Notes: a model not told the origin generated them from the sequence alone. A stretch of 64,000 nt of DNA from Dendrobates tinctorius (GCF_039654945.1 NW_027361733.1:23560001-23624000), one strand, 5' to 3'. Shown: positions 1-64,000, numbered from the stretch's first letter. Numbers and translations: made by a program.

Positions 1-351
1 CAGGGAAGGGGTGACAGCACCAGAGACGTCCTGAGTTTTCTCCAGGTCACTAGTGGCTCATCTTCATATTTTCAAGACAGGAAGCAGCATTTCCTAGAAG
101 GGATGGAGGTGGCATTACTGGACGATGCAGGTTATGTGACAATTTCTGATGCTGTCAGTGATTGCTGGATGTTACAAGTCACTTCACTTTTCAAGAGCTG
201 AATTTACATAACATGAGCTTCCTTCCAAAAATGCAGAACAAACACCCAGAGAGCAGAAGAGACCAAGAAAAGGAGAAAGATGCTCCTTAAAGGGCCACCT
301 CCCCAAACACAATGATATTCATGTAAAATATGGCTCTACTTACTAGTCATA

Positions 352-1984
<1,633 letters not shown>

Positions 1985-2009
1985 TATATCTGATCCTGGG
2001 AAAAATAGG

Positions 2010-2305
2010 GAATGTCACCCAGCTTAATCGCAGTCCTGAGCGGTCATGGCTACCAATAAAGCTAACATGGAGAGTGGCAACCAACTTATTCACAGTCCTA
2101 AGCATCCATGGCTACCGTTACATCAAGCATAAGGAATGTCACCCAGATTATGCAAGGTCCTGAACATCCATGGCTACCATTACACCAACCATAAGGAGTG
2201 TCACCCAGATTATCCAGGGTCCTGAACATCCATGGCTACCCTTACATCAAGCATAAAGAATGTCTCCCAGATAATCCAGGGTCCTGAACAACCATGCCTA
2301 CCCTA
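2010..2305. repeat. Degenerate ~62-bp tandem repeat, ~5 units
   Basis: Recurring aatgtcacccagattatccagggtcctgaacatccatggctacc at ~2011, 2072, 2135, 2197, 2259. Confidence 0.75.
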
Positions 2306-2381
2306 GGAAGCCTCACCTGTGGGAGCCATAATGGCCATCGTATTGCTTGTCACTGCTCTCTGTGAACACAGACATTATATA

Positions 2382-2791
2382 ACTGTCCACAAATTGAGAA
2401 AATAGATATCCGGCACCGTTGTGTGGAAAAATACCCTGGATGTCTGCACATATATTTTTCACATTAATAAAAAAACACCTTAATCCCACTTGGAATGGGT
2501 GCTCAATCCCATATTGAAAAAACAGAACATTTCATTGTGAAGAGAAAGAAAAAATAGGATGGCACTCACCGTTCATGTGAATCAAATCACTTTATTTCAC
2601 ATACACAAGGCATCGGCATAGGCACGGGAGCAATGTGCTGGAAGACGGACAACAGTCGTTTCGCGCTCAATACGCTTCAACAGGTCCTATTAGGACATTG
2701 CTCCCGTGCCTATGCCGATGCCTTGTGTATGTGAAATAAAGTGATTTGATTCACATGAACGGTGAGTGCCATCCTATTTTTTCTTTCTCTT
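2382..2791. mobile_element. Penelope-like retroelement remnant (inverted pseudo-LTR pair)
   Basis: 15-bp direct repeat cacagacattatata at 2367-2381 and 2792-2806; 101-bp inverted arms 2536-2636 and 2695-2795; aataaa...ggtgagtgcc motif; hammerhead-like core in the loop. Confidence 0.65.
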
Positions 2792-5700
2792 CACAGACAT
2801 TATATATAATAAGACACAGACGTTTTAACATATTTTTTCAGGAGGGAAATATACTATAAATACTATGGACGAAAATGGTTTACCCCACATATGACCTAAT
2901 GTCATCGGTTTAGACTTTAGCTCCACATCGCAGTAATGATAGCGATAGAGTCAACCTTTTTTTTTTAATTTTCTGCTGCATTTACTTGGTTTTCAGTCTT
3001 GTTTTTTTCCCTTTGCAAAGCAAAAAATCATATAGTGATTGTGGAAACCATCAGCAAGCTGCTGCTGACAGTTTCTATACACTTCTTTATTCTATTTGGC
3101 GGTTTAATTGCATAATGGTTTCCTGCAGGCTTAGGGTGATACCACACGCGAAGGCTGGCAGCACAAGTCCAAGACACCGACCACCGTGATGGACAATTGC
3201 TGCATGACCTTCTTTAGAATTAGCCCATCACATTGTATGGCCACAGCGTTAGGGGTCTAAAGGGAGCGTAAACTACTTAATATCCTGCCTTAACCACAAC
3301 AACACATTAGATGGCTGTTGGCTGAATGATTATTTGACCAGCAGCCATGTCAGCCATCTCTCCCATACACCGGAGCGCTCATTCGGCCAAGTGCCAAATG
3401 AGAAAGTCAACACCCAACAAGTCTCTGGCGACGGTTTATCTCCGAAAGACAATGCGGTTGACAGTCCGAAATGTCATCAATATCAGCAGATTTGCCCGAC
3501 ATTAGTCTAATGTAATGTTTTCCCAAACTTCAGTCCTACAGATCCTGAAAACCTGATCAGTTGGGGTCAGGAGGACTGGAGTGTGGGAAACACTCGACTA
3601 ATGTACATGGGGCTTTAAGTTGCATTTATGCTGAAAGACTATCGTAAATGAGTGGTCTTAAAAAAAAAAAAAAAATTTTCACGATAATCTTGCAGTGTGA
3701 ACAGGCTGCAGATCACCTGACGACTAAGCAAAATGCTCGTTCGTCAGGTGAAATATTATTTTGCGCTGCTTAAAAGATCATCATTCTCGTTGGCGCATCA
3801 TCCTATGTCATAGGTTTTGCACTGTCGAGAATAAGGACATCCAGCGAGCATGAAGCGTTATGGTATACACCTACAATAGATTGCTCAGTGCACATTGTTT
3901 ACTGCGATCTTCCTTTAAAAATGTCAGTAAATTGATTACGGAGTGGCGGTCATATTGTGCCGCCAGCTGGTCCATGTAAACAGATCCTCAGTCTAGTTCT
4001 ATGTTTATATAAAGCACCCAGGTAACTGGATTGTTGGAAATATGGACACAACACAATTTAAGGTAAGACCGCTACAATAAAAAATGTAATTAGCCTACTT
4101 GTTGGTGGTTTCCATATATATAATTTCCTTTTTTAAACAAATAAATACATGAAGCTATAGTACATACATACACAGTTTTACAGACTGCGAGGCTATGGAA
4201 GAACTTCCCCTAAAGTATCTCAACTGCACAGTCTGCGAGCACGGCCATGCACACACCATAAATTACGGTATATTGTCCTGTATATTCACTCATGCTTGAA
4301 CCTCTATTGGTCTGAGGCCAATAAACATTATTCTACTAGTAGATCCAAACTATCCACTTATGTCTACATACTGCAATAGACAGGACAAACACAAACAAAT
4401 CCATATACAGAAGATGTTCCACCAGAATAAATATACAGGGACCAGAAGCTAAAAGCTAAGTCACAAAGAAAGCAGTAGGACAGGAAGGCTAACAGAAAAC
4501 TTACCGTAAAACTCAAAGCTGGCAGAACATCTCTGGCCGTTCACAAGACTGCACGGGGAAAGAGGAACCAAAAATGAGATATCAGCAGGAAACACAGAAG
4601 CTGCAAACACATAACCACTGAACCCTATACACTAGGCTCACTTGAACTCTGCTCATGTCATGGTTAGTGGTCCTCCTACTCATCTGCCACTATTAGTATA
4701 TCCTTTTAGTGCATTATAGCACACAACGCTATAATACTGCCTCCTCTGTACAAGACTATAACTACTATAATATTACCCCTATGTACAAGAATATAACTAC
4801 TATAATACTGCCCCTATGTACAAGTATATAACTACTATAATACTGCTCCCATGTACAAGAATATATCTACTATAATACTGTCCCTATATACAAGAATATA
4901 ACTACTATAATACTGTCCCCTATGTACAAGAATATAACTACTATAATACTGCCCCCATGTACAAGAATATAACTACTATAATACGGTCCCCTATGTACCC
5001 TATGTACAAGAATATAACTACTATAATACTGCCCCCAAGTACAAGAATATAACTACTATAATACTGCCCCATGTACAAGAATATAACTACTATAATACTG
5101 TCCCTATATACAAGAATATAACTACTATAATACTGTCCCCTATGTACAAGAATATAACTACTATAATACTGTCCCCTATGTACAAGAATATAACTACTAT
5201 AATATTGCCCCTATGTACAAGAATATAACTACTATAATACTGTCCCCTATGTACAAGAATATAACTACTATAATACTGCCCCCATGTACAAGAATATAAC
5301 TACTATAATACTGCTCCTATGTACAAGAATATAACTATTATAATACTGCTCCCTATGTACAAGAATATAACTACTATAGTACTGCTCTCTATGTACAAGA
5401 ATTTAACTACTATAATACTGCTCCCTATGTACAAGAATAAAACCACTATAATACCGTCCCCTCCCCCCCGTGGTTAGTGGACCTCCTACTCATCTGCCAC
5501 TATTAGTATATCCCTTTAGTGCATTATAGCACACCATACTATAATACTGCCCCTATGTACACGAATTTAACTGCTATAATACTGACCCTATGTACAAGAA
5601 TATAACTACTATAATACTGTCCCCTATGTACAAGAATATAACTACTATAATACTGCCACTATGTACAAGAATATAACTACTGTAATACTGCCCCCTATGT

Positions 5701-6000
5701 ACAAGAATATAACTACTAAAAGGCCAGGGTCACACTAACCAACGCAAAATACGGTCAGTATTTTACATGCGTAATACGGATGAATGGCCCCTAAACAGTG
5801 CTCCATATGTCATCCGTAATCAAGGTGTGGTCGCGTATTTTGCGCATGTCAGCATCCGTATGTAATCCGTATGGCATCCGTATGGCGAGATTTTCTCGCA
5901 GGCTTGCAAAATGGACATATAATGGAGCCCTATGACAGGGTTTCTAACAGAAACCAAAGAAAAGATATAGACACATAGAATGCATATATATATATATATA

Positions 6001-7572
6001 CAGTGGGGCAAAAAAGTATTTAGTCAGTCAGCAATAGTGCAAGTTCCACCACTTAAAAAGATGAGAGGCATCTGTAATTTACATCATAGGTAGACCTCAA
6101 CTATGGGAGACAAACTGTGAAAAAAAATCCAGAAAATCACATTGTCTGTTTTTTTTTCATTTTATTTGCATATTATGGTGGAAAATAAGTATTTGGTCAG
6201 AAACAAGCAATCAAGATTTCTGGCTCTCACAGACCTGTAACTTCTTCTTTAAGAGTCTCCTCTTTCCTCCACTCATTACCTGTAGTAATGGCACCTGTTT
6301 AAACTTGTTATCAGTATAAAAAGACACCTGTGCACACCCTCAAACAGTCTGACTCCAAACTCCACTATGGTGAAGACCAAAGAGCTGTCAAAGGACACCA
6401 GAAACAAAATTGTAGCCCTGCACCAGGCTGGGAAGACTGAATCTGCAATAGCCAACCAGCTTGGAGTGAAGAAATCAACTGTGGGAGCAATAATTAGAAA
6501 ATGGAAGACATACAAGACCACTGATAATCTCCCTCGATCTGGTGCTCCACGCAAAATCCCACCCCGTGGGGTCAGAATGATGACAAGAACGGTGAGCAAA
6601 AATCCCAGAACCACGCGGGGGGACCTAGTGAATGAACTGCAGAGAGCTGGGACCAATGTAACAAGGCCTACCATAAGTAACACACTACGCCACCATGGAC
6701 TCAGATCCTGCAGTGCCAGACGTGTCCCACTGCTTAAGCCTGTACATGTCCGGGCCCGTCTGAAGTTTGCTAGAGAGCATTTGGATGATCCAGAGGAGTT
6801 TTGGGAGAATGTCCTATGGTCTGATGAAACCAAACTGGAACTGTTTGGTAGAAACACAACTTGTCGTGTTTGGAGGAAAAAGAATACTGAGTTGCATCCA
6901 TCAAACACCATACCTACTGTAAAGCATGGTGGTGGAAACATCATGCTTTGGGGCTGTTTCTCTACAAAGGGGCCAGGACGACTGATCCGGGTACATGAAA
7001 GAATGAATGGGGCCATGTATCGTGAGATTTTGAGTGCAAACCTCCTTCCATCAGCAAGGGCATTGAAGATGAAACGTGGCTGGGTCTTTCAACATGACAA
7101 TGATCCAAAGCACACCGCCAGGGCAACGAAGGAGTGGCTTCGTAAGAAGCATTTCAAGGTCCTGGAGTGGCCTAGCCAGTCTCCAGATCTCAACCCTATA
7201 GAAAACCTTTGGAGGGAGTTGAAAGTCCGTGTTGCCAAGCGAAAAGCCAAAAACATCACTGCTCTAGAGGAGATCTGCATGGAGGAATGGGCCGATATAC
7301 CAACAACAGTGTGTGGCAACCTTGTGAAGACTTACAGAAAACGTTTGACCTCTGTCATTGCCAACAAAGGATATATCACAAAGTATTGAGATGAAATTTT
7401 GTTTCTGACCAAATACTTATAAACAGACAATGTGATTTTCTGGATTTTTTTTTCTCAGTTTGTCTCCCATAGTTGAGGTCTACCTGTGATGTAAATTACA
7501 GACGCCTCTCATCTTTTTAAGTGGTGGAACTTGCACTATGGCTGACTGACTAAATACTTTTTTGCCCCACTG
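6001..7572 (+). mobile_element. Tc1/mariner DNA transposon with intact ORF
   Basis: TA|cagtggggcaaaaaagtatttagtcagtca...tgactgactaaatacttttttgccccactg|TA; ~200-bp TIRs. Confidence 0.95.
6367..7389 (+). CDS. Tc1-family DD34E transposase, 340 aa, uninterrupted
   Basis: Paired-like HTH N-terminus, [23 protein letters not shown] with 34 residues between the second D and E, C-terminal KGYITKY. Confidence 0.93.
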
Positions 7573-8966
7573 TATATATGTGTCTCAATGACATGTGTAT
7601 ATATATATATATATATATATGTATTCTATGTGTATATATCTATTCTTTCGTTTCTTTATTAAACCTGTCAGTGTGAGATTACTGTATAGTGCACTGAAGT
7701 GCCGGCTTTTCTAAAAGACACCTGGTGCATATTTCTCGCAAGTCAAATGTGTGGTCCGTGTGTAATCCGTATTTTTTGCGCACCCATAGACCTGCATTGG
7801 CGTACTACGGGCGTAGTACGCTGACAATCGCAGCATGCTGTGATTGGCACGGAGCGTAGGATACGGATGAGAAATATACGGCTGTTGGGAGCTGCCCCAT
7901 AGAGAATCATTGGTCCGTGTCTAATGCGTGCTTTTAACGCCTCTCACTCGGCCGTATTCCTCGTTAGTGTGACCCCGGCCTTATACTGCTCCTATGTACA
8001 AGAATATAAATACTATAATACTGCTCCTATGTACAAGAATATAACTACTATAATACTGCCCCTATGTACAAGAATATAACTACTATAATACTGCCCCTAT
8101 GTACAGGAATATAACTACTATGATACTGCCCCTATGTACAAGAATATAACTACTATAATACTGCTCCTATGTACAAGAATATAACTACTGTAATACTGCC
8201 CCTATGTACAAGAATATAACTACTATAATACTGCTCCCTATGTACAAGAATATAACTACTATAATACTGCTCCTATGTACAAGAATATAACTACTGTAAT
8301 ACTGCCCCCTATGTACAAGAATATAACTACTATAATCCTACCCCCTATGTACAAGAATATAACTACTATAATACTGCCCCCTATGTACAAGAATATAACT
8401 ACTATAGTCCTACCCCCTATGTACAAGAATATAACTGCTATAATACTGACCCTATGTACAAGAATATAACTACTATAATACTGCCCCTATGTACAAGAAT
8501 ATAACTACTATAATACTGCTCCTATGTACAAGAATATAACTACTGTAATACTGCCCCCTATGTACAAGAATATAACTACTATAATCCTACCCCCTATGTA
8601 CAAGAATATAACTACTATAACCCTGCTCCTATGTACAAGAATGTAACTACTATAATACTGCTCCTATGTACAAGAATATAACTAATATAATACTGCTTCT
8701 AAGTAAAAGAATATAACTACTATAATACTGACCCTGTGTACTAGAATATAACCACTATAATACTGTTCCCCCCATGGTTAGTGTACCTCCTACTCATCTG
8801 CCACTATTAGTATATCCTTTTAATGCATTATAGCACACCATACTATAATACTGCTCCCTATGTACAAGAAAATAACTACCATAATACTGCTCCCTATGTA
8901 CAAGAACAGAACTACTATAATACTGCCCCCTATGTACAAGATTATAACTACTATAAAACTGCCCAT

Positions 8967-11474
8967 ATAGAATCATAGAGTTGGAAGGGACCTCCTGGGC
9001 CATCTGGTCCAACCCCCTGCTCAAAGCAGGATTCGCTAAATCATCCCAGTCAGATGTCTGTCCAGCCTCTGTTTGAAGACTTCCATTGAAGGAGAACTCA
9101 CCACTTCTCGTGGCAGCCTGTTCCACTCATTGATCACTCTAACTGTCAAAAAGTTTTTTCTAATATCTAATCTGTGTCTCCTCCCATTCAGTTTCATCCC
9201 ATTGCTTCTAGTCTTTCCTTGTGCAAATGAGAATAAAGTTGATCCTTCTACAATGTGACAGCCCTTTAGATATTTGTAGACAGCTATTAAGTCTCCTCTC
9301 AGTCTTCTCTTTTGCAAACTAAACATTCCCAAATCCTGCAACCTTTCCTCATAAGACAGGGTTTGCAGACCGGTCACCATTCTGGTCGCTCTTTTCTGAA
9401 CTTGCTCCAGTTTGTTGATGTCTTTTTTAAAATGTGGTGCCCAAAACTGGACACAATATTCCAGATGAGGTCTGACCAAAGAGGAGTAGAGGGAAATAAT
9501 GACTTCACGTGATCTAGACTGTATGCTTCTGTTAATACATCCTAGAATTGCATTTGCCTTTTTTGCTGCTGCATCACACTGTTGACTCATATTCAGTCTG
9601 TGATCTATTAGTATACCCAAGTCTTTTTCACATGTGCTGTCACTTAGCCCTATTCCTCCCATTCTATATATGTTTTTTCCATTTTTATTGCCCAGATGTA
9701 GTACTTTGCATTTCTCCCTGTTAAAAACCATTCTGTTAGTTGCTGCCCACTTCTCCAGTTTATTTAAATCTTTTTGAATCCTCTCTCTCTCTTCTCTAGT
9801 ATTAGCTATCCCTCCTAGCTTTGTGTCATCAGCAAATTTAATCAGTTTACCCTCAATTCCTTCATCTAAATCGTTGATAAAGATGTTGAACAATACAGGG
9901 CCCAGGACAGAGCCCTGTGGTACCCCACTTGAGACATTCTTCCAACTGGATGTGCAGCCATTTACGACCACTCTTTGGGTCCGATCACTAAGCCAGTTAT
10001 GAATCCACCTAACAGTTGCCTTGTCCATTCCATACTTAATCATTTTTTCAATAAGGATTGTATGAGAGACTTTGTCAAATGCTTTGCTGAAGTCAAGATA
10101 TACTATATCTACAGCATTTCCTTGATCCACCCAATCAGTGATACCGTCATAGAAGGAAATTAAGTTAGTCTGACATGACTTATTAGTTACAAACCCATGC
10201 TGACTCTGTTTAATCACTTCATTCTTATCCAGGTATTGACATACATGTTGTTTAATAATTTGTTCAAAGATCTTTCCTGGTATAGAAGTCAGACTCACCG
10301 GCCTATAGTTACCTGGGTCCACCTTCTTCCCCTTTTTGAAGATAGGAACAACATTTGCTCTTCTCCAGTCTTCTGGCACTTCTCCTGTTCTCCAAGAATT
10401 TTCAAAGATTATAGAGAGGGGTTCAAAAATTTCTTCTGCTATCTCCTTCAGTACTCTGGGGTGTAATTCATCTGGACCTGGAGACTTGAATTCATTTAGG
10501 CTAGCTAAGTGTTTCCTCACTATCTTTCTGTTTATAGATATCCTGGATTATTATATTCCCTTAATAGGACAGTGAATAACAGTTGATGTTACATTTCCTT
10601 TCTGAGAGAAAACAGATGCAAAATAGGAATTTAAAAGTTCAGCCTTCTCAACATCCTGTCTTACCATTTCATCATTTTCATCCTGTAAAAATCCTATAGC
10701 ATCTTTGACTTTTCTTTTACTTTTGACATATCCCCAAAATCCTTTATTATTGCTTTTGACATCTCTTGCAAGCCTCAATTCATTTTCAGCTTTAGCTAAT
10801 CTGATTTGTGCCCTGCAGGTTCTGCAGACAGCATTATATTCTTCTTTAGATATGCCTCCCTCTTTCCATTTTATAAACATTTTTTTCTTCCTTTTTAGCA
10901 TGTGCTTAAGTTCTGTGTTCATCCATCCTGGTTTCCTTAACTGCTTCCTATTCTTCCCTCTTTTCGGAATTGTTAACAACTGTGCTTTGAGAATTTCATT
11001 TTTCAAGATTTCTCATCCTTCCTGGACATTTTTGTCTTTAAGGATATCCAGCCATTGGATCCCTCCAATTCTCTTTCTGAATCCCTTAAAATCTGCCTTT
11101 CTGAAATCTAACCTTGATGTCTGAGTCTTCACAGGTCTTCCGCCTCTAGTTATCCAAAATTCTAAAATAGCATGGTCGCTACCTCCTAGGGTCCCAGCCA
11201 CTTTTACCTCCTCAACCATTTCCTCCCTGTTTATAAGGATTAGATCCAAGGTAGCAGTTCCCCTTGTTTTCTCCCTTACCTTTTGGAAGATAAAGTTGTC
11301 AGCAAGAGAGGATAAGAATTTCCTTGACCTGTTAGTTTTGCCTGAGAGAGATTCCCAACAAATGTCTGGATAGTTGAAATCTCCCATGACAACTATGTCA
11401 TATTTTTTGGAGAACTTGGCCATTTGATGCATAAAGAGTTCATCCATAGCTTCAGCTTGCACAGGCGGCCTGTA
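8967..11474 (-). mobile_element. CR1 LINE, 5'-truncated (ORF2 endonuclease C-terminal part, RT, 3' UTR)
   Basis: ORFs 11013-11492, 10551-11006 and 9036-10520 are one frame broken only by stops; motifs YYRPP, GDFN, SDH, PGPD, YRPVSL, QHGF, GVPQGSVLGP, FADD; 3' tail ctatgattctat typical of CR1. Confidence 0.95.
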
Positions 11475-14209
11475 GTACAAGAATATAACCACTATAATAC
11501 TGTCCCCTTATGTACAGGAATATAACTACTATAATATTGTGCTCCCTATGTACAAGAATATAACTACTATAATACTGCTCCTATGTACAAGAATATAACT
11601 AATATAATACTGCTTCTAAGTAAAAGAATATAACCACTATAATATTGACCCTATGTACTAGAATATAACCACTAAAATACTGTCCCCCCCCCGTGGCTAG
11701 TGTAACTTCTACTCATCTGCCACTATTAGTATATCCTTTTAGCGCATTATAGTACACCATACTATAACACTGCTCCCTATATACAAGAACATAACTACTA
11801 TAATACTGCTCATATATACAAGAATAAAACTACTATAATACTGCCCCCATGTAAAAGAATATAACTACTATAATACTGCCCCCTATGTACAAGAATATAA
11901 CTACTATAATACTGCTCCTATGTACAAGAATATAACTACTATAATACTGCCCTCTATGTACAAGAATATAACTACTATATTACCCCTATGTACAAGAATA
12001 TAACTACTATAATACTGCCCCTATGTACAAGAATATAACTACTATAATACTGCCCCTATGTACAAGAATATAACTACTATAATACTGCTCCTATGTACAA
12101 GAATATAACTACTATAATACTGTCCCTATATACAAGAATATAACTACTATAATACTGTCCCCTATGTACAAGAATATAACTACTATAATACTGCCCCCAT
12201 GTACAAGAATATAACTACTATAATACTGCTCCTATGTACAAGGATATAACTACTATAATACTGCCTCCTATGTACAAGAATATAACTACTATAATACTGC
12301 CACCTATGTACAAGAATATAATTACTATAATCCTGCCCCCTATGTACAAGAATATAACCACTATAATATTGACCCTATGTACAAGAATACAACCACTATA
12401 ATACTGTCCCCCCGTGGTTAGTGGACCTCAAACTCATCTGCCACTATTAGTATATCCCTTTAGTGCATTATAACACACCATACTATAGTAATGCTCCCTA
12501 TGTACACGAATTTAACTGCTATAATACTGACCCTATGTACAAGAATATAACTACTATAATACTGCTCCTATGTACAGGAATATAATTACTATAATACTGC
12601 TCCTATGTACAAGAATATAACTACTATAATACTGCTCCTTTGTACAAGAATATAACTACTATAATACTGCTCCTATGTACTAGAATATAACTAATATAAT
12701 ACTGCTTCTAAGTAAAAGAATATAACTACTATAATACTGACCCTGTGTACTAGAATATAACCACTATAATACTGTTCCCCCCCATGGATAGTGTACCTCC
12801 TACTCATCTGCCACTATTAGTATATCCTTTTAATGCATTATAGTACACCATACTATAATACTGCTCCCTATGTACAAGAACAGAACTACTATAATACTGC
12901 CCCCTATGTAGAAGAATATAACTACTCTAATACTGCCCCCTATGTACAAGATTATAACTACTATAATACTGCCCATATGTACAAGAATATAACTACTATA
13001 ATACTGCTCCTATGTACAAGAATATAACTAATATAATACTGCTTCTAAGTAAAAGAATATAACCACTATAATATTGACCCTATGTACTAGAATATAACCA
13101 CTATAATACTGCCCCCCCCCCGTGGTTAGTGTACCTCCTACTCATCTGCCACTATTAGTATATCCTTTTAGTGCATTATAGTACACCATACTATAATACT
13201 GCTCCCTATATACAATAACATAACCACTATAATACTGCTCATATATACAAGAATAAAACTACAGTACTATAACACTGCCCCCTATGTATAAGAATATAAC
13301 TACTATAATACTGCCACCTATGTACAAGAATATAACTACTATAATACTGCCCCCTATGTACAAGAATATAACTACTATAATACTGCCCCCTATGTACAAG
13401 AATATAACTCCTATAATACTGCCCCTATGTACAAAAATATAACTACAATAATACTGCACCCTACGTACAGGAATATATCTACTAGAATACTGCACCCTAC
13501 GTACAGGAATATATCTACTAGAATACTGCCCCTATGATGATTATGGAATGGTATGGGTAAGGTAATTTTCATAAGTAGCTTGCATCTATTTACACGTTAT
13601 TACACTGTACATCCTGTATACAGACATATTTCTCACGATCCACTTGTTTCTCTTTCTTTGTAATCTATATATTTATCTCTGTCGTGTCTTCAGTCATTAA
13701 ATAGTGTCGTCCTAAGGGGTTGATTTCGATCTTGTGGTGTCAACACATTTTACACAGATAAACATCAGCAGTAATTTTCTTCTTCCCGTGCACCTGCCAT
13801 GGAAAAAAGACAAAAAAGGCAAGTGAGGCTAAATATAAGACAAAAAAACTAATTTACAGAAATCATTCTACATCTCCAGAATTTACAAAGTTTTCTCCAC
13901 TGTGCTATGGCCACCTTGCATGTGGCTATAGTGGGCAGGAAGAACTTTCCATCTGAAAACAGATCTAGGTGTCTTTACACTCCAGAAAAGTACCACTACA
14001 AACAGAAGCGTACACAGAAATCATGGGGCCCCGTAGCAAAAGTTCTAATTGGGCCCTTCCCCCCCAAAAAATAAATAATTGCTGGGGTCACAGAAGAGCA
14101 TATCTCACAACTTTCCAGCCTTTAAATAGCAATTTTCCTCCTGCTGAAGTACTATATTTACTTCATTTATTGCCCCCATAAATTATGATGCCAACAAAAG
14201 TTTCCCTGA

Positions 14210-14725
14210 AACACAGTATGATACCCCCATAGTGAAGTCCTCCACATTAGCCTCTACATGCACAGTATAATGACCCTACTGTACCCCACCTCAACTCCCA
14301 AGGCAAAGTATTGTGACTCCAACACAGTATGATCCCCCAACTGTGACCCCCCCCCACACACAGCCCTCCGTGCAGTATGGTGGTCCTACATACAGTATAG
14401 TGGCCCCACAACTCTCCACACTGTATAATGGCTTGCACTAGCACTCTAAACAGTATAATGGCCCACACACAAACCTAAATGCTGTATAATTGCTTGCATA
14501 CAGTCTAATTTCCCTCACATAGCCCTTCAAATATTATAATGGCCCCACATAGCCCTTCAAATATTATAATGGCCCCACATAGCCTTCCATATAGTATACT
14601 GGTCCCCATATAGTTCTCCATATAGTATAATGGCCCCCATAATCCTCCATATAGTATAATGCACTCCCCATGGTCCTCCATACAGTATAGTGCACCCCTA
14701 TGCGATAAACTGCACTCCACATGTA
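14210..14725. repeat. Degenerate ~32-bp minisatellite (cagtataatggccccacatagccctcc-like)
   Basis: Recurring agtataatggccccaca units. Confidence 0.7.
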
Positions 14726-15030
14726 AATCACTATATAAGGTCAGAGAAACATGACTAAGACAGAGGCAGAAAGTTGGGTACCTGTACTTATGCAGTCATC
14801 GCAACACTGTACAAGTATAAGTGTTGTGAATTTCCCAGGGGTTCTCCGTCTTGGTGTTGCTTCTCTGATATTCCAGACAGATGATGTTTAAAAGCCTCTT
14901 CGTGATGAATGATGTGAGTATATGTAGTTAACCTTTATATGTATTTCATGTTTATATGTGGTTAATCTTTATATGTACTTAACCTTTGTATGTTAAAATA
15001 TACAAAAGTGTACTCAATCATACTATTCCT

Positions 15031-15900
15031 TTAACCCCTTCATGGTTTTTGTTTTTGTGTTTTCGCTTCCCTTCTTCCCAGAGCATAACTTTTTAATTTT
15101 TTTTTGTCAATATGGCCATGTGAGGGCTTATTTTTTGCGAGGCGTGTTGTACTTTTGAACAACACCATTAGTTCTAACATATTGCGTCCTGGAAAAACAG
15201 AAAAAATTGTGTGGTGAAATTGCAAAAAAAGTGCAATCCCACACTTGTGTTTTGTTTGGCTTTTTGTTAGGTTCACTAAATGCTAAAACTGACCTGCCAT
15301 TATGATTCTCCAGGTCATTATGAGTTAAAAGACACCAAACATGTCTAGGTTCTCTTTTATCTAAGTGGTGAAAAAAAAATCCCAAACTTTGTTATAAAAA
15401 TAAAAAATAAAAAAAGCTGTAATTTTCCGAGACCCATAGCATCTCCCATTTTTCATGATCTCGGGTTGGGCAAGGACTTATTTTTTGTGCGCCGAGCTGA
15501 TGTTTTTAATGATACCATTTTGGTGCCGACATGATCTTTGGATCGCCCGTTATTGCATTTTAATGCAATGTAGTGGCAATCAAAAAAAAGTAATTCTGGT
15601 GTTTTGACTTTTTTTCTCGCTACGCCATTTAGCTATAATGTTAATGCTTTTTTTATTGATAGATACTGAATGCTGCAATACCAAATATGTGTAGAATTGA
15701 TGAGTTTTTTTTGTTTTATTTTGAATGGGGCGAAATGGGGGTGATTTGAACTTTTTTATATATACAGTATATTTTTAAAAACTTTTTTTTTTTTTACTTT
15801 TGGCCTGCTTCAAAGCTGCCATAACCTGATCGGCTTTGCTACATGAAGGCAATGATCAGATCGCCTGCATGTAGAAGAATTGCTATGACCGTCGACCACT
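15031..15900. mobile_element. Non-autonomous piggyBac-like DNA transposon fragment (one end only)
   Basis: TTAA followed by CCCCTT terminus at 15031; AT-rich non-coding body; other end not found. Confidence 0.45.
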
Positions 15901-16195
15901 GGGTGGTCCCACAGTGGGACTAAGTGAAACAGTAAAACAAAATATGTAAAAAAAAAAAAAAAAAAAGACATAAAAAAGTGCACAAGTCAAAAAAAGCCTG
16001 TGGAAACACCCGCTCTATAAACCTGGCACATTATTTATTCCGTGTGGATTTACACTGTCACACAGCGAGCCGTGACTGACGCCGTGCCGGACCACCTCTG
16101 TGACTGAAAGGCCAAGGCTGACAAAAGGAATAAAGTTAATTTCCTCCCAGCAGCGATTTTATTCCCTCCGCAATAGAAGCACGAAGGCTCTTCGG

Positions 16196-17115
16196 ATGGG
16201 GTATGGTGGTGAGGGGGTATGGCGGTGACGGTGAGGGGGTATGGCGGTGACGGTGAGGGGGTATGGCAGTGAGGGGGTATGGCGGTGACGGTGAGGAGGT
16301 ATGGCAGTGAGGGGGTATGGCGGTGAGGTATGGCGGTGACGTTGAGGGGGTATGGCTGTGACTGTGAGGGGGTATGGCAGTGAGGGGGTGACGGTGAGGT
16401 ATGGCGGTGACGGTGAGGGGGTATGGCGGTGAGGGGGTATGGCGGTGACGGTGAGGGGGTATGGCGGTGACGGTGAGGGGGTATGGCGGCGACGGTGAGG
16501 GGGTATGGCTGTGACGGTGAGGGGGTATGGCTGTGACGGTGAGGTATGGCGGTGACGGTGAGGGGGTATGGCGGTGAGGGGGTATGGCGGTGATGGTGAG
16601 GGGGTATGGCGGTGACGGTGAGGGGGTATGGCGGTGATGGTGAGGGGGTATGGCGGTGATGGTGAGGGGGTATGGCGGCGACGGTGAGGGGGTATGGCGG
16701 CGACGGTGAGGGGGTATGGCAGTGAGGGGGTATGGCGGTGACGGTGAGGAGGTATGGCAGTGAGGGGGTGTGACGGTGAGGTATGGCGTGATGGTGAGGG
16801 GGTATGGCGGTGACGGTGAGGAGGTATGGCAGTGAGGGGGTGACGGTGAGGAGGTATGGCGGTGACGGTGAAGGGGTATGGCGGTGAGGGGGTATGGCGG
16901 TGATGGCGAGGGGGTATGGCGGTGATGGGGTATGGCAGTGAGGGGGTGTGACGGTGAGGAGGTATGGTGGTGAGGGGTATGGCGATGACGGTGAGGGGGT
17001 ATGGTGGTGACGAGGAGGTATGGCGGTGACGGTGAGGGGGTATGGCGGTGACGGGGTATGACGGTGTGGGGGTATGGCGGTGACGGTGAGGAGGTATGGC
17101 GGTGACGGTGAGGGG
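16196..17115 (+). repeat. G-rich minisatellite, mixed 16/22-bp units (ggtgacggtgagggggtatggc)
   Basis: Direct reading; source of the Pro/His/Thr-rich ORFs 16050-17129 and 16159-17205. Confidence 0.95.
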
Positions 17116-17299
17116 CAGCTGCTGCTCACAGCAAAAATGGGAAAAAAAATTACAGTTCAGCTTCAGCGGATTCTGGTTGCTAATAACAACAACCAGAGGC
17201 GGCAATGTCTCTCTTTACGATCTCTGCCGTGCAGGACTGGTGGTCACAGCTCCTCTGTGGCAGCGGGGAGGTCTCCAGCTGTCAGCTGAGCAGCACACA

Positions 17300-17476
17300 A
17301 TCCTATCAGTGAATACACGAGCGGAGGGGCAGCGTCACTGGACGGACCACGCCTTTCCGGTCAGGTGATGTCACTCTACTGCGCAGGTCTCCACTGCCGT
17401 GACGTCATGAGACGAGTGTACGGAAGTGTGTCCTCCGAGATGTTTTGCCGGTAACGGCACCGGTTAGTCCACGAGC
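17300..17476 (+). promoter_or_regulatory. TBC1D20 CpG-rich core promoter / 5' UTR (possibly bidirectional)
   Basis: Perfect CRE TGACGTCA 17400-17407, ETS CGGAAGTG 17421-17428, reverse ETS TTCCGG 17355-17360, NRF1-like TGCGCA ~17380; immediately upstream of the ATG. Confidence 0.7.
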
Positions 17477-17507
17477 ATGCCCGTGAGCACCGAGCCGGGG
17501 AGACACG
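17477..17507 (+). CDS. TBC1D20: TBC1D20 coding exon 1 (MPVSTEPGRH)
   Basis: agcATGc start, phase-1 donor G|gtaact matches the exon 2 phase; no sequence conservation to confirm. Confidence 0.75.
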
Positions 17508-20500
17508 GTAACTACCACCCAGGCGGCGGGATACTGCGGGTGTAAGGAGGGTGACATATGGGGTGTAGAGGGCCCTCCGAACTTGTCACCCCTTCATCCC
17601 TGGTGTCTGGCACCCCGCTGTGCGCGTCACCCCGGTGTCTGGCACCCCGCTGTGCGCGTCACCCCGGTGTCTGGCACCCCGCTGTGCGCGTCACCCCGGT
17701 GTCTGGCACCCCGCTGTGCGCGTCACCCCTGTGTCTGGCACCCCGCTGTGCGCGTCACCCCTGTGTCTGGCACCCCGCTGTGCGCGTCACCCCGGTGTCT
17801 GGCACCCCGCTGTGCGCGTCACCCCGGTGTCTGGCACCCCGCTGTGCGCGTCACCCCGGTGTCTGGCACCCCGCTGTGCGCGTCACCCCGGTGTCTGGCA
17901 CCCCGCTGTGCGCGTCACCCCGGTGTCTGGCACCCCGCTGTGCGCGTCACCCCGGTGTCTGGCACCCCGCTGTGCGCGTCACCCCGGTGTCTGGCACCCC
18001 GCTGTGCGCGTCACCCCTGTGTCTGGCACCCCGCTGTGCGCGTCACCCCGGTGTCTGGCACCCCGCTGTGCGCGTCACCCCGGTGTCTGGCACCCCGCTG
18101 TGCGCGTCACCCCGGTGTCTGGCACCCCGCTGTGCGCGTCACCCCGGTGTCTGGCACCCCGCTGTGCGCGTCACCCCGGTGTCTGGCACCCCGCTGTGCG
18201 CGTCACCCCTGTGTCTGGCACCCCGCTGTGCGCGTCACCCCTGTGTCTGGCACCCCGCTGTGCGCGTCACCCCGGTGTCTGGCACCCCGCTGTGCGCGTC
18301 ACCCCGGTGTCTGGCACCCCGCTGTGCGCGTCACCCCGGTGTCTGGCACCCCGCTGTGCGCGTCACCCCGGTGTCTGGCACCCCGCTGTGCGCGTCACCC
18401 CTGTGTCTGGCACCCCGCTGTGCGCGTCACCCCGGTGTCTGGCACCCCGCTGTGCGCGTCACCCCGGTGTCTGGCACCCCGCTGTGCGCGTCACCCCTGT
18501 GTCTGGCACCCCGCTGTGCGCGTCACCCCTGTGTCTGGCACCCCGCTCTACCTGTCACCTCGGTATATGGCACCCTGCTGTATGCATCACCCCAGTGTGA
18601 CACCGTTATAGGTGTCACCCCAGTATATGGCACCCTGCTGTACGTGTCACCCAGTATATGACACCCAGCTGTATGCATCACCCCAGTATATGGCACCCTG
18701 CTGTACCTGTCACCCCGGTATGTGACCCCTTGCAGTTCGCGTCACCCCGGTATGTGACCCCTTGCAGTTCGCGTCACCCCGGTATGTGACCCCTTGCAGT
18801 TCGCGTCACCCCGGTATGTGACCCCTTGCAGTTCGCGTCACCCCGGTATGTGACCCCTTGCTGTACGCGTCACCCCGGTATGTGACCCCTTGCTGTACGC
18901 GTCACCCCGGTATGTGACCCCTTGCTGTACGCGTCACCCCGGTATGTGACCCCTTGCTCTACGCGTCACCCCGGTATGTGACCCCTTGCTGTACGCGTCA
19001 CCCTGGTATGTGACCCCTTGCTATGGCCAAAGATCCTGGACCTCAACCCTCCGTCAGGAATGAGACTCCAAATGATTGCAGCTCTGTGTGGAAACAAAAG
19101 GTGGCAGGGCCTTTGTGTCCTAAGGAAAGCGGTGGGGTACTTTTGAGTGGAGCAAAGGCAGGAGATTCCTTTTCGGGGGTCTGTGGGGAGTAGGGTTACA
19201 AGGTAGAAGGGCCTTTGTGAGGTTAAGGGGGTGAGGGAGGGGCACAGCTTGGCAGGGCTCTGCAGGGGAAGGAGGCGGGTTTTGCCCACCTCTGCAGGGG
19301 AAGGAGGCAGGCAGACCGGTGGGGGACATGCTGAAGGATAATTTTTCTTAATAGTGTGTGTGGACATGTGGCTGCCATTTTTGCTGGATATTATAGCCCT
19401 GGCAGATACATCTCCCGGTCACCCTCCTCTCTTTGTGTTTCAGGCAATGAATTCCGTAGGCGCAGGAAGTTATGTGACATCCAGAAGGCGCTGAGTAAGG
19501 ATCCCCCAGATGTAGCGACGCTTCGGCGGATGGCAATCAGCGAGGGCGGTCTTCTTACTGATGAGATCCGATGCCAAGTGTGGCCCAGACTCCTGAATGT
19601 CAGCACCGAGGAGCTGCCTCCACCCCCAGGTATGACAGCACTGTGAAAAGCACTGGGGATCACTAGAGACGGGGTCACCCCTGACTAGCTGCCTTATCTC
19701 TGCAGGTCCTGAACTGCGGGTGAACAACAAAGACTATGAGCAGGTTCTGCTGGACGTCCGGCGCTCGCTGAGACGCTTCCCCCCTGGTGAGATGTCAGTG
19801 GGGTTATTGGGTGATGTTATACTTAATCTACTGGTTATCTACAACTCCCATGGTGCTTTGCCCGTGGTTCACAATCTAAGGAGAATTCCAGTCTTCCTAA
19901 TATTATCCAGAAATCTGATGATCCAGCACTGTGCCTCATGGATGCCAGATTACAGTGGATAAATAAAGGCCCCATTTATTTCATAGCACCTTTTTTAAGT
20001 CTGAAAGGATTGGTAATAGGGGATGGGGGGGCCCTCATGTCCTGCTGGTTGGGGTGGAAGTGATCTGTTCTGAAGGCTGGCATTCTCCACCGTGCCCATT
20101 ATTGGATAAATGTGGTGAGAGGAGGGTTGACTTTACTTTCGGGACTTGGGTTGAGGCTTACGTTTTTCTGTCTTTTCTCAAACATGGGGGTACTCCGTCT
20201 GGTTTTGCCTCACAGGTATGCCCTTAAAGGAGCGGGAAGACTTGCAGGAGCAGCTGATTGACATCATCCTGCAGGTGTTGGCACGAAACCTGCAGTTGCA
20301 CTATTACCAGGGATATCATGATATTGTAGTCACTTTCCTGCTGGTGGTGGGAGGGCCGGTAGCCACTCTCCTGGTGGATAAGCTGTCCACACATCACCTA
20401 AGGTGGGTCTGTGTGAGCCCCCCATACCCCGACATCTGGCACATTCACTCCCACATATCCTTTTCTGCATACAGCTCACAGTGCTGTAACCCTCTAATAT

Positions 20501-22644
20501 ACTAACATTTCATAACCCCCATCCATAATGATGGCACAGGACTATGGCAACAATTGGCCCCAACGGTACCGTGTCATCACGCAGGATGGGGACGGTTGTG
20601 ATTGCCCGCCACACTAATTGCTTACCTCTGTTTAACCCTTTACAGACCTGCTTACATCTACCTCTACTGCCTGTGGGTTAAGAAAAGTGGGTAGTGGAGT
20701 AAGACGTGGTGGGAGGGTCACTATGGAGCCACATATACCTGCACTGATGCTGCAAACAGGCTGACTAGTTACAGAATTTCTGCTTTTTACTTTGTTGCAG
20801 AAATATTCACACACTGTAAACCCTCACCCAAATACTGTATTTATAAGCTTCACATATTCCCTCCAGGAAGATATTGTATCAAGCACCTTCTATAGCCGTG
20901 GTTTCCAAACCACTACAACTCCCAGCATGCTCTGACACCTACAGACTGGATCTCCACTCCAGACTAGAGTTGAACGACTTTGGTCGGATCGGGTTTCATG
21001 AAACAAAATTTGAGTCAGATGAAACTGGTCCGACTAGGACCAAAAAAGTCGGAGTTTCGTCTGAAACCCGACCCCAATTCAAGTCAATGGGGAATAAAAG
21101 TCGGCATTGAGTGGATGAATGTCATCCACTCAATGCCAACTTTTATTTCCCATTGACTTGCATTGGGGTCGGGTTTCGGACGAAACTCCGACTTTTTGGC
21201 CCTAGTCGGACCAGTTTCATCTGATTCAAATTTTGTTTCATGAAACCCGATCCGACCAAAGTCGCTCAACTCTACTCCAGACACCTTTTACCTTCACTCT
21301 GTCTTATTTGTGCTGCTCAGCCCTTTTTTCTCTTACCCTACAGGGACTTCATGGACCCCAGCATGGATAACACAAAGCACATCCTCAACTACCTAATGCC
21401 CATTATAGAGCTGGTGAACCCAGCACTGCATGACTTCATGGTTCGGTGGGTATATCCTGAGTTGTGAGCTCCCTCTGGGCACTTAGAGGAGCAGCTGACT
21501 GTATGTTTTATCCACAGGGCGGAGGTTGGCACCATATTTGCCCTAAGTTGGCTCATCACATGGTTCGGGCACGTCCTGTCAGACTTTAGGCATGTGGTGA
21601 GGTTGTACGACTTCTTCCTGGCTTGCCACCCGCTGATGCCCATCTACTTTGCGGCTGTGGTAAGAGCGTGCGCCGTGACGTATGAAGAGCTGCTGTAATC
21701 CAACTTTTCTAATGACCAACCTCATCTTCCTCTCTGCAGATTGTATTACACAGAGAGGCAGAGGTGATGGAGTGCGAGTGTGATATGGCATCCGTCCACC
21801 ACCTGCTGTCACAGATCCCTCAAGATTTGCCCTACGAGACTCTCATCAGCAAAGCCGGCGACCTCTTCGTCCAGTTCCCCCCATCTGAACTATCCAGGGA
21901 AGCCGCACAGCAGCATCAGGCGGAACGGTGAGGACAAGCTGGGAGCAGTGGTACTTCTTCTAAGGGCTGTAGAAGGGGACATCAGGCACCCAAAGTCCCT
22001 CAACCTGAAGATGAGTGAGAATGTCCACTCCTGAGGGGACTGGGACACATTTTAAGGCCTAAGCAGTGTGTTCACTGCTCTCTTCACTACACGCAGTTTT
22101 ATAAAGGGGAACACTATTTATGAAGCCTTTTTCTGTAGTAATGCAAAATGATCCGACCCTTCTCCATTCTCATCCAAAGCTGTATTTATAATCCTGCCAG
22201 TTTTCGGACTTTCAGCTTATTGGTTATGTGGCTGTCAATGGGTTGACCAGTGGAATTTTGGATAAGCCGCTTTGGATGGGAATGAAACTCAAAGTCCAAA
22301 TTTTATGTCACTGAGTGCCTTAATTGTTGATTTAGACCATACTGATCACTTATTTATGCATAAATCTATTTATTCCCATTTAATCCAGGACTGCGGTGTC
22401 AACCTTTAAAGACTTTGAACTTGCGTCCACCCAGCAGCGGCCGGATATGGTTCTCCGCAGACGCTTCAGGGACATGGTTCGGCCAGAGCCCGGGAACAAG
22501 GCGGTCCTCACCAAACCCCGTACTAACAGACTGGTGAAGCTGGCAGTCATGGGACTGACAGTGGCTCTAGGTGCCGCCGCTCTTGCTGTAGTAAAGAGCG
22601 CTCTGGAATGGGCCCCCAAATTTGAACTGCAGATTTTTCCATAA
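17477..22644 (+). CDS. TBC1D20: TBC1 domain family member 20 (Rab GAP), 8 coding exons, 390 aa
   Basis: Exons 17477-17507, 19444-19629, 19706-19786, 20216-20402, 21344-21445, 21518-21659, 21740-21927, 22389-22644; all GT-AG, phases join, total 1173 nt; motifs LRRMAISEGGLLTDEIR, QVLLDVRRSLRRFP, HYYQGYHDI, FALSWLITWFGH and C-terminal TM VKLAVMGLTVALGAAALAVVKSALEWAPKF match recalled vertebrate TBC1D20. Confidence 0.97.
17602..19022 (+). repeat. 32-bp CpG-rich minisatellite in TBC1D20 intron 1
   Basis: (gtgtctggcaccccgctgtgcgcgtcaccccg) ~29 near-identical copies to ~18546, then degenerate units, then a second 32-bp variant (ccccggtatgtgaccccttgcagttcgcgtca). Confidence 0.95.
19444..19629 (+). 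CDS. TBC1D20: TBC1D20 exon 2
   Basis: tgtttcag|GC AAT GAA...CCA G|gtatga. Confidence 0.95.
19706..19786 (+). CDS. TBC1D20: TBC1D20 exon 3
   Basis: ctgcag|GT CCT...CCT G|gtgaga; KDYEQVLLDVRRSLRRFPP. Confidence 0.95.
20216..20402 (+). CDS. TBC1D20: TBC1D20 exon 4
   Basis: cacag|GT ATG...CTA AG|gtgggt; LHYYQGYHDIVVTFLLV. Confidence 0.95.
20965..21274. mobile_element. hAT-type palindromic MITE in TBC1D20 intron 4
   Basis: TIR tagagttga...tcaactcta; 8-bp TSD ctccagac at 20957-20964 and 21275-21282; near-perfect 310-bp fold-back. Confidence 0.9.
21344..21445 (+). CDS. TBC1D20: TBC1D20 exon 5
   Basis: tacag|G GAC TTC ATG...GTT CG|gtgggt. Confidence 0.95.
21518..21659 (+). CDS. TBC1D20: TBC1D20 exon 6
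   Basis: cacag|G GCG GAG GTT...GCT GTG|gtaaga; AEVGTIFALSWLITWFGHV. Confidence 0.95.
21740..21927 (+). CDS. TBC1D20: TBC1D20 exon 7
   Basis: ctgcag|ATT GTA...GAA CG|gtgagg; CDMASVHHLLSQIPQDLPYETLI. Confidence 0.95.
22389..22644 (+). CDS. TBC1D20: TBC1D20 exon 8 (terminal)
   Basis: atccag|G ACT GCG...CCA TAA; candidate AATAAA at ~23147 and ~23777. Confidence 0.95.
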
Positions 22645-24304
22645 CTGGGGCGTTAATTGGAGAGCCTGTGGTTTTGTCATCCATCGAGCATCTCATCGGG
22701 TGGAGACTGCACCCCCACACCTGTGCCTTTGTCCTGTCCAGCACCTCAATATCCAAACTCCCTGCCTTCTCCCAACACATTTGACTTTATTTTGCCACTT
22801 TACACTTGGACACGTTGATTTAACCGATCACTATTGGAGATCCTGCTGTTTATGCCATGAGGTAAATGAAGGTCGCCCCGGCATGGAATACAGCTGAATA
22901 ACCTGTGTATATCTGTACATAATTGTTCACTTTATGATAAATATTTAACACCACTTGTTTCTAGTTATCATGGCTCTGGCCTTGTTATGGCTTTTATAGA
23001 CTTATAATGACAAGTGACCTCCGGTGCGATCCAGCAGGTCACAAGCTGCAGAAAAGTGACCCGAGCAGCGCCAATAGCAGCTGCCATCTGCTTCTGTTAA
23101 TACCAGGAGCAGGGAACATGCATTAGTGATACCATGCGAGCGGTAAAATAAAAAACGCCGGAGTGGTGCTTGAAGGAATTGGGGCCAAAGTCGTTTTCAA
23201 GGTGAAAATCGAAAATTGATATTCATGGCATCCCCCAGGGTGGAGGTCCGACTTCTGCAGCAATTTGCAATGCCATTTGACTACAGTGAATGTAGCAGCT
23301 CAATGCTGACGGCGGCTGTACGTTTTGCCATGCTCCTTCCTGTGCCCTGGTTATTTGAAATTACCCTTATTCCCGTAATGGGCATCTTCCTGTCATCCGG
23401 ACCGGCGAGCGATTACATAAAGGCGACCTGATAAGAGGAGGTTGTTCATCAGCAGTAACTTGCACAAGCTATTGAGTAATATCTGGTGACCAGAGGAGCT
23501 GCTGTCTTTTGAAACTGACAAAGAGCTCAACAGAAGGTCTATGGAGTCCATGTTCAGAGGAGAGCAGCACTATGTTGTGCACTTCAGCACCTTCATTTTT
23601 AGCTCGTTTAGTTCCCTACTGATCATAACTTCTGACGTGTCTCTGACCTATCCAAGGTTTTCTACAAGTGCGGATACACTTTAGATGACGTGTAGATCAT
23701 CGCCATCTTCTGCTGTTCGGCTCATACAGCTTGCACTGCCATCTAGTGCTCAGTCAAGGTCACTGCAGGTCCATCAAATAAAGGCTTCTTCCAATCCATT
23801 TGGACCATTTCCTAAGAGTAAGATGAGATGCAGCAGAAATTTCTACGCTTGATAATCAGTCCCAAGCATGTTAAGTGTTTTTTCTGCATTAAGCACCACT
23901 CATAATTGGAAGAATAAAGAAACAAAATCTGTTGACTGTGCATTAACACTAACAGCCACCAAAGGAGAATGTCTGCTTTTGTTATTTGATCAAGGCCAGG
24001 TCTTCTCATCCCTAAGATCTGATGTTTAGATATGTGCGGGGTGGGCTGGAAGGAGTGTGGTGTTTGCTATTTTCGGATTTCCCCTAGCTCAGCACTCCTG
24101 AGTGATAATTCCCTGAGCTGTAGAATTTCCCTTATTTCCAATGCAATTCATAGTGAATGCTGATTTATTTCTACTGGCGTCAGAGAGAAAGTATTTTCAC
24201 CATCATCCTCCATGCATATGATAGGCCATTCCTCACCAACTAAAGGGAAACTCCACCACCGTGCTATAGCACGAGCAATGCCGGTGATCTATGGTGATAG
24301 AATA

Positions 24305-24605
24305 AACACCCGGAAAGATGGAGGCAAGGCTCTTTTTGCATTGCTTGCAGCTTCAGGAATGTATTACAGCCACCACCACCATAGTTTATGCATTAATCAC
24401 AATGTTTCGGCCGATCAGCATGCCCTTCTTCAGACCAGGTTGTGCTGCCTTAGTTGCAGGCAGCTCATAAAGCCTTGGACCCATTATATGCCTGAAGATG
24501 GGCATGCTTATTATGCATTAATCACGACGTTTCTGCCAATGTACTGTAATGCCTTCCTGTAACTGCAAGCAATCCAAGAGAGTGCGGCTTCCATATTTCT
24601 GGTTA
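24305..24605. mobile_element. Degenerate Penelope-like inverted-repeat remnant
   Basis: Imperfect inverted arms (gcattgcttgcagcttcaggaatgtattacag / ctgtaatgccttcctgtaactgcaagcaatcc) around a CTGAAGA...GAAAC core. Confidence 0.45.
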
Positions 24606-24848
24606 CATGTTAAGATTGGTGGAAGAGAGGTCTAGAGGAGGTCAAGCACTCAATCGTTGAAGTAGTGCTGACCCACTACCTCCAATGGCGCATTTTGTGT
24701 GTGTTCATATCCCCGTGTGTGGTATCTCATGTCAGGGCCCCACCTTAGCAACTGTACGGTATATACTCTTTGGCGCCATCGCTCTCATTCTTTCAGTCCC
24801 CCTTGTTCACATCTGGCAGCTGTCACTTTGCCTCCAACACTTTTCCAT

Positions 24849-25220
24849 TCACTCTTTTCCCATTATGTAGATAGGGGCAAAATTGTTTGGTGAATTGGAA
24901 CGCGTGGGGTTAAAATTTGACCTCACAACATAGCCTATGACGCTCTCGGGGTTCCGACGTGTGACTGTGCAAAATTTTGTGGCTGTAGCTACGACGGTGC
25001 AGGTGCCAATACATACATACACTTCTTCCCCATTATGTAGATAGGGGCAAAATTGTTTGGTGAATTGGAACACGTGGGGTTAAAATTTTGCCTCACAACA
25101 TAGCCTATGACGCTCTCGGGGTCCAGACGTGTGACTGTGCCAAATTTTGTGGCTGTAGCTGCGACGGTGCGGATGCCAATCCCGGACATACATGCATACA
25201 CACCCACATTGAGCTTTATA
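24849..25220 (-). mobile_element. Non-autonomous Helitron-like repeat with a ~170-bp internal tandem duplication
   Basis: Two copies of ccccattatgtagataggggcaaaattgtttggtgaattgg; minus strand starts tataaagctcaatgtgggtgtgtatg, resembling Helitron 5' ends; no clear 3' CTAG hairpin. Confidence 0.4.
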
Positions 25221-25221
25221 C

Positions 25222-26980
25222 ATTACAAACAGAGTGATCTATTTCACGTGTTTATTTCTGCTAATGATGATTATGTGTTATGATTGGGTCACCGTGGAGG
25301 AAAACAAGACCAAGCTAAGCTACAGCAAACCAGAGAGGTTGGTAACTAAGCGAATTGCAGACACCTGATCCTATCCACACAACTAGCAGTAGCCGTGGAG
25401 CGCACCTATGATGATTCTAGACGCCTCGTCACAGCCGGAGAACTAAATAAGCCTAAACCAAGAAAAGGGGAAATCTAAACTGCCCCAGCGCAGACCCCAA
25501 AGGAATAGACAGCCCCCAAACATATATTGTCGGTGAAACAAGATGAAAACACAAACACAGGTAGGAAAATAGGCTGAGCAAACGATGGGGCCCACACTAA
25601 CTAGAAAGGAAAGACACTGTCTGCAATCACGCAAAATACCCTGCAAAAATTTCCAACACTTCTGATAACAAAAACTCTGAAGTCACTAGACTTCTCCCAC
25701 AATATCAGCACTCTGGCATATTCTGAAAGCAGAGCAAAAAGAGGCCAATCTAATAAGGGACAAAAAACAAACTGGCACAAGTAGCAACATAAGGATGGAA
25801 ATTCAGCACAGCCCCAGCCGGGGCTGGCTGACCACACAAAACTGAATAGACAAAACCAAATCAAATGTGAACAATAGCAAAGAACACTTAGCTAAGCATG
25901 CAGGGACTGAACTGGAAACTAAGACCTCAGGAGGCAGGAAAAATCACCAGCAGGGATAGAGGGATTCGGCTGTCTTAAATCCAGTCAGAGACTCCAGATG
26001 TCCAATCGTCGTCCTCATTATCAGGTGGCAGACCTCTGTCAATTAGATCAGCTCCATTACCTCCTGTAACCACCAGAGGGAGCACGGAAAGAGAACACGC
26101 GACTCTGTCAATACAACCAGCTCCACTACCTTCACTAGCAACCAGAGGTAGGCCAGAAAGTGAATTCACAACAATTATGGCTTACAGCCAATGAAAACCC
26201 AAAAGTCATTATCTCAGTAAATTAGATTAACAAAAAACACCTGCAAAGGCTTTCTAAGTGTTTAAAAAGGTCCCTTAATCTGTTTCAGTAGGCTCCCACA
26301 ATCATGGGGAAGACTGCTGACTTGACAGATGTCCAGAAGGCAGTCATTGACACACTCCACAAGGAGGATAAGTCACAAAAGGTCATTACTAAAGAAGCTG
26401 GCTATTCAGAGTGCTGTATCCAAGCGTATTAATGGAAAGTTCAGTGGAAGGAAAAAGTGTGGCAGAAAAAGGTGCACAAGCAACCGGAATAACTGCAGCC
26501 TTGGAAGGATTGTTAAGAAAAGGCCATTCAAAAATTTGGGGGAGATTCACAAGGAGTGGACTGCTGCTGGAGTCATTGCTTCAAGAGCCACCACACACAG
26601 ACTTATCCAGGACATGGGCTACAAGTGTCACATTCCTTGTGTCAAGCCACTCATGACCAATAGACAACGCCAGAGGCGTCTTACCTGGGCCAAGGGGAAA
26701 AAGAACTGGACTGTTGCTCAGTGATCCAAGGTGTTGTTTTCAGATGAAAGTAAATGTTGCATTTCATTTGGAAATCAAGGTCCCAGAGTCTGGAGGAAGA
26801 ATGGAGAGGCCACAATCCAAGCTGCTTGAGGTCTAATCATAATCATCAACATTAGCAGAAATAAACCCTTGAAATAGATCACTCTGTAATGACTATGTAA
26901 TATATGAGATTCACTTTTTGTATTGAAGAACTGAAATAAATTAACTTTTTGATGATATTCTATTTTGTGAGAAGCACTTG
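25222..26980 (+). mobile_element. Internally deleted Tc1 element interrupted by a solo LTR
   Basis: Transposase remnant from ATG 26304 (MGKTADLTDVQKAVIDTLHKE, frameshifted, ...FSDESK); right TIR ends agaagcacttg|TA. Confidence 0.8.
25276..26173 (-). mobile_element. Solo LTR, copy 1
   Basis: TG...CA termini; 6-bp TSD attatg; homologous to 53910-54826 in opposite orientation. Confidence 0.88.
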
Positions 26981-27899
26981 TATGCACATGCCAATTCTTA
27001 GTTATTTGATCCCATAAATTTATTTTATGCCTATATTTTTTCTTACTCCGCTAACTTAGACTATTTAGTGCTGATGCATTACACACAAATTGGATTACAA
27101 AAATATTTCAACACCGGTTGTAATGGAGCAAAATACATAAAAAGCCAAGGGGGTGAATATTTTGCAAGACACTGCATGTAGTAAGGCCGCAAAATTATAT
27201 GACACGTTGTTGAGGAGCCAATTAGATTTTGGGGTTCAGGAGCAGTGATGCCTTTGTACGTGGTAATCATAGTGGGAGCTGTCACCCAGCTTTCCCTGGC
27301 ACCTGCATGTCAGATCTGCACAGTAGACCAGTTATACAGTTTCCATTTTTCCCTTGCTCTTTAAAAGGAGCAGTGAACTTTATGGAAAAGCAAAAGATCA
27401 AAGACCCAGCATGAAGCGCTTTCACATTCCTAGCAGAGAGTTAACCCGCAGCATGCCACAGCGCTGCCCTAACCTACATTATACAGTAGAGCTGCATGTA
27501 CCAGATGGAGGGCCCGAGAGCGACGCAGGGGAAGACATCCGAGCCAAAACTGAGTCACTTTATTCATTAGATGGAAGGACTTGGCGGCCACCCACGTTTC
27601 ATGCTGACAGTCACAATGTACAAACTGCTCATTGTGGATACTGATATACTCACCACTGTACATATAATACGGGCAACACTCCGTATACAGTCACATGCTG
27701 TGTGATACGTGCGCAAATGTGTCATCACACCAAACTTACGAATGCGGCATGTGGTGTGTTGTAAAGAATTTCCCAATGATGTAGCACTGTAGTAGAGTAT
27801 TTCAGGAAATGAGACATTAACCTGTCCACTTATGTCATACTAGTACAGGGGTGGACGTGACCGAAACTGCGTTATTCACACAAGTGTCAGTCCATCATT

Positions 27900-30800
27900 A
27901 GCCTGTAACCTGTCAGCATCTTATTCTGTACCCCAAGAATAAATGTGTCATTATCCTGTAACTCTAAATGTCAGTGTGTCATCCTGTACCCCAAGTATAA
28001 ATGTGTCATTATCCTGTACCCTGTGTCAGTATGCCATTTTCTACCCCAAGAATAAATGTGTCATTATCCAGTACCCAGTGTCACAGTCATTATCCGGTAC
28101 CCCAAGTGTCAGTGTCATCATCCTGTAACCCAAGTGTCAGTGTCATTGTCCTGTACCACAAGAGTCAGTGTGTCATCCTGTACCCCAAGTATAAATGTGT
28201 CATTATCCTGTACCCCAAGTGTCATTGTCCTATACCCAAGTGTCAATTTCATCGTCCTTTCACCCTAATGTAGGTGTTATTATCCTGCGCTCTGACATCA
28301 AGTGGCAGTGTGTCCTTGTCCTGTACCCCAAATGTCAAGTATCATTGTCCTGTATCACAACTATCAGGGTGTCATTGTCCTGTACCCCAGGTGTCAGTGT
28401 GTCACTATATTGTACCCCAGGTGTCAGTGTGTCCTTGTCCTGTACCACGAATGTCGATATATTTTGGGCTTCCTCCTCTGACATTAGCAGTGGATCTTAT
28501 TGCATGTTCCAGTCACATCTATTCCCGCTGCTCGGGTTGTGAAGTTCTCATCTGTATCTCGCTGCTGCGGGCATCCTTTTAGAGTAGAAGACATGATCAG
28601 AAGCAGTTACCGGAGGGGACATCTTTCCCGCAGATCATCTTGGGAATTTCAGGCGAGCGCAGTTATTGCCTTTAATACGTCTTGCACCAGGATGAATTCA
28701 TCTACAGTTAGATGTTATGTATGGAGATATTCGCTGGCTCAGCCCAGAAGCTTTCACTACTGCTGACATGACACACTGCAGCCAGGTTCTTCTAATGCAA
28801 GGTCTTATCCAGTCTTCCTTGAGATCCACGTTTACAGAGAAGGACATTTTTGGAGTTTTCATAAGTCAAGTAGCGAACCTTGTGGTAAGGTTAAGAATCC
28901 AGTGTTACTTTATGTGTGAGGAGGCGAGAGTGGCGCCAGCTGCTCCGCCATTCTGTGTATTATTCATGAATGCACTCCCATACTTTCTATTAATTTTAAT
29001 GCTGCACATACATTAACCATATAAATGCTGCATACTCTGCGGTGTTACACAGTAATACAATGGGCACCAGTCGTGGCACTGTTCTTACTAACACAAATAT
29101 CTGCATCAGTAGAAGGAGGCATGGCTACAAGTGTCTCACTTAGGAAATTTTGACTCTGTGTCATTGTCCTCTACCCCAAGTGCCAGTGTCATCATCCTGT
29201 ACCACAAGTGCCAGTGTCATGTACCCCAAGTCTCAGTATGTCTCTGTCCTGTACCCCAAGGGCCAGTGTCATTGTCATGTACCCCAAGTCTCAGTATGTC
29301 TCTGTCCTGTACCCCAAGTGTCAGTGTCACTGTCCTGTACCCCAAGTGCCAGTGTCACTGTCCTGTACCCCAAGTCTCAGTATGTCTCTGTCCTGTACCC
29401 CAAGTATCAGTGTAATTGTCCTTTTGTCCTGTACCCTAAGGGCCAGTGACATTGTCATGTACCCCAAGTCTCAATATGTCTCTGTCCTGTACCCCAAGTG
29501 GCAATGTCATTGTCCTGTACCCCAAGTCTCAGTATGTCTCTCTCTGTCCTGTACCCCAATTGTCAGTGTTACTGTCCTGTACCCCAAGTGCCAGTGTGAT
29601 TGTCCTGTAGCCCAAGTCTCAGTATGTCTCTGTCCTGTACCCCAAATGTCAGTGTTACTGTCCTGTACCCCAAGTGCCAGTGTCATTGTCCTGTACCCCA
29701 AGTCTCAGTATGTCTCTGTCCTGTACCCCAAGTGCCAGTGTTACTGTCCTGTACCGCGAGTCTCAGTATGTCACTGTCCTGTACCCCAAGTATCAGTGTC
29801 ATTGTCCTGTACCCCAAGTATCAGTGTCATTGTCCTGTACCCCAAGTCTCAGTATGTCTCTGTCCTGTACCCCAAGTCTCAGTGTCACTGTCCTGTACCC
29901 CAAGTGCCAGTGTCATTGTCCTGTACCCCAAGTCTCAGTATGTCTCTGTCCTGTACCCCAAGTGTCAATGTTACTGTCCTGTACCCCAAGTGCCAGTGTC
30001 ATTGTCCTGTACCCCAAGTCTCAGTATGTCTGTCCTGTACCCCAAGTATCAGTGTCACTGTCCTGTACCCCAAGTGTCAGTGTAATTGTCCTATTGTCCT
30101 GTACCCCAAGTATCAGTGTCATTGTCCTGTACCCCAAGTCTCAGTATGTCTCTTTCCTGTACCCCAAGTGTCAGTGTGTCATTATCCTATACCCCAAGTG
30201 CCAGAGTTATTATCCTGTACCCCAAGTGTCAGGCTACAGGACAGTGACACACAAAGTATCAGTGACATTGTCCTGTTTCCCAAGTGTTAATTCTGTACCC
30301 CAAGTGTCAGTGTTATTGTGCTATTATAACCCAAGTGCCAGTGTTATTGTCCTGTACCCCAAATGCCAGTGTCATCATTCTGTACCCCAAGTGCCAGTGT
30401 CATCATCCTGTCCCACAAGTGCCAGTATCTGTCCTGTACCTCAAGAACCAGTGTCATTGTCCTGTACCCCAAGTGCCAGTGTCATTGTCCTGTACCCAAA
30501 GTCTCAGTATGTCTCTGTCCTGTACCCCAAGTGCCAGTGTCATTGTCCTGTACCCCAAGTCTCAGTATGTCTCTGTCCTGTACCCCAAGTGTCAGTTTTA
30601 ATGTCCTGTACCCCAAGTCTCAGTATGTCTCCGTCCTGTAACCTAAGTGCCAGTGTCATTGTCCTGTACCCCAAATCTCAGTATGTCTCTCTCTGTCCTG
30701 TACCCCAAGTGTCAGTGTTACTGTCCTGTACCCCAAGTGCCAGTGTCATTTTCCTGTACCCCAAGTGTCAGTGTTACTGTCCTGTACCCCAAGTCTCAGT

Positions 30801-31712
30801 ATGTCTCTGTCCTGTACCCCAAGTGTCAGTGTTACTGTCCTGTACCCCAAGTGCCAGTGTCATTGTCCTGTACCCCAAGTGTATGTCTCTGTCCTGTACC
30901 CCAAGTGTCAGTGTTACTGTCCTGTACCCCAAGTGCCATTGTCATTGTTCTGTACCCCGAGTCTCAGTATGTCTCTGTCATGTACCCCAAGTGTCGGTGT
31001 TATTGTCCTGTACCCCAAGTATCAGTGTCATTGTCCTGTACCCCAAGTCTCAGTATGTCTCTGTCCTGTACCCCAAGTATCAGTGTCACTGTCCTGTACC
31101 CCAAGTGCCAGTGTCATTGTCTTGTACCCCAAGTCTCATTATGTCTCTGTCCTGTACCCCAAGTGTCAGTGTTATTGTCCTGTACCCCAAGTATCAGTGT
31201 CATTGTCCTGTACCCCAAGTCTCAGTATGTCTCTGTCCTGTACCCCAAGTGTCAGTGTCATTGTCCTGTACCCCAAGTCTCAGTATGTCTCTGGCCTGTA
31301 CCCGAAGTGCCAGTGTTATTGACCTGTACTCCAAGTATCAGTGTCATTATCTTGTGCCCCAAGTCGCAGCATGTCTCTGTCATGTACCCCAAGTTTTAGT
31401 GTGTCATTATCCTGTACCCTCAGTATCAGTGATAATATCCTGTACCTCAAGTGTCAGTGTTGTTCTGTAACAAGTGTCAGTGTGTCATTATCCTATACCC
31501 CAAGTGCCAGTCATTATCATGTACCCCAAGCGTCAGTGTTATTGTGCTATTATAACCCAAGTGCCAGTGTCATTGTCCTGTACCCCACGTATCAGTGTGT
31601 CATTGTCCTGTACCTTAAGTATCAGTGATAATGTCCTGTTCCCCAAGTGCCAATGTCATTGTTCAGTACTCGCTGTCAGTGTCATTAACCTGTACCCCAA
31701 GTGTCAGTGTAA
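27900..31712 (+). repeat. 28-30-bp minisatellite (tgtcctgtaccccaagtgtcagtgtcat), split by a unique island at ~28455-29135
   Basis: Direct reading; source of the Cys/Val/Pro-rich ORFs 27943-31719. Confidence 0.95.
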
Positions 31713-31948
31713 CAGGTAGAGCGTGAGTATTGTGCTCAAAATGGGGAAGATGGAACTCACTAATTCCAGCAGATCACTCTGCTCCAATGCACCATCAAGA
31801 CTGTGGTCACTTCTTTCTTGGAGACCATGACTCCTTTTAGGTTGGGACCTTGAGTGCTCCACAAGTAGCCATGTGACCCTAGTTTTAGTCTGAAGTTTGC
31901 AGATTATTTATCAGTCATTAGCATTCAGCAAAGACATTTTCATTGAGT

Positions 31949-31954
31949 TTTATT
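31949..31954 (-). terminator. Candidate SOX12 polyadenylation signal
   Basis: AATAAA on minus strand ~1.95 kb after the stop codon, just before the minisatellite. Confidence 0.4.
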
Positions 31955-33911
31955 GTTGTCAGATATGATGGATTCTCCACCTCCATACATTACCCACAGT
32001 CCCTAATCCATCCCACCCTCCCAACACCCTTTCCCAATAATTCTTAACCACCCCACTCCCTATTTTATTCCATTCTATCAGGCCAGACCCCACAGATAAA
32101 GATCTGGAAGGAGTAAAATTTTTTTTTTGTTTTTAACTATTACCAATAAAAAGTCACAAATTGGCTCCGTTCCATGAAAAATCCCCAAATGTGCAAATAG
32201 CATGATCCCCATGGGACATGATGACACTGCATTGTTGGTAACCTCAATCCCTCAGTGCCCCAGCTCTGATGGTTTTCCAACTGCTCAGTGTCTCCGCCCT
32301 GCTGGCATCTCGGGTACACAAGACTTCTTTTGTGAATCTGGTCAGTCCCATCAGATGTCTAGGCTCCGAGTCTTTACAATCAAATATGAATTCCCTGCAA
32401 TAAATCTTGAGTTCCTGAGCGAGTCAAATCTGAGAATTTCACAAGATGCGGGGAGGAGGAGGTGTAAAAAATAAGAAACAGATAACCCTAATCCTCGCAT
32501 TATACCTAAGCCCCCAGCGTTAAAGAATGAGCCCATCCCAAAAATATCTGTATCCTATCGCCCCAAAAAAGGAATATACAGCCCCTTATAAGACATACCC
32601 CTCCCTAAGGAATGCATTTTGGCCCATCTAGAACTGGCGCTCTCTCTTGTGCTACGCCCCTGCCAAAACAAGGGCAAATGCACCTTGGTATATAAATATA
32701 CTGTATATATAGAGGGTGAACGTGCCTGGCACAGTTATTGCACAGTGTGCCAGTGATGACTGCTGCTGGAGGCGCAGCTCAGACATACATTATATATACA
32801 TGCGGTGAAGCAGGCACAGGCAGACGAATGCACATATGTGCAGACACGTGAGAGGATAGATATATATATATATATATATATAGACAGTGCAGAGGCGGAG
32901 ATGAGCGGTATAGTGGTTGGTCACCCCCCTCCTTGCTATATGAGGGGATCTGAGGTCAGTAACATTTCCTGAGAGCTTCTGAGGATAAAAGTGAGACGAT
33001 AGGGAGGGGTTTGTGTGCCAAGAAGGGTCCTGAGGTCTGTGGAAGGTTTCTGAGACCCTGATTTACAGGGAAATTAGTCCTGAGGTCTTGTCCTGAGGTT
33101 TTACATTATACAGAGAGAGAAAGGTGGGGGAAACTGTCCTGAGGAGAATTCAGAGGGGAGTAGATTGATAGATCGATAGATATCAGATACATATGAGATA
33201 GATACAATGGGGAAATAAAGAAAGAAGGGAAAAAAGGAGAAAAAAAAAAGAATAAAGAAGGAAAGAAACAAAGATAGATAATAGATTTTCGATAAATGAT
33301 AGATAGATATGAGATAGATGATAAATAGATAGATAGGTATGCGATAGATAGAGGATATATAGATAGATATGTAATAGATCGATAGATTTGAACACACCAG
33401 TCTGTATGTCCTTACCTGTCTCTTCGCTCTGAGTAATTGTGGCCCCTGTCTGGAGATCAGAAGCAGGGCGAGGCTGGCAGACAGATAGTGGCACACGTGT
33501 GGGGTATGTCTGTCTGCAGACATGCATGGGCACCATGTGTCTGCCCGTCTGTATTACAGGCCTGGAGGTGATGGTAGCACAAGAGAGAGCGCTCAGCTTA
33601 GAATGAAAGATAACTCTTTCGAGGGTCAGCGAGAGAGAGAGTGCCTAGACAGACAGCCAAAAATACAGACAGCAACGTGAGTGAAAGCAGGGAAGCCTGT
33701 CTGTGAGCCAGAAGCTGAAGGAGACAGCCGAGAGCACCCTGAGAACTGTAGACTAAGTGTCTGGAGAGACAGTCAGGACGGAAAGTGCTCAGAGACTGCA
33801 AAGAGTGAAAGTGGTCCATGCGATCACCTTTTCTCGTTGGGATAAGGGGAGGTCAGTTCCACAATATGTTACCTGCTGCCGACGCCTCTCTGTGGGACGT
33901 GGGGTTTGGGA

Positions 33912-34673
33912 TCAGAAGGAGAACACGAGGTCGGACACACTTCCGAGGAGGCCACTCCCAGATATCATCTCCACCACCTCGGGGGTGCAGTGATCGGGAA
34001 ACTCGAAATGGGACCCGCTGCTTGGAAGAAGCTCTCTCTCCGGTGGGACGCAAAGGGACCCCGAACAGAGTCCGGGTAGACTTTCATCAAGGCCATCATC
34101 ATCTTCAACTGGCTCTGGGGAGGAGGGCAGGGAGCGGGCATGGGAGTAGGGGGGCACCTCTGGGCTGCGTGGTGATGACTCCCGATTCTGCGTCTCTTCT
34201 GATTGGTCATCTTTGTGCCCCCCCCACCTGGGATTTTCCTCCCCCCAGTGCATGCTGGATCCCAGATTCACTTCCGACTGGCATGGCGAGGCAGCAGGTT
34301 GGCACCTAGATGTGGTACGGGGCAGCCTGGCGCGTGTTCTGCTCGCCGGATCCCGGGTACGTCGGCGCGGCCTGTATTTGTAGTTGGGATAGTCAGCCAT
34401 GTGTTTGAGCCGCAGACGTTCAGCCTCTCGAACGTACGGGATTTTATCTGTGTCCTCCAGTAACTTCCAGCGTTGGCCAAGGCTGCGAGAGATGTCAGCA
34501 TTGTGCATGTTAGGGCACAGAGACATCAGCTTCCTCCTCTCTATCTGAGACCACACCATGAAGGCATTCATTGGACGTTTGATGTGCCCACTAGGGGTCT
34601 TACACCAGCTGGGCCCCCCAGGAACAGCATCAGGTGTCTTTGGGTTTCCCCCAACAGTTTTATGTTGCACCAT
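33912..34673 (-). CDS. SOX12: SoxC HMG-box transcription factor, intronless CDS, 253 aa
   Basis: MVQ start, [21 protein letters not shown]...[18 protein letters not shown] box, SoxC C-terminal domain [17 protein letters not shown]...SDLVFSF; short length and convergent linkage to TBC1D20 as at human 20p13 favour SOX12 over SOX4/SOX11. Confidence 0.88.
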
Positions 34674-35059
34674 CCTGAGATTTGAAGTTAGAAGTTGCTA
34701 CAGAAATGCCATGCTGCTTCTCGCAGACAGTCCAGAAGGTGTTGGCTTAGCAGCAGAAGCGGGCACCGAGGACACGATGCTGGGCACTGAAAGGGTTAGC
34801 AGGACCCGGCTGCCTGCAGGAAGGATGCAGGACAGGTGGCCTTGAAGAACAGGACAGCAATGGACCAAGGTGCAGTGGGAAGATGCTGGCACTGCAGTAG
34901 AAGGTCACGGTGCCAATCAGTGCCCAGGAGTTTCTATATCTGTCTATCACCCCGAGTTCTTCTCTCTTCTCTTCCTTCCTTTGTCTCTGGCTCTGCTCTT
35001 TTCTCTCTCTCTGTCCCAGACGCTGCCTCACTGCCTGTCTCCCCACTTCAGTCTGGGGG

Positions 35060-35170
35060 GGCCGGTGTAAACACAAGTCTGCCTGCAGTGCCCCCCCTCC
35101 CCAACTCTTCTCCTCAGCTCCCATTGGTTGCTGGGCGGGTCTGAGTCTGCACCAGCTCATTAATGGGCAG
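35060..35170 (-). promoter_or_regulatory. Candidate SOX12 proximal promoter
   Basis: CCAAT on minus strand (~35123-35127) next to GGGCGG (~35133), upstream of a purine-rich putative 5' UTR. Confidence 0.45.
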
Positions 35171-36580
35171 AGAACCGAGATCAGCTCAGAAAAAGCTGCT
35201 CAATCCTACTGACTGTGTGTGATGGAGCAGACAGCCATGTGTGACTGGGAAAGGGAAGGGGGGCAGTCAGCACGTGTCACCCCGTGTGTGGGAGAGATGG
35301 GCACCTGCACCCTGGAATAGCTATACAGCGCCATGCATCATCCCAGTCCCATGCCCTCGTGCAGCTCTACGCAGGGAGCAGGAATTCTCCAGAGAGTGCA
35401 AATGCATCTTACACTGTAGGTGCCAGACTGAGACGGGAATAAACTCTACAAACATCTTGTGGTGATGATGACGTTACCCGGGTACGCTCAGGTAGATCAC
35501 ATGCCAGGAGCTCCAAGGACGTCTTCTGGGTCATGTTCATCCCAGGAGATCTGCAGTAGGTAGAAGTGATCAGCCTCTGGCTGTTGGCAGTGACGATTTC
35601 CTTATTTAACCTCCAAAGTCCCAACAGTCTAAATGAATGGAAAATAAAAATAATTAAAAAAAAATATCCAAGCAATCAATATCTTCCCATCCTGGTTACA
35701 GACTGCTATATGTCTGCAGTATTCTTAAAGGGATCTTTCACAGCCGTATAGTGTGCTAGCAGACAATGCCCTTCAGACAACCCCTCAAAATATAAATCAG
35801 GGGGACAGTATTTGCTTTTCATATTAGCCCCTCCAGCAGTGCACTACTATATATACTGCTATATAATGACAGTATTAAAGCTGATATGAAACCTGAACAG
35901 TCACATTTAAATTGGGGCATTTTAACAAGGAACCTGGAAGATGTCAAAAATGCTGCTCTCACCACTAAGATGGGAAAGGTCACTTGCCTGCAACTAAAGA
36001 TGCCGCGGATTGTGACCCAGCTGACTATCTAGTGTGTATGGGGGTCACCTGACTCCCTCTCAAGGAGACAATTCGGACTTCTAGCAAAAGCTGATGAATG
36101 GCAGAGGCCTAATCCCCTCAACTCAATAAAAGCATATGCACCTTCGGCCAATCCGCTGTCCATATGTATGAAGGGGCTAGGAGCAATAGCAATGTAGGAT
36201 GCACAAGGATTGCACAAAGATCCCAGAGGTGTCAGGGAGCAGAGCTCAAATCTTACAGGTACACTTGCACCCAAGTTCATATTTGACAGGACACCACACA
36301 AATGCCACCGTCTAAAAGGTCTCCTCTTACATTGCAACGGTCTTCTGAACAGTGTCCTCATCCATTCCCATTCTCACCATATCTACAATACATATACTGA
36401 CAGTATTGTTCATCTGGGCCCAATAGTGCTAAAGATCCACGGAAAGCAACAAATAATTGAATTAAAAAAAAAAAAAAAAAAAAAAAAAGATCCCCAAGAT
36501 GTTCCCCACTAATGTAATTACATGGGTGGAAATTCGGTGAAGTATAAAAATATGCATTGGGGACAGTATTACAGTAGTTA

Positions 36581-38201
36581 CAATGGGTATGGAAAGTATT
36601 CAGACCCCTTTAAATTTTTTCGCTCTTGGTTTCATTGCAGCCATTTGGTAAATTCAAAAAAGTTCCTTTTTTCCTCATTAATGTACACTCTGCACTCCAT
36701 CTTGACTGAAAAAAAAAACAAATGTAGAAATTTTTGAAAATTTATTAAAGAAAAACTGAAATATCACATGGTCATAAGTATTCAGACCCTTTGCTCAGAC
36801 ACTCATATTTAAGTCACATGCTGTCCATTTCCTTGTGATCCTCCTTGAGATGGTTCTACTCCTTCATTGGAGTCCAGCTGTGTTTAATTAAACTGATAGG
36901 ACTTGATTTGTAAAGGCACACACCTGTCTATATAAGACCTCACAGCTCACAGTGCATGTCAGAACAAATGAGAATCATGAGGTCAAAAGGAACTGGCCAA
37001 GGAGCTCAGAGACAGAAGTGTGGCAAGACACACATCTGGCCAAGGTTACAAAAGAATCTCTGCAGTACTCAAGGTTTCTAAAAGCACAGTGGCCTCCATA
37101 ATCCTTAAATGAAAGAAGTTTGAGACCACCAGAAGTCTTCCTAGACCTGGCCGTCCAGCCAAATTGACCAATCGTGGGAGAAGAGCCTTGGTGAGAGGTA
37201 AGGAAGAACCCCAAGATCACTGTGGCTGAGCTCCACAGATGCAGTAGGGAGATGGGAGAAAGTTCCACAAAGTCAACTATCACTGCAGCCCTCCACTCGT
37301 CAGGACTTTATGGCAGAGAGGCCCGACAGAAGCCTCTCCTCAGTGCTAGACATATGAAAGCCCGCATAGAGTTTGCTAAAAAAACACATGAAGGACCCCC
37401 AGACTATGAGAAATAAGATTCTCTGGTGTGATGAGACGAAGATTGAACTTTTTGGTGATAATTCTAAGCGGTATGTGTGGAGAAAACCTGCACTGCTCAT
37501 CACATCCTCAATACAATCCCAACAGTGAAACATGGTGGTGGCAGCATCATGCTATGGGGGTATTTTTCAGCTGCAGAGACAGGATGACTGGTTGAAGGAA
37601 ACATGAATGCGGCCAAGTACAGAGATATCCTGGATGAAAATCTCTTCCAGAGTGCTCTGGACCTCAGACTTGGCCAAAGGTTCACCTTCCAACAAGACAA
37701 TGACCCTAAGCACACAGCTAAAATAACAAAGAAGTGGCTTCAGAACAACTCTGTGACCATTCTTGACTGGCCCAGCCAGAGCCCTGACCTAAGCCCAATT
37801 GAGCATCTCTGGAGAGACCAGAAAATGGCTGTCCACCAACGTTCACCATCCAACCTGACGGAACTAGAGAGGATCTGCAAGGAAAAAATGGCAGAGGATC
37901 TCCAAATCCAGGTGTGAAATACTTGTTGCATCATTCCCAAGAAGACTCATCGCTGTACTAGCGCAAAATGGTGCTTCTACTCAATACTGAGCAAAGGGTC
38001 TGAATACTTATGACCATGTGATATTTCAGTTTTTCTTTTTTAATAAATTTGCAAAAATTTCTACATTTCTGTTTTTTTCATTCAAGATGCGGTGCAGAGT
38101 GTACATTAATGAGAAAAAAATGGACTTTTTTTTACCAAATGGCTGCAATGAAACAAAAAGTGAAAAATTTAAAGCGGTCTGAGTACTTTCCGTACCCACT
38201 G
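36581..38201 (+). mobile_element. Tc1 element, full length, degenerate transposase (36977-37990)
   Basis: TA|caatgggtatggaaagtattcagacc...ggtctgagtactttccgtacccactg|TA; fragments MRSKELAKELR, WCDETK, QQDNDPKH, SPDLSPIE with stops and frameshifts. Confidence 0.92.
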
Positions 38202-39069
38202 TATATGCTTGTACATAGGGGGCAGTATTATTGTAGTTATATTGTTGTACCTAGGGACAGTATTATAGTAGTTATATTCTTGTACATAGGGGCAGTATTA
38301 CAGTAGATATATTCTTGTACATAGGGGGAATTATTAAGTACCGTAGTTATATTCTTATACATAGGGGGCAGTATTATAGTAGCTATATTCTTGTGCATAG
38401 GGGCAGTATTATAGTAGTTATATTCTTGTATATAGGGAGCAGTATTATAATAGTTATATTCTTGTACATAGGAGGCAGTATTATAGTAGATATATTCTTG
38501 TACATAGGAGCAGTATTATAGTAGTTACATTCTTGTACATAGGGGACAGTATTATAGTAGTTATATTCTTGTACATAGGGAGCAGTATTATTCTAGTTAT
38601 ATTGTTGTACATAGGGACAGTATTATAGTAGTTATATTCTTGTACATAGGGGCAGTATTATAGTAGATATATTCTTGTACATAGGAGCAGTATTATAGTA
38701 GTTACATTCTTGTACATAGGGGACAGTATTATAGTAGTTATATTCTTGTACATAGGGAGCAGTATTATTCTAGTTATATTGATGTACATAGGGACAGTAT
38801 TATAGTAGTTATATTCTTGTACATAGGGGCAGTATTATAGTAGATATATTCTTGTACATAGGGGGAATTATTAAGTACCGTAGTTATATTCTTATACATA
38901 GGGGGCAGTATTATAGTAGTTATATTCTTGTATATAGGGAGCAGTATTCTAGTAGTTATATTCTTGTACATAGGGAGCAGTATTATAATAGTTATATTCT
39001 TGTACATAAGGAGCAGTATTATAGTAGTTATATTCTTGTACATAGGGGGCAGTATCATAGTAGTTATAT
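38202..39069 (-). repeat. 35-36-bp satellite (same family as 4661-13535, opposite strand)
   Basis: (gggcagtattatagtagttatattcttgtacata)n. Confidence 0.95.
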
Positions 39070-39260
39070 CCGCTGCGGATCCGCAGCAGAATCCGCAACG
39101 TGTGCACATCCCCTTATACATCTGGTGTAGGAATCACATCTCCCAGGCAAACCATAGAGGAGCCCAAGATCGCTTTGCCTGAGAGGTTTGCTGGGGGGCA
39201 TTAAGTGTTTTCCATTTTCAGAGAGGCCTGTAAACTGTACTTTAAGTTACGTCCTGTTTA

Positions 39261-39791
39261 GGCTAGTTTCACATTAGCGTTTTTTTGCGCAGCGCATCGG
39301 GCGCATAAAAAACGCAAAGAAAAACGCAAAACAAACGCGCGTTTTTTTAACGTCATGCGCACGCTGATGCGTCAAAAAAACGCAGCGTTGCTTGCGTTTT
39401 ACATGCGTTTTTGCATGTGTTTGCGTTTTTTTATGCACATGCGTTTGTAGGTGTCATTTTTTCCATTGTCTAGAGAACATTCTAGACTTGTTTTACTCGA
39501 AAACGCATGCGCAAAAAAACGCAACCGTGCGCAAGACCATGCGCACGCATGCGTTCCCATAGACTTCAATGTGTTGCTTTTGCGCATTCCGTGCGCAAGC
39601 GTGCGCATGCGTTTTTTTGCCGAGACAGGGCGCACCAAAAAATGCAACATGTTGCATCTGGCGCGCCTGGCGCAAATGACAAAAAACGCATGCGCACGAA
39701 AACGCAAGTGTGCGCAAGACCATGCGCACGTCATGTTAAACATAGGTGCGCACGATGCGCTGCGCACAAAAGCGCAAATGTGAAACCAGCC
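39261..39791. mobile_element. PIF/Harbinger-like MITE inside gag
   Basis: TIR ggctagtttcacatt / aatgtgaaaccagcc; TTA TSD; removal restores gag ...LRPVYSG... Confidence 0.88.
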
Positions 39792-41296
39792 TTACTCAGG
39801 TACCGAGGAGCAACACGTGTGGGGATAATATCGCTCTTTCAGGGTGACCCCCAAGCATGGGCGTTTTCTCTCCGGCCTGACTCCCAGTCGCTTTAGATGG
39901 TGGAGGTTATTCTTCGGGTGTTGGGCCTTATATACGACGACCCCGACTGCATCTCCTTGGCCGAGTCCACACAGCGCCAACTTCAGCAAGGAGATCGTCT
40001 GGCGGAGGAGTATTTCTCAGAGTTTCGGAGGTGAGCCACAGACACTAAGTGGAATGATCCCACATTCCGTAGCCTTTTCTGTGAGTGGCTTACACTAATA
40101 GTGAAGGATGCTTTAGCCCTGTATGACACTCCAGTTTCCTTTGAGGTGGCCAAGTCTCTGGCAATTCGGGTTGATCGCCATCTTCAACAGAGACATAGGG
40201 AGACACCGCAAGGTGCGGGAGGTCCGGGGCCAAGGGAGATCGTTACCAAGTCATCTGAGGAACCCATGCAGGTGGGTGCGGCAACTCTGGTAAACTGTCT
40301 GTTTTTCGGGGAAAAGGGGGAGTGTGTTTTTACTGTCGTAAAAAGTGCCATTTCGTGGGCACGTGCCCTTCCCGATCTCGCAGTAAACAGCCGCAGGAAA
40401 ACTAAAAGGCTTGGGTTGCGGGGAGGTTAGCAACCCGGGTATACTCATCACCTCGGTGGGTAGGACACAATTTTTTCTGCCAGCAGAAATTCTTCTTGGT
40501 GAAACCAAGGTAGATGTGTCTGCATTTTTAGACGGTGGGGCAGGGTTTAAAGTGATTGATGCTAGGTTTGTCCAGGTCCAACGCCTCAATCCACATACAC
40601 TGTCCAGACTCATACCCATAATTGCCATAGACTTCGGCCGCTTAAGACAGGGATATTTTGCTCAAGTCGTCCGAGGTTTACATCTTCAGGTAAGGGCCAT
40701 GCACTCCTAGGTGATAGAGTTATGTGCTAGAGGGTCTGCCCTCACCTGTGGTTCTTGGACTTCCTTGGCCAATACTGTACAATCCTGTAGTAGATTGGCA
40801 GACTCTTTATGTGGTAAAGTGGAGTGAGTATTGTCAAGGACACTGCCTGGGTACTCGGCTTGCTAGGGTGGATACCCATTCTGTGCTGAAATATCAGTCT
40901 GACTTTGGGGATGTGTTCTCGGAAAAGGGATGTGAAGAACTTCCTCCCCGTCATCCTTATAACCGCACCGTTAATCTTGTTCCTAGTGCCAAGCTGCCTA
41001 AGAGCAGACTGTATAATATCTCTGGTCCAGAAAGGCAGGCGATGAAGGACTATATCATGGAAAGCCTGGCAAAGGGTCATAACAGACCATCCTCATCCCC
41101 CATTGCTGCGGGGTTATTTTTTGTAAAGAAAAAAGAATTAAAAAAAATGCCTAGATTTCTGCAAACTCAATATGATCACAGTCCGGGATCCATATCCGCT
41201 AACTCTCATCCCAGACCTCTATAATCACATTGTAGGAGCAAAAGGGTTTTCAAAACTGGACCTGAGGGGGGGGGCGTATAATCTCATTCACATTAA

Positions 41297-41625
41297 GGCG
41301 GTGTTCACACATTGCATTTTTTTTCACGTTTTTCCCGCGAATTTACCAAAAAATCTGCTCAAAAAACGTCTAAAAGAAGCTTCCCATTCATTTTAATGCA
41401 TTTTGCACTTTGTGCATATTGATGCGTTTTTTACCGCAGGAAAAAACGCTTCGCGGTAAAAAAAAAATGTAGCATGCTCATTAATTTCGTGGTAAATTCC
41501 GCATTTCTGGCTATTTTCTATGTGTCTGGGGATGCTCCGGAAAAAATTGCGGAAAAAAAAGCGCGTTTTCTGGGAAGGAGTCCGGTTTTCATGCAGAAGT
41601 TTTCTGCATACGTGTGCACATAGCC
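41297..41625. mobile_element. MITE inside Gypsy RT
   Basis: TIR ggcggtgttcacac / gtgtgcacatagcc, TTAA on both sides; splits the YNLIHIK motif from downstream RT. Confidence 0.8.
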
Positions 41626-41948
41626 TTAAGTGAGGGATGAGGGGAAATCATCATTCAATACGCCTAAGGGATACTATGAGAACTTGGTGATGCCTTTTGC
41701 GTTGATGAACGCACCCGCCTTCTTTCAGCACTTTGCAAATGACATCTTTTGTCACCTGGTAGGCAGATTTGTGGTTATTTAAATTATATGTCAAACTCGA
41801 GAAGTGCATGTTCTTGGTTGAGGAGATTCCTTTCCTAGGATATGTCTTGTCATCCACCGGTTTTCGCATAGATCTGGCGAAAGTCCAGGTGGTATTGGAT
41901 TGGGATTGTACTGAGGATTTGAAGTCGATACAAAGGTTTTTAGGTTTC

Positions 41949-42890
41949 TGCGAGGGATCTCAAAGGGGAAGGGGGGCGTCAACTTCACTCACCTCAGGGG
42001 AGGGGAGAGAAGGACCTGCAGGGATCAGCTCTCTGGCACCACCACATGCTCCAGGTCAATCAGGGAACTGAACCGAGGGCAAATAGTCGTCCAAAATGCT
42101 TCTCTTATAGGTACAAGTTAGTGAGGCGCTCCCAATGAGGGAGGATATATATCACCAGTCCAGGCTGGGGATATATATTTAAACGTCCCGGCCGTCACTG
42201 CCAGAGTTCCTCACTAAAACAATACAGAATTTTGCCACCAGTTCCTTGCTCGACATAAGCCCTGTCTGACAACAGGCTTATAATCGGGTCAGAAACCAAC
42301 CCGGGTAGCATACAATTGACCAACCGAGTGTGCGGACGTGGGGATTCGTGAATCAAGATAAAAAAAACAGCCCAAGATTGGTTTTATATTTAATATTTAA
42401 TCGCCGAAAATGCGCGCTAGAAATATACAGGTATATATTTACAAGAATAATATACAGGTATACAGTCATAATTGTAGTACGAGGCTAGGGTATAGATAGG
42501 TTGAAATTACTGTGTTATGTAGCATGTGACCACAGGGAGGCGCTGATGGATCACAGGTCCAAATCTTAGTTACAGACTTTCCTGGCTGCGTCAGCCAACG
42601 TATCCTCCGGCCATTAGAAAACTAAGTCCAAAATGAGGGTCTGCCTTATTTCTCCCAGGCTGTTCCCTCCCATACTCTGCTGCCTCCCCGGGCTGGGCTG
42701 CCTCCCTCCTCCCATGTCTGAGAATCTGATTTTCTGCATAGAATCATGGATGGCCCATAACTTTCCGCCCGAAGCTCTGAATGGATCGGTGGCACCGCCA
42801 ATGGGTTCCGCTGGATTCTGTCTGCGCATAGAGACTAAATATGCCTACCGTATGTACTTCCTGTTAGCTGTGCTTTATATCTCCCTATAA
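41949..42890 (-). mobile_element. Truncated unrelated LTR-like segment replacing part of Gypsy pol
   Basis: Non-coding block between QRFLGF and the ..NALSR motif; TG at 41949; minus-strand TATA-like (~42875) and ATTAAA (~42390) signals. Confidence 0.45.
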
Positions 42891-44892
42891 ACCGGGTAAC
42901 AACCGGGTAACAAAACCATTAAGGTGAATGCCTTATCTCGTTGTTTTCCTGGAGGACGCAATAACTGTGATCAAGGGGTGGCTATAGCGTCTATATGCTC
43001 CGATCTTGAAAGAAAGGTTGCTGACGCTCAGAGGGATGCCCCTGCTGCCTGTCAACTAGGTAAACGGTTTGTTTCTGTTAATCTTCGTCTAAGAGTCCTT
43101 AGTAAACATCCGGTCGGTCTTGGCTGGACATCCTGGTAATAAAGCCACCCCTGATCTTTTTACTCAGCATTTTTGGTGGCCAGAGGTTCATCAGGATGTC
43201 TGGGAGTATGTAGCCGCCTGCAGTGTCTGTCACGTTCTAAGACCTCTCATACTCGTCCGTCGGGGGCTCTCCAACCATTAGAGATTCCCAGTAGATCTTG
43301 GACTCACTTGTCCATCGATTTTATCGCGGATCTACCCGTGTCGGTGGGGAATACTGTAATTCTGGTGGTAGATAGATTTAGTAAGATGTCTTATTTTATT
43401 GCTTTACCAGCTTTACAGAATGCCAAGTCCTTGGCGCAAATTTTCGTCAGGGAAATTGTAAAATTACATAGCGTCCATCTGTCATTTTCTTCTGCATTTC
43501 ACGCGCAGTCTAATGGGCAGGCTGAATGGGTTAACCAGAATCTGGAGACTTATCTTAGGTGTTTTGTGTCTGAGTATCAGGAGGATTGGGTTACCTATTT
43601 ACCATTAGTCAAATTTGCAGTAAATAATCGTTGTCCTGAATCTACTGGTAAGTCCACGTTTTCCGGGCGTCTGGGCTCCATACTCAGTTCAGCTCATTTA
43701 ATAAAAAGCATCGTTCTGGATTACCTGAAGAGGATTGGTTTTCATCAACTATTACAGCCGTATGGCAGGGGATTACTAATAATTTGAGGAAGGTGGAATT
43801 CAAATATAAGTGTGTGGCTGACGTTTGGTGGGTCCGGACCTGTGTGTTGGTGACTTTGATGTGGTTGTCCTCTAGGAAGACTAAGTTGAAGGCCCCAGCT
43901 CTGAAACTGGGTCCCAGGTTTATCAGTCCTTATAAGACTGTAGCCATCGTCAAGCCAATAGCATTCCACCTTGCTTTGCCGCCCACCTTTAGGATCCATA
44001 ATGTATTTCATCAATCTCGCCTCAAAAATTACGTTACATCTTCAATACCATCACCACTACCACTATCTCCTGTCATTGTCGATGGAAACTTGGAGTTTCA
44101 GATTGCAAAAATCATGGATTCTCGTTTAGTTTGTTGGTCGCTTCAGTATCTCGTACATTGAAGGGTGTATGGTCCTGAGGAAAGGATGTAGGTACCCGCA
44201 TCTGACGTCCATGCGGCCAGACTGATCTGATCCCTCGTAGAAGGGGGGGTTACTGTCACGGGGTTACCGCAACAGAGAGGAGCCAGAAGACCGCAGCATC
44301 TGATTTCTCCTACCTCTGCGCTGAAAATAAGCACTTCTTTTTAAATGGTGTTTTTTTTCTTTTGGCAGAACAGGGGTTGATCTGTCATTTTGGAAACTCT
44401 GGGAGTATGAGCTCTTAGCTGAGTTCAATTAGCCACTCCCATCCCCTTTATAATCTAGGTTCTGATTCAAATGAGAGGTTTTTATATGAGAAGGAATTTT
44501 GGAGTAGTTATCTGTGACTGTTGCGTGGTTTGTAAGTGTGATAATTCCATTCCCTCCTCTTACTTTGGTTATTTCCCCATCCTCCACTCCCCGCTGCAGT
44601 CCCCTGTTATATATGAGTAAATATTTGTATGCCTGGTATTTTCAGTTACCCTTGCTCGTGTTGCCTTGCTTGTTGGGTTTTGGTACTGCAGTGCACAGCA
44701 AAACTCCATCTTTCTTGGGTGGGGGAAGAGAACAGACCGAGGGCTGATACATGAGATAAGGCAAGGGTGGCGGCCCCGGCATCTTCACCTTCAGAACGAT
44801 CCCGGGGAATAGGGCGAGCTAGGGCGCCCTCTAGTGGTAGGGACAGGTAAGGAGCCCCTGGTCCCGGGTCAACCGACAGCTGGGTCATGACA

Positions 44893-46110
44893 GGCACTAT
44901 TATAGTAGCTTTATTCTCGTACATAGGAGCAGTATTATAGTAGTTATATTCATGTGCATAGGGGCAGTATTATAGTAGTTATATTCTTGTACACAGGGGT
45001 ATTATAGTATATATATATATTCTTGTATAGATGGACATTATTATAATAGTTATAAGTTTGGACATAGGGGCAGTAATATAGTAATTATATTCTTGTACAT
45101 AGGGGGCAGTATTATAGTAGTTTTATTCTTGTACATAGGAAGCAGTATTATAGTAGTTATATTTTTAGACATAGTGGACAGTATTATATAAGTTATATCA
45201 TTACACATAGGAAGCAGTATTATAGTAGTTATATTCTTGTACATAGGGTCAGTATTATAGTAGTTATATTCTTGTACATAGGGCAGTATTATAGTAGTTA
45301 TAGTCTTGTACATAGGAGCAGTATTATAGTAGTTATATTCTTGTACATGGGGCAGTATTATACATGGGGCAGTATTATAGTAGTTATATTCTTGTACATA
45401 GGAAACAGTATTATAGCAGTTATATTCTTGTACATAGGAAGCAGTATTATAGTAGTTATATTCTTGTACATAGGGAGCAGTATTATAGTAGTTATATTCT
45501 TGTACATAGGGTCAGTATTATAGTAGTTATATTCTTGTACATAGGGCAGTATTATAGTAGTTATAGTCTTGTACATAGGAGCAGTATTATAGTAGTTATA
45601 GTCTTGTACATAGGAGCAGTATTATAGTAGTTATATTCTTGTACATAGGAGCAGTATTATAGTAGCTATATTCTTGTACATAGGAAACAGTATTATAGCA
45701 GTTATATTCTTGTACATAGGAAGCAGTATTATAGTAGTTATATTCTTGTACATAGGGAGCAGTATTATAGTAGTTATATTCTTGTACATAGGGGCAGTAT
45801 TATAGTAGTTATATTCTTGTACATAGGGTGCAGTATTATAGTAGTTATATTCTTGTACATAGGGAGCAGTATTATAGTAGTTATATTCTCATGCATAGGA
45901 GCAGTATTATGGTATTTATATTCTTGTATATAGGATGCAGTATTGTAGTAGTTGTATTTTTGTACATATGGGTAGTATTGTAGTAGTTATATTCTTGCAT
46001 ATAGAGACAGTATTATAGTAGTTATATTCTTGGATATAGAGACAGTATTGTAGTAGTTATACTGTACATATTCTTGCACATAGGAGGCATTATTATAGTA
46101 ATTATATTGT
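44893..46110 (-). repeat. 35-36-bp satellite, continuation of the 38202-39069 array
   Basis: Same unit and strand. Confidence 0.95.
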
Positions 46111-46114
46111 TGTA

Positions 46115-47230
46115 CAGTAAAAGTGAAAAGTTTAGATACACCTTTTCACTTGGAGACTCATATCTAAGGCAAAACAGCTACAAAGGAACACATATAGAAG
46201 TAAGGAGAAAAGAAACACGTGTGAAACAAACCATAATGTGTGTAAAACCTTAGACCCTGAGAGAACCCCTCCTTTTAGTCTGATGAGAGATTTACACAAC
46301 TTCTGCATTCTCTCAAACAACTTTATTAGGTTTTACCTGGAATGGCTTTCAATGAACAGGTGTGTCTTATCAAGAGTTCATCTGTAGAATCATTGGCCTT
46401 CAGAAATTGTTTGCGACCTTCCGGTGTGTTTTTCTGACGCAGTGTTAGTTCACAGTTCCATACAGTGCTGAGGCCTATTCGACAAATGCTAAAAGTCAAA
46501 ATCTGGCAAGAATCAATTAAAGGGGTCCTGTCATGACAATTATGCATGTAAAAATAAAGGTATGGCCATAATGGTGCTGCCATACTGATTTAAAAGATAC
46601 CTGTAGGGAAGAAATTCACATCCTGGCTCTTATTTAATTCACGTGAGAAATTTTGGTGCAATATGCAATATCTTTTTGTTGCAATGGGTGGGACTGTGGG
46701 TAGGGATTTTAGCTCTGCTGCGGCCCCTCTGCGTTTGTACGAGCCGCCTTCTTTTAAATTCACGCTAGCATCGTGGGCAACGCTTGCGCACATTCAGATC
46801 TGGGCGGTTTTCAGCAAAATGTCAGCACATGTGCAAATTGACATCTGATGGTCTTCAGCAAAATGGCACAGTCAATGATGAGCCAAGATGTCAATCTGCA
46901 CATGCGCCACCATCACATTTGCTGAAGATTGCCAGGAGATGAATGTGCCAAAGCGCCGGCCTCCCCAATGCATGAAAAGGATACTGCACCAAAACTTCCA
47001 ACGTGAATTAAACAAGAACCTAGGATGTGACTTTCTTCCCTACAGGAATCTATTAAATCAGTATAACAGCACCATTATGGCTATACCTTTATTTTAACAT
47101 ACTAAATTGTGATGACAGGTTCCCTTTAATTAAGCAAACAGAAACAACAGTCCATTATTAGTTTAAGACATGCAGGTCAGTCCACCTGGAAAATTGCTAG
47201 AACCTTGAAGCTATTGTTAATTACAGTCAT
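46115..47230 (+). mobile_element. Old Tc1 5' remnant interrupted by a TTAA MITE
   Basis: Left end cagt..aaaagtttagatacacc; decayed transposase start ..KQQSIISLRHAGQSTWKIARTLK. Confidence 0.55.
46521..47125. mobile_element. T2/Kolobok-type MITE
   Basis: TTAA|aggggtcctgtcat...atgacaggttccct|TTAA, ~140-bp imperfect TIRs. Confidence 0.85.
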
Positions 47231-47647
47231 GAATACTAACAAATAGGCAATCTCTGCATGTGTTGCGGCTGTCAAACAGTCGTGAGATATGCAGCCACAG
47301 CGACTCAAACATAGCATTAGAGCACGCGGAAGATGCTCTATTAGCCCTCGAGCATGCTTGGATAACACGTTATCCAAGCACGCTCGCTCATCACTACTCA
47401 TCTGTTCTCCATTCCCTCAATGTCATTTCAGCATATGCAGCCCGCAGGCACTGCAGACCCCTTGACAAGCTCTCTAGACAGCAATGCATATGGCAACCAA
47501 TCAGAGGCCAGCAGCTGACGTCGGGGTGCCAGTGCGGCGGCTTATGCTGTCACCGCCATGCGCTGGCATACCGATGTCAGCTGCTAGCCTTTAATCGGCC
47601 ACTGGCTGGCATTGGTATTGCTGTGCAGAGGTGCTGTCAATTTGTAA

Positions 47648-48101
47648 AGCTAGTTTCACACTAGCGCTTTTGAGCGCAGCGACGGCCTGCGCACGGCCGC
47701 CGCTAAGCCCCGCCCCCTGCCACACCTCCGCAGGTAGCTCCGCCTACCGTCGCAAGACGCTGCATGCGTCCTGCGTCCCCTATCTTTATCACTGGGGGCG
47801 CAGGCCGTGCGCAGTATGCGTTTGGCGGCGCATGCCTTTTTGACGGTGCGCCGACCTGCGCCAAACGCAACCTGCTGCAGTTTGGTTGCGCTCGGCGCAC
47901 CCTTCAAAAAGGCGCATGCGCCGCCAAACGCATACTGCGCACGGCCTGCGCCCCCAGTGATAAAGATAGGGGACGTAGGACGCATGCAGCGTCATGCACC
48001 GGTAGGCGGAGCTACCGGCGGAGGCGTGGCAGGGGGTGGGGCTTAGCGGCGGCCGTGCGCAGGCCGTCGCTGCGCTCAAAAGCGCTAGTGTGAAACTAGC
48101 C
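47648..48101. mobile_element. GC-rich palindromic PIF/Harbinger-like MITE
   Basis: TAA|agctagtttcacactagcgc...gcgctagtgtgaaactagcc|TAA; whole 454 bp is a near-perfect inverted repeat. Confidence 0.9.
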
Positions 48102-48237
48102 TAATCTGTCAGTTTGGTAACTCTGATGACATTATCCTTCGCAGCAGAGGCAATTGTTGGGTCTTCCTTTCTCGCTCATTACTACAGGTGAAAAGATTTT
48201 TTTTTCTTTTCTGTGTATGTGAAGAATGGAACAATAG

Positions 48238-50040
48238 GGGACATTATTCCTGGATGGAGAATTGGATGGGGACATTACTCCTGGATGGGTGCTGGATGGT
48301 GACATTACTCCTGGATGGGGACATGGGTCCTGGATGGGGAATTAGATGGGGACATGTGTCCTGGATTGGGTCATGGGTCCTGGATTGGGATATTACTCCT
48401 GTAAGGGGAAATGGATAGGGACATTACTCCTGTAAGGGAAATTGTATAAGGAAATTATTACTGGATGGGGAAATGGATGGGGACATTACCCCTGGATGGG
48501 GAACAGGATGGGGACATTACCCGTAGATTGGAAACATTACCCTTGGATGGGGAACATTACCCCTGGATGGGGACATGGGTCCTGAATTGTGACATCACAC
48601 CTGGAAGAGGGTATTACTACTGGATGGGGGCATTAGTCCAGGATGGAAAGTGGATGGGGACATTAAAAAAGAAAAAAAACAAAACACAAATGAAATGAAA
48701 GGTAAACTCACCAACCCTGATTAATGTACTAGCAGGATGCAGCAGACCTCCACTGATAAAGGCTGGGGCAGCACAGGTGCAACCCACTGATGAAGACAGC
48801 CAGTAACCCAGCAAAGAAGGGGCTGGCTGCCTAGTGGGAAAAATGCACAAAGATAAGGCTTGCATAGGACATCAGTCACACAGATAAATGTGGTGCAAAG
48901 TGTCTGAACAGCCTATTAATGACGCCCATAATATTAGCAGGTGGGCTGTTCAGCACTATATATATGCATGACACAGAAAAAATCAAGCCAACATAAAGAG
49001 GCCTAGCTGCATCCTGCAAAAATAATAAAAAGTGCAAAAAAAGATGAAAAAACATGGGGTATTAGTTACTATTTTGGCCAAAGCAGATAAGCTCGCAAAC
49101 CAAACCTCAAGGTTCCCCAGATTTTGTGAGTCCCTAACACTAAATCTGAAACAACGAACATAGAAAAAGATTAAAAAAAAAAAAAAAACACATATGAAAT
49201 GAAAGGCAGACTCACCAAACCCTGACTAATGCACTAGCAGGATGCAGCAGACCTTCACTGATAAAGGCTGGAGCAGCACTGGTGCAACCCACTGATGAAG
49301 ACAGCCAGTAACCCAGCAAATGGATTACTGGCTGGGATGGGGACCATTACCCTTGCATGGGGAACATTACACCTGGATGGGGAATTTGATGGGGACACTA
49401 CTCCTGGATGGGGACATGGGTCCTGAATTGTGACATTACACTTGGATGGGGGCATTACTACTGGAGAGACATTACAACAAGATGGGGAACAGGTTGGGCA
49501 TTGCTACAAGAAGGTAACCAAAATGAGGCATTAGTACAAGAAGGGAACCAGACTGGAACATTAGTGCAAGAGGGAACCAGAGTGGGGAATTAGTACAAGC
49601 AGGGGACCAAGATGGGGCATTAGAACAAGAAGGGGACCAAGATGGGCACATTACTACAAGATGGGGATATTGCTACAAGAGTGGTAACAAAAACAAACAA
49701 AAAAAAAAAACCAGGATGGGGACATTACTACAAAATGAGGACATCGATAGGGACATTACTACAAAGATGATGACCAGTACAGGAACATTACTACAAGATA
49801 AGGATCAGGATGGGGACATTACTACAAGATGAGGACCTGGATGGAGATATTACCACAAAAAAGGGACCATAATGGAGACATAACACCAAGATGAGTATCA
49901 AGATGAAAACATTACACCAAGATGATGCATTACTACAATAAGGGACCTGGATAGGGCGTTACTACAAGAGGGAACCAGGATGAGGTGTTAATACAAGATG
50001 GGGACACTACTACAATATGGGGACCAGGATATGGGAAATT
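48238..50040 (+). repeat. Degenerate minisatellite (ggatggggacattactcct / ggacattactacaagat) interrupted at 48661-49320
   Basis: Direct reading. Confidence 0.8.
48661..49320 (-). mobile_element. Penelope-like fragment with ~125-bp direct repeats
   Basis: 48690-48815 repeated at ~49195-49320, each preceded by an A-tract and containing actcacc (ggtgagt on minus). Confidence 0.45.
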
Positions 50041-50945
50041 ACAAAAATGTCTGCCAGAATTACTATATGTGCTAATTGTAAGACTATATTACTGTATGTG
50101 GCCAATGGGGGGAAACAACATTGTAAAAATATAAAAAAAAAACAAATAAAGCATGAAAAAATATTTTGCCACTGAAATAGCTGTTTCATATATAAACTAA
50201 ACAAGTATACCAAAAATTTGCTCGTTTGTTATCGCTACATCCATAAAGACCCAAGCTATAAAACTGCCATAACCCATACAATTAATTCCATTTAAAAAAC
50301 TAAAATAAACACTGCAAAAATGTTACAAAAAAATGGTCAAAAAATGTATAGCAAAAATGGTACTAAAAATGCCACTTTGTCGAACAAAGAACGCGGCCCC
50401 CCCAAATCAAATTTTTTTTCTATGTGCAGCCCATATACCCAACTAAGCAACCCCTGGCTTAGACAGATAATTGCAGAATTGATGTGAATATCATTACAGG
50501 CTCTACATTCATATTCAGCCAATTTTTGGTGCACAGTTTACCTGCCTTCCGGCATTTCTTCAGCCCTTCTGTGTTAAATAGGATTATTACAAGCTGCGGC
50601 CATTCTCAGGTCACTGTGATATCAGCTAAATTCTGCAATATGCATATTCAGCATTAGATAGTAATGTGTCTGTTGCAGATAGATAAGCAGAGCTTCATGG
50701 AAACTGAAGATCATAGGCTATAAACATCTAAAAAGAGAAGAAGATATGAAAAAAGATTAGAAGTACATAAAAATGGAATACACATAAAAAAGGCGCCTTG
50801 TGTTTCTTAAAGGGACCACAGACATAGAATAACCTTTCAAACATAACTTCACACAAGGGTCTACTAGGGGTGTAAATTGTCATCAGATCCCATCAAACAT
50901 GGGAAATTCACCTACAAAATAATAATGTTTATTGTTAGGCTTGAA

Positions 50946-51377
50946 AGGTAATCTGTCACCAGGTATTTGCTACCAAATCTGACAGCAGCATAATGTACAC
51001 AGAGACCCTGATTCCAGTGATGTGTCGCTTTCTGGGCTGCTTAGTGTAGCTTTAAAAAAAAAAAAAAATCACTGTTTTATAAGTAGTTATCCACAGAAGA
51101 TTAGTAAATCTACTGCCAGTCCAACCATGACGATACCAATGATTGTCAGCTTTCTGCCTATGTACAGGGTAAATAGAAAGCTGCCATTCAGAGGTGTGGG
51201 CGGGGTTATAAAGAGCACAGCATTCAGAAAACTGCTAGATCTGCAGCATGAATCACAGTTTTTAATAAAAAATTCAGCACCCAGTTAAAAAAGTGACATA
51301 TTCCTGGAATAAAGTTCTCTGTGTCTACATTATGCTGCTCTCAGATGAAGTAGCAAATAGCTAGTGACAGATTCACT
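50946..51377. mobile_element. T2/Kolobok-type MITE
   Basis: aggtaatctgtcac...gtgacagattcact|TTAA with inverted subterminal blocks. Confidence 0.7.
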
Positions 51378-52759
51378 TTAAAGATTCTTCTGTGAAAAGA
51401 AAAAACACATACTTAAATTCAATTTTATAAATTGCAAAAATACCTTAAATTAGCAAAAGACTACTACATCTCCAATCCTCAAGGTTGCTAGTTTCTTAAA
51501 CAGATCATCGTGAAATTCCAGTCAGCTTGGAAATGTTTTTGCCTGGGAGAAACTTTGCTGATGCAATATAACTACCTTGTGTCTTGATGCTCTGTCTTCC
51601 ACAACATCACCTTTGTAGCAGTTTGTCTGTTCCTCACCCAGTTTTAAGCCTGTTTATGTTTCAGTTAATGACTGTCTTTTAACATATGTCAGAAAATGAT
51701 GAGCAATTTTACCTGTGTGGTATTATTGGCTACTCCTGAACCTGACTATAATCCTACAGAATCCCCAACTAGAAGAACTGATTTAGTTTTGAAGGTAAAG
51801 GGCGATCACACCAAATGTTGATTTAGATTTCTGTTTTGTTCTTTCACTGTGCAATTTTATTAATTAAAATAATCTATTAACACTTCTATTTTTGTAAGCA
51901 TTCTTACTTTGCAGCATGTTTCTACACATGACTAAAATGTTTGCACAGTACTGTAGTTCAGGAGGTCTTATAATTGCACCCATTTCCAAACGGCGAATTG
52001 TACCAAAGACACTTCACCTTTAAATATTAAGGGCATCATACACAAAAACGCTGCATAAAACCAAGTTGTGACTAAATAGATTCTCTGGTCACATATCCAG
52101 CAATATGTCCTACAAAAATGAATGCCTTTATGACTGATTTATGCCACAATGGACTGTCAGCTCTTGGGATCAGCATACATGTATATCATATGTCACATGA
52201 GCGGAGTCAAACGCGGCTACAGAATGTAATAAGGTTATGATGGCGGTGATTTGATGCTGACACATGCATGAAGGCAGGATATTGGAAAATCTATGGCCTT
52301 GATATATGGAAGTGAACAACAATCTGCCCTGTGTTATTTAATTGAGAACATGAGGTTGCTCCATTTCCTGATAAAAGATGTGATGGGGGCGGGGGAGTAA
52401 TTGATAAATTAAATCAACGCTAAGGATCCTTGGCTCGAAGTCTCTGTAAAGTGTGGTGCATTTATCACTGGACGATTTAAAGGGCAATTTATTTTATAGA
52501 AATGTGTTAGTATCCATATACAAAGATATGGGGCTAAGAGTAATTTACCTAAAAATGGCTTAGGACCATAATGCTTTGTAGAATTCAATCATCTCCTTGT
52601 CTAATTGCATCTCTCACTCCAAACATGAAAGTTTTTATTGGGATAGAACAAGGCAGTAAAATACCTCAGAGCAGGATAAAACTTTCTGAAGCATTTTTTG
52701 GCGAATTTACACTAAAGTTATTGCAAATAAAAAGTAGAGTCTCTGGGTAAAAGCATGTT

Positions 52760-55440
52760 CTTATCCTGTACTGATCCTGAGTTACATCCTGTATTATACT
52801 CCAGAGCTGCACTCACTATTCTGCTGGTGCACTCACTGTGTACATGCATTACATTACTTATCCTGTACTGATCCTGAGTTACATCCTGTATTATCCTCCA
52901 GAGCTGCACTCACTGTTCTGCTGGTGCACTCACTGTGTACATGCATTACATTACTTATCCTGTACTGATCCTGAGTTACATCCTGTATTATACTCCAGAG
53001 CTGCACTCACTATTCTGCTGATGCAGTCACTGTGTACATACATTACATTACTTATCCTGTACTGATCCTGAGTTACATCCTGCATTATACACCAGAGCTG
53101 CACTCACTATTCTGCTGGTGCAGTCACTGTGTACATACATTACATTACTTATCCTGTACTGATCCTGAGATACGTCCTGTATTATACTCCAGAGCTGCAC
53201 TCACTATTCTGCTGGTGGAGTCACTGTGTACATACATTACATATCCTGTACTGATCCTGAGTTACATCCTGTATTATACTCCAGAGCTGCACTCACTATT
53301 CTGCTGGTGGAGACAATGTGTACATACATGACATTACTTATCTGAAACTGATCCTGAGTTGCATCCTGTATTATACTCCAGAGCTGCATTCACTATTCTG
53401 CTGGTGGAATCACTGTGTACATACATTACATTACTTATCCTGTACTGATCCTGTGTTACATCCTGCATTATACTCCAGAGCTGCACTCACTATTCTGCTG
53501 GTGGAGACAATGTGTACATACATTACATTACTTATCTGAAACTGATCCTGAGTTGCATCCTGTATTATACTCCAGAGCTGCACTCACTATTCTGCTGGTG
53601 GAATCACTGTGTACATACATTACATTACTTATCCTGTACTGATCCTGTGTTACATCCTGCATTATACTCCAGAGCTGCACTCACTATTCTGCTGGTGGAG
53701 TCACTATGTACATACATTACTTATCCTGTACTGATCCTGAGTTACATCCTGTATTATACTCCAGAGCTGCACTCACTATTCTGCTGGTGGAATCACTGTG
53801 TACATACATTACATTACTTATCCTGTACTGATCCTGAGTTACATCCTGTATTATACTCCAGAGCTGCACTCACTATTCTGCTGGTGGAGACACTGGGTAC
53901 ATACATTACTGTTGAGAACTCATTTTCTGGTCTGCCTCTGGTTTCTGGTGAGGGAACTGTTTGTGCTGACAGAGGAGTCGTGAGTTCTCTTTCCGGGCTC
54001 CCTCTAGTGGTGGCAGGAGGTAATGAAGCTGATCTAATTAACAGAGACCTGCCACCTGATAATGAGGATGACGATTGGACATCTGGAGTCTCAGACTGGA
54101 TTTATGACAGCCAACTCCATATTCCCATGCTGGTGATTTTTTTCCTGCCTCCTGAGGTCTTGGTTTCCAGCTCAGTTCCTGTCTTCTCAAGCTAAGTTTT
54201 CTCTGCTAATGTTGACATTTGATTTGGTTTTGTCTATTCAGTTTTTGTGTGGTCAGCCAGCCCTGGCTGGGGCTGTGTTGAATTTCCACTCTTATGTTAC
54301 TGAATGTGCCAGTTTGCTTTTTGTCCCTTATTAGATTGGCCTTTTTTTGCTCTGCTATCAGAATATGCCAGCGTTGCTGATATAGTGGGTGAAGTCTAGT
54401 GACTTCAGGGGTTTTTTTTTGCTATCAGAAGTGTTGGACATTTTGTGCAGGGTTTTTTGGCGTGATTGCAGACAGTATCTTTCCTTTCCTGTCCTTTCTA
54501 GTCAGTGTGGGCCCCATTATTTGCTCAGCCTATTTTCCTACCTGTGTTTGTGCTTTCATCTTTTTTCACCGTCAATACATGTGTGGGGGCTATCTATTCC
54601 TTTGGGGTCTGCCCTGGGGCAGTTTAGATTTTCCCTTTTCTTGCTTTAGATTTATTTAGTCCTCCGGCTGTGACGAGGCGTCTAGAATCATCGTAGGTAC
54701 GCTCCACGGCTGCTGTTAGTTGTGTGGTTAGGATCAGGGGTCTGCAATCTGCGTAGTTACCAACCTCTCTGGTTTTCTGTGACTTAGCTTGGTTTTGTTT
54801 TCCTCCTCGGTGACCCAATCATAACACATTACATTACTTATTCTGTACTGATCCTGAGTTACATCCTGTATTATACTCCAGAGCTGCACTCACTATTCTG
54901 TTGGTGGAATCACTGTGTACATACATTACATTACTTATCTGTAACTGATCCTGAGTTGCATCCTGTATTATACTCTAGAGCTGCACTCACTATTCTGCAG
55001 GTGGAGTCACTGTGTACTTACATTACTTATCCTGTACAGATCCTGAGTTACATCCTGTATTATACTCCAGAGCTGCACTCACTATTCTGCTGGTGGAGTC
55101 ACTGCGCACATACATTACATTACTTATCCCGTACAGATCCTGAGTTGCATCCTGTATTATACTCCAGAGCTGCACTCACTATTCTGCTGGTGGAGTCACT
55201 GTGTACATACATTACATTACTTATCCTGTACTGATCCTGAGTTACATCCTGTATTATACTCCAGAGCTGCACTCACTATTCTGCTGGTGGAGTCACTGTG
55301 TGCATACATTACATTACTTATCCTCTACTGATCCTGAGTTATATCCTGTATTATACTCCAGAGCTGCACTCACTATTCTGCTGGTGGAGTCACTGTGTAC
55401 ATACATTACATTACTTATCCTGGGTTGATCCAGAGTTAAA
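52760..55440 (+). repeat. 92-97-bp satellite, interrupted by solo LTR copy 2
   Basis: (ttatcctgtactgatcctgagttacatcctgtattatactccagagctgcactcactattctgctggtggagtcactgtgtacatacattacattac)n. Confidence 0.95.
53910..54826 (+). mobile_element. Solo LTR, copy 2
   Basis: tgttgagaac...cataaca; 6-bp TSD cattac; homologous to 25276-26173. Confidence 0.88.
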
Positions 55441-55482
55441 TTATGCATAATAGTCAATAGTGAGTGCAGCTCTGAAGTATAA

Positions 55483-55636
55483 GGCTGTGTTCACAACATA
55501 CATTTGCAATGTGTTCTTTTGCCATGATTTTCCATATATGCGGTAAAATTGCTGTGGTTTCACTGAATTTTGGAGACTCACAGACTAAAAAAAAAAAAAA
55601 AAAAGCACATTGCAAACACATCATGTGAACACAGCC
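55483..55636. mobile_element. Short PIF/Harbinger-like MITE
   Basis: TAA|ggctgtgttcaca...tgtgaacacagcc|TAA. Confidence 0.8.
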
Positions 55637-56652
55637 TAATACAGGATACATCATTGGATCAGCAGAGGATGTGTGATGTATAGTGACCCTGCTGGTAGAA
55701 TAGTGAGTGCAGCTCCAGAGGATATCACTCCTAGTCCTATATCCTGTAGAGGTGAAATCTTCCACCTTTTGCTGATGGTTCAGTGTCCTATAGGTGTTTT
55801 ACATTCTGTAAATATCTGACATGATTATCTTCAAGGAAAGAATGAATCAGACAGGCTCCAATCCACCATGCTCAATACCGATATAGAATCCTTCCCCATA
55901 ATTTTTTGGCATCCGCATGCATCCGTCAAAGTGTGAAAAAACAGATCCGTTTCCGTTTTGCTGCAAACGGATCCGCGGTAGCCACTAATGGAAGTCTACG
56001 GGACAAAAAAAACGAATCCTCAAAAAAAAATAAAATGGCGGATCCGTTTTTTAAAGGGAAATTACGGATTTAGATGGATTTTAAAAAACGGAAGTGTGAT
56101 CCAGGCCTAAATTGTCTGCAGATATCAAGTGTGTGATCACCAATATGCCAAGGGTGGTGTGAGAGGACTTTGAAAAAAAATAGAAAAACATGGCTTTTTT
56201 TTAAATCAAAAACAACATCATTTTTTACATTTAAAGTTATTTTAACAGCTCACTGCCCCTGCTGTGGTCGGTAGTTGCTTCAGAGGATTGTTATTTGGTC
56301 ATATAGTATGTAAACATCTGTGATTGCAGCTCAGATCCAATGAAGTCAACAGAGAGCTGCAATACCATACACAGCCTGTGGACAGGTGTGGCACTGTTCT
56401 TTGAAGACAATATACAGTTTTTCTTAATTGTGTAACACCCCTTTAAGACATGGCAACAATCGGTCAAAGTGGTGGAATAGGCAGTGGCAGGCACACCCCA
56501 TGACCGCTGGGAGGCTGCACCACACTCCCCCTTCTGTCCCACACTCCAATCCTAACCCTATGTCTGTCTTGTGCAAATTATTAACTCCAGCCTCAGGCCA
56601 TTTTAGACATCCTTATATTCCTGGTTAAGAATTAGGATTGCAGTAGAAACTT

Positions 56653-56708
56653 ATGACGGCAAGTGAGAAGAGGCTCGGGGCAATAATGCACAGCAAGGAA
56701 GACCTCAG
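56653..56708 (+). CDS. PNP: pnp candidate exon 1 ([19 protein letters not shown])
   Basis: Two in-frame ATGs; phase-2 donor AG|gtgaga joins exon 2 as AGA TAT GAA. Confidence 0.65.
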
Positions 56709-56825
56709 GTGAGAGTTCTGCTCTAGGGGTAAAGCATATGGGGATTTCAATGGAGAGAAATACTTATATCCCTGTCAATAATATATACATATATTCTGCA
56801 TTCCAGGTGAGATCCTAAGGGAAGA

Positions 56826-56889
<64 letters not shown>

Positions 56890-59800
56890 CAACCCCTGAA
56901 GAAGAAGCGTTATGCTTCGAAACGCGTAGGGATTAAAGGGTTAACTTTTTTAACCTTGTCTAGTATGTTCTTCTTTGTCATATGCTGACCCCTCCTGCGG
57001 GTGCTCTGTATATCCGACTGTCTCCTTCATGTGCTGTTCTGTTGTATTTGCTCCATCCTGCAACTTCTTGCCAAGGGTATTCCTTGTCCCATGAAATTGA
57101 CTGCAAAAGAGGCACAGATTCAGCAAACGTCCAGATTAGGGGGATGGATCTTACAATGTTTCATAAATGGTGTCGGGAGGTTTTTAGCATTTATGTGACT
57201 GCAGAGAGGGGACAAGGATCCTCTGATGAGGTGGTAAGTATATCAGATTAACATATATGATGCTCATGTGTAGGAATCGGGCAGAACTATGAAGATTTTA
57301 CCCATTCCAACCATTCTCGAATTTTATACTTGCACATTTTCATAATTATCCCCTATAATCCCCTAACTCCTCCGCCATGATGTCTGATCCTTGTTGCTTT
57401 CTAACACTTACCCAACAGATATGAAGACTGTGAGGAGACGGCTCGGTGGCTCCTGGATCGGATCCAGTGTCCTCCAGACATTGCCATCATCTGTGGTACT
57501 GGCTTGGGACTCCTGGCTGAGACAATAACCAGCCACAAAACCTTTAACTACAGCCAGATCCCACATTTTCCAGAAAGTACTGGTGTGTAGCCGCCACATA
57601 ACCTGCGAATGATTTATACATCACTATGAGGCCGGGGTCAGACTTATGAGAAACTCGGCCGAGTTTCTCATAAGTCTGACCCCGGCTTTAGGGCTTGTGC
57701 AAATGACCGTTTTAGGCTAATGAGTGATATCTATGGTTTTGATGGGTCGCACTCATAGCAATGTTATTCTGTGGGGTTTCCTCAGACCAAGTGGTTAAAA
57801 AAAAAAAAAAAAAAATCGGACTGGACTCAGATGTCATCCAAGTGTGGTCCCATTTTCACAGTTTGACATCATTTCTTTTTTATGATCTCCACCTCTGGGA
57901 AAATCGGATCTGACTCTGTTCAAACTGGATAGACAGAAACCGGTCTTCTGCACATGCCCTTAGGGTGTGTTCACACGTAGCAGATTATCTGCAGATATTC
58001 CATCTGGATTTTGTTAGGATATATATGCAGTGTATGGCCGGGGTCACACTTGCGAGAAACTCGCACGAGTCTAGCATCTCAATACCCGGCACTCGGGACT
58101 GGAGCGCTCATATGCATAGAAATACATGCAGTTGCACATTCCGGTCCCGAGTGCCGGCGGCAGTGCCCCGGGTATTGAGACACGAGATTTGTGCGAGTTT
58201 CTCGCAAGTGTGACCCCGGCCTATGAGAAATTCCAGCTAAGTGATTGCGATTTGGAAAAATCTCATGCAAGCACTGCGGCATTTGAAGTTGTAAAAAGTC
58301 CCAGGCTCGGTGTATTTTTTAACATCAGTTTATGCTGCGTGTTTTCTGCGGTTCTATTGCAGTTATTAGCACATTGACTTTAAGAATGTGTGTAAAATCC
58401 ACAGAGTCTTATATTTATCAGTCTTTCCAACATTTCCAAGTACAAATTTGTAGTTTCCACCTTTTTTTTTTTTATTATATCTTTCTGTTGGCATTCTCAG
58501 AACTAATCCGCAGTTGGAATTTTGCACTGATTTTCGCACATTTCTGCTGTAAAATCCAGAACAAAATCTGCATAAAGTATTCCAGATTAGCAGCTGCGAA
58601 AACATGTGGATTTCTGGCACAAAACTGTGGAAGTAGTAGTCAGAAATTCTGCAATGACTGGACAAGCCCAGGGGTACACATATTTGGGAATTACATACAA
58701 CAATGTGCACCAGATTTCAGGTTCCAACATTTTTAGATTTCAATGAACATGTTACATGTCTCCTCTACTCTTTGTACCTTTCTGCCAGGCCAATTTGTGG
58801 TGCATGGACAGCCCCAGAAGTGATGTACCTGATGGATTTTTTTTTTTCATTTCAGTGGTGGGACACTCGGGGCAGCTGGTGTTTGGCAATCTGCAGGGCA
58901 AGTCATGCGTCTGTATGAAAGGCCGATTCCATGTGTATGAAGGATATCCCTTGTGGAAAGTAAGACCTGAGATCTCTGCATGTGACAACCTGCTGATCTG
59001 CTGTGTGTGATCCTGGTACCCACTGGCCCTCAACACCACTCCTTCTTAAAGGGCAGTTGTTACATGACCGCCGCCAAGCCGCTGGTCTCCCTCTGTATGT
59101 GTTAGCATGGGCTCAATTCAGAATGGTTGTCAGTCTGGCTACTAGATATGCTGCCTAACAACCACCATGTCAAAGGGGTCGTCAGGCAACAAAACCCTCA
59201 CAACCTAAGGGACAATAAGAGCAAGGAAGCTAAGGAGGAATTTAGGCCATTCTGCTTTAGCAAGTTCCTGAACAGCTACAGTTTGGTGAACACTGCACAG
59301 GACCACATCTCCTGTATAAATGGACACTGCACAGAACCACTTCTGTTATTCTGTATATATGGACACGGCACAGTACCACTTCTATTATTCTGTATATATG
59401 GACACGGCACAGTACCACTTCTATTATTCTGTATATATGGACACTGCACAGTACCACTTCTCCTGTATATATGGACACAGCACAGTACCACTTCTCCTGT
59501 ATATATGGACACCGCACAGTACCACTTCCCTTATTCTGTATATATGGACACTGCACAGTACCACTTTTCTTCTGTCTATATGGACACTGCACAGTACCAC
59601 TTCTCTTCTGTCTATATGGACACTGCACAGTACCACTTCTGTTATTCTGTATATATGGACACCGCACAGTACCACTTCCCTTATTCTGTATATATGGACA
59701 CTGCACAGTACCACTTTTCTTCTGTCTATATGGACACTGCACAGTACCACTTTTCTTCTGTCTATATGGACACTGCACAGTACCACTTCTCTTCTGTCTA

Positions 59801-62470
59801 TATGGACACTGCACAGTACCACTTCTCTTCTGTCTATATGGACACTGCACAGTACCATTTCTGTTATTCTGTATATATGGACACTGCACAGTACCACTTC
59901 TATTATTCTGTATATATGGACACTGCACAGTACCACTTTTCTTCTGTATATATGGACACTGCACAGCACCACTTCCCTTATTCTGTATATATGGACAATG
60001 CACAATACCACTTTTATTATTTCTATATGGACACTGGACAGTACCACTTTTCTTCTGTATATATGGACTGCACAGTACCACTTCTGTTATTCTGCATATA
60101 TGGACAGTGCACAGTACCACTTCTCTTATTTTGTATATATGGACACTGCACAGTACAACTTCTCCTATTCTGTATATATGGACACTGCACAGTACCACTT
60201 CTCCTATCCTGTATATATGGACACTACACAGCACTTCTCCTATTCTGTATATATGGACACTGCACAGTACTACTCCTCTTAATCTGTATACATGGACACT
60301 GCACAGTACCACTTCCCTTATTCTGTATATATGGACACTGCACAGCACTTCTCCTATTCTGTATATATGGACACTGCACAGTACTACTCCTCTTAATCTG
60401 TATACATGGACACTGCACAGTAACACTTCCATTATTCTGTATATATGGACACTGCACAGCACCACTTCTCTTATTCTGTATATATGGACACCACACAGCA
60501 CCACTTCTCCTATTCTGTATATATGGACACCGCACAGTACCACTTCTCCTATTCTGTATATATGGACACTGCACAGTACCACTTCTATTATTCTGCATAT
60601 ATGGACACTGCACAGTACCACTTCTGTTATCCTGTATGTATGAACACTGCACAATAGCACCTCTCTTATTCTGTATATATGAGCACGGCACAGTACCACT
60701 TCTCTTATTCTGCATATATGGACACTGCACAGTACCACTTCTCTTATTCTGTATATAAGGACACTGCACAGTACCACTTCTGTTACCCTGTATGTATGAA
60801 CACTGCACAGTACCACCTCTCTTATTCTGTATATATGGACACTGCACACTACCACTTCTTATTCTGTATATAAGGACACTGCACAGTACAACTTCTGTTA
60901 TCCTGTATGTATGAACACTGCACAGTACCACCTCTCTTATTCTCTATATATGGACACTGCACAGTACCACTTATCTTATTCTGCATATATGGACACTGCA
61001 CAGTACCACTTATCTTATTCTGTAAATAAGGACACTGCACAGTACCACTTCTGTTATCCTGTATGTATGAACACTGCACAGTACCACTTCTCTTATTCTG
61101 CATATATGGACACTGCACAGTACCACTTATCTTATTCTGTATATATGGACACTGCACAGTACCACTTCTCTTATTCTGTATATAAGGATACTGCACAGTA
61201 CCACTTCTCTTATTCTGTATATAAGGACACTGCACAGTACCACTTCTGTTATCCTGTATGTATGAACACTGCACAGTACCACTTATGTTATCCTGTATGT
61301 ATGAACACTGCACAGTACCACCTCTCTTTCATATATGGATACTGCACAGAATCACCTCTTTCACGGCCGCAAATACGGCCCCCCGGCGCACCGTGGAATT
61401 TTTGCGGGCCGATTTTGCGGCCCCATAGGAATCTATTGGGGACCAAAATTGGCCCACAAAAACACGGGAAGTGTAAAAGCAGCCTTACACGGTTCTGCTT
61501 CCTTATAATTACGGGTACAGGGATGAAGTCTCAGGATTTGCACACATAGATAATTGCCCAGCACAGTACCACTTCCAAGATACAGTTTATTCCATGAATG
61601 TACAGGAAGGTTCAACACTGTACTTATTACCTTTACCCTCTCAGTCTGTGACATTCTGGCAATCTCACTCCAGGTCACTTTCCCAATCAGAGTGTTTAAG
61701 TTGCTGGGAGTAAAGGTCCTGATGGTGACAAATGCAGCTGGGTCGCTCTGTGAGACGTACAGACCGGGAGACCTGATGATAATCCGGGATCATATCAACA
61801 TGCCGGGACTGGCTGCTCTGAACCCTCTAAGAGGACCCAACGATGAGAGGTGACCACCAAGGGGGTGATCCAACCTAGTAATGAACTACAAGTCCCAGCA
61901 TGCCTACACAGCTTTTGCTTGGCACTATTCAAAACCTGGAGAGTAAAAATAAAATGTCTAGATAAGATCTACAGATACATGTCACTTTATCTATGTAATC
62001 TTATAATAATATCATGATACTGTAAAGAGGTTCTGTAGATAAAGGTACCATGCTTTGAATCACAGCTGCTGCAGAATTTCTTTCATATTGATTCTTTTTT
62101 TAAAATAGGCAGCAACTGTGGTCTATATGGTGATGTACCATATACTAGTAAGAAAAATGTATTATATATTGGATGTATAGCACACGGACACAGCTGCTGC
62201 TTCAGAACCTTTTTGAGACCAAAATTTCCTTCAAGCACGGTCTATTGAGGAGTAAGATATTTTTTTAATTCTCTTGCAGGTTTGGCCCACGGTTTCCCTC
62301 CCTCTGGGACACGTATGATCGTGACCTGCGTATCACTGCTCTCGAGATCACCCAAAAGCTCGGTCAATCGGATCTCACCCACGAAGGCGTTTACTGCATG
62401 GTGGGAGGGCCAAACTTTGAGTCAGTTGCAGAAGCCAAATTTCTACAGAGACTGGGGGCAGATGCTGTAG
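56653..62470 (+). CDS. PNP: Purine nucleoside phosphorylase (trimeric PNP-I family, pnp4-like), exons 1-5; 3' incomplete
   Basis: Exons 56653(or 56686)-56708, 57419-57582, 58856-58959, 61674-61849, 62280-62470 join in frame; motifs [62 protein letters not shown]. Confidence 0.93.
56893..56931 (+). ncRNA. Minimal type I hammerhead ribozyme motif
   Basis: ccc-CTGAAGA-a-gaagc(gttat)gcttc-GAAA-cgcg-TA-ggg: complete core, 5-bp stem II, palindromic ACGCGT stem III, 3-bp stem I. Confidence 0.75.
57419..57582 (+). CDS. PNP: pnp exon 2
   Basis: caacag|A TAT GAA GAC...ACT G|gtgtgt; [33 protein letters not shown]. Confidence 0.92.
57630..58750. mobile_element. Cluster of abutting and nested Harbinger-like MITEs in pnp intron 2
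   Basis: 57630-57687 palindrome, TTA, 57691-57959, TTA, element from 57963 (right end uncertain) containing 58036-58221 with TAT TSD. Confidence 0.75.
58856..58959 (+). CDS. PNP: pnp exon 3
   Basis: tttcag|TG GTG GGA CAC...TGG AAA|gtaaga. Confidence 0.95.
59310..61350 (+). repeat. 33-39-bp minisatellite in pnp intron 3
   Basis: (tatatggacactgcacagtaccacttctgttattctgta)n; source of ORFs 59127-61549. Confidence 0.95.
61674..61849 (+). CDS. PNP: pnp exon 4
   Basis: ctccag|GTC ACT TTC CCA...GAG AG|gtgacc. Confidence 0.95.
62280..62470 (+). CDS. PNP: pnp exon 5
   Basis: ttgcag|G TTT GGC CCA...GCT GTA G|gcaagt (GC donor). Confidence 0.92.
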
Positions 62471-62515
62471 GCAAGTGTAAGGGATGGGAACTTGGAAGCA
62501 GTGCTAATATGTTTA

Positions 62516-63540
62516 TTATAACACTGTCCCTATGTACAAGAATACAACTACTATAATTCTGCCCCATATGTACAGGAACATAACTACTATAATACTGCCC
62601 CCTATGTAGAAGAATACAACTACTATAATACTGTCCCATATGTACAAGTATATAACTACTATAATACTGCTCCCTATGTAAAAGAATATAACTACTATAA
62701 TACTGCCCCTATGTACAAGAATATAGCTACTATAATACTGCCCCATGTACAAGAATATAGCTACTATAATACTGCCCCTATGTACAAGAATAGAACTACT
62801 ATAATACTGCCCCCATGTACAAGAATATAGCTACTATAATACTGCTCCCTATGTAAAAGAATATAACTACTATAATACTGCCCCTATGTACAAGAATATA
62901 ACTACTATAATACTGCGCCTATGTACAAGAATATAACTACTATAATACTACCCCTATGTACAAGAATATAACTACTATAATACTGCTCCTATGTACAAGA
63001 ATATAACTACAATAATACTGCCCCTATGTACAAGAATATAACTACTATAATACTGCCCCTATGTACAAGAATATAGCTACTATAATACTGCTCCCTATGT
63101 AAAAGAATATAACTACTATAATACTGCCCCTATGTACAAGAATATAACTACTATAATACTGCGCCTATGTACAAGAATATAACTACTATAATACTACCCC
63201 TATATACAAGAATATAACTACTATAATACTGCTCCTATGTACAAGAATATAACTACTATGATACTGCCCCTATGTACAAGAATATAACTACTATAATACT
63301 GCCCCTATGTACAAGAATATAACTACTGTAATACTGCTCCCTATGTACAAGAATATAACTACTATAATACTGCTCCTATGTACAAGAATATAACTACTAT
63401 GATACTGCCCCTATGTACAAGAATATAACTACTATAATACTGCCCCTATGTACAAGAATATAACTACTGTAATACTGCTCCCTATGTACAAGAATATATT
63501 TACAATTCTACCCCCTGGGTACAAGAATATAAGTACTATA
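62516..63540 (+). repeat. 35-36-bp satellite in pnp intron 5
   Basis: Same family as 4661-13535. Confidence 0.95.
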
Positions 63541-64000
63541 CGGGTATGTTTACACGTTGTATTTTTGCTGCATTTTGTATGCCAATTTAAAGCTGCTTTT
63601 TATATTACCACCAAAATCTAGGAGATTTCAGAAATCTCATGCACACATTGTTTTTTTTTTCCTGACTGAATTGGAAAACTGCAGCATGTCACTTCTTGCA
63701 GCGCTTTTTTCACCCCAAAGAAAGCAATGAGTAAGTGCAAACAAGGAGCAAAAAACATTACCATTAGTTTTTGCTGCCTTTTAGTTAAAATAAAGCAGGT
63801 ACAGAAGTATTTGAAACCCATATACTGTCCCCCATGTACATTATAGAGCTTCTATAATTCTTCCCATCCCCCCAAGTAGTACGAGACTATAGGTAAAAGG
63901 TTCTCCGGAGTGCCTCACTGTCCGTAAACACAATTATGGCAGCCTTCTTCTCTGCCCTCCACCTATTAGTATACCGTTCCCCTATTGGAGTATCACGGCT

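What the first reader, a model, noticed from the sequence alone, without database searches (positions are those of the whole stretch)
56893..56931. Complete minimal hammerhead ribozyme in sense orientation inside pnp intron 1
Seen: every core element is present and in order: CUGAAGA 56896-56902, stem II GAAGC/GCUUC, GAAA 56919-56922, self-complementary ACGCGU in place of stem III, GUA triplet with predicted cut after 56928, stem I CCC/GGG. It follows a long (TA)n tract and precedes ATTAAA. Established: minimal type I hammerheads with palindromic stem III occur in Penelope-like elements and newt satellite transcripts and usually cleave as dimers. Inference: a retroelement-derived ribozyme is transcribed within the pnp pre-mRNA and could cut it or act as a concentration-dependent switch. 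A single copy may be nearly inactive.
Basis: partly seen in the sequence, partly recalled or inferred. Interest (0 to 1): 0.72.

Follow-up and report, generated by a model that had tools for sequence, protein, structure and literature searches.

The report
Leftover retrotransposon hammerhead in pnp intron
The hammerhead ribozyme motif is real, but it is an ordinary single leftover of a Penelope-like jumping element, of a minimal type that barely cuts unless two copies pair, and nothing suggests it regulates the frog pnp gene.

Summary
The motif is present exactly as described at 56893-56931 (+). That A, the G10.1-C11.1 pair, and the palindromic CGCG in place of helix III are the published hallmarks of Penelope-like-element (PLE) minimal hammerheads, of which about 9,000 were reported in Xenopus tropicalis. 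A descriptor run on composition-matched simulated sequence gives about 2e-5 chance matches per 64-kb window, so chance is very unlikely. Rfam finds nothing, but it also misses a clear minimal hammerhead from an unrelated contig, so that blank describes the class. The pnp model holds on sequence grounds: exon 2 (from 57419) aligns to PNP residues 7-60. A short exon 1 ending at the donor 56708|56709 joins it in frame. This puts the motif in sense in a 710-nt intron 1. There is no second copy and no other ACGCGT in the visible part of the gene. The predicted monomer fold hides the core, and the active dimer gains no predicted energy. Published single minimal hammerheads do not cleave detectably. 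Verdict: solo PLE-type relic, known kind, regulatory role unsupported. The scan reported similar solo intronic copies elsewhere in this genome.

The parts
56893..56895 (+). Helix I, 5' strand (CCC)
   Evidence: Pairs with GGG 56929-56931. Only 3 bp, then an A.A mismatch.
56896..56902 (+). Core box C3-A9 (CUGAAGA)
   Evidence: Sequence. Matches the consensus CUGANGA.
56903..56903 (+). Unpaired A between A9 and G10.1
   Evidence: Sequence. A hallmark of PLE minimal hammerheads per PMC4209133. Also present in L001-L003.
56904..56918 (+). Helix II hairpin. It opens with G10.1-C11.1 and has 5 Watson-Crick pairs plus an optional G.U pair.
   Evidence: Helix II sequences differ but stay paired in L001-L003.
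56919..56922 (+). Core G12 A13 A14 plus A15.1 (GAAA)
   Evidence: Sequence.
56923..56926 (+). Palindromic CGCG standing in for helix III/loop 3. With A15.1 and U16.1 it forms the self-complementary ACGCGU.
   Evidence: Sequence. The isolated 6-bp self-duplex is predicted at -7.5 kcal/mol.
56927..56928 (+). U16.1 and A17. The predicted scissile bond is between 56928 and 56929.
   Evidence: Position in the motif. No cleavage evidence was obtained.
56929..56931 (+). Helix I, 3' strand (GGG)
56932..56937 (+). ATTAAA, a variant poly(A) signal hexamer directly after helix I. Probably part of the same element.
   Evidence: L002 and L003 carry AATAAA within 4 nt after helix I.
56828..56884 (.). (TA)28.5 microsatellite ending 8 nt before helix I. 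It marks the left limit of any element-derived sequence.
   Evidence: Tandem Repeats Finder.
56653..56708 (+). Candidate pnp exon 1 coding part. ATG is at 56653 or 56686 and the donor is CAG|GTGAGA at 56708|56709.
   Evidence: Sequence and phase fit: AG plus A of exon 2 makes Arg. Inferred, with no RNA evidence.
56709..57418 (+). Inferred pnp intron 1 (710 nt), which contains the motif in sense
   Evidence: Donor and acceptor sequences, a ctaac branch-like site and a pyrimidine tract.
57419..57582 (+). pnp exon 2
   Evidence: The translation of 57420-57584 aligns to PNP residues 7-60 of solved structures, E 4e-15. An in-frame TAA at 57402-57404 excludes a start codon directly upstream.

Best explanation
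This is a solo relic of a Penelope-like retroelement (PLE). It consists of the minimal type-I hammerhead that PLEs carry in their terminal repeat, probably with the poly(A)-signal hexamer that follows it. It sits in sense orientation in the short first intron of a frog pnp gene. It is transcribed passively with the pre-mRNA and removed with the intron. This hammerhead type has no helix III of its own. It becomes active only when two copies pair through the palindrome ACGCGU and swap their helix I strands. Here there is one copy and no partner, so it most likely cleaves not at all, or too slowly to compete with splicing of a 710-nt intron. Shown: the motif, its improbability by chance, its match to the published class features, the absence of a partner, and the gene model on sequence grounds. 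Inferred: PLE origin, transcription, and lack of activity.
For: All core positions and class hallmarks are present. [quoted passage not shown] That paper also reports about 9,000 minimal hammerheads in X. tropicalis, mostly single and attributed to truncated PLEs. The chance rate is about 2e-5 per window, against about 0.4 per window implied by that published count. A metagenome scan for the same outline found three contigs. All three are well-formed minimal hammerheads with the 1-nt bulge and different but paired helix II sequences. Two of them share 113 nt running from helix I to 64 nt past it, and both carry AATAAA right after helix I, like the ATTAAA here. The window holds no second hammerhead and no other ACGCGT in the visible gene. 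The monomer MFE of -12.3 kcal/mol is a slipped helix pairing C3-G1.1, U4-A17 and G5.U16.1, against -7.9 for the hammerhead fold. The dimer gains nothing over two monomers. In vitro, a single minimal hammerhead showed no detectable cleavage and dimers or trimers showed low cleavage. Eight of nine Xenopus dimer elements did not cleave. In the anole PLE, no RNA-seq reads start or end at the hammerhead site.
Against: I could not show that the flanks belong to a PLE. There is no RT or endonuclease ORF, no target-site duplication and no second copy in the window. No eukaryotic repeat library or frog genome was available. All four CpGs of the motif are intact in a CpG-depleted region (o/e 0.43). This could mean a young insertion, but it would also fit selection. 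Nearest-neighbour energies ignore hammerhead tertiary structure and any protein help. Trans pairing with transcripts of sister copies was not excluded. Exon 1 is inferred without RNA data.
Confidence: 0.85

Rival explanations
1. It is a working cis-regulatory ribozyme. The hammerhead cuts the pnp pre-mRNA in intron 1, either by pairing with another molecule or with host factors. This would lower pnp mRNA in the way the intronic CPEB3 ribozyme competes with splicing.
For: The core is intact with all CpGs preserved, it is in sense orientation, and it lies 185 nt past the exon 1 donor. Intronic ribozymes that tune expression exist, such as the CPEB3 ribozyme (PMC10919898 abstract).
Against: No partner copy or palindrome lies in the visible gene. 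The dimer is not favoured and the monomer fold hides the core. This class shows no or very low cleavage in vitro. Only about 490 nt separate the cut site from exon 2, so there is little time before splicing. With thousands of such copies per frog genome, many introns are expected to hold one by accident.
Confidence: 0.03
2. It is a chance match with no retroelement ancestry.
For: There is no Rfam hammerhead hit. No PLE sequence is recognisable in the flanks and no second copy is in the window.
Against: The expected chance rate is about 2e-5 per window and about 0.5 per 1.5-Gb genome for the descriptor, and none of 2e7 simulated seeds was as good as the observed motif. Features not demanded by a plain hammerhead search are present: the bulged nucleotide and the CGCG palindrome. 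The Rfam blank is shared by a clear minimal hammerhead.
Confidence: 0.02
3. It is a stranded monomer of a non-LTR retrozyme, a non-autonomous tandem hammerhead repeat, rather than a fragment of a PLE terminal repeat.
For: Frog genomes hold abundant retrozyme families related to PLE terminal repeats (bioRxiv 10.64898/2026.07.22.740005). Scan notes, which are unchecked leads, report such copies in this genome.
Against: There is no tandem unit and no second hammerhead. Helix I is 3 bp with no loop 1, and helix III is absent. That is the minimal PLE form, not the canonical type-I form described for retrozymes. The two categories overlap, since retrozymes derive from PLE terminal repeats.
Confidence: 0.08
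4. The relic matters through its ATTAAA, not its ribozyme. The element's poly(A) signal in sense in intron 1 causes some premature termination of pnp transcripts.
For: ATTAAA follows helix I directly, and AATAAA sits at the same place in L002 and L003, so the hexamer looks like part of the element.
Against: No RNA 3'-end data could be obtained. Intronic poly(A) hexamers close to a strong 5' splice site are usually suppressed (general knowledge, not tested here). No GU-rich downstream element was assessed.
Confidence: 0.04

Closest known systems
Minimal hammerheads of Penelope-like elements (Cervera & de la Pena 2014, PMC4209133)
   Same: Type-I order of elements and an intact core. One unpaired nucleotide between A9 and G10.1, the G10.1-C11.1 pair, and a short helix I. 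Helix III is replaced by a palindrome, so activity needs a dimer. These motifs occur mostly as single dispersed copies, and about 9,000 were reported in X. tropicalis.
   Different: Helix I here is only 3 bp, against the published 4-5. Helix II is 5-6 bp, against 7-8 in the Schistosoma families and 6 in Drosophila. Linkage to a PLE terminal repeat could not be shown for this copy.
Newt satellite 2 and amphibian non-LTR retrozyme hammerheads
   Same: Type-I amphibian hammerheads with a weak, palindromic helix III that act as dimers in tandem transcripts.
   Different: Those have a 6-bp helix I with loop 1 contacting loop 2, and they sit in tandem units. This copy is single and lacks the loops.
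Conserved intronic hammerheads of amniotes (Rfam HH9, HH10) and the intronic CPEB3 HDV-like ribozyme
   Same: A self-cleaving motif in sense orientation inside an intron of a protein-coding gene.
   Different: Those fold as stable monomers, are conserved at orthologous sites and, for the hammerheads, are recognised by Rfam models. This motif has no helix III and no Rfam hit, and its conservation is untested.
CChMVd (+) hammerhead with an extra A between A9 and G10.1 (De la Pena & Flores 2001, cited in PMC4209133)
   Same: An extra unpaired nucleotide at the same core position is tolerated in a natural hammerhead.
   Different: That is a viroid hammerhead with complete helices.

Membership tests
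Hammerhead ribozyme (catalytic core) | C3 U4 G5 A6 N7 G8 A9, G12 A13 A14, A15.1/U16.1 and H17 in type-I order between helices I and II | tested here: met
   Sequence read and descriptor hit.
Hammerhead ribozyme (catalytic core) | Site-specific self-cleavage 3' of H17 | not testable with these tools
This needs in vitro transcription or RNA end mapping.
PLE minimal hammerhead | [quoted passage not shown] | tested here: met
   A at 56903. The feature is listed in PMC4209133.
PLE minimal hammerhead | G10.1-C11.1 closing pair of helix II | tested here: met
   G56904-C56918.
PLE minimal hammerhead | Palindromic 15.2-16.2 / loop 3 instead of a stable helix III | tested here: met
   ACGCGT at 56922-56927.
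PLE minimal hammerhead | Lies in the terminal repeat of a PLE, or belongs to a genome-wide consensus family derived from one | not testable with these tools
   No frog genome or repeat library was available. There is no PLE ORF, TSD or second copy in the window. Related motifs in other contigs were also solo.
Rfam hammerhead families (Hammerhead_1 RF00163, HH9, HH10, type II, type III) | Covariance-model score at or above the gathering threshold | tested here: not met
   No hit at the gathering threshold over the whole window. None at E<=10 on 401 nt or on 60 nt. The control minimal hammerhead in L003 is also missed.
Non-LTR retrozyme | Tandem units of about 170-400 nt, each carrying a hammerhead | tested here: not met
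   There is a single motif. No tandem unit surrounds it and the flank has no repeat in the window.
Conserved intronic regulatory ribozyme | Conservation at the orthologous intron across species | not testable with these tools
   No related frog genomes could be reached.

The most novel reading that the evidence does not exclude
The single minimal hammerhead in pnp intron 1 is activated in trans. It would pair, through the shared ACGCGU palindrome and GGG/CCC helix I, with abundant transcripts of sister Penelope-type copies. Bursts of retroelement transcription would then cut the pnp pre-mRNA and couple transposon activity to purine salvage.
Probability: 0.02. Interest if true: 0.65.

Novelty: already known. 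Interest (0 to 1): 0.12.

Why it matters
As it stands this is routine genome annotation. It is one more dispersed Penelope-type minimal hammerhead that happens to lie in sense in an intron. Its value is as a calibration case. The motif is statistically real yet invisible to Rfam, so scans that rely on Rfam will miss this whole class. Scans that rely on motif reading will over-interpret single copies. It would matter only if cleavage or orthologous conservation were shown, because that would be a host gene controlled by a dimer-dependent ribozyme.

Tried and rejected
- **Rfam.** I ran it at the gathering threshold and at E<=10. There was no hammerhead hit. The (TA)n tract gave spurious microRNA-like matches, which I dismissed as low-complexity artefacts.
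- **Copies within the window.** blastn of 56501-57600 against the whole window found only TA-repeat matches.
- **A second core-box match.** The site at 24392-24435 (-) has only a 3-bp helix II, a 10-nt loop and a 2-bp helix I. I rejected it as chance.
- As a result there is no expression, RNA-end or copy-number evidence.
- **Scan-notes look-up by sequence.** It came back blank.
- **Literature look-ups.** The supplement of PMC4209133 is not held. A paper search for 10-mers of the motif returned only unrelated primer matches.
- **TSD search.** A search for target-site duplications around the motif gave only weak 73-78% pairs, which are not convincing.
- **Pfam on ORFs near the hammerheads of L001-L003.** No RT or GIY-YIG domain was found. 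The one weak, sub-threshold Phage_integrase hit in L003 was not pursued.
- **RNAalifold on a MAFFT alignment of the four motifs.** MAFFT misaligned helix II, and the tool returned only the slipped helix I. I parsed helix II by script instead.
- **Alternative exon 1 downstream of the motif.** The ATG at 57226 gives either an in-frame TGA or a weak donor, so I rejected it.
- The big protein searches were not used.

Full report
**Observation**

The sequence at 56893-56931 on the + strand reads, in order:
- CCC at 56893-56895
- CTGAAGA at 56896-56902
- one unpaired A at 56903
- a hairpin GAAGC / GCTTC at 56904-56918, which has 6 pairs if the G.U pair 56909/56913 is counted
- GAAA at 56919-56922
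- CGCG at 56923-56926
- TA at 56927-56928
- GGG at 56929-56931

ACGCGT (56922-56927) is self-complementary. ATTAAA follows at 56932-56937. A (TA)28.5 tract lies at 56828-56884.

**Is it more than chance?**

I wrote a descriptor with these requirements:
- helix I of at least 3 bp
- the CUGANGA box
- a bulge of 0-1 nt
- helix II of at least 4 bp, opening with G-C
- GAAA
- a palindromic insert of 0-6 nt
- U followed by H (any base but G)

In the real window it hits only this site, on either strand. That holds with relaxed stems and with the variant core pairs U3-A8, A3-U8 and G3-C8. A plain pattern without stem requirements gives 6 matches against 4 expected, so the stems carry the signal.

For the chance rate I simulated 2e7 seeded contexts from the window's first-order Markov composition (CpG o/e 0.43). 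The descriptor was met 13 times. This corresponds to:
- 1.5e-10 per strand position
- about 2e-5 per 64-kb window
- about 0.5 per 1.5-Gb genome

No simulated hit had the bulge, a helix II of 5 bp or more, and a 4-nt palindrome together.

The published count of about 9,000 minimal hammerheads in X. tropicalis (PMC4209133) implies roughly 0.4 real motifs per window of this size. If this frog is comparable, the odds of real against chance are of the order of 10,000 to 1. I did not identify the species myself. The scan's own notes call it a frog.

**What kind of hammerhead it is**

Cervera and de la Pena (PMC4209133) describe minimal type-I hammerheads in the terminal repeats of Penelope-like elements (PLEs). 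They list features that emerged without being demanded by their search:
- a conserved G10.1-C11.1 pair
- palindromic 15.2-16.2/loop 3
- a short helix I

The motif here has all of them.

Rfam gives no hammerhead hit at the gathering threshold. It gives none at E<=10 on a 401-nt or a 60-nt stretch either. This is a property of the class, as the control described below shows.

**Related sequences from elsewhere**

One scan of metagenome contigs for the outline CTGAAGA-N-G...C-GAAACGCGTAGGG returned three contigs, L001-L003. The pattern fixed only the outermost pair of helix II. All three nevertheless parse as proper minimal hammerheads:
- each has a single bulged nucleotide
- helix II is 4-5 bp with a different sequence in each (GAUA/UGUC, GUGUG/CACAC, GUCUA/UAGAC, against GAAGC/GCUUC here)
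- each has the CGCG palindrome

L002 and L003 are related to each other over 113 nt, running from the start of helix I to 64 nt past the motif (84% identity). Within helix II they differ by paired changes. Both carry AATAAA within 4 nt after helix I, at the place where this locus has ATTAAA.

As a control for the Rfam result above, the L003 motif also gets no Rfam hit at E<=10.

None of the three contigs shows an RT or GIY-YIG ORF next to the motif. They are solo copies too, and they do not themselves prove the PLE link. That link rests on the literature.

**Gene context**

The translation of 57420-57584 (+) aligns to residues 7-60 of solved purine nucleoside phosphorylases, E 4e-15. The evidence for the splice sites is:
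- The acceptor is cccaacag|A at 57418|57419, preceded by a pyrimidine tract and a ctaac.
- An in-frame TAA at 57402-57404 excludes a start codon directly upstream, so a short upstream exon must supply Met plus about 6 residues.
It has an ATG at 56653 or 56686 and the donor CAG|GTGAGA at 56708|56709.
- The phase is 2, so its last AG joins the first A of exon 2 as an Arg codon, followed by YED....
- An identical 9-mer, CAGGTGAGA, occurs again at 56804-56812. It also lies upstream of the motif.
- The only candidate exon 1 downstream of the motif (ATG at 57226) gives an in-frame stop or a weak donor.

The motif is therefore most likely in sense inside a 710-nt intron 1. It lies 185 nt after the donor and 490 nt before exon 2. 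This is inferred from sequence alone. 

**Would it cut?**

The hammerhead has no helix III of its own. Activity needs two copies that pair through ACGCGU and swap their helix I strands.

- *Partner.* The window holds no second hammerhead. ACGCGT occurs elsewhere only in a 32-nt satellite at 18865-18993 and at 24900, far outside the gene.
- *Monomer fold.* The predicted fold (-12.3 kcal/mol, z -2.1) is a slipped helix that pairs C3 with G1.1, U4 with A17, and G5 with U16.1. The hammerhead secondary structure scores -7.9. RNAalifold predicts the same slipped helix for all four sequences, so this too is a class trait.
- *Dimer.* The double-hammerhead dimer evaluates to -25.7 kcal/mol, against -26.0 for two free monomer ensembles. 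The model predicts no gain even at a 1 M standard state. The isolated ACGCGU duplex is -7.5 kcal/mol, which means micromolar affinity at best. That is far above any plausible concentration of a single-gene intron (inference). Nearest-neighbour energies ignore tertiary contacts and proteins, so this argument is indicative only.
- *Published experiments point the same way.* A single Schistosoma minimal hammerhead showed no detectable cleavage, and dimers and trimers showed only low cleavage. Eight of nine Xenopus dimer elements did not cleave in vitro. In the anole PLE, no RNA-seq reads begin or end at the hammerhead site, and ribozyme mutants did not affect insertion in vitro.
- *Timing.* With only about 490 nt between the site and exon 2, a slow ribozyme has little time before the intron is spliced (inference).

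**Origin and age**

The immediate left flank is the (TA)n tract and then exon 1. The right flank runs 487 nt to exon 2. Any element-derived sequence is therefore under about 530 nt and carries no PLE ORF. I found no convincing target-site duplication.

All four CpGs of the motif are intact although the region is not a CpG island (GC 34-48%; CpG o/e 0.43). This suggests a fairly young insertion but would also fit selection. I cannot separate the two without other copies or orthologous introns.

**Earlier notes of this scan**

These are unchecked leads. They report hundreds of hammerhead findings in this genome. Among them are other solo Penelope-type minimal hammerheads in introns, and hammerheads followed by AATAAA. 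They agree with my reading but are not independent evidence. I tested the AATAAA association only on the two metagenome contigs.

**Verdict**

The object is a solo Penelope-type minimal hammerhead relic, a kind already described and very abundant in frogs. The sense-in-intron placement is plausible on sequence grounds. The proposal that it cuts or switches pnp expression has no support and several arguments against it. Interest is low.

Noticed in passing
window 56932-56937; L002 about 8005-8018 (-); L003 about 380-390 (+): A poly(A)-signal hexamer (ATTAAA here, AATAAA in two unrelated metagenome contigs) directly follows helix I of the minimal hammerhead. It may be a conserved part of this hammerhead-bearing element and may mark the RNA 3' end shortly after the ribozyme.
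   Followed up: partly
L002:7951-8063 (-) and L003:335-442 (+): Two metagenome contigs share only a 113-nt unit that starts exactly at helix I of the hammerhead and ends 64 nt past it. It looks like a very short hammerhead-plus-tail insertion unit. The source organisms are unknown.
   Followed up: partly
L003:536-853 (+): An ORF 160 nt downstream of the L003 hammerhead has a weak, sub-threshold Pfam match to Phage_integrase (tyrosine recombinase), E 1.2e-4. This could be chance, or a hint of a tyrosine-recombinase element.
   Followed up: no
window 56706-56714 and 56804-56812: The 9-mer CAGGTGAGA, a strong 5' splice-site consensus, occurs twice 98 nt apart at the start of pnp intron 1. The second copy is a possible alternative donor, but it would not keep the reading frame.
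   Followed up: partly
window 4729-13536, 38202-39069, 44893-46061, 62517-63540: The same 35-nt minisatellite unit (TACTATAATACTGCCCC...) forms many arrays across the window in both orientations, including one inside the pnp gene. It looks like a very abundant dispersed satellite or element tail.
   Followed up: no
window 59312-61349: A 39-nt minisatellite of about 54 copies sits inside a pnp intron, between the exons near 58.9 kb and 61.7 kb. It produces long spurious ORFs on both strands.
   Followed up: no
window 52760-53909 and 54826-55438: Two arrays of a 97-nt tandem repeat (12 and 6 copies, about 91% identity) lie 1-4 kb upstream of the pnp start.
   Followed up: no
window 17598-19007: A GC-rich 32-nt tandem repeat of 44 copies at 94% identity, containing CGCG and in part ACGCGT. 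It holds five of the six other occurrences of the hammerhead's palindrome in the window (the sixth is at 24900) and is unrelated to the hammerhead.
   Followed up: no
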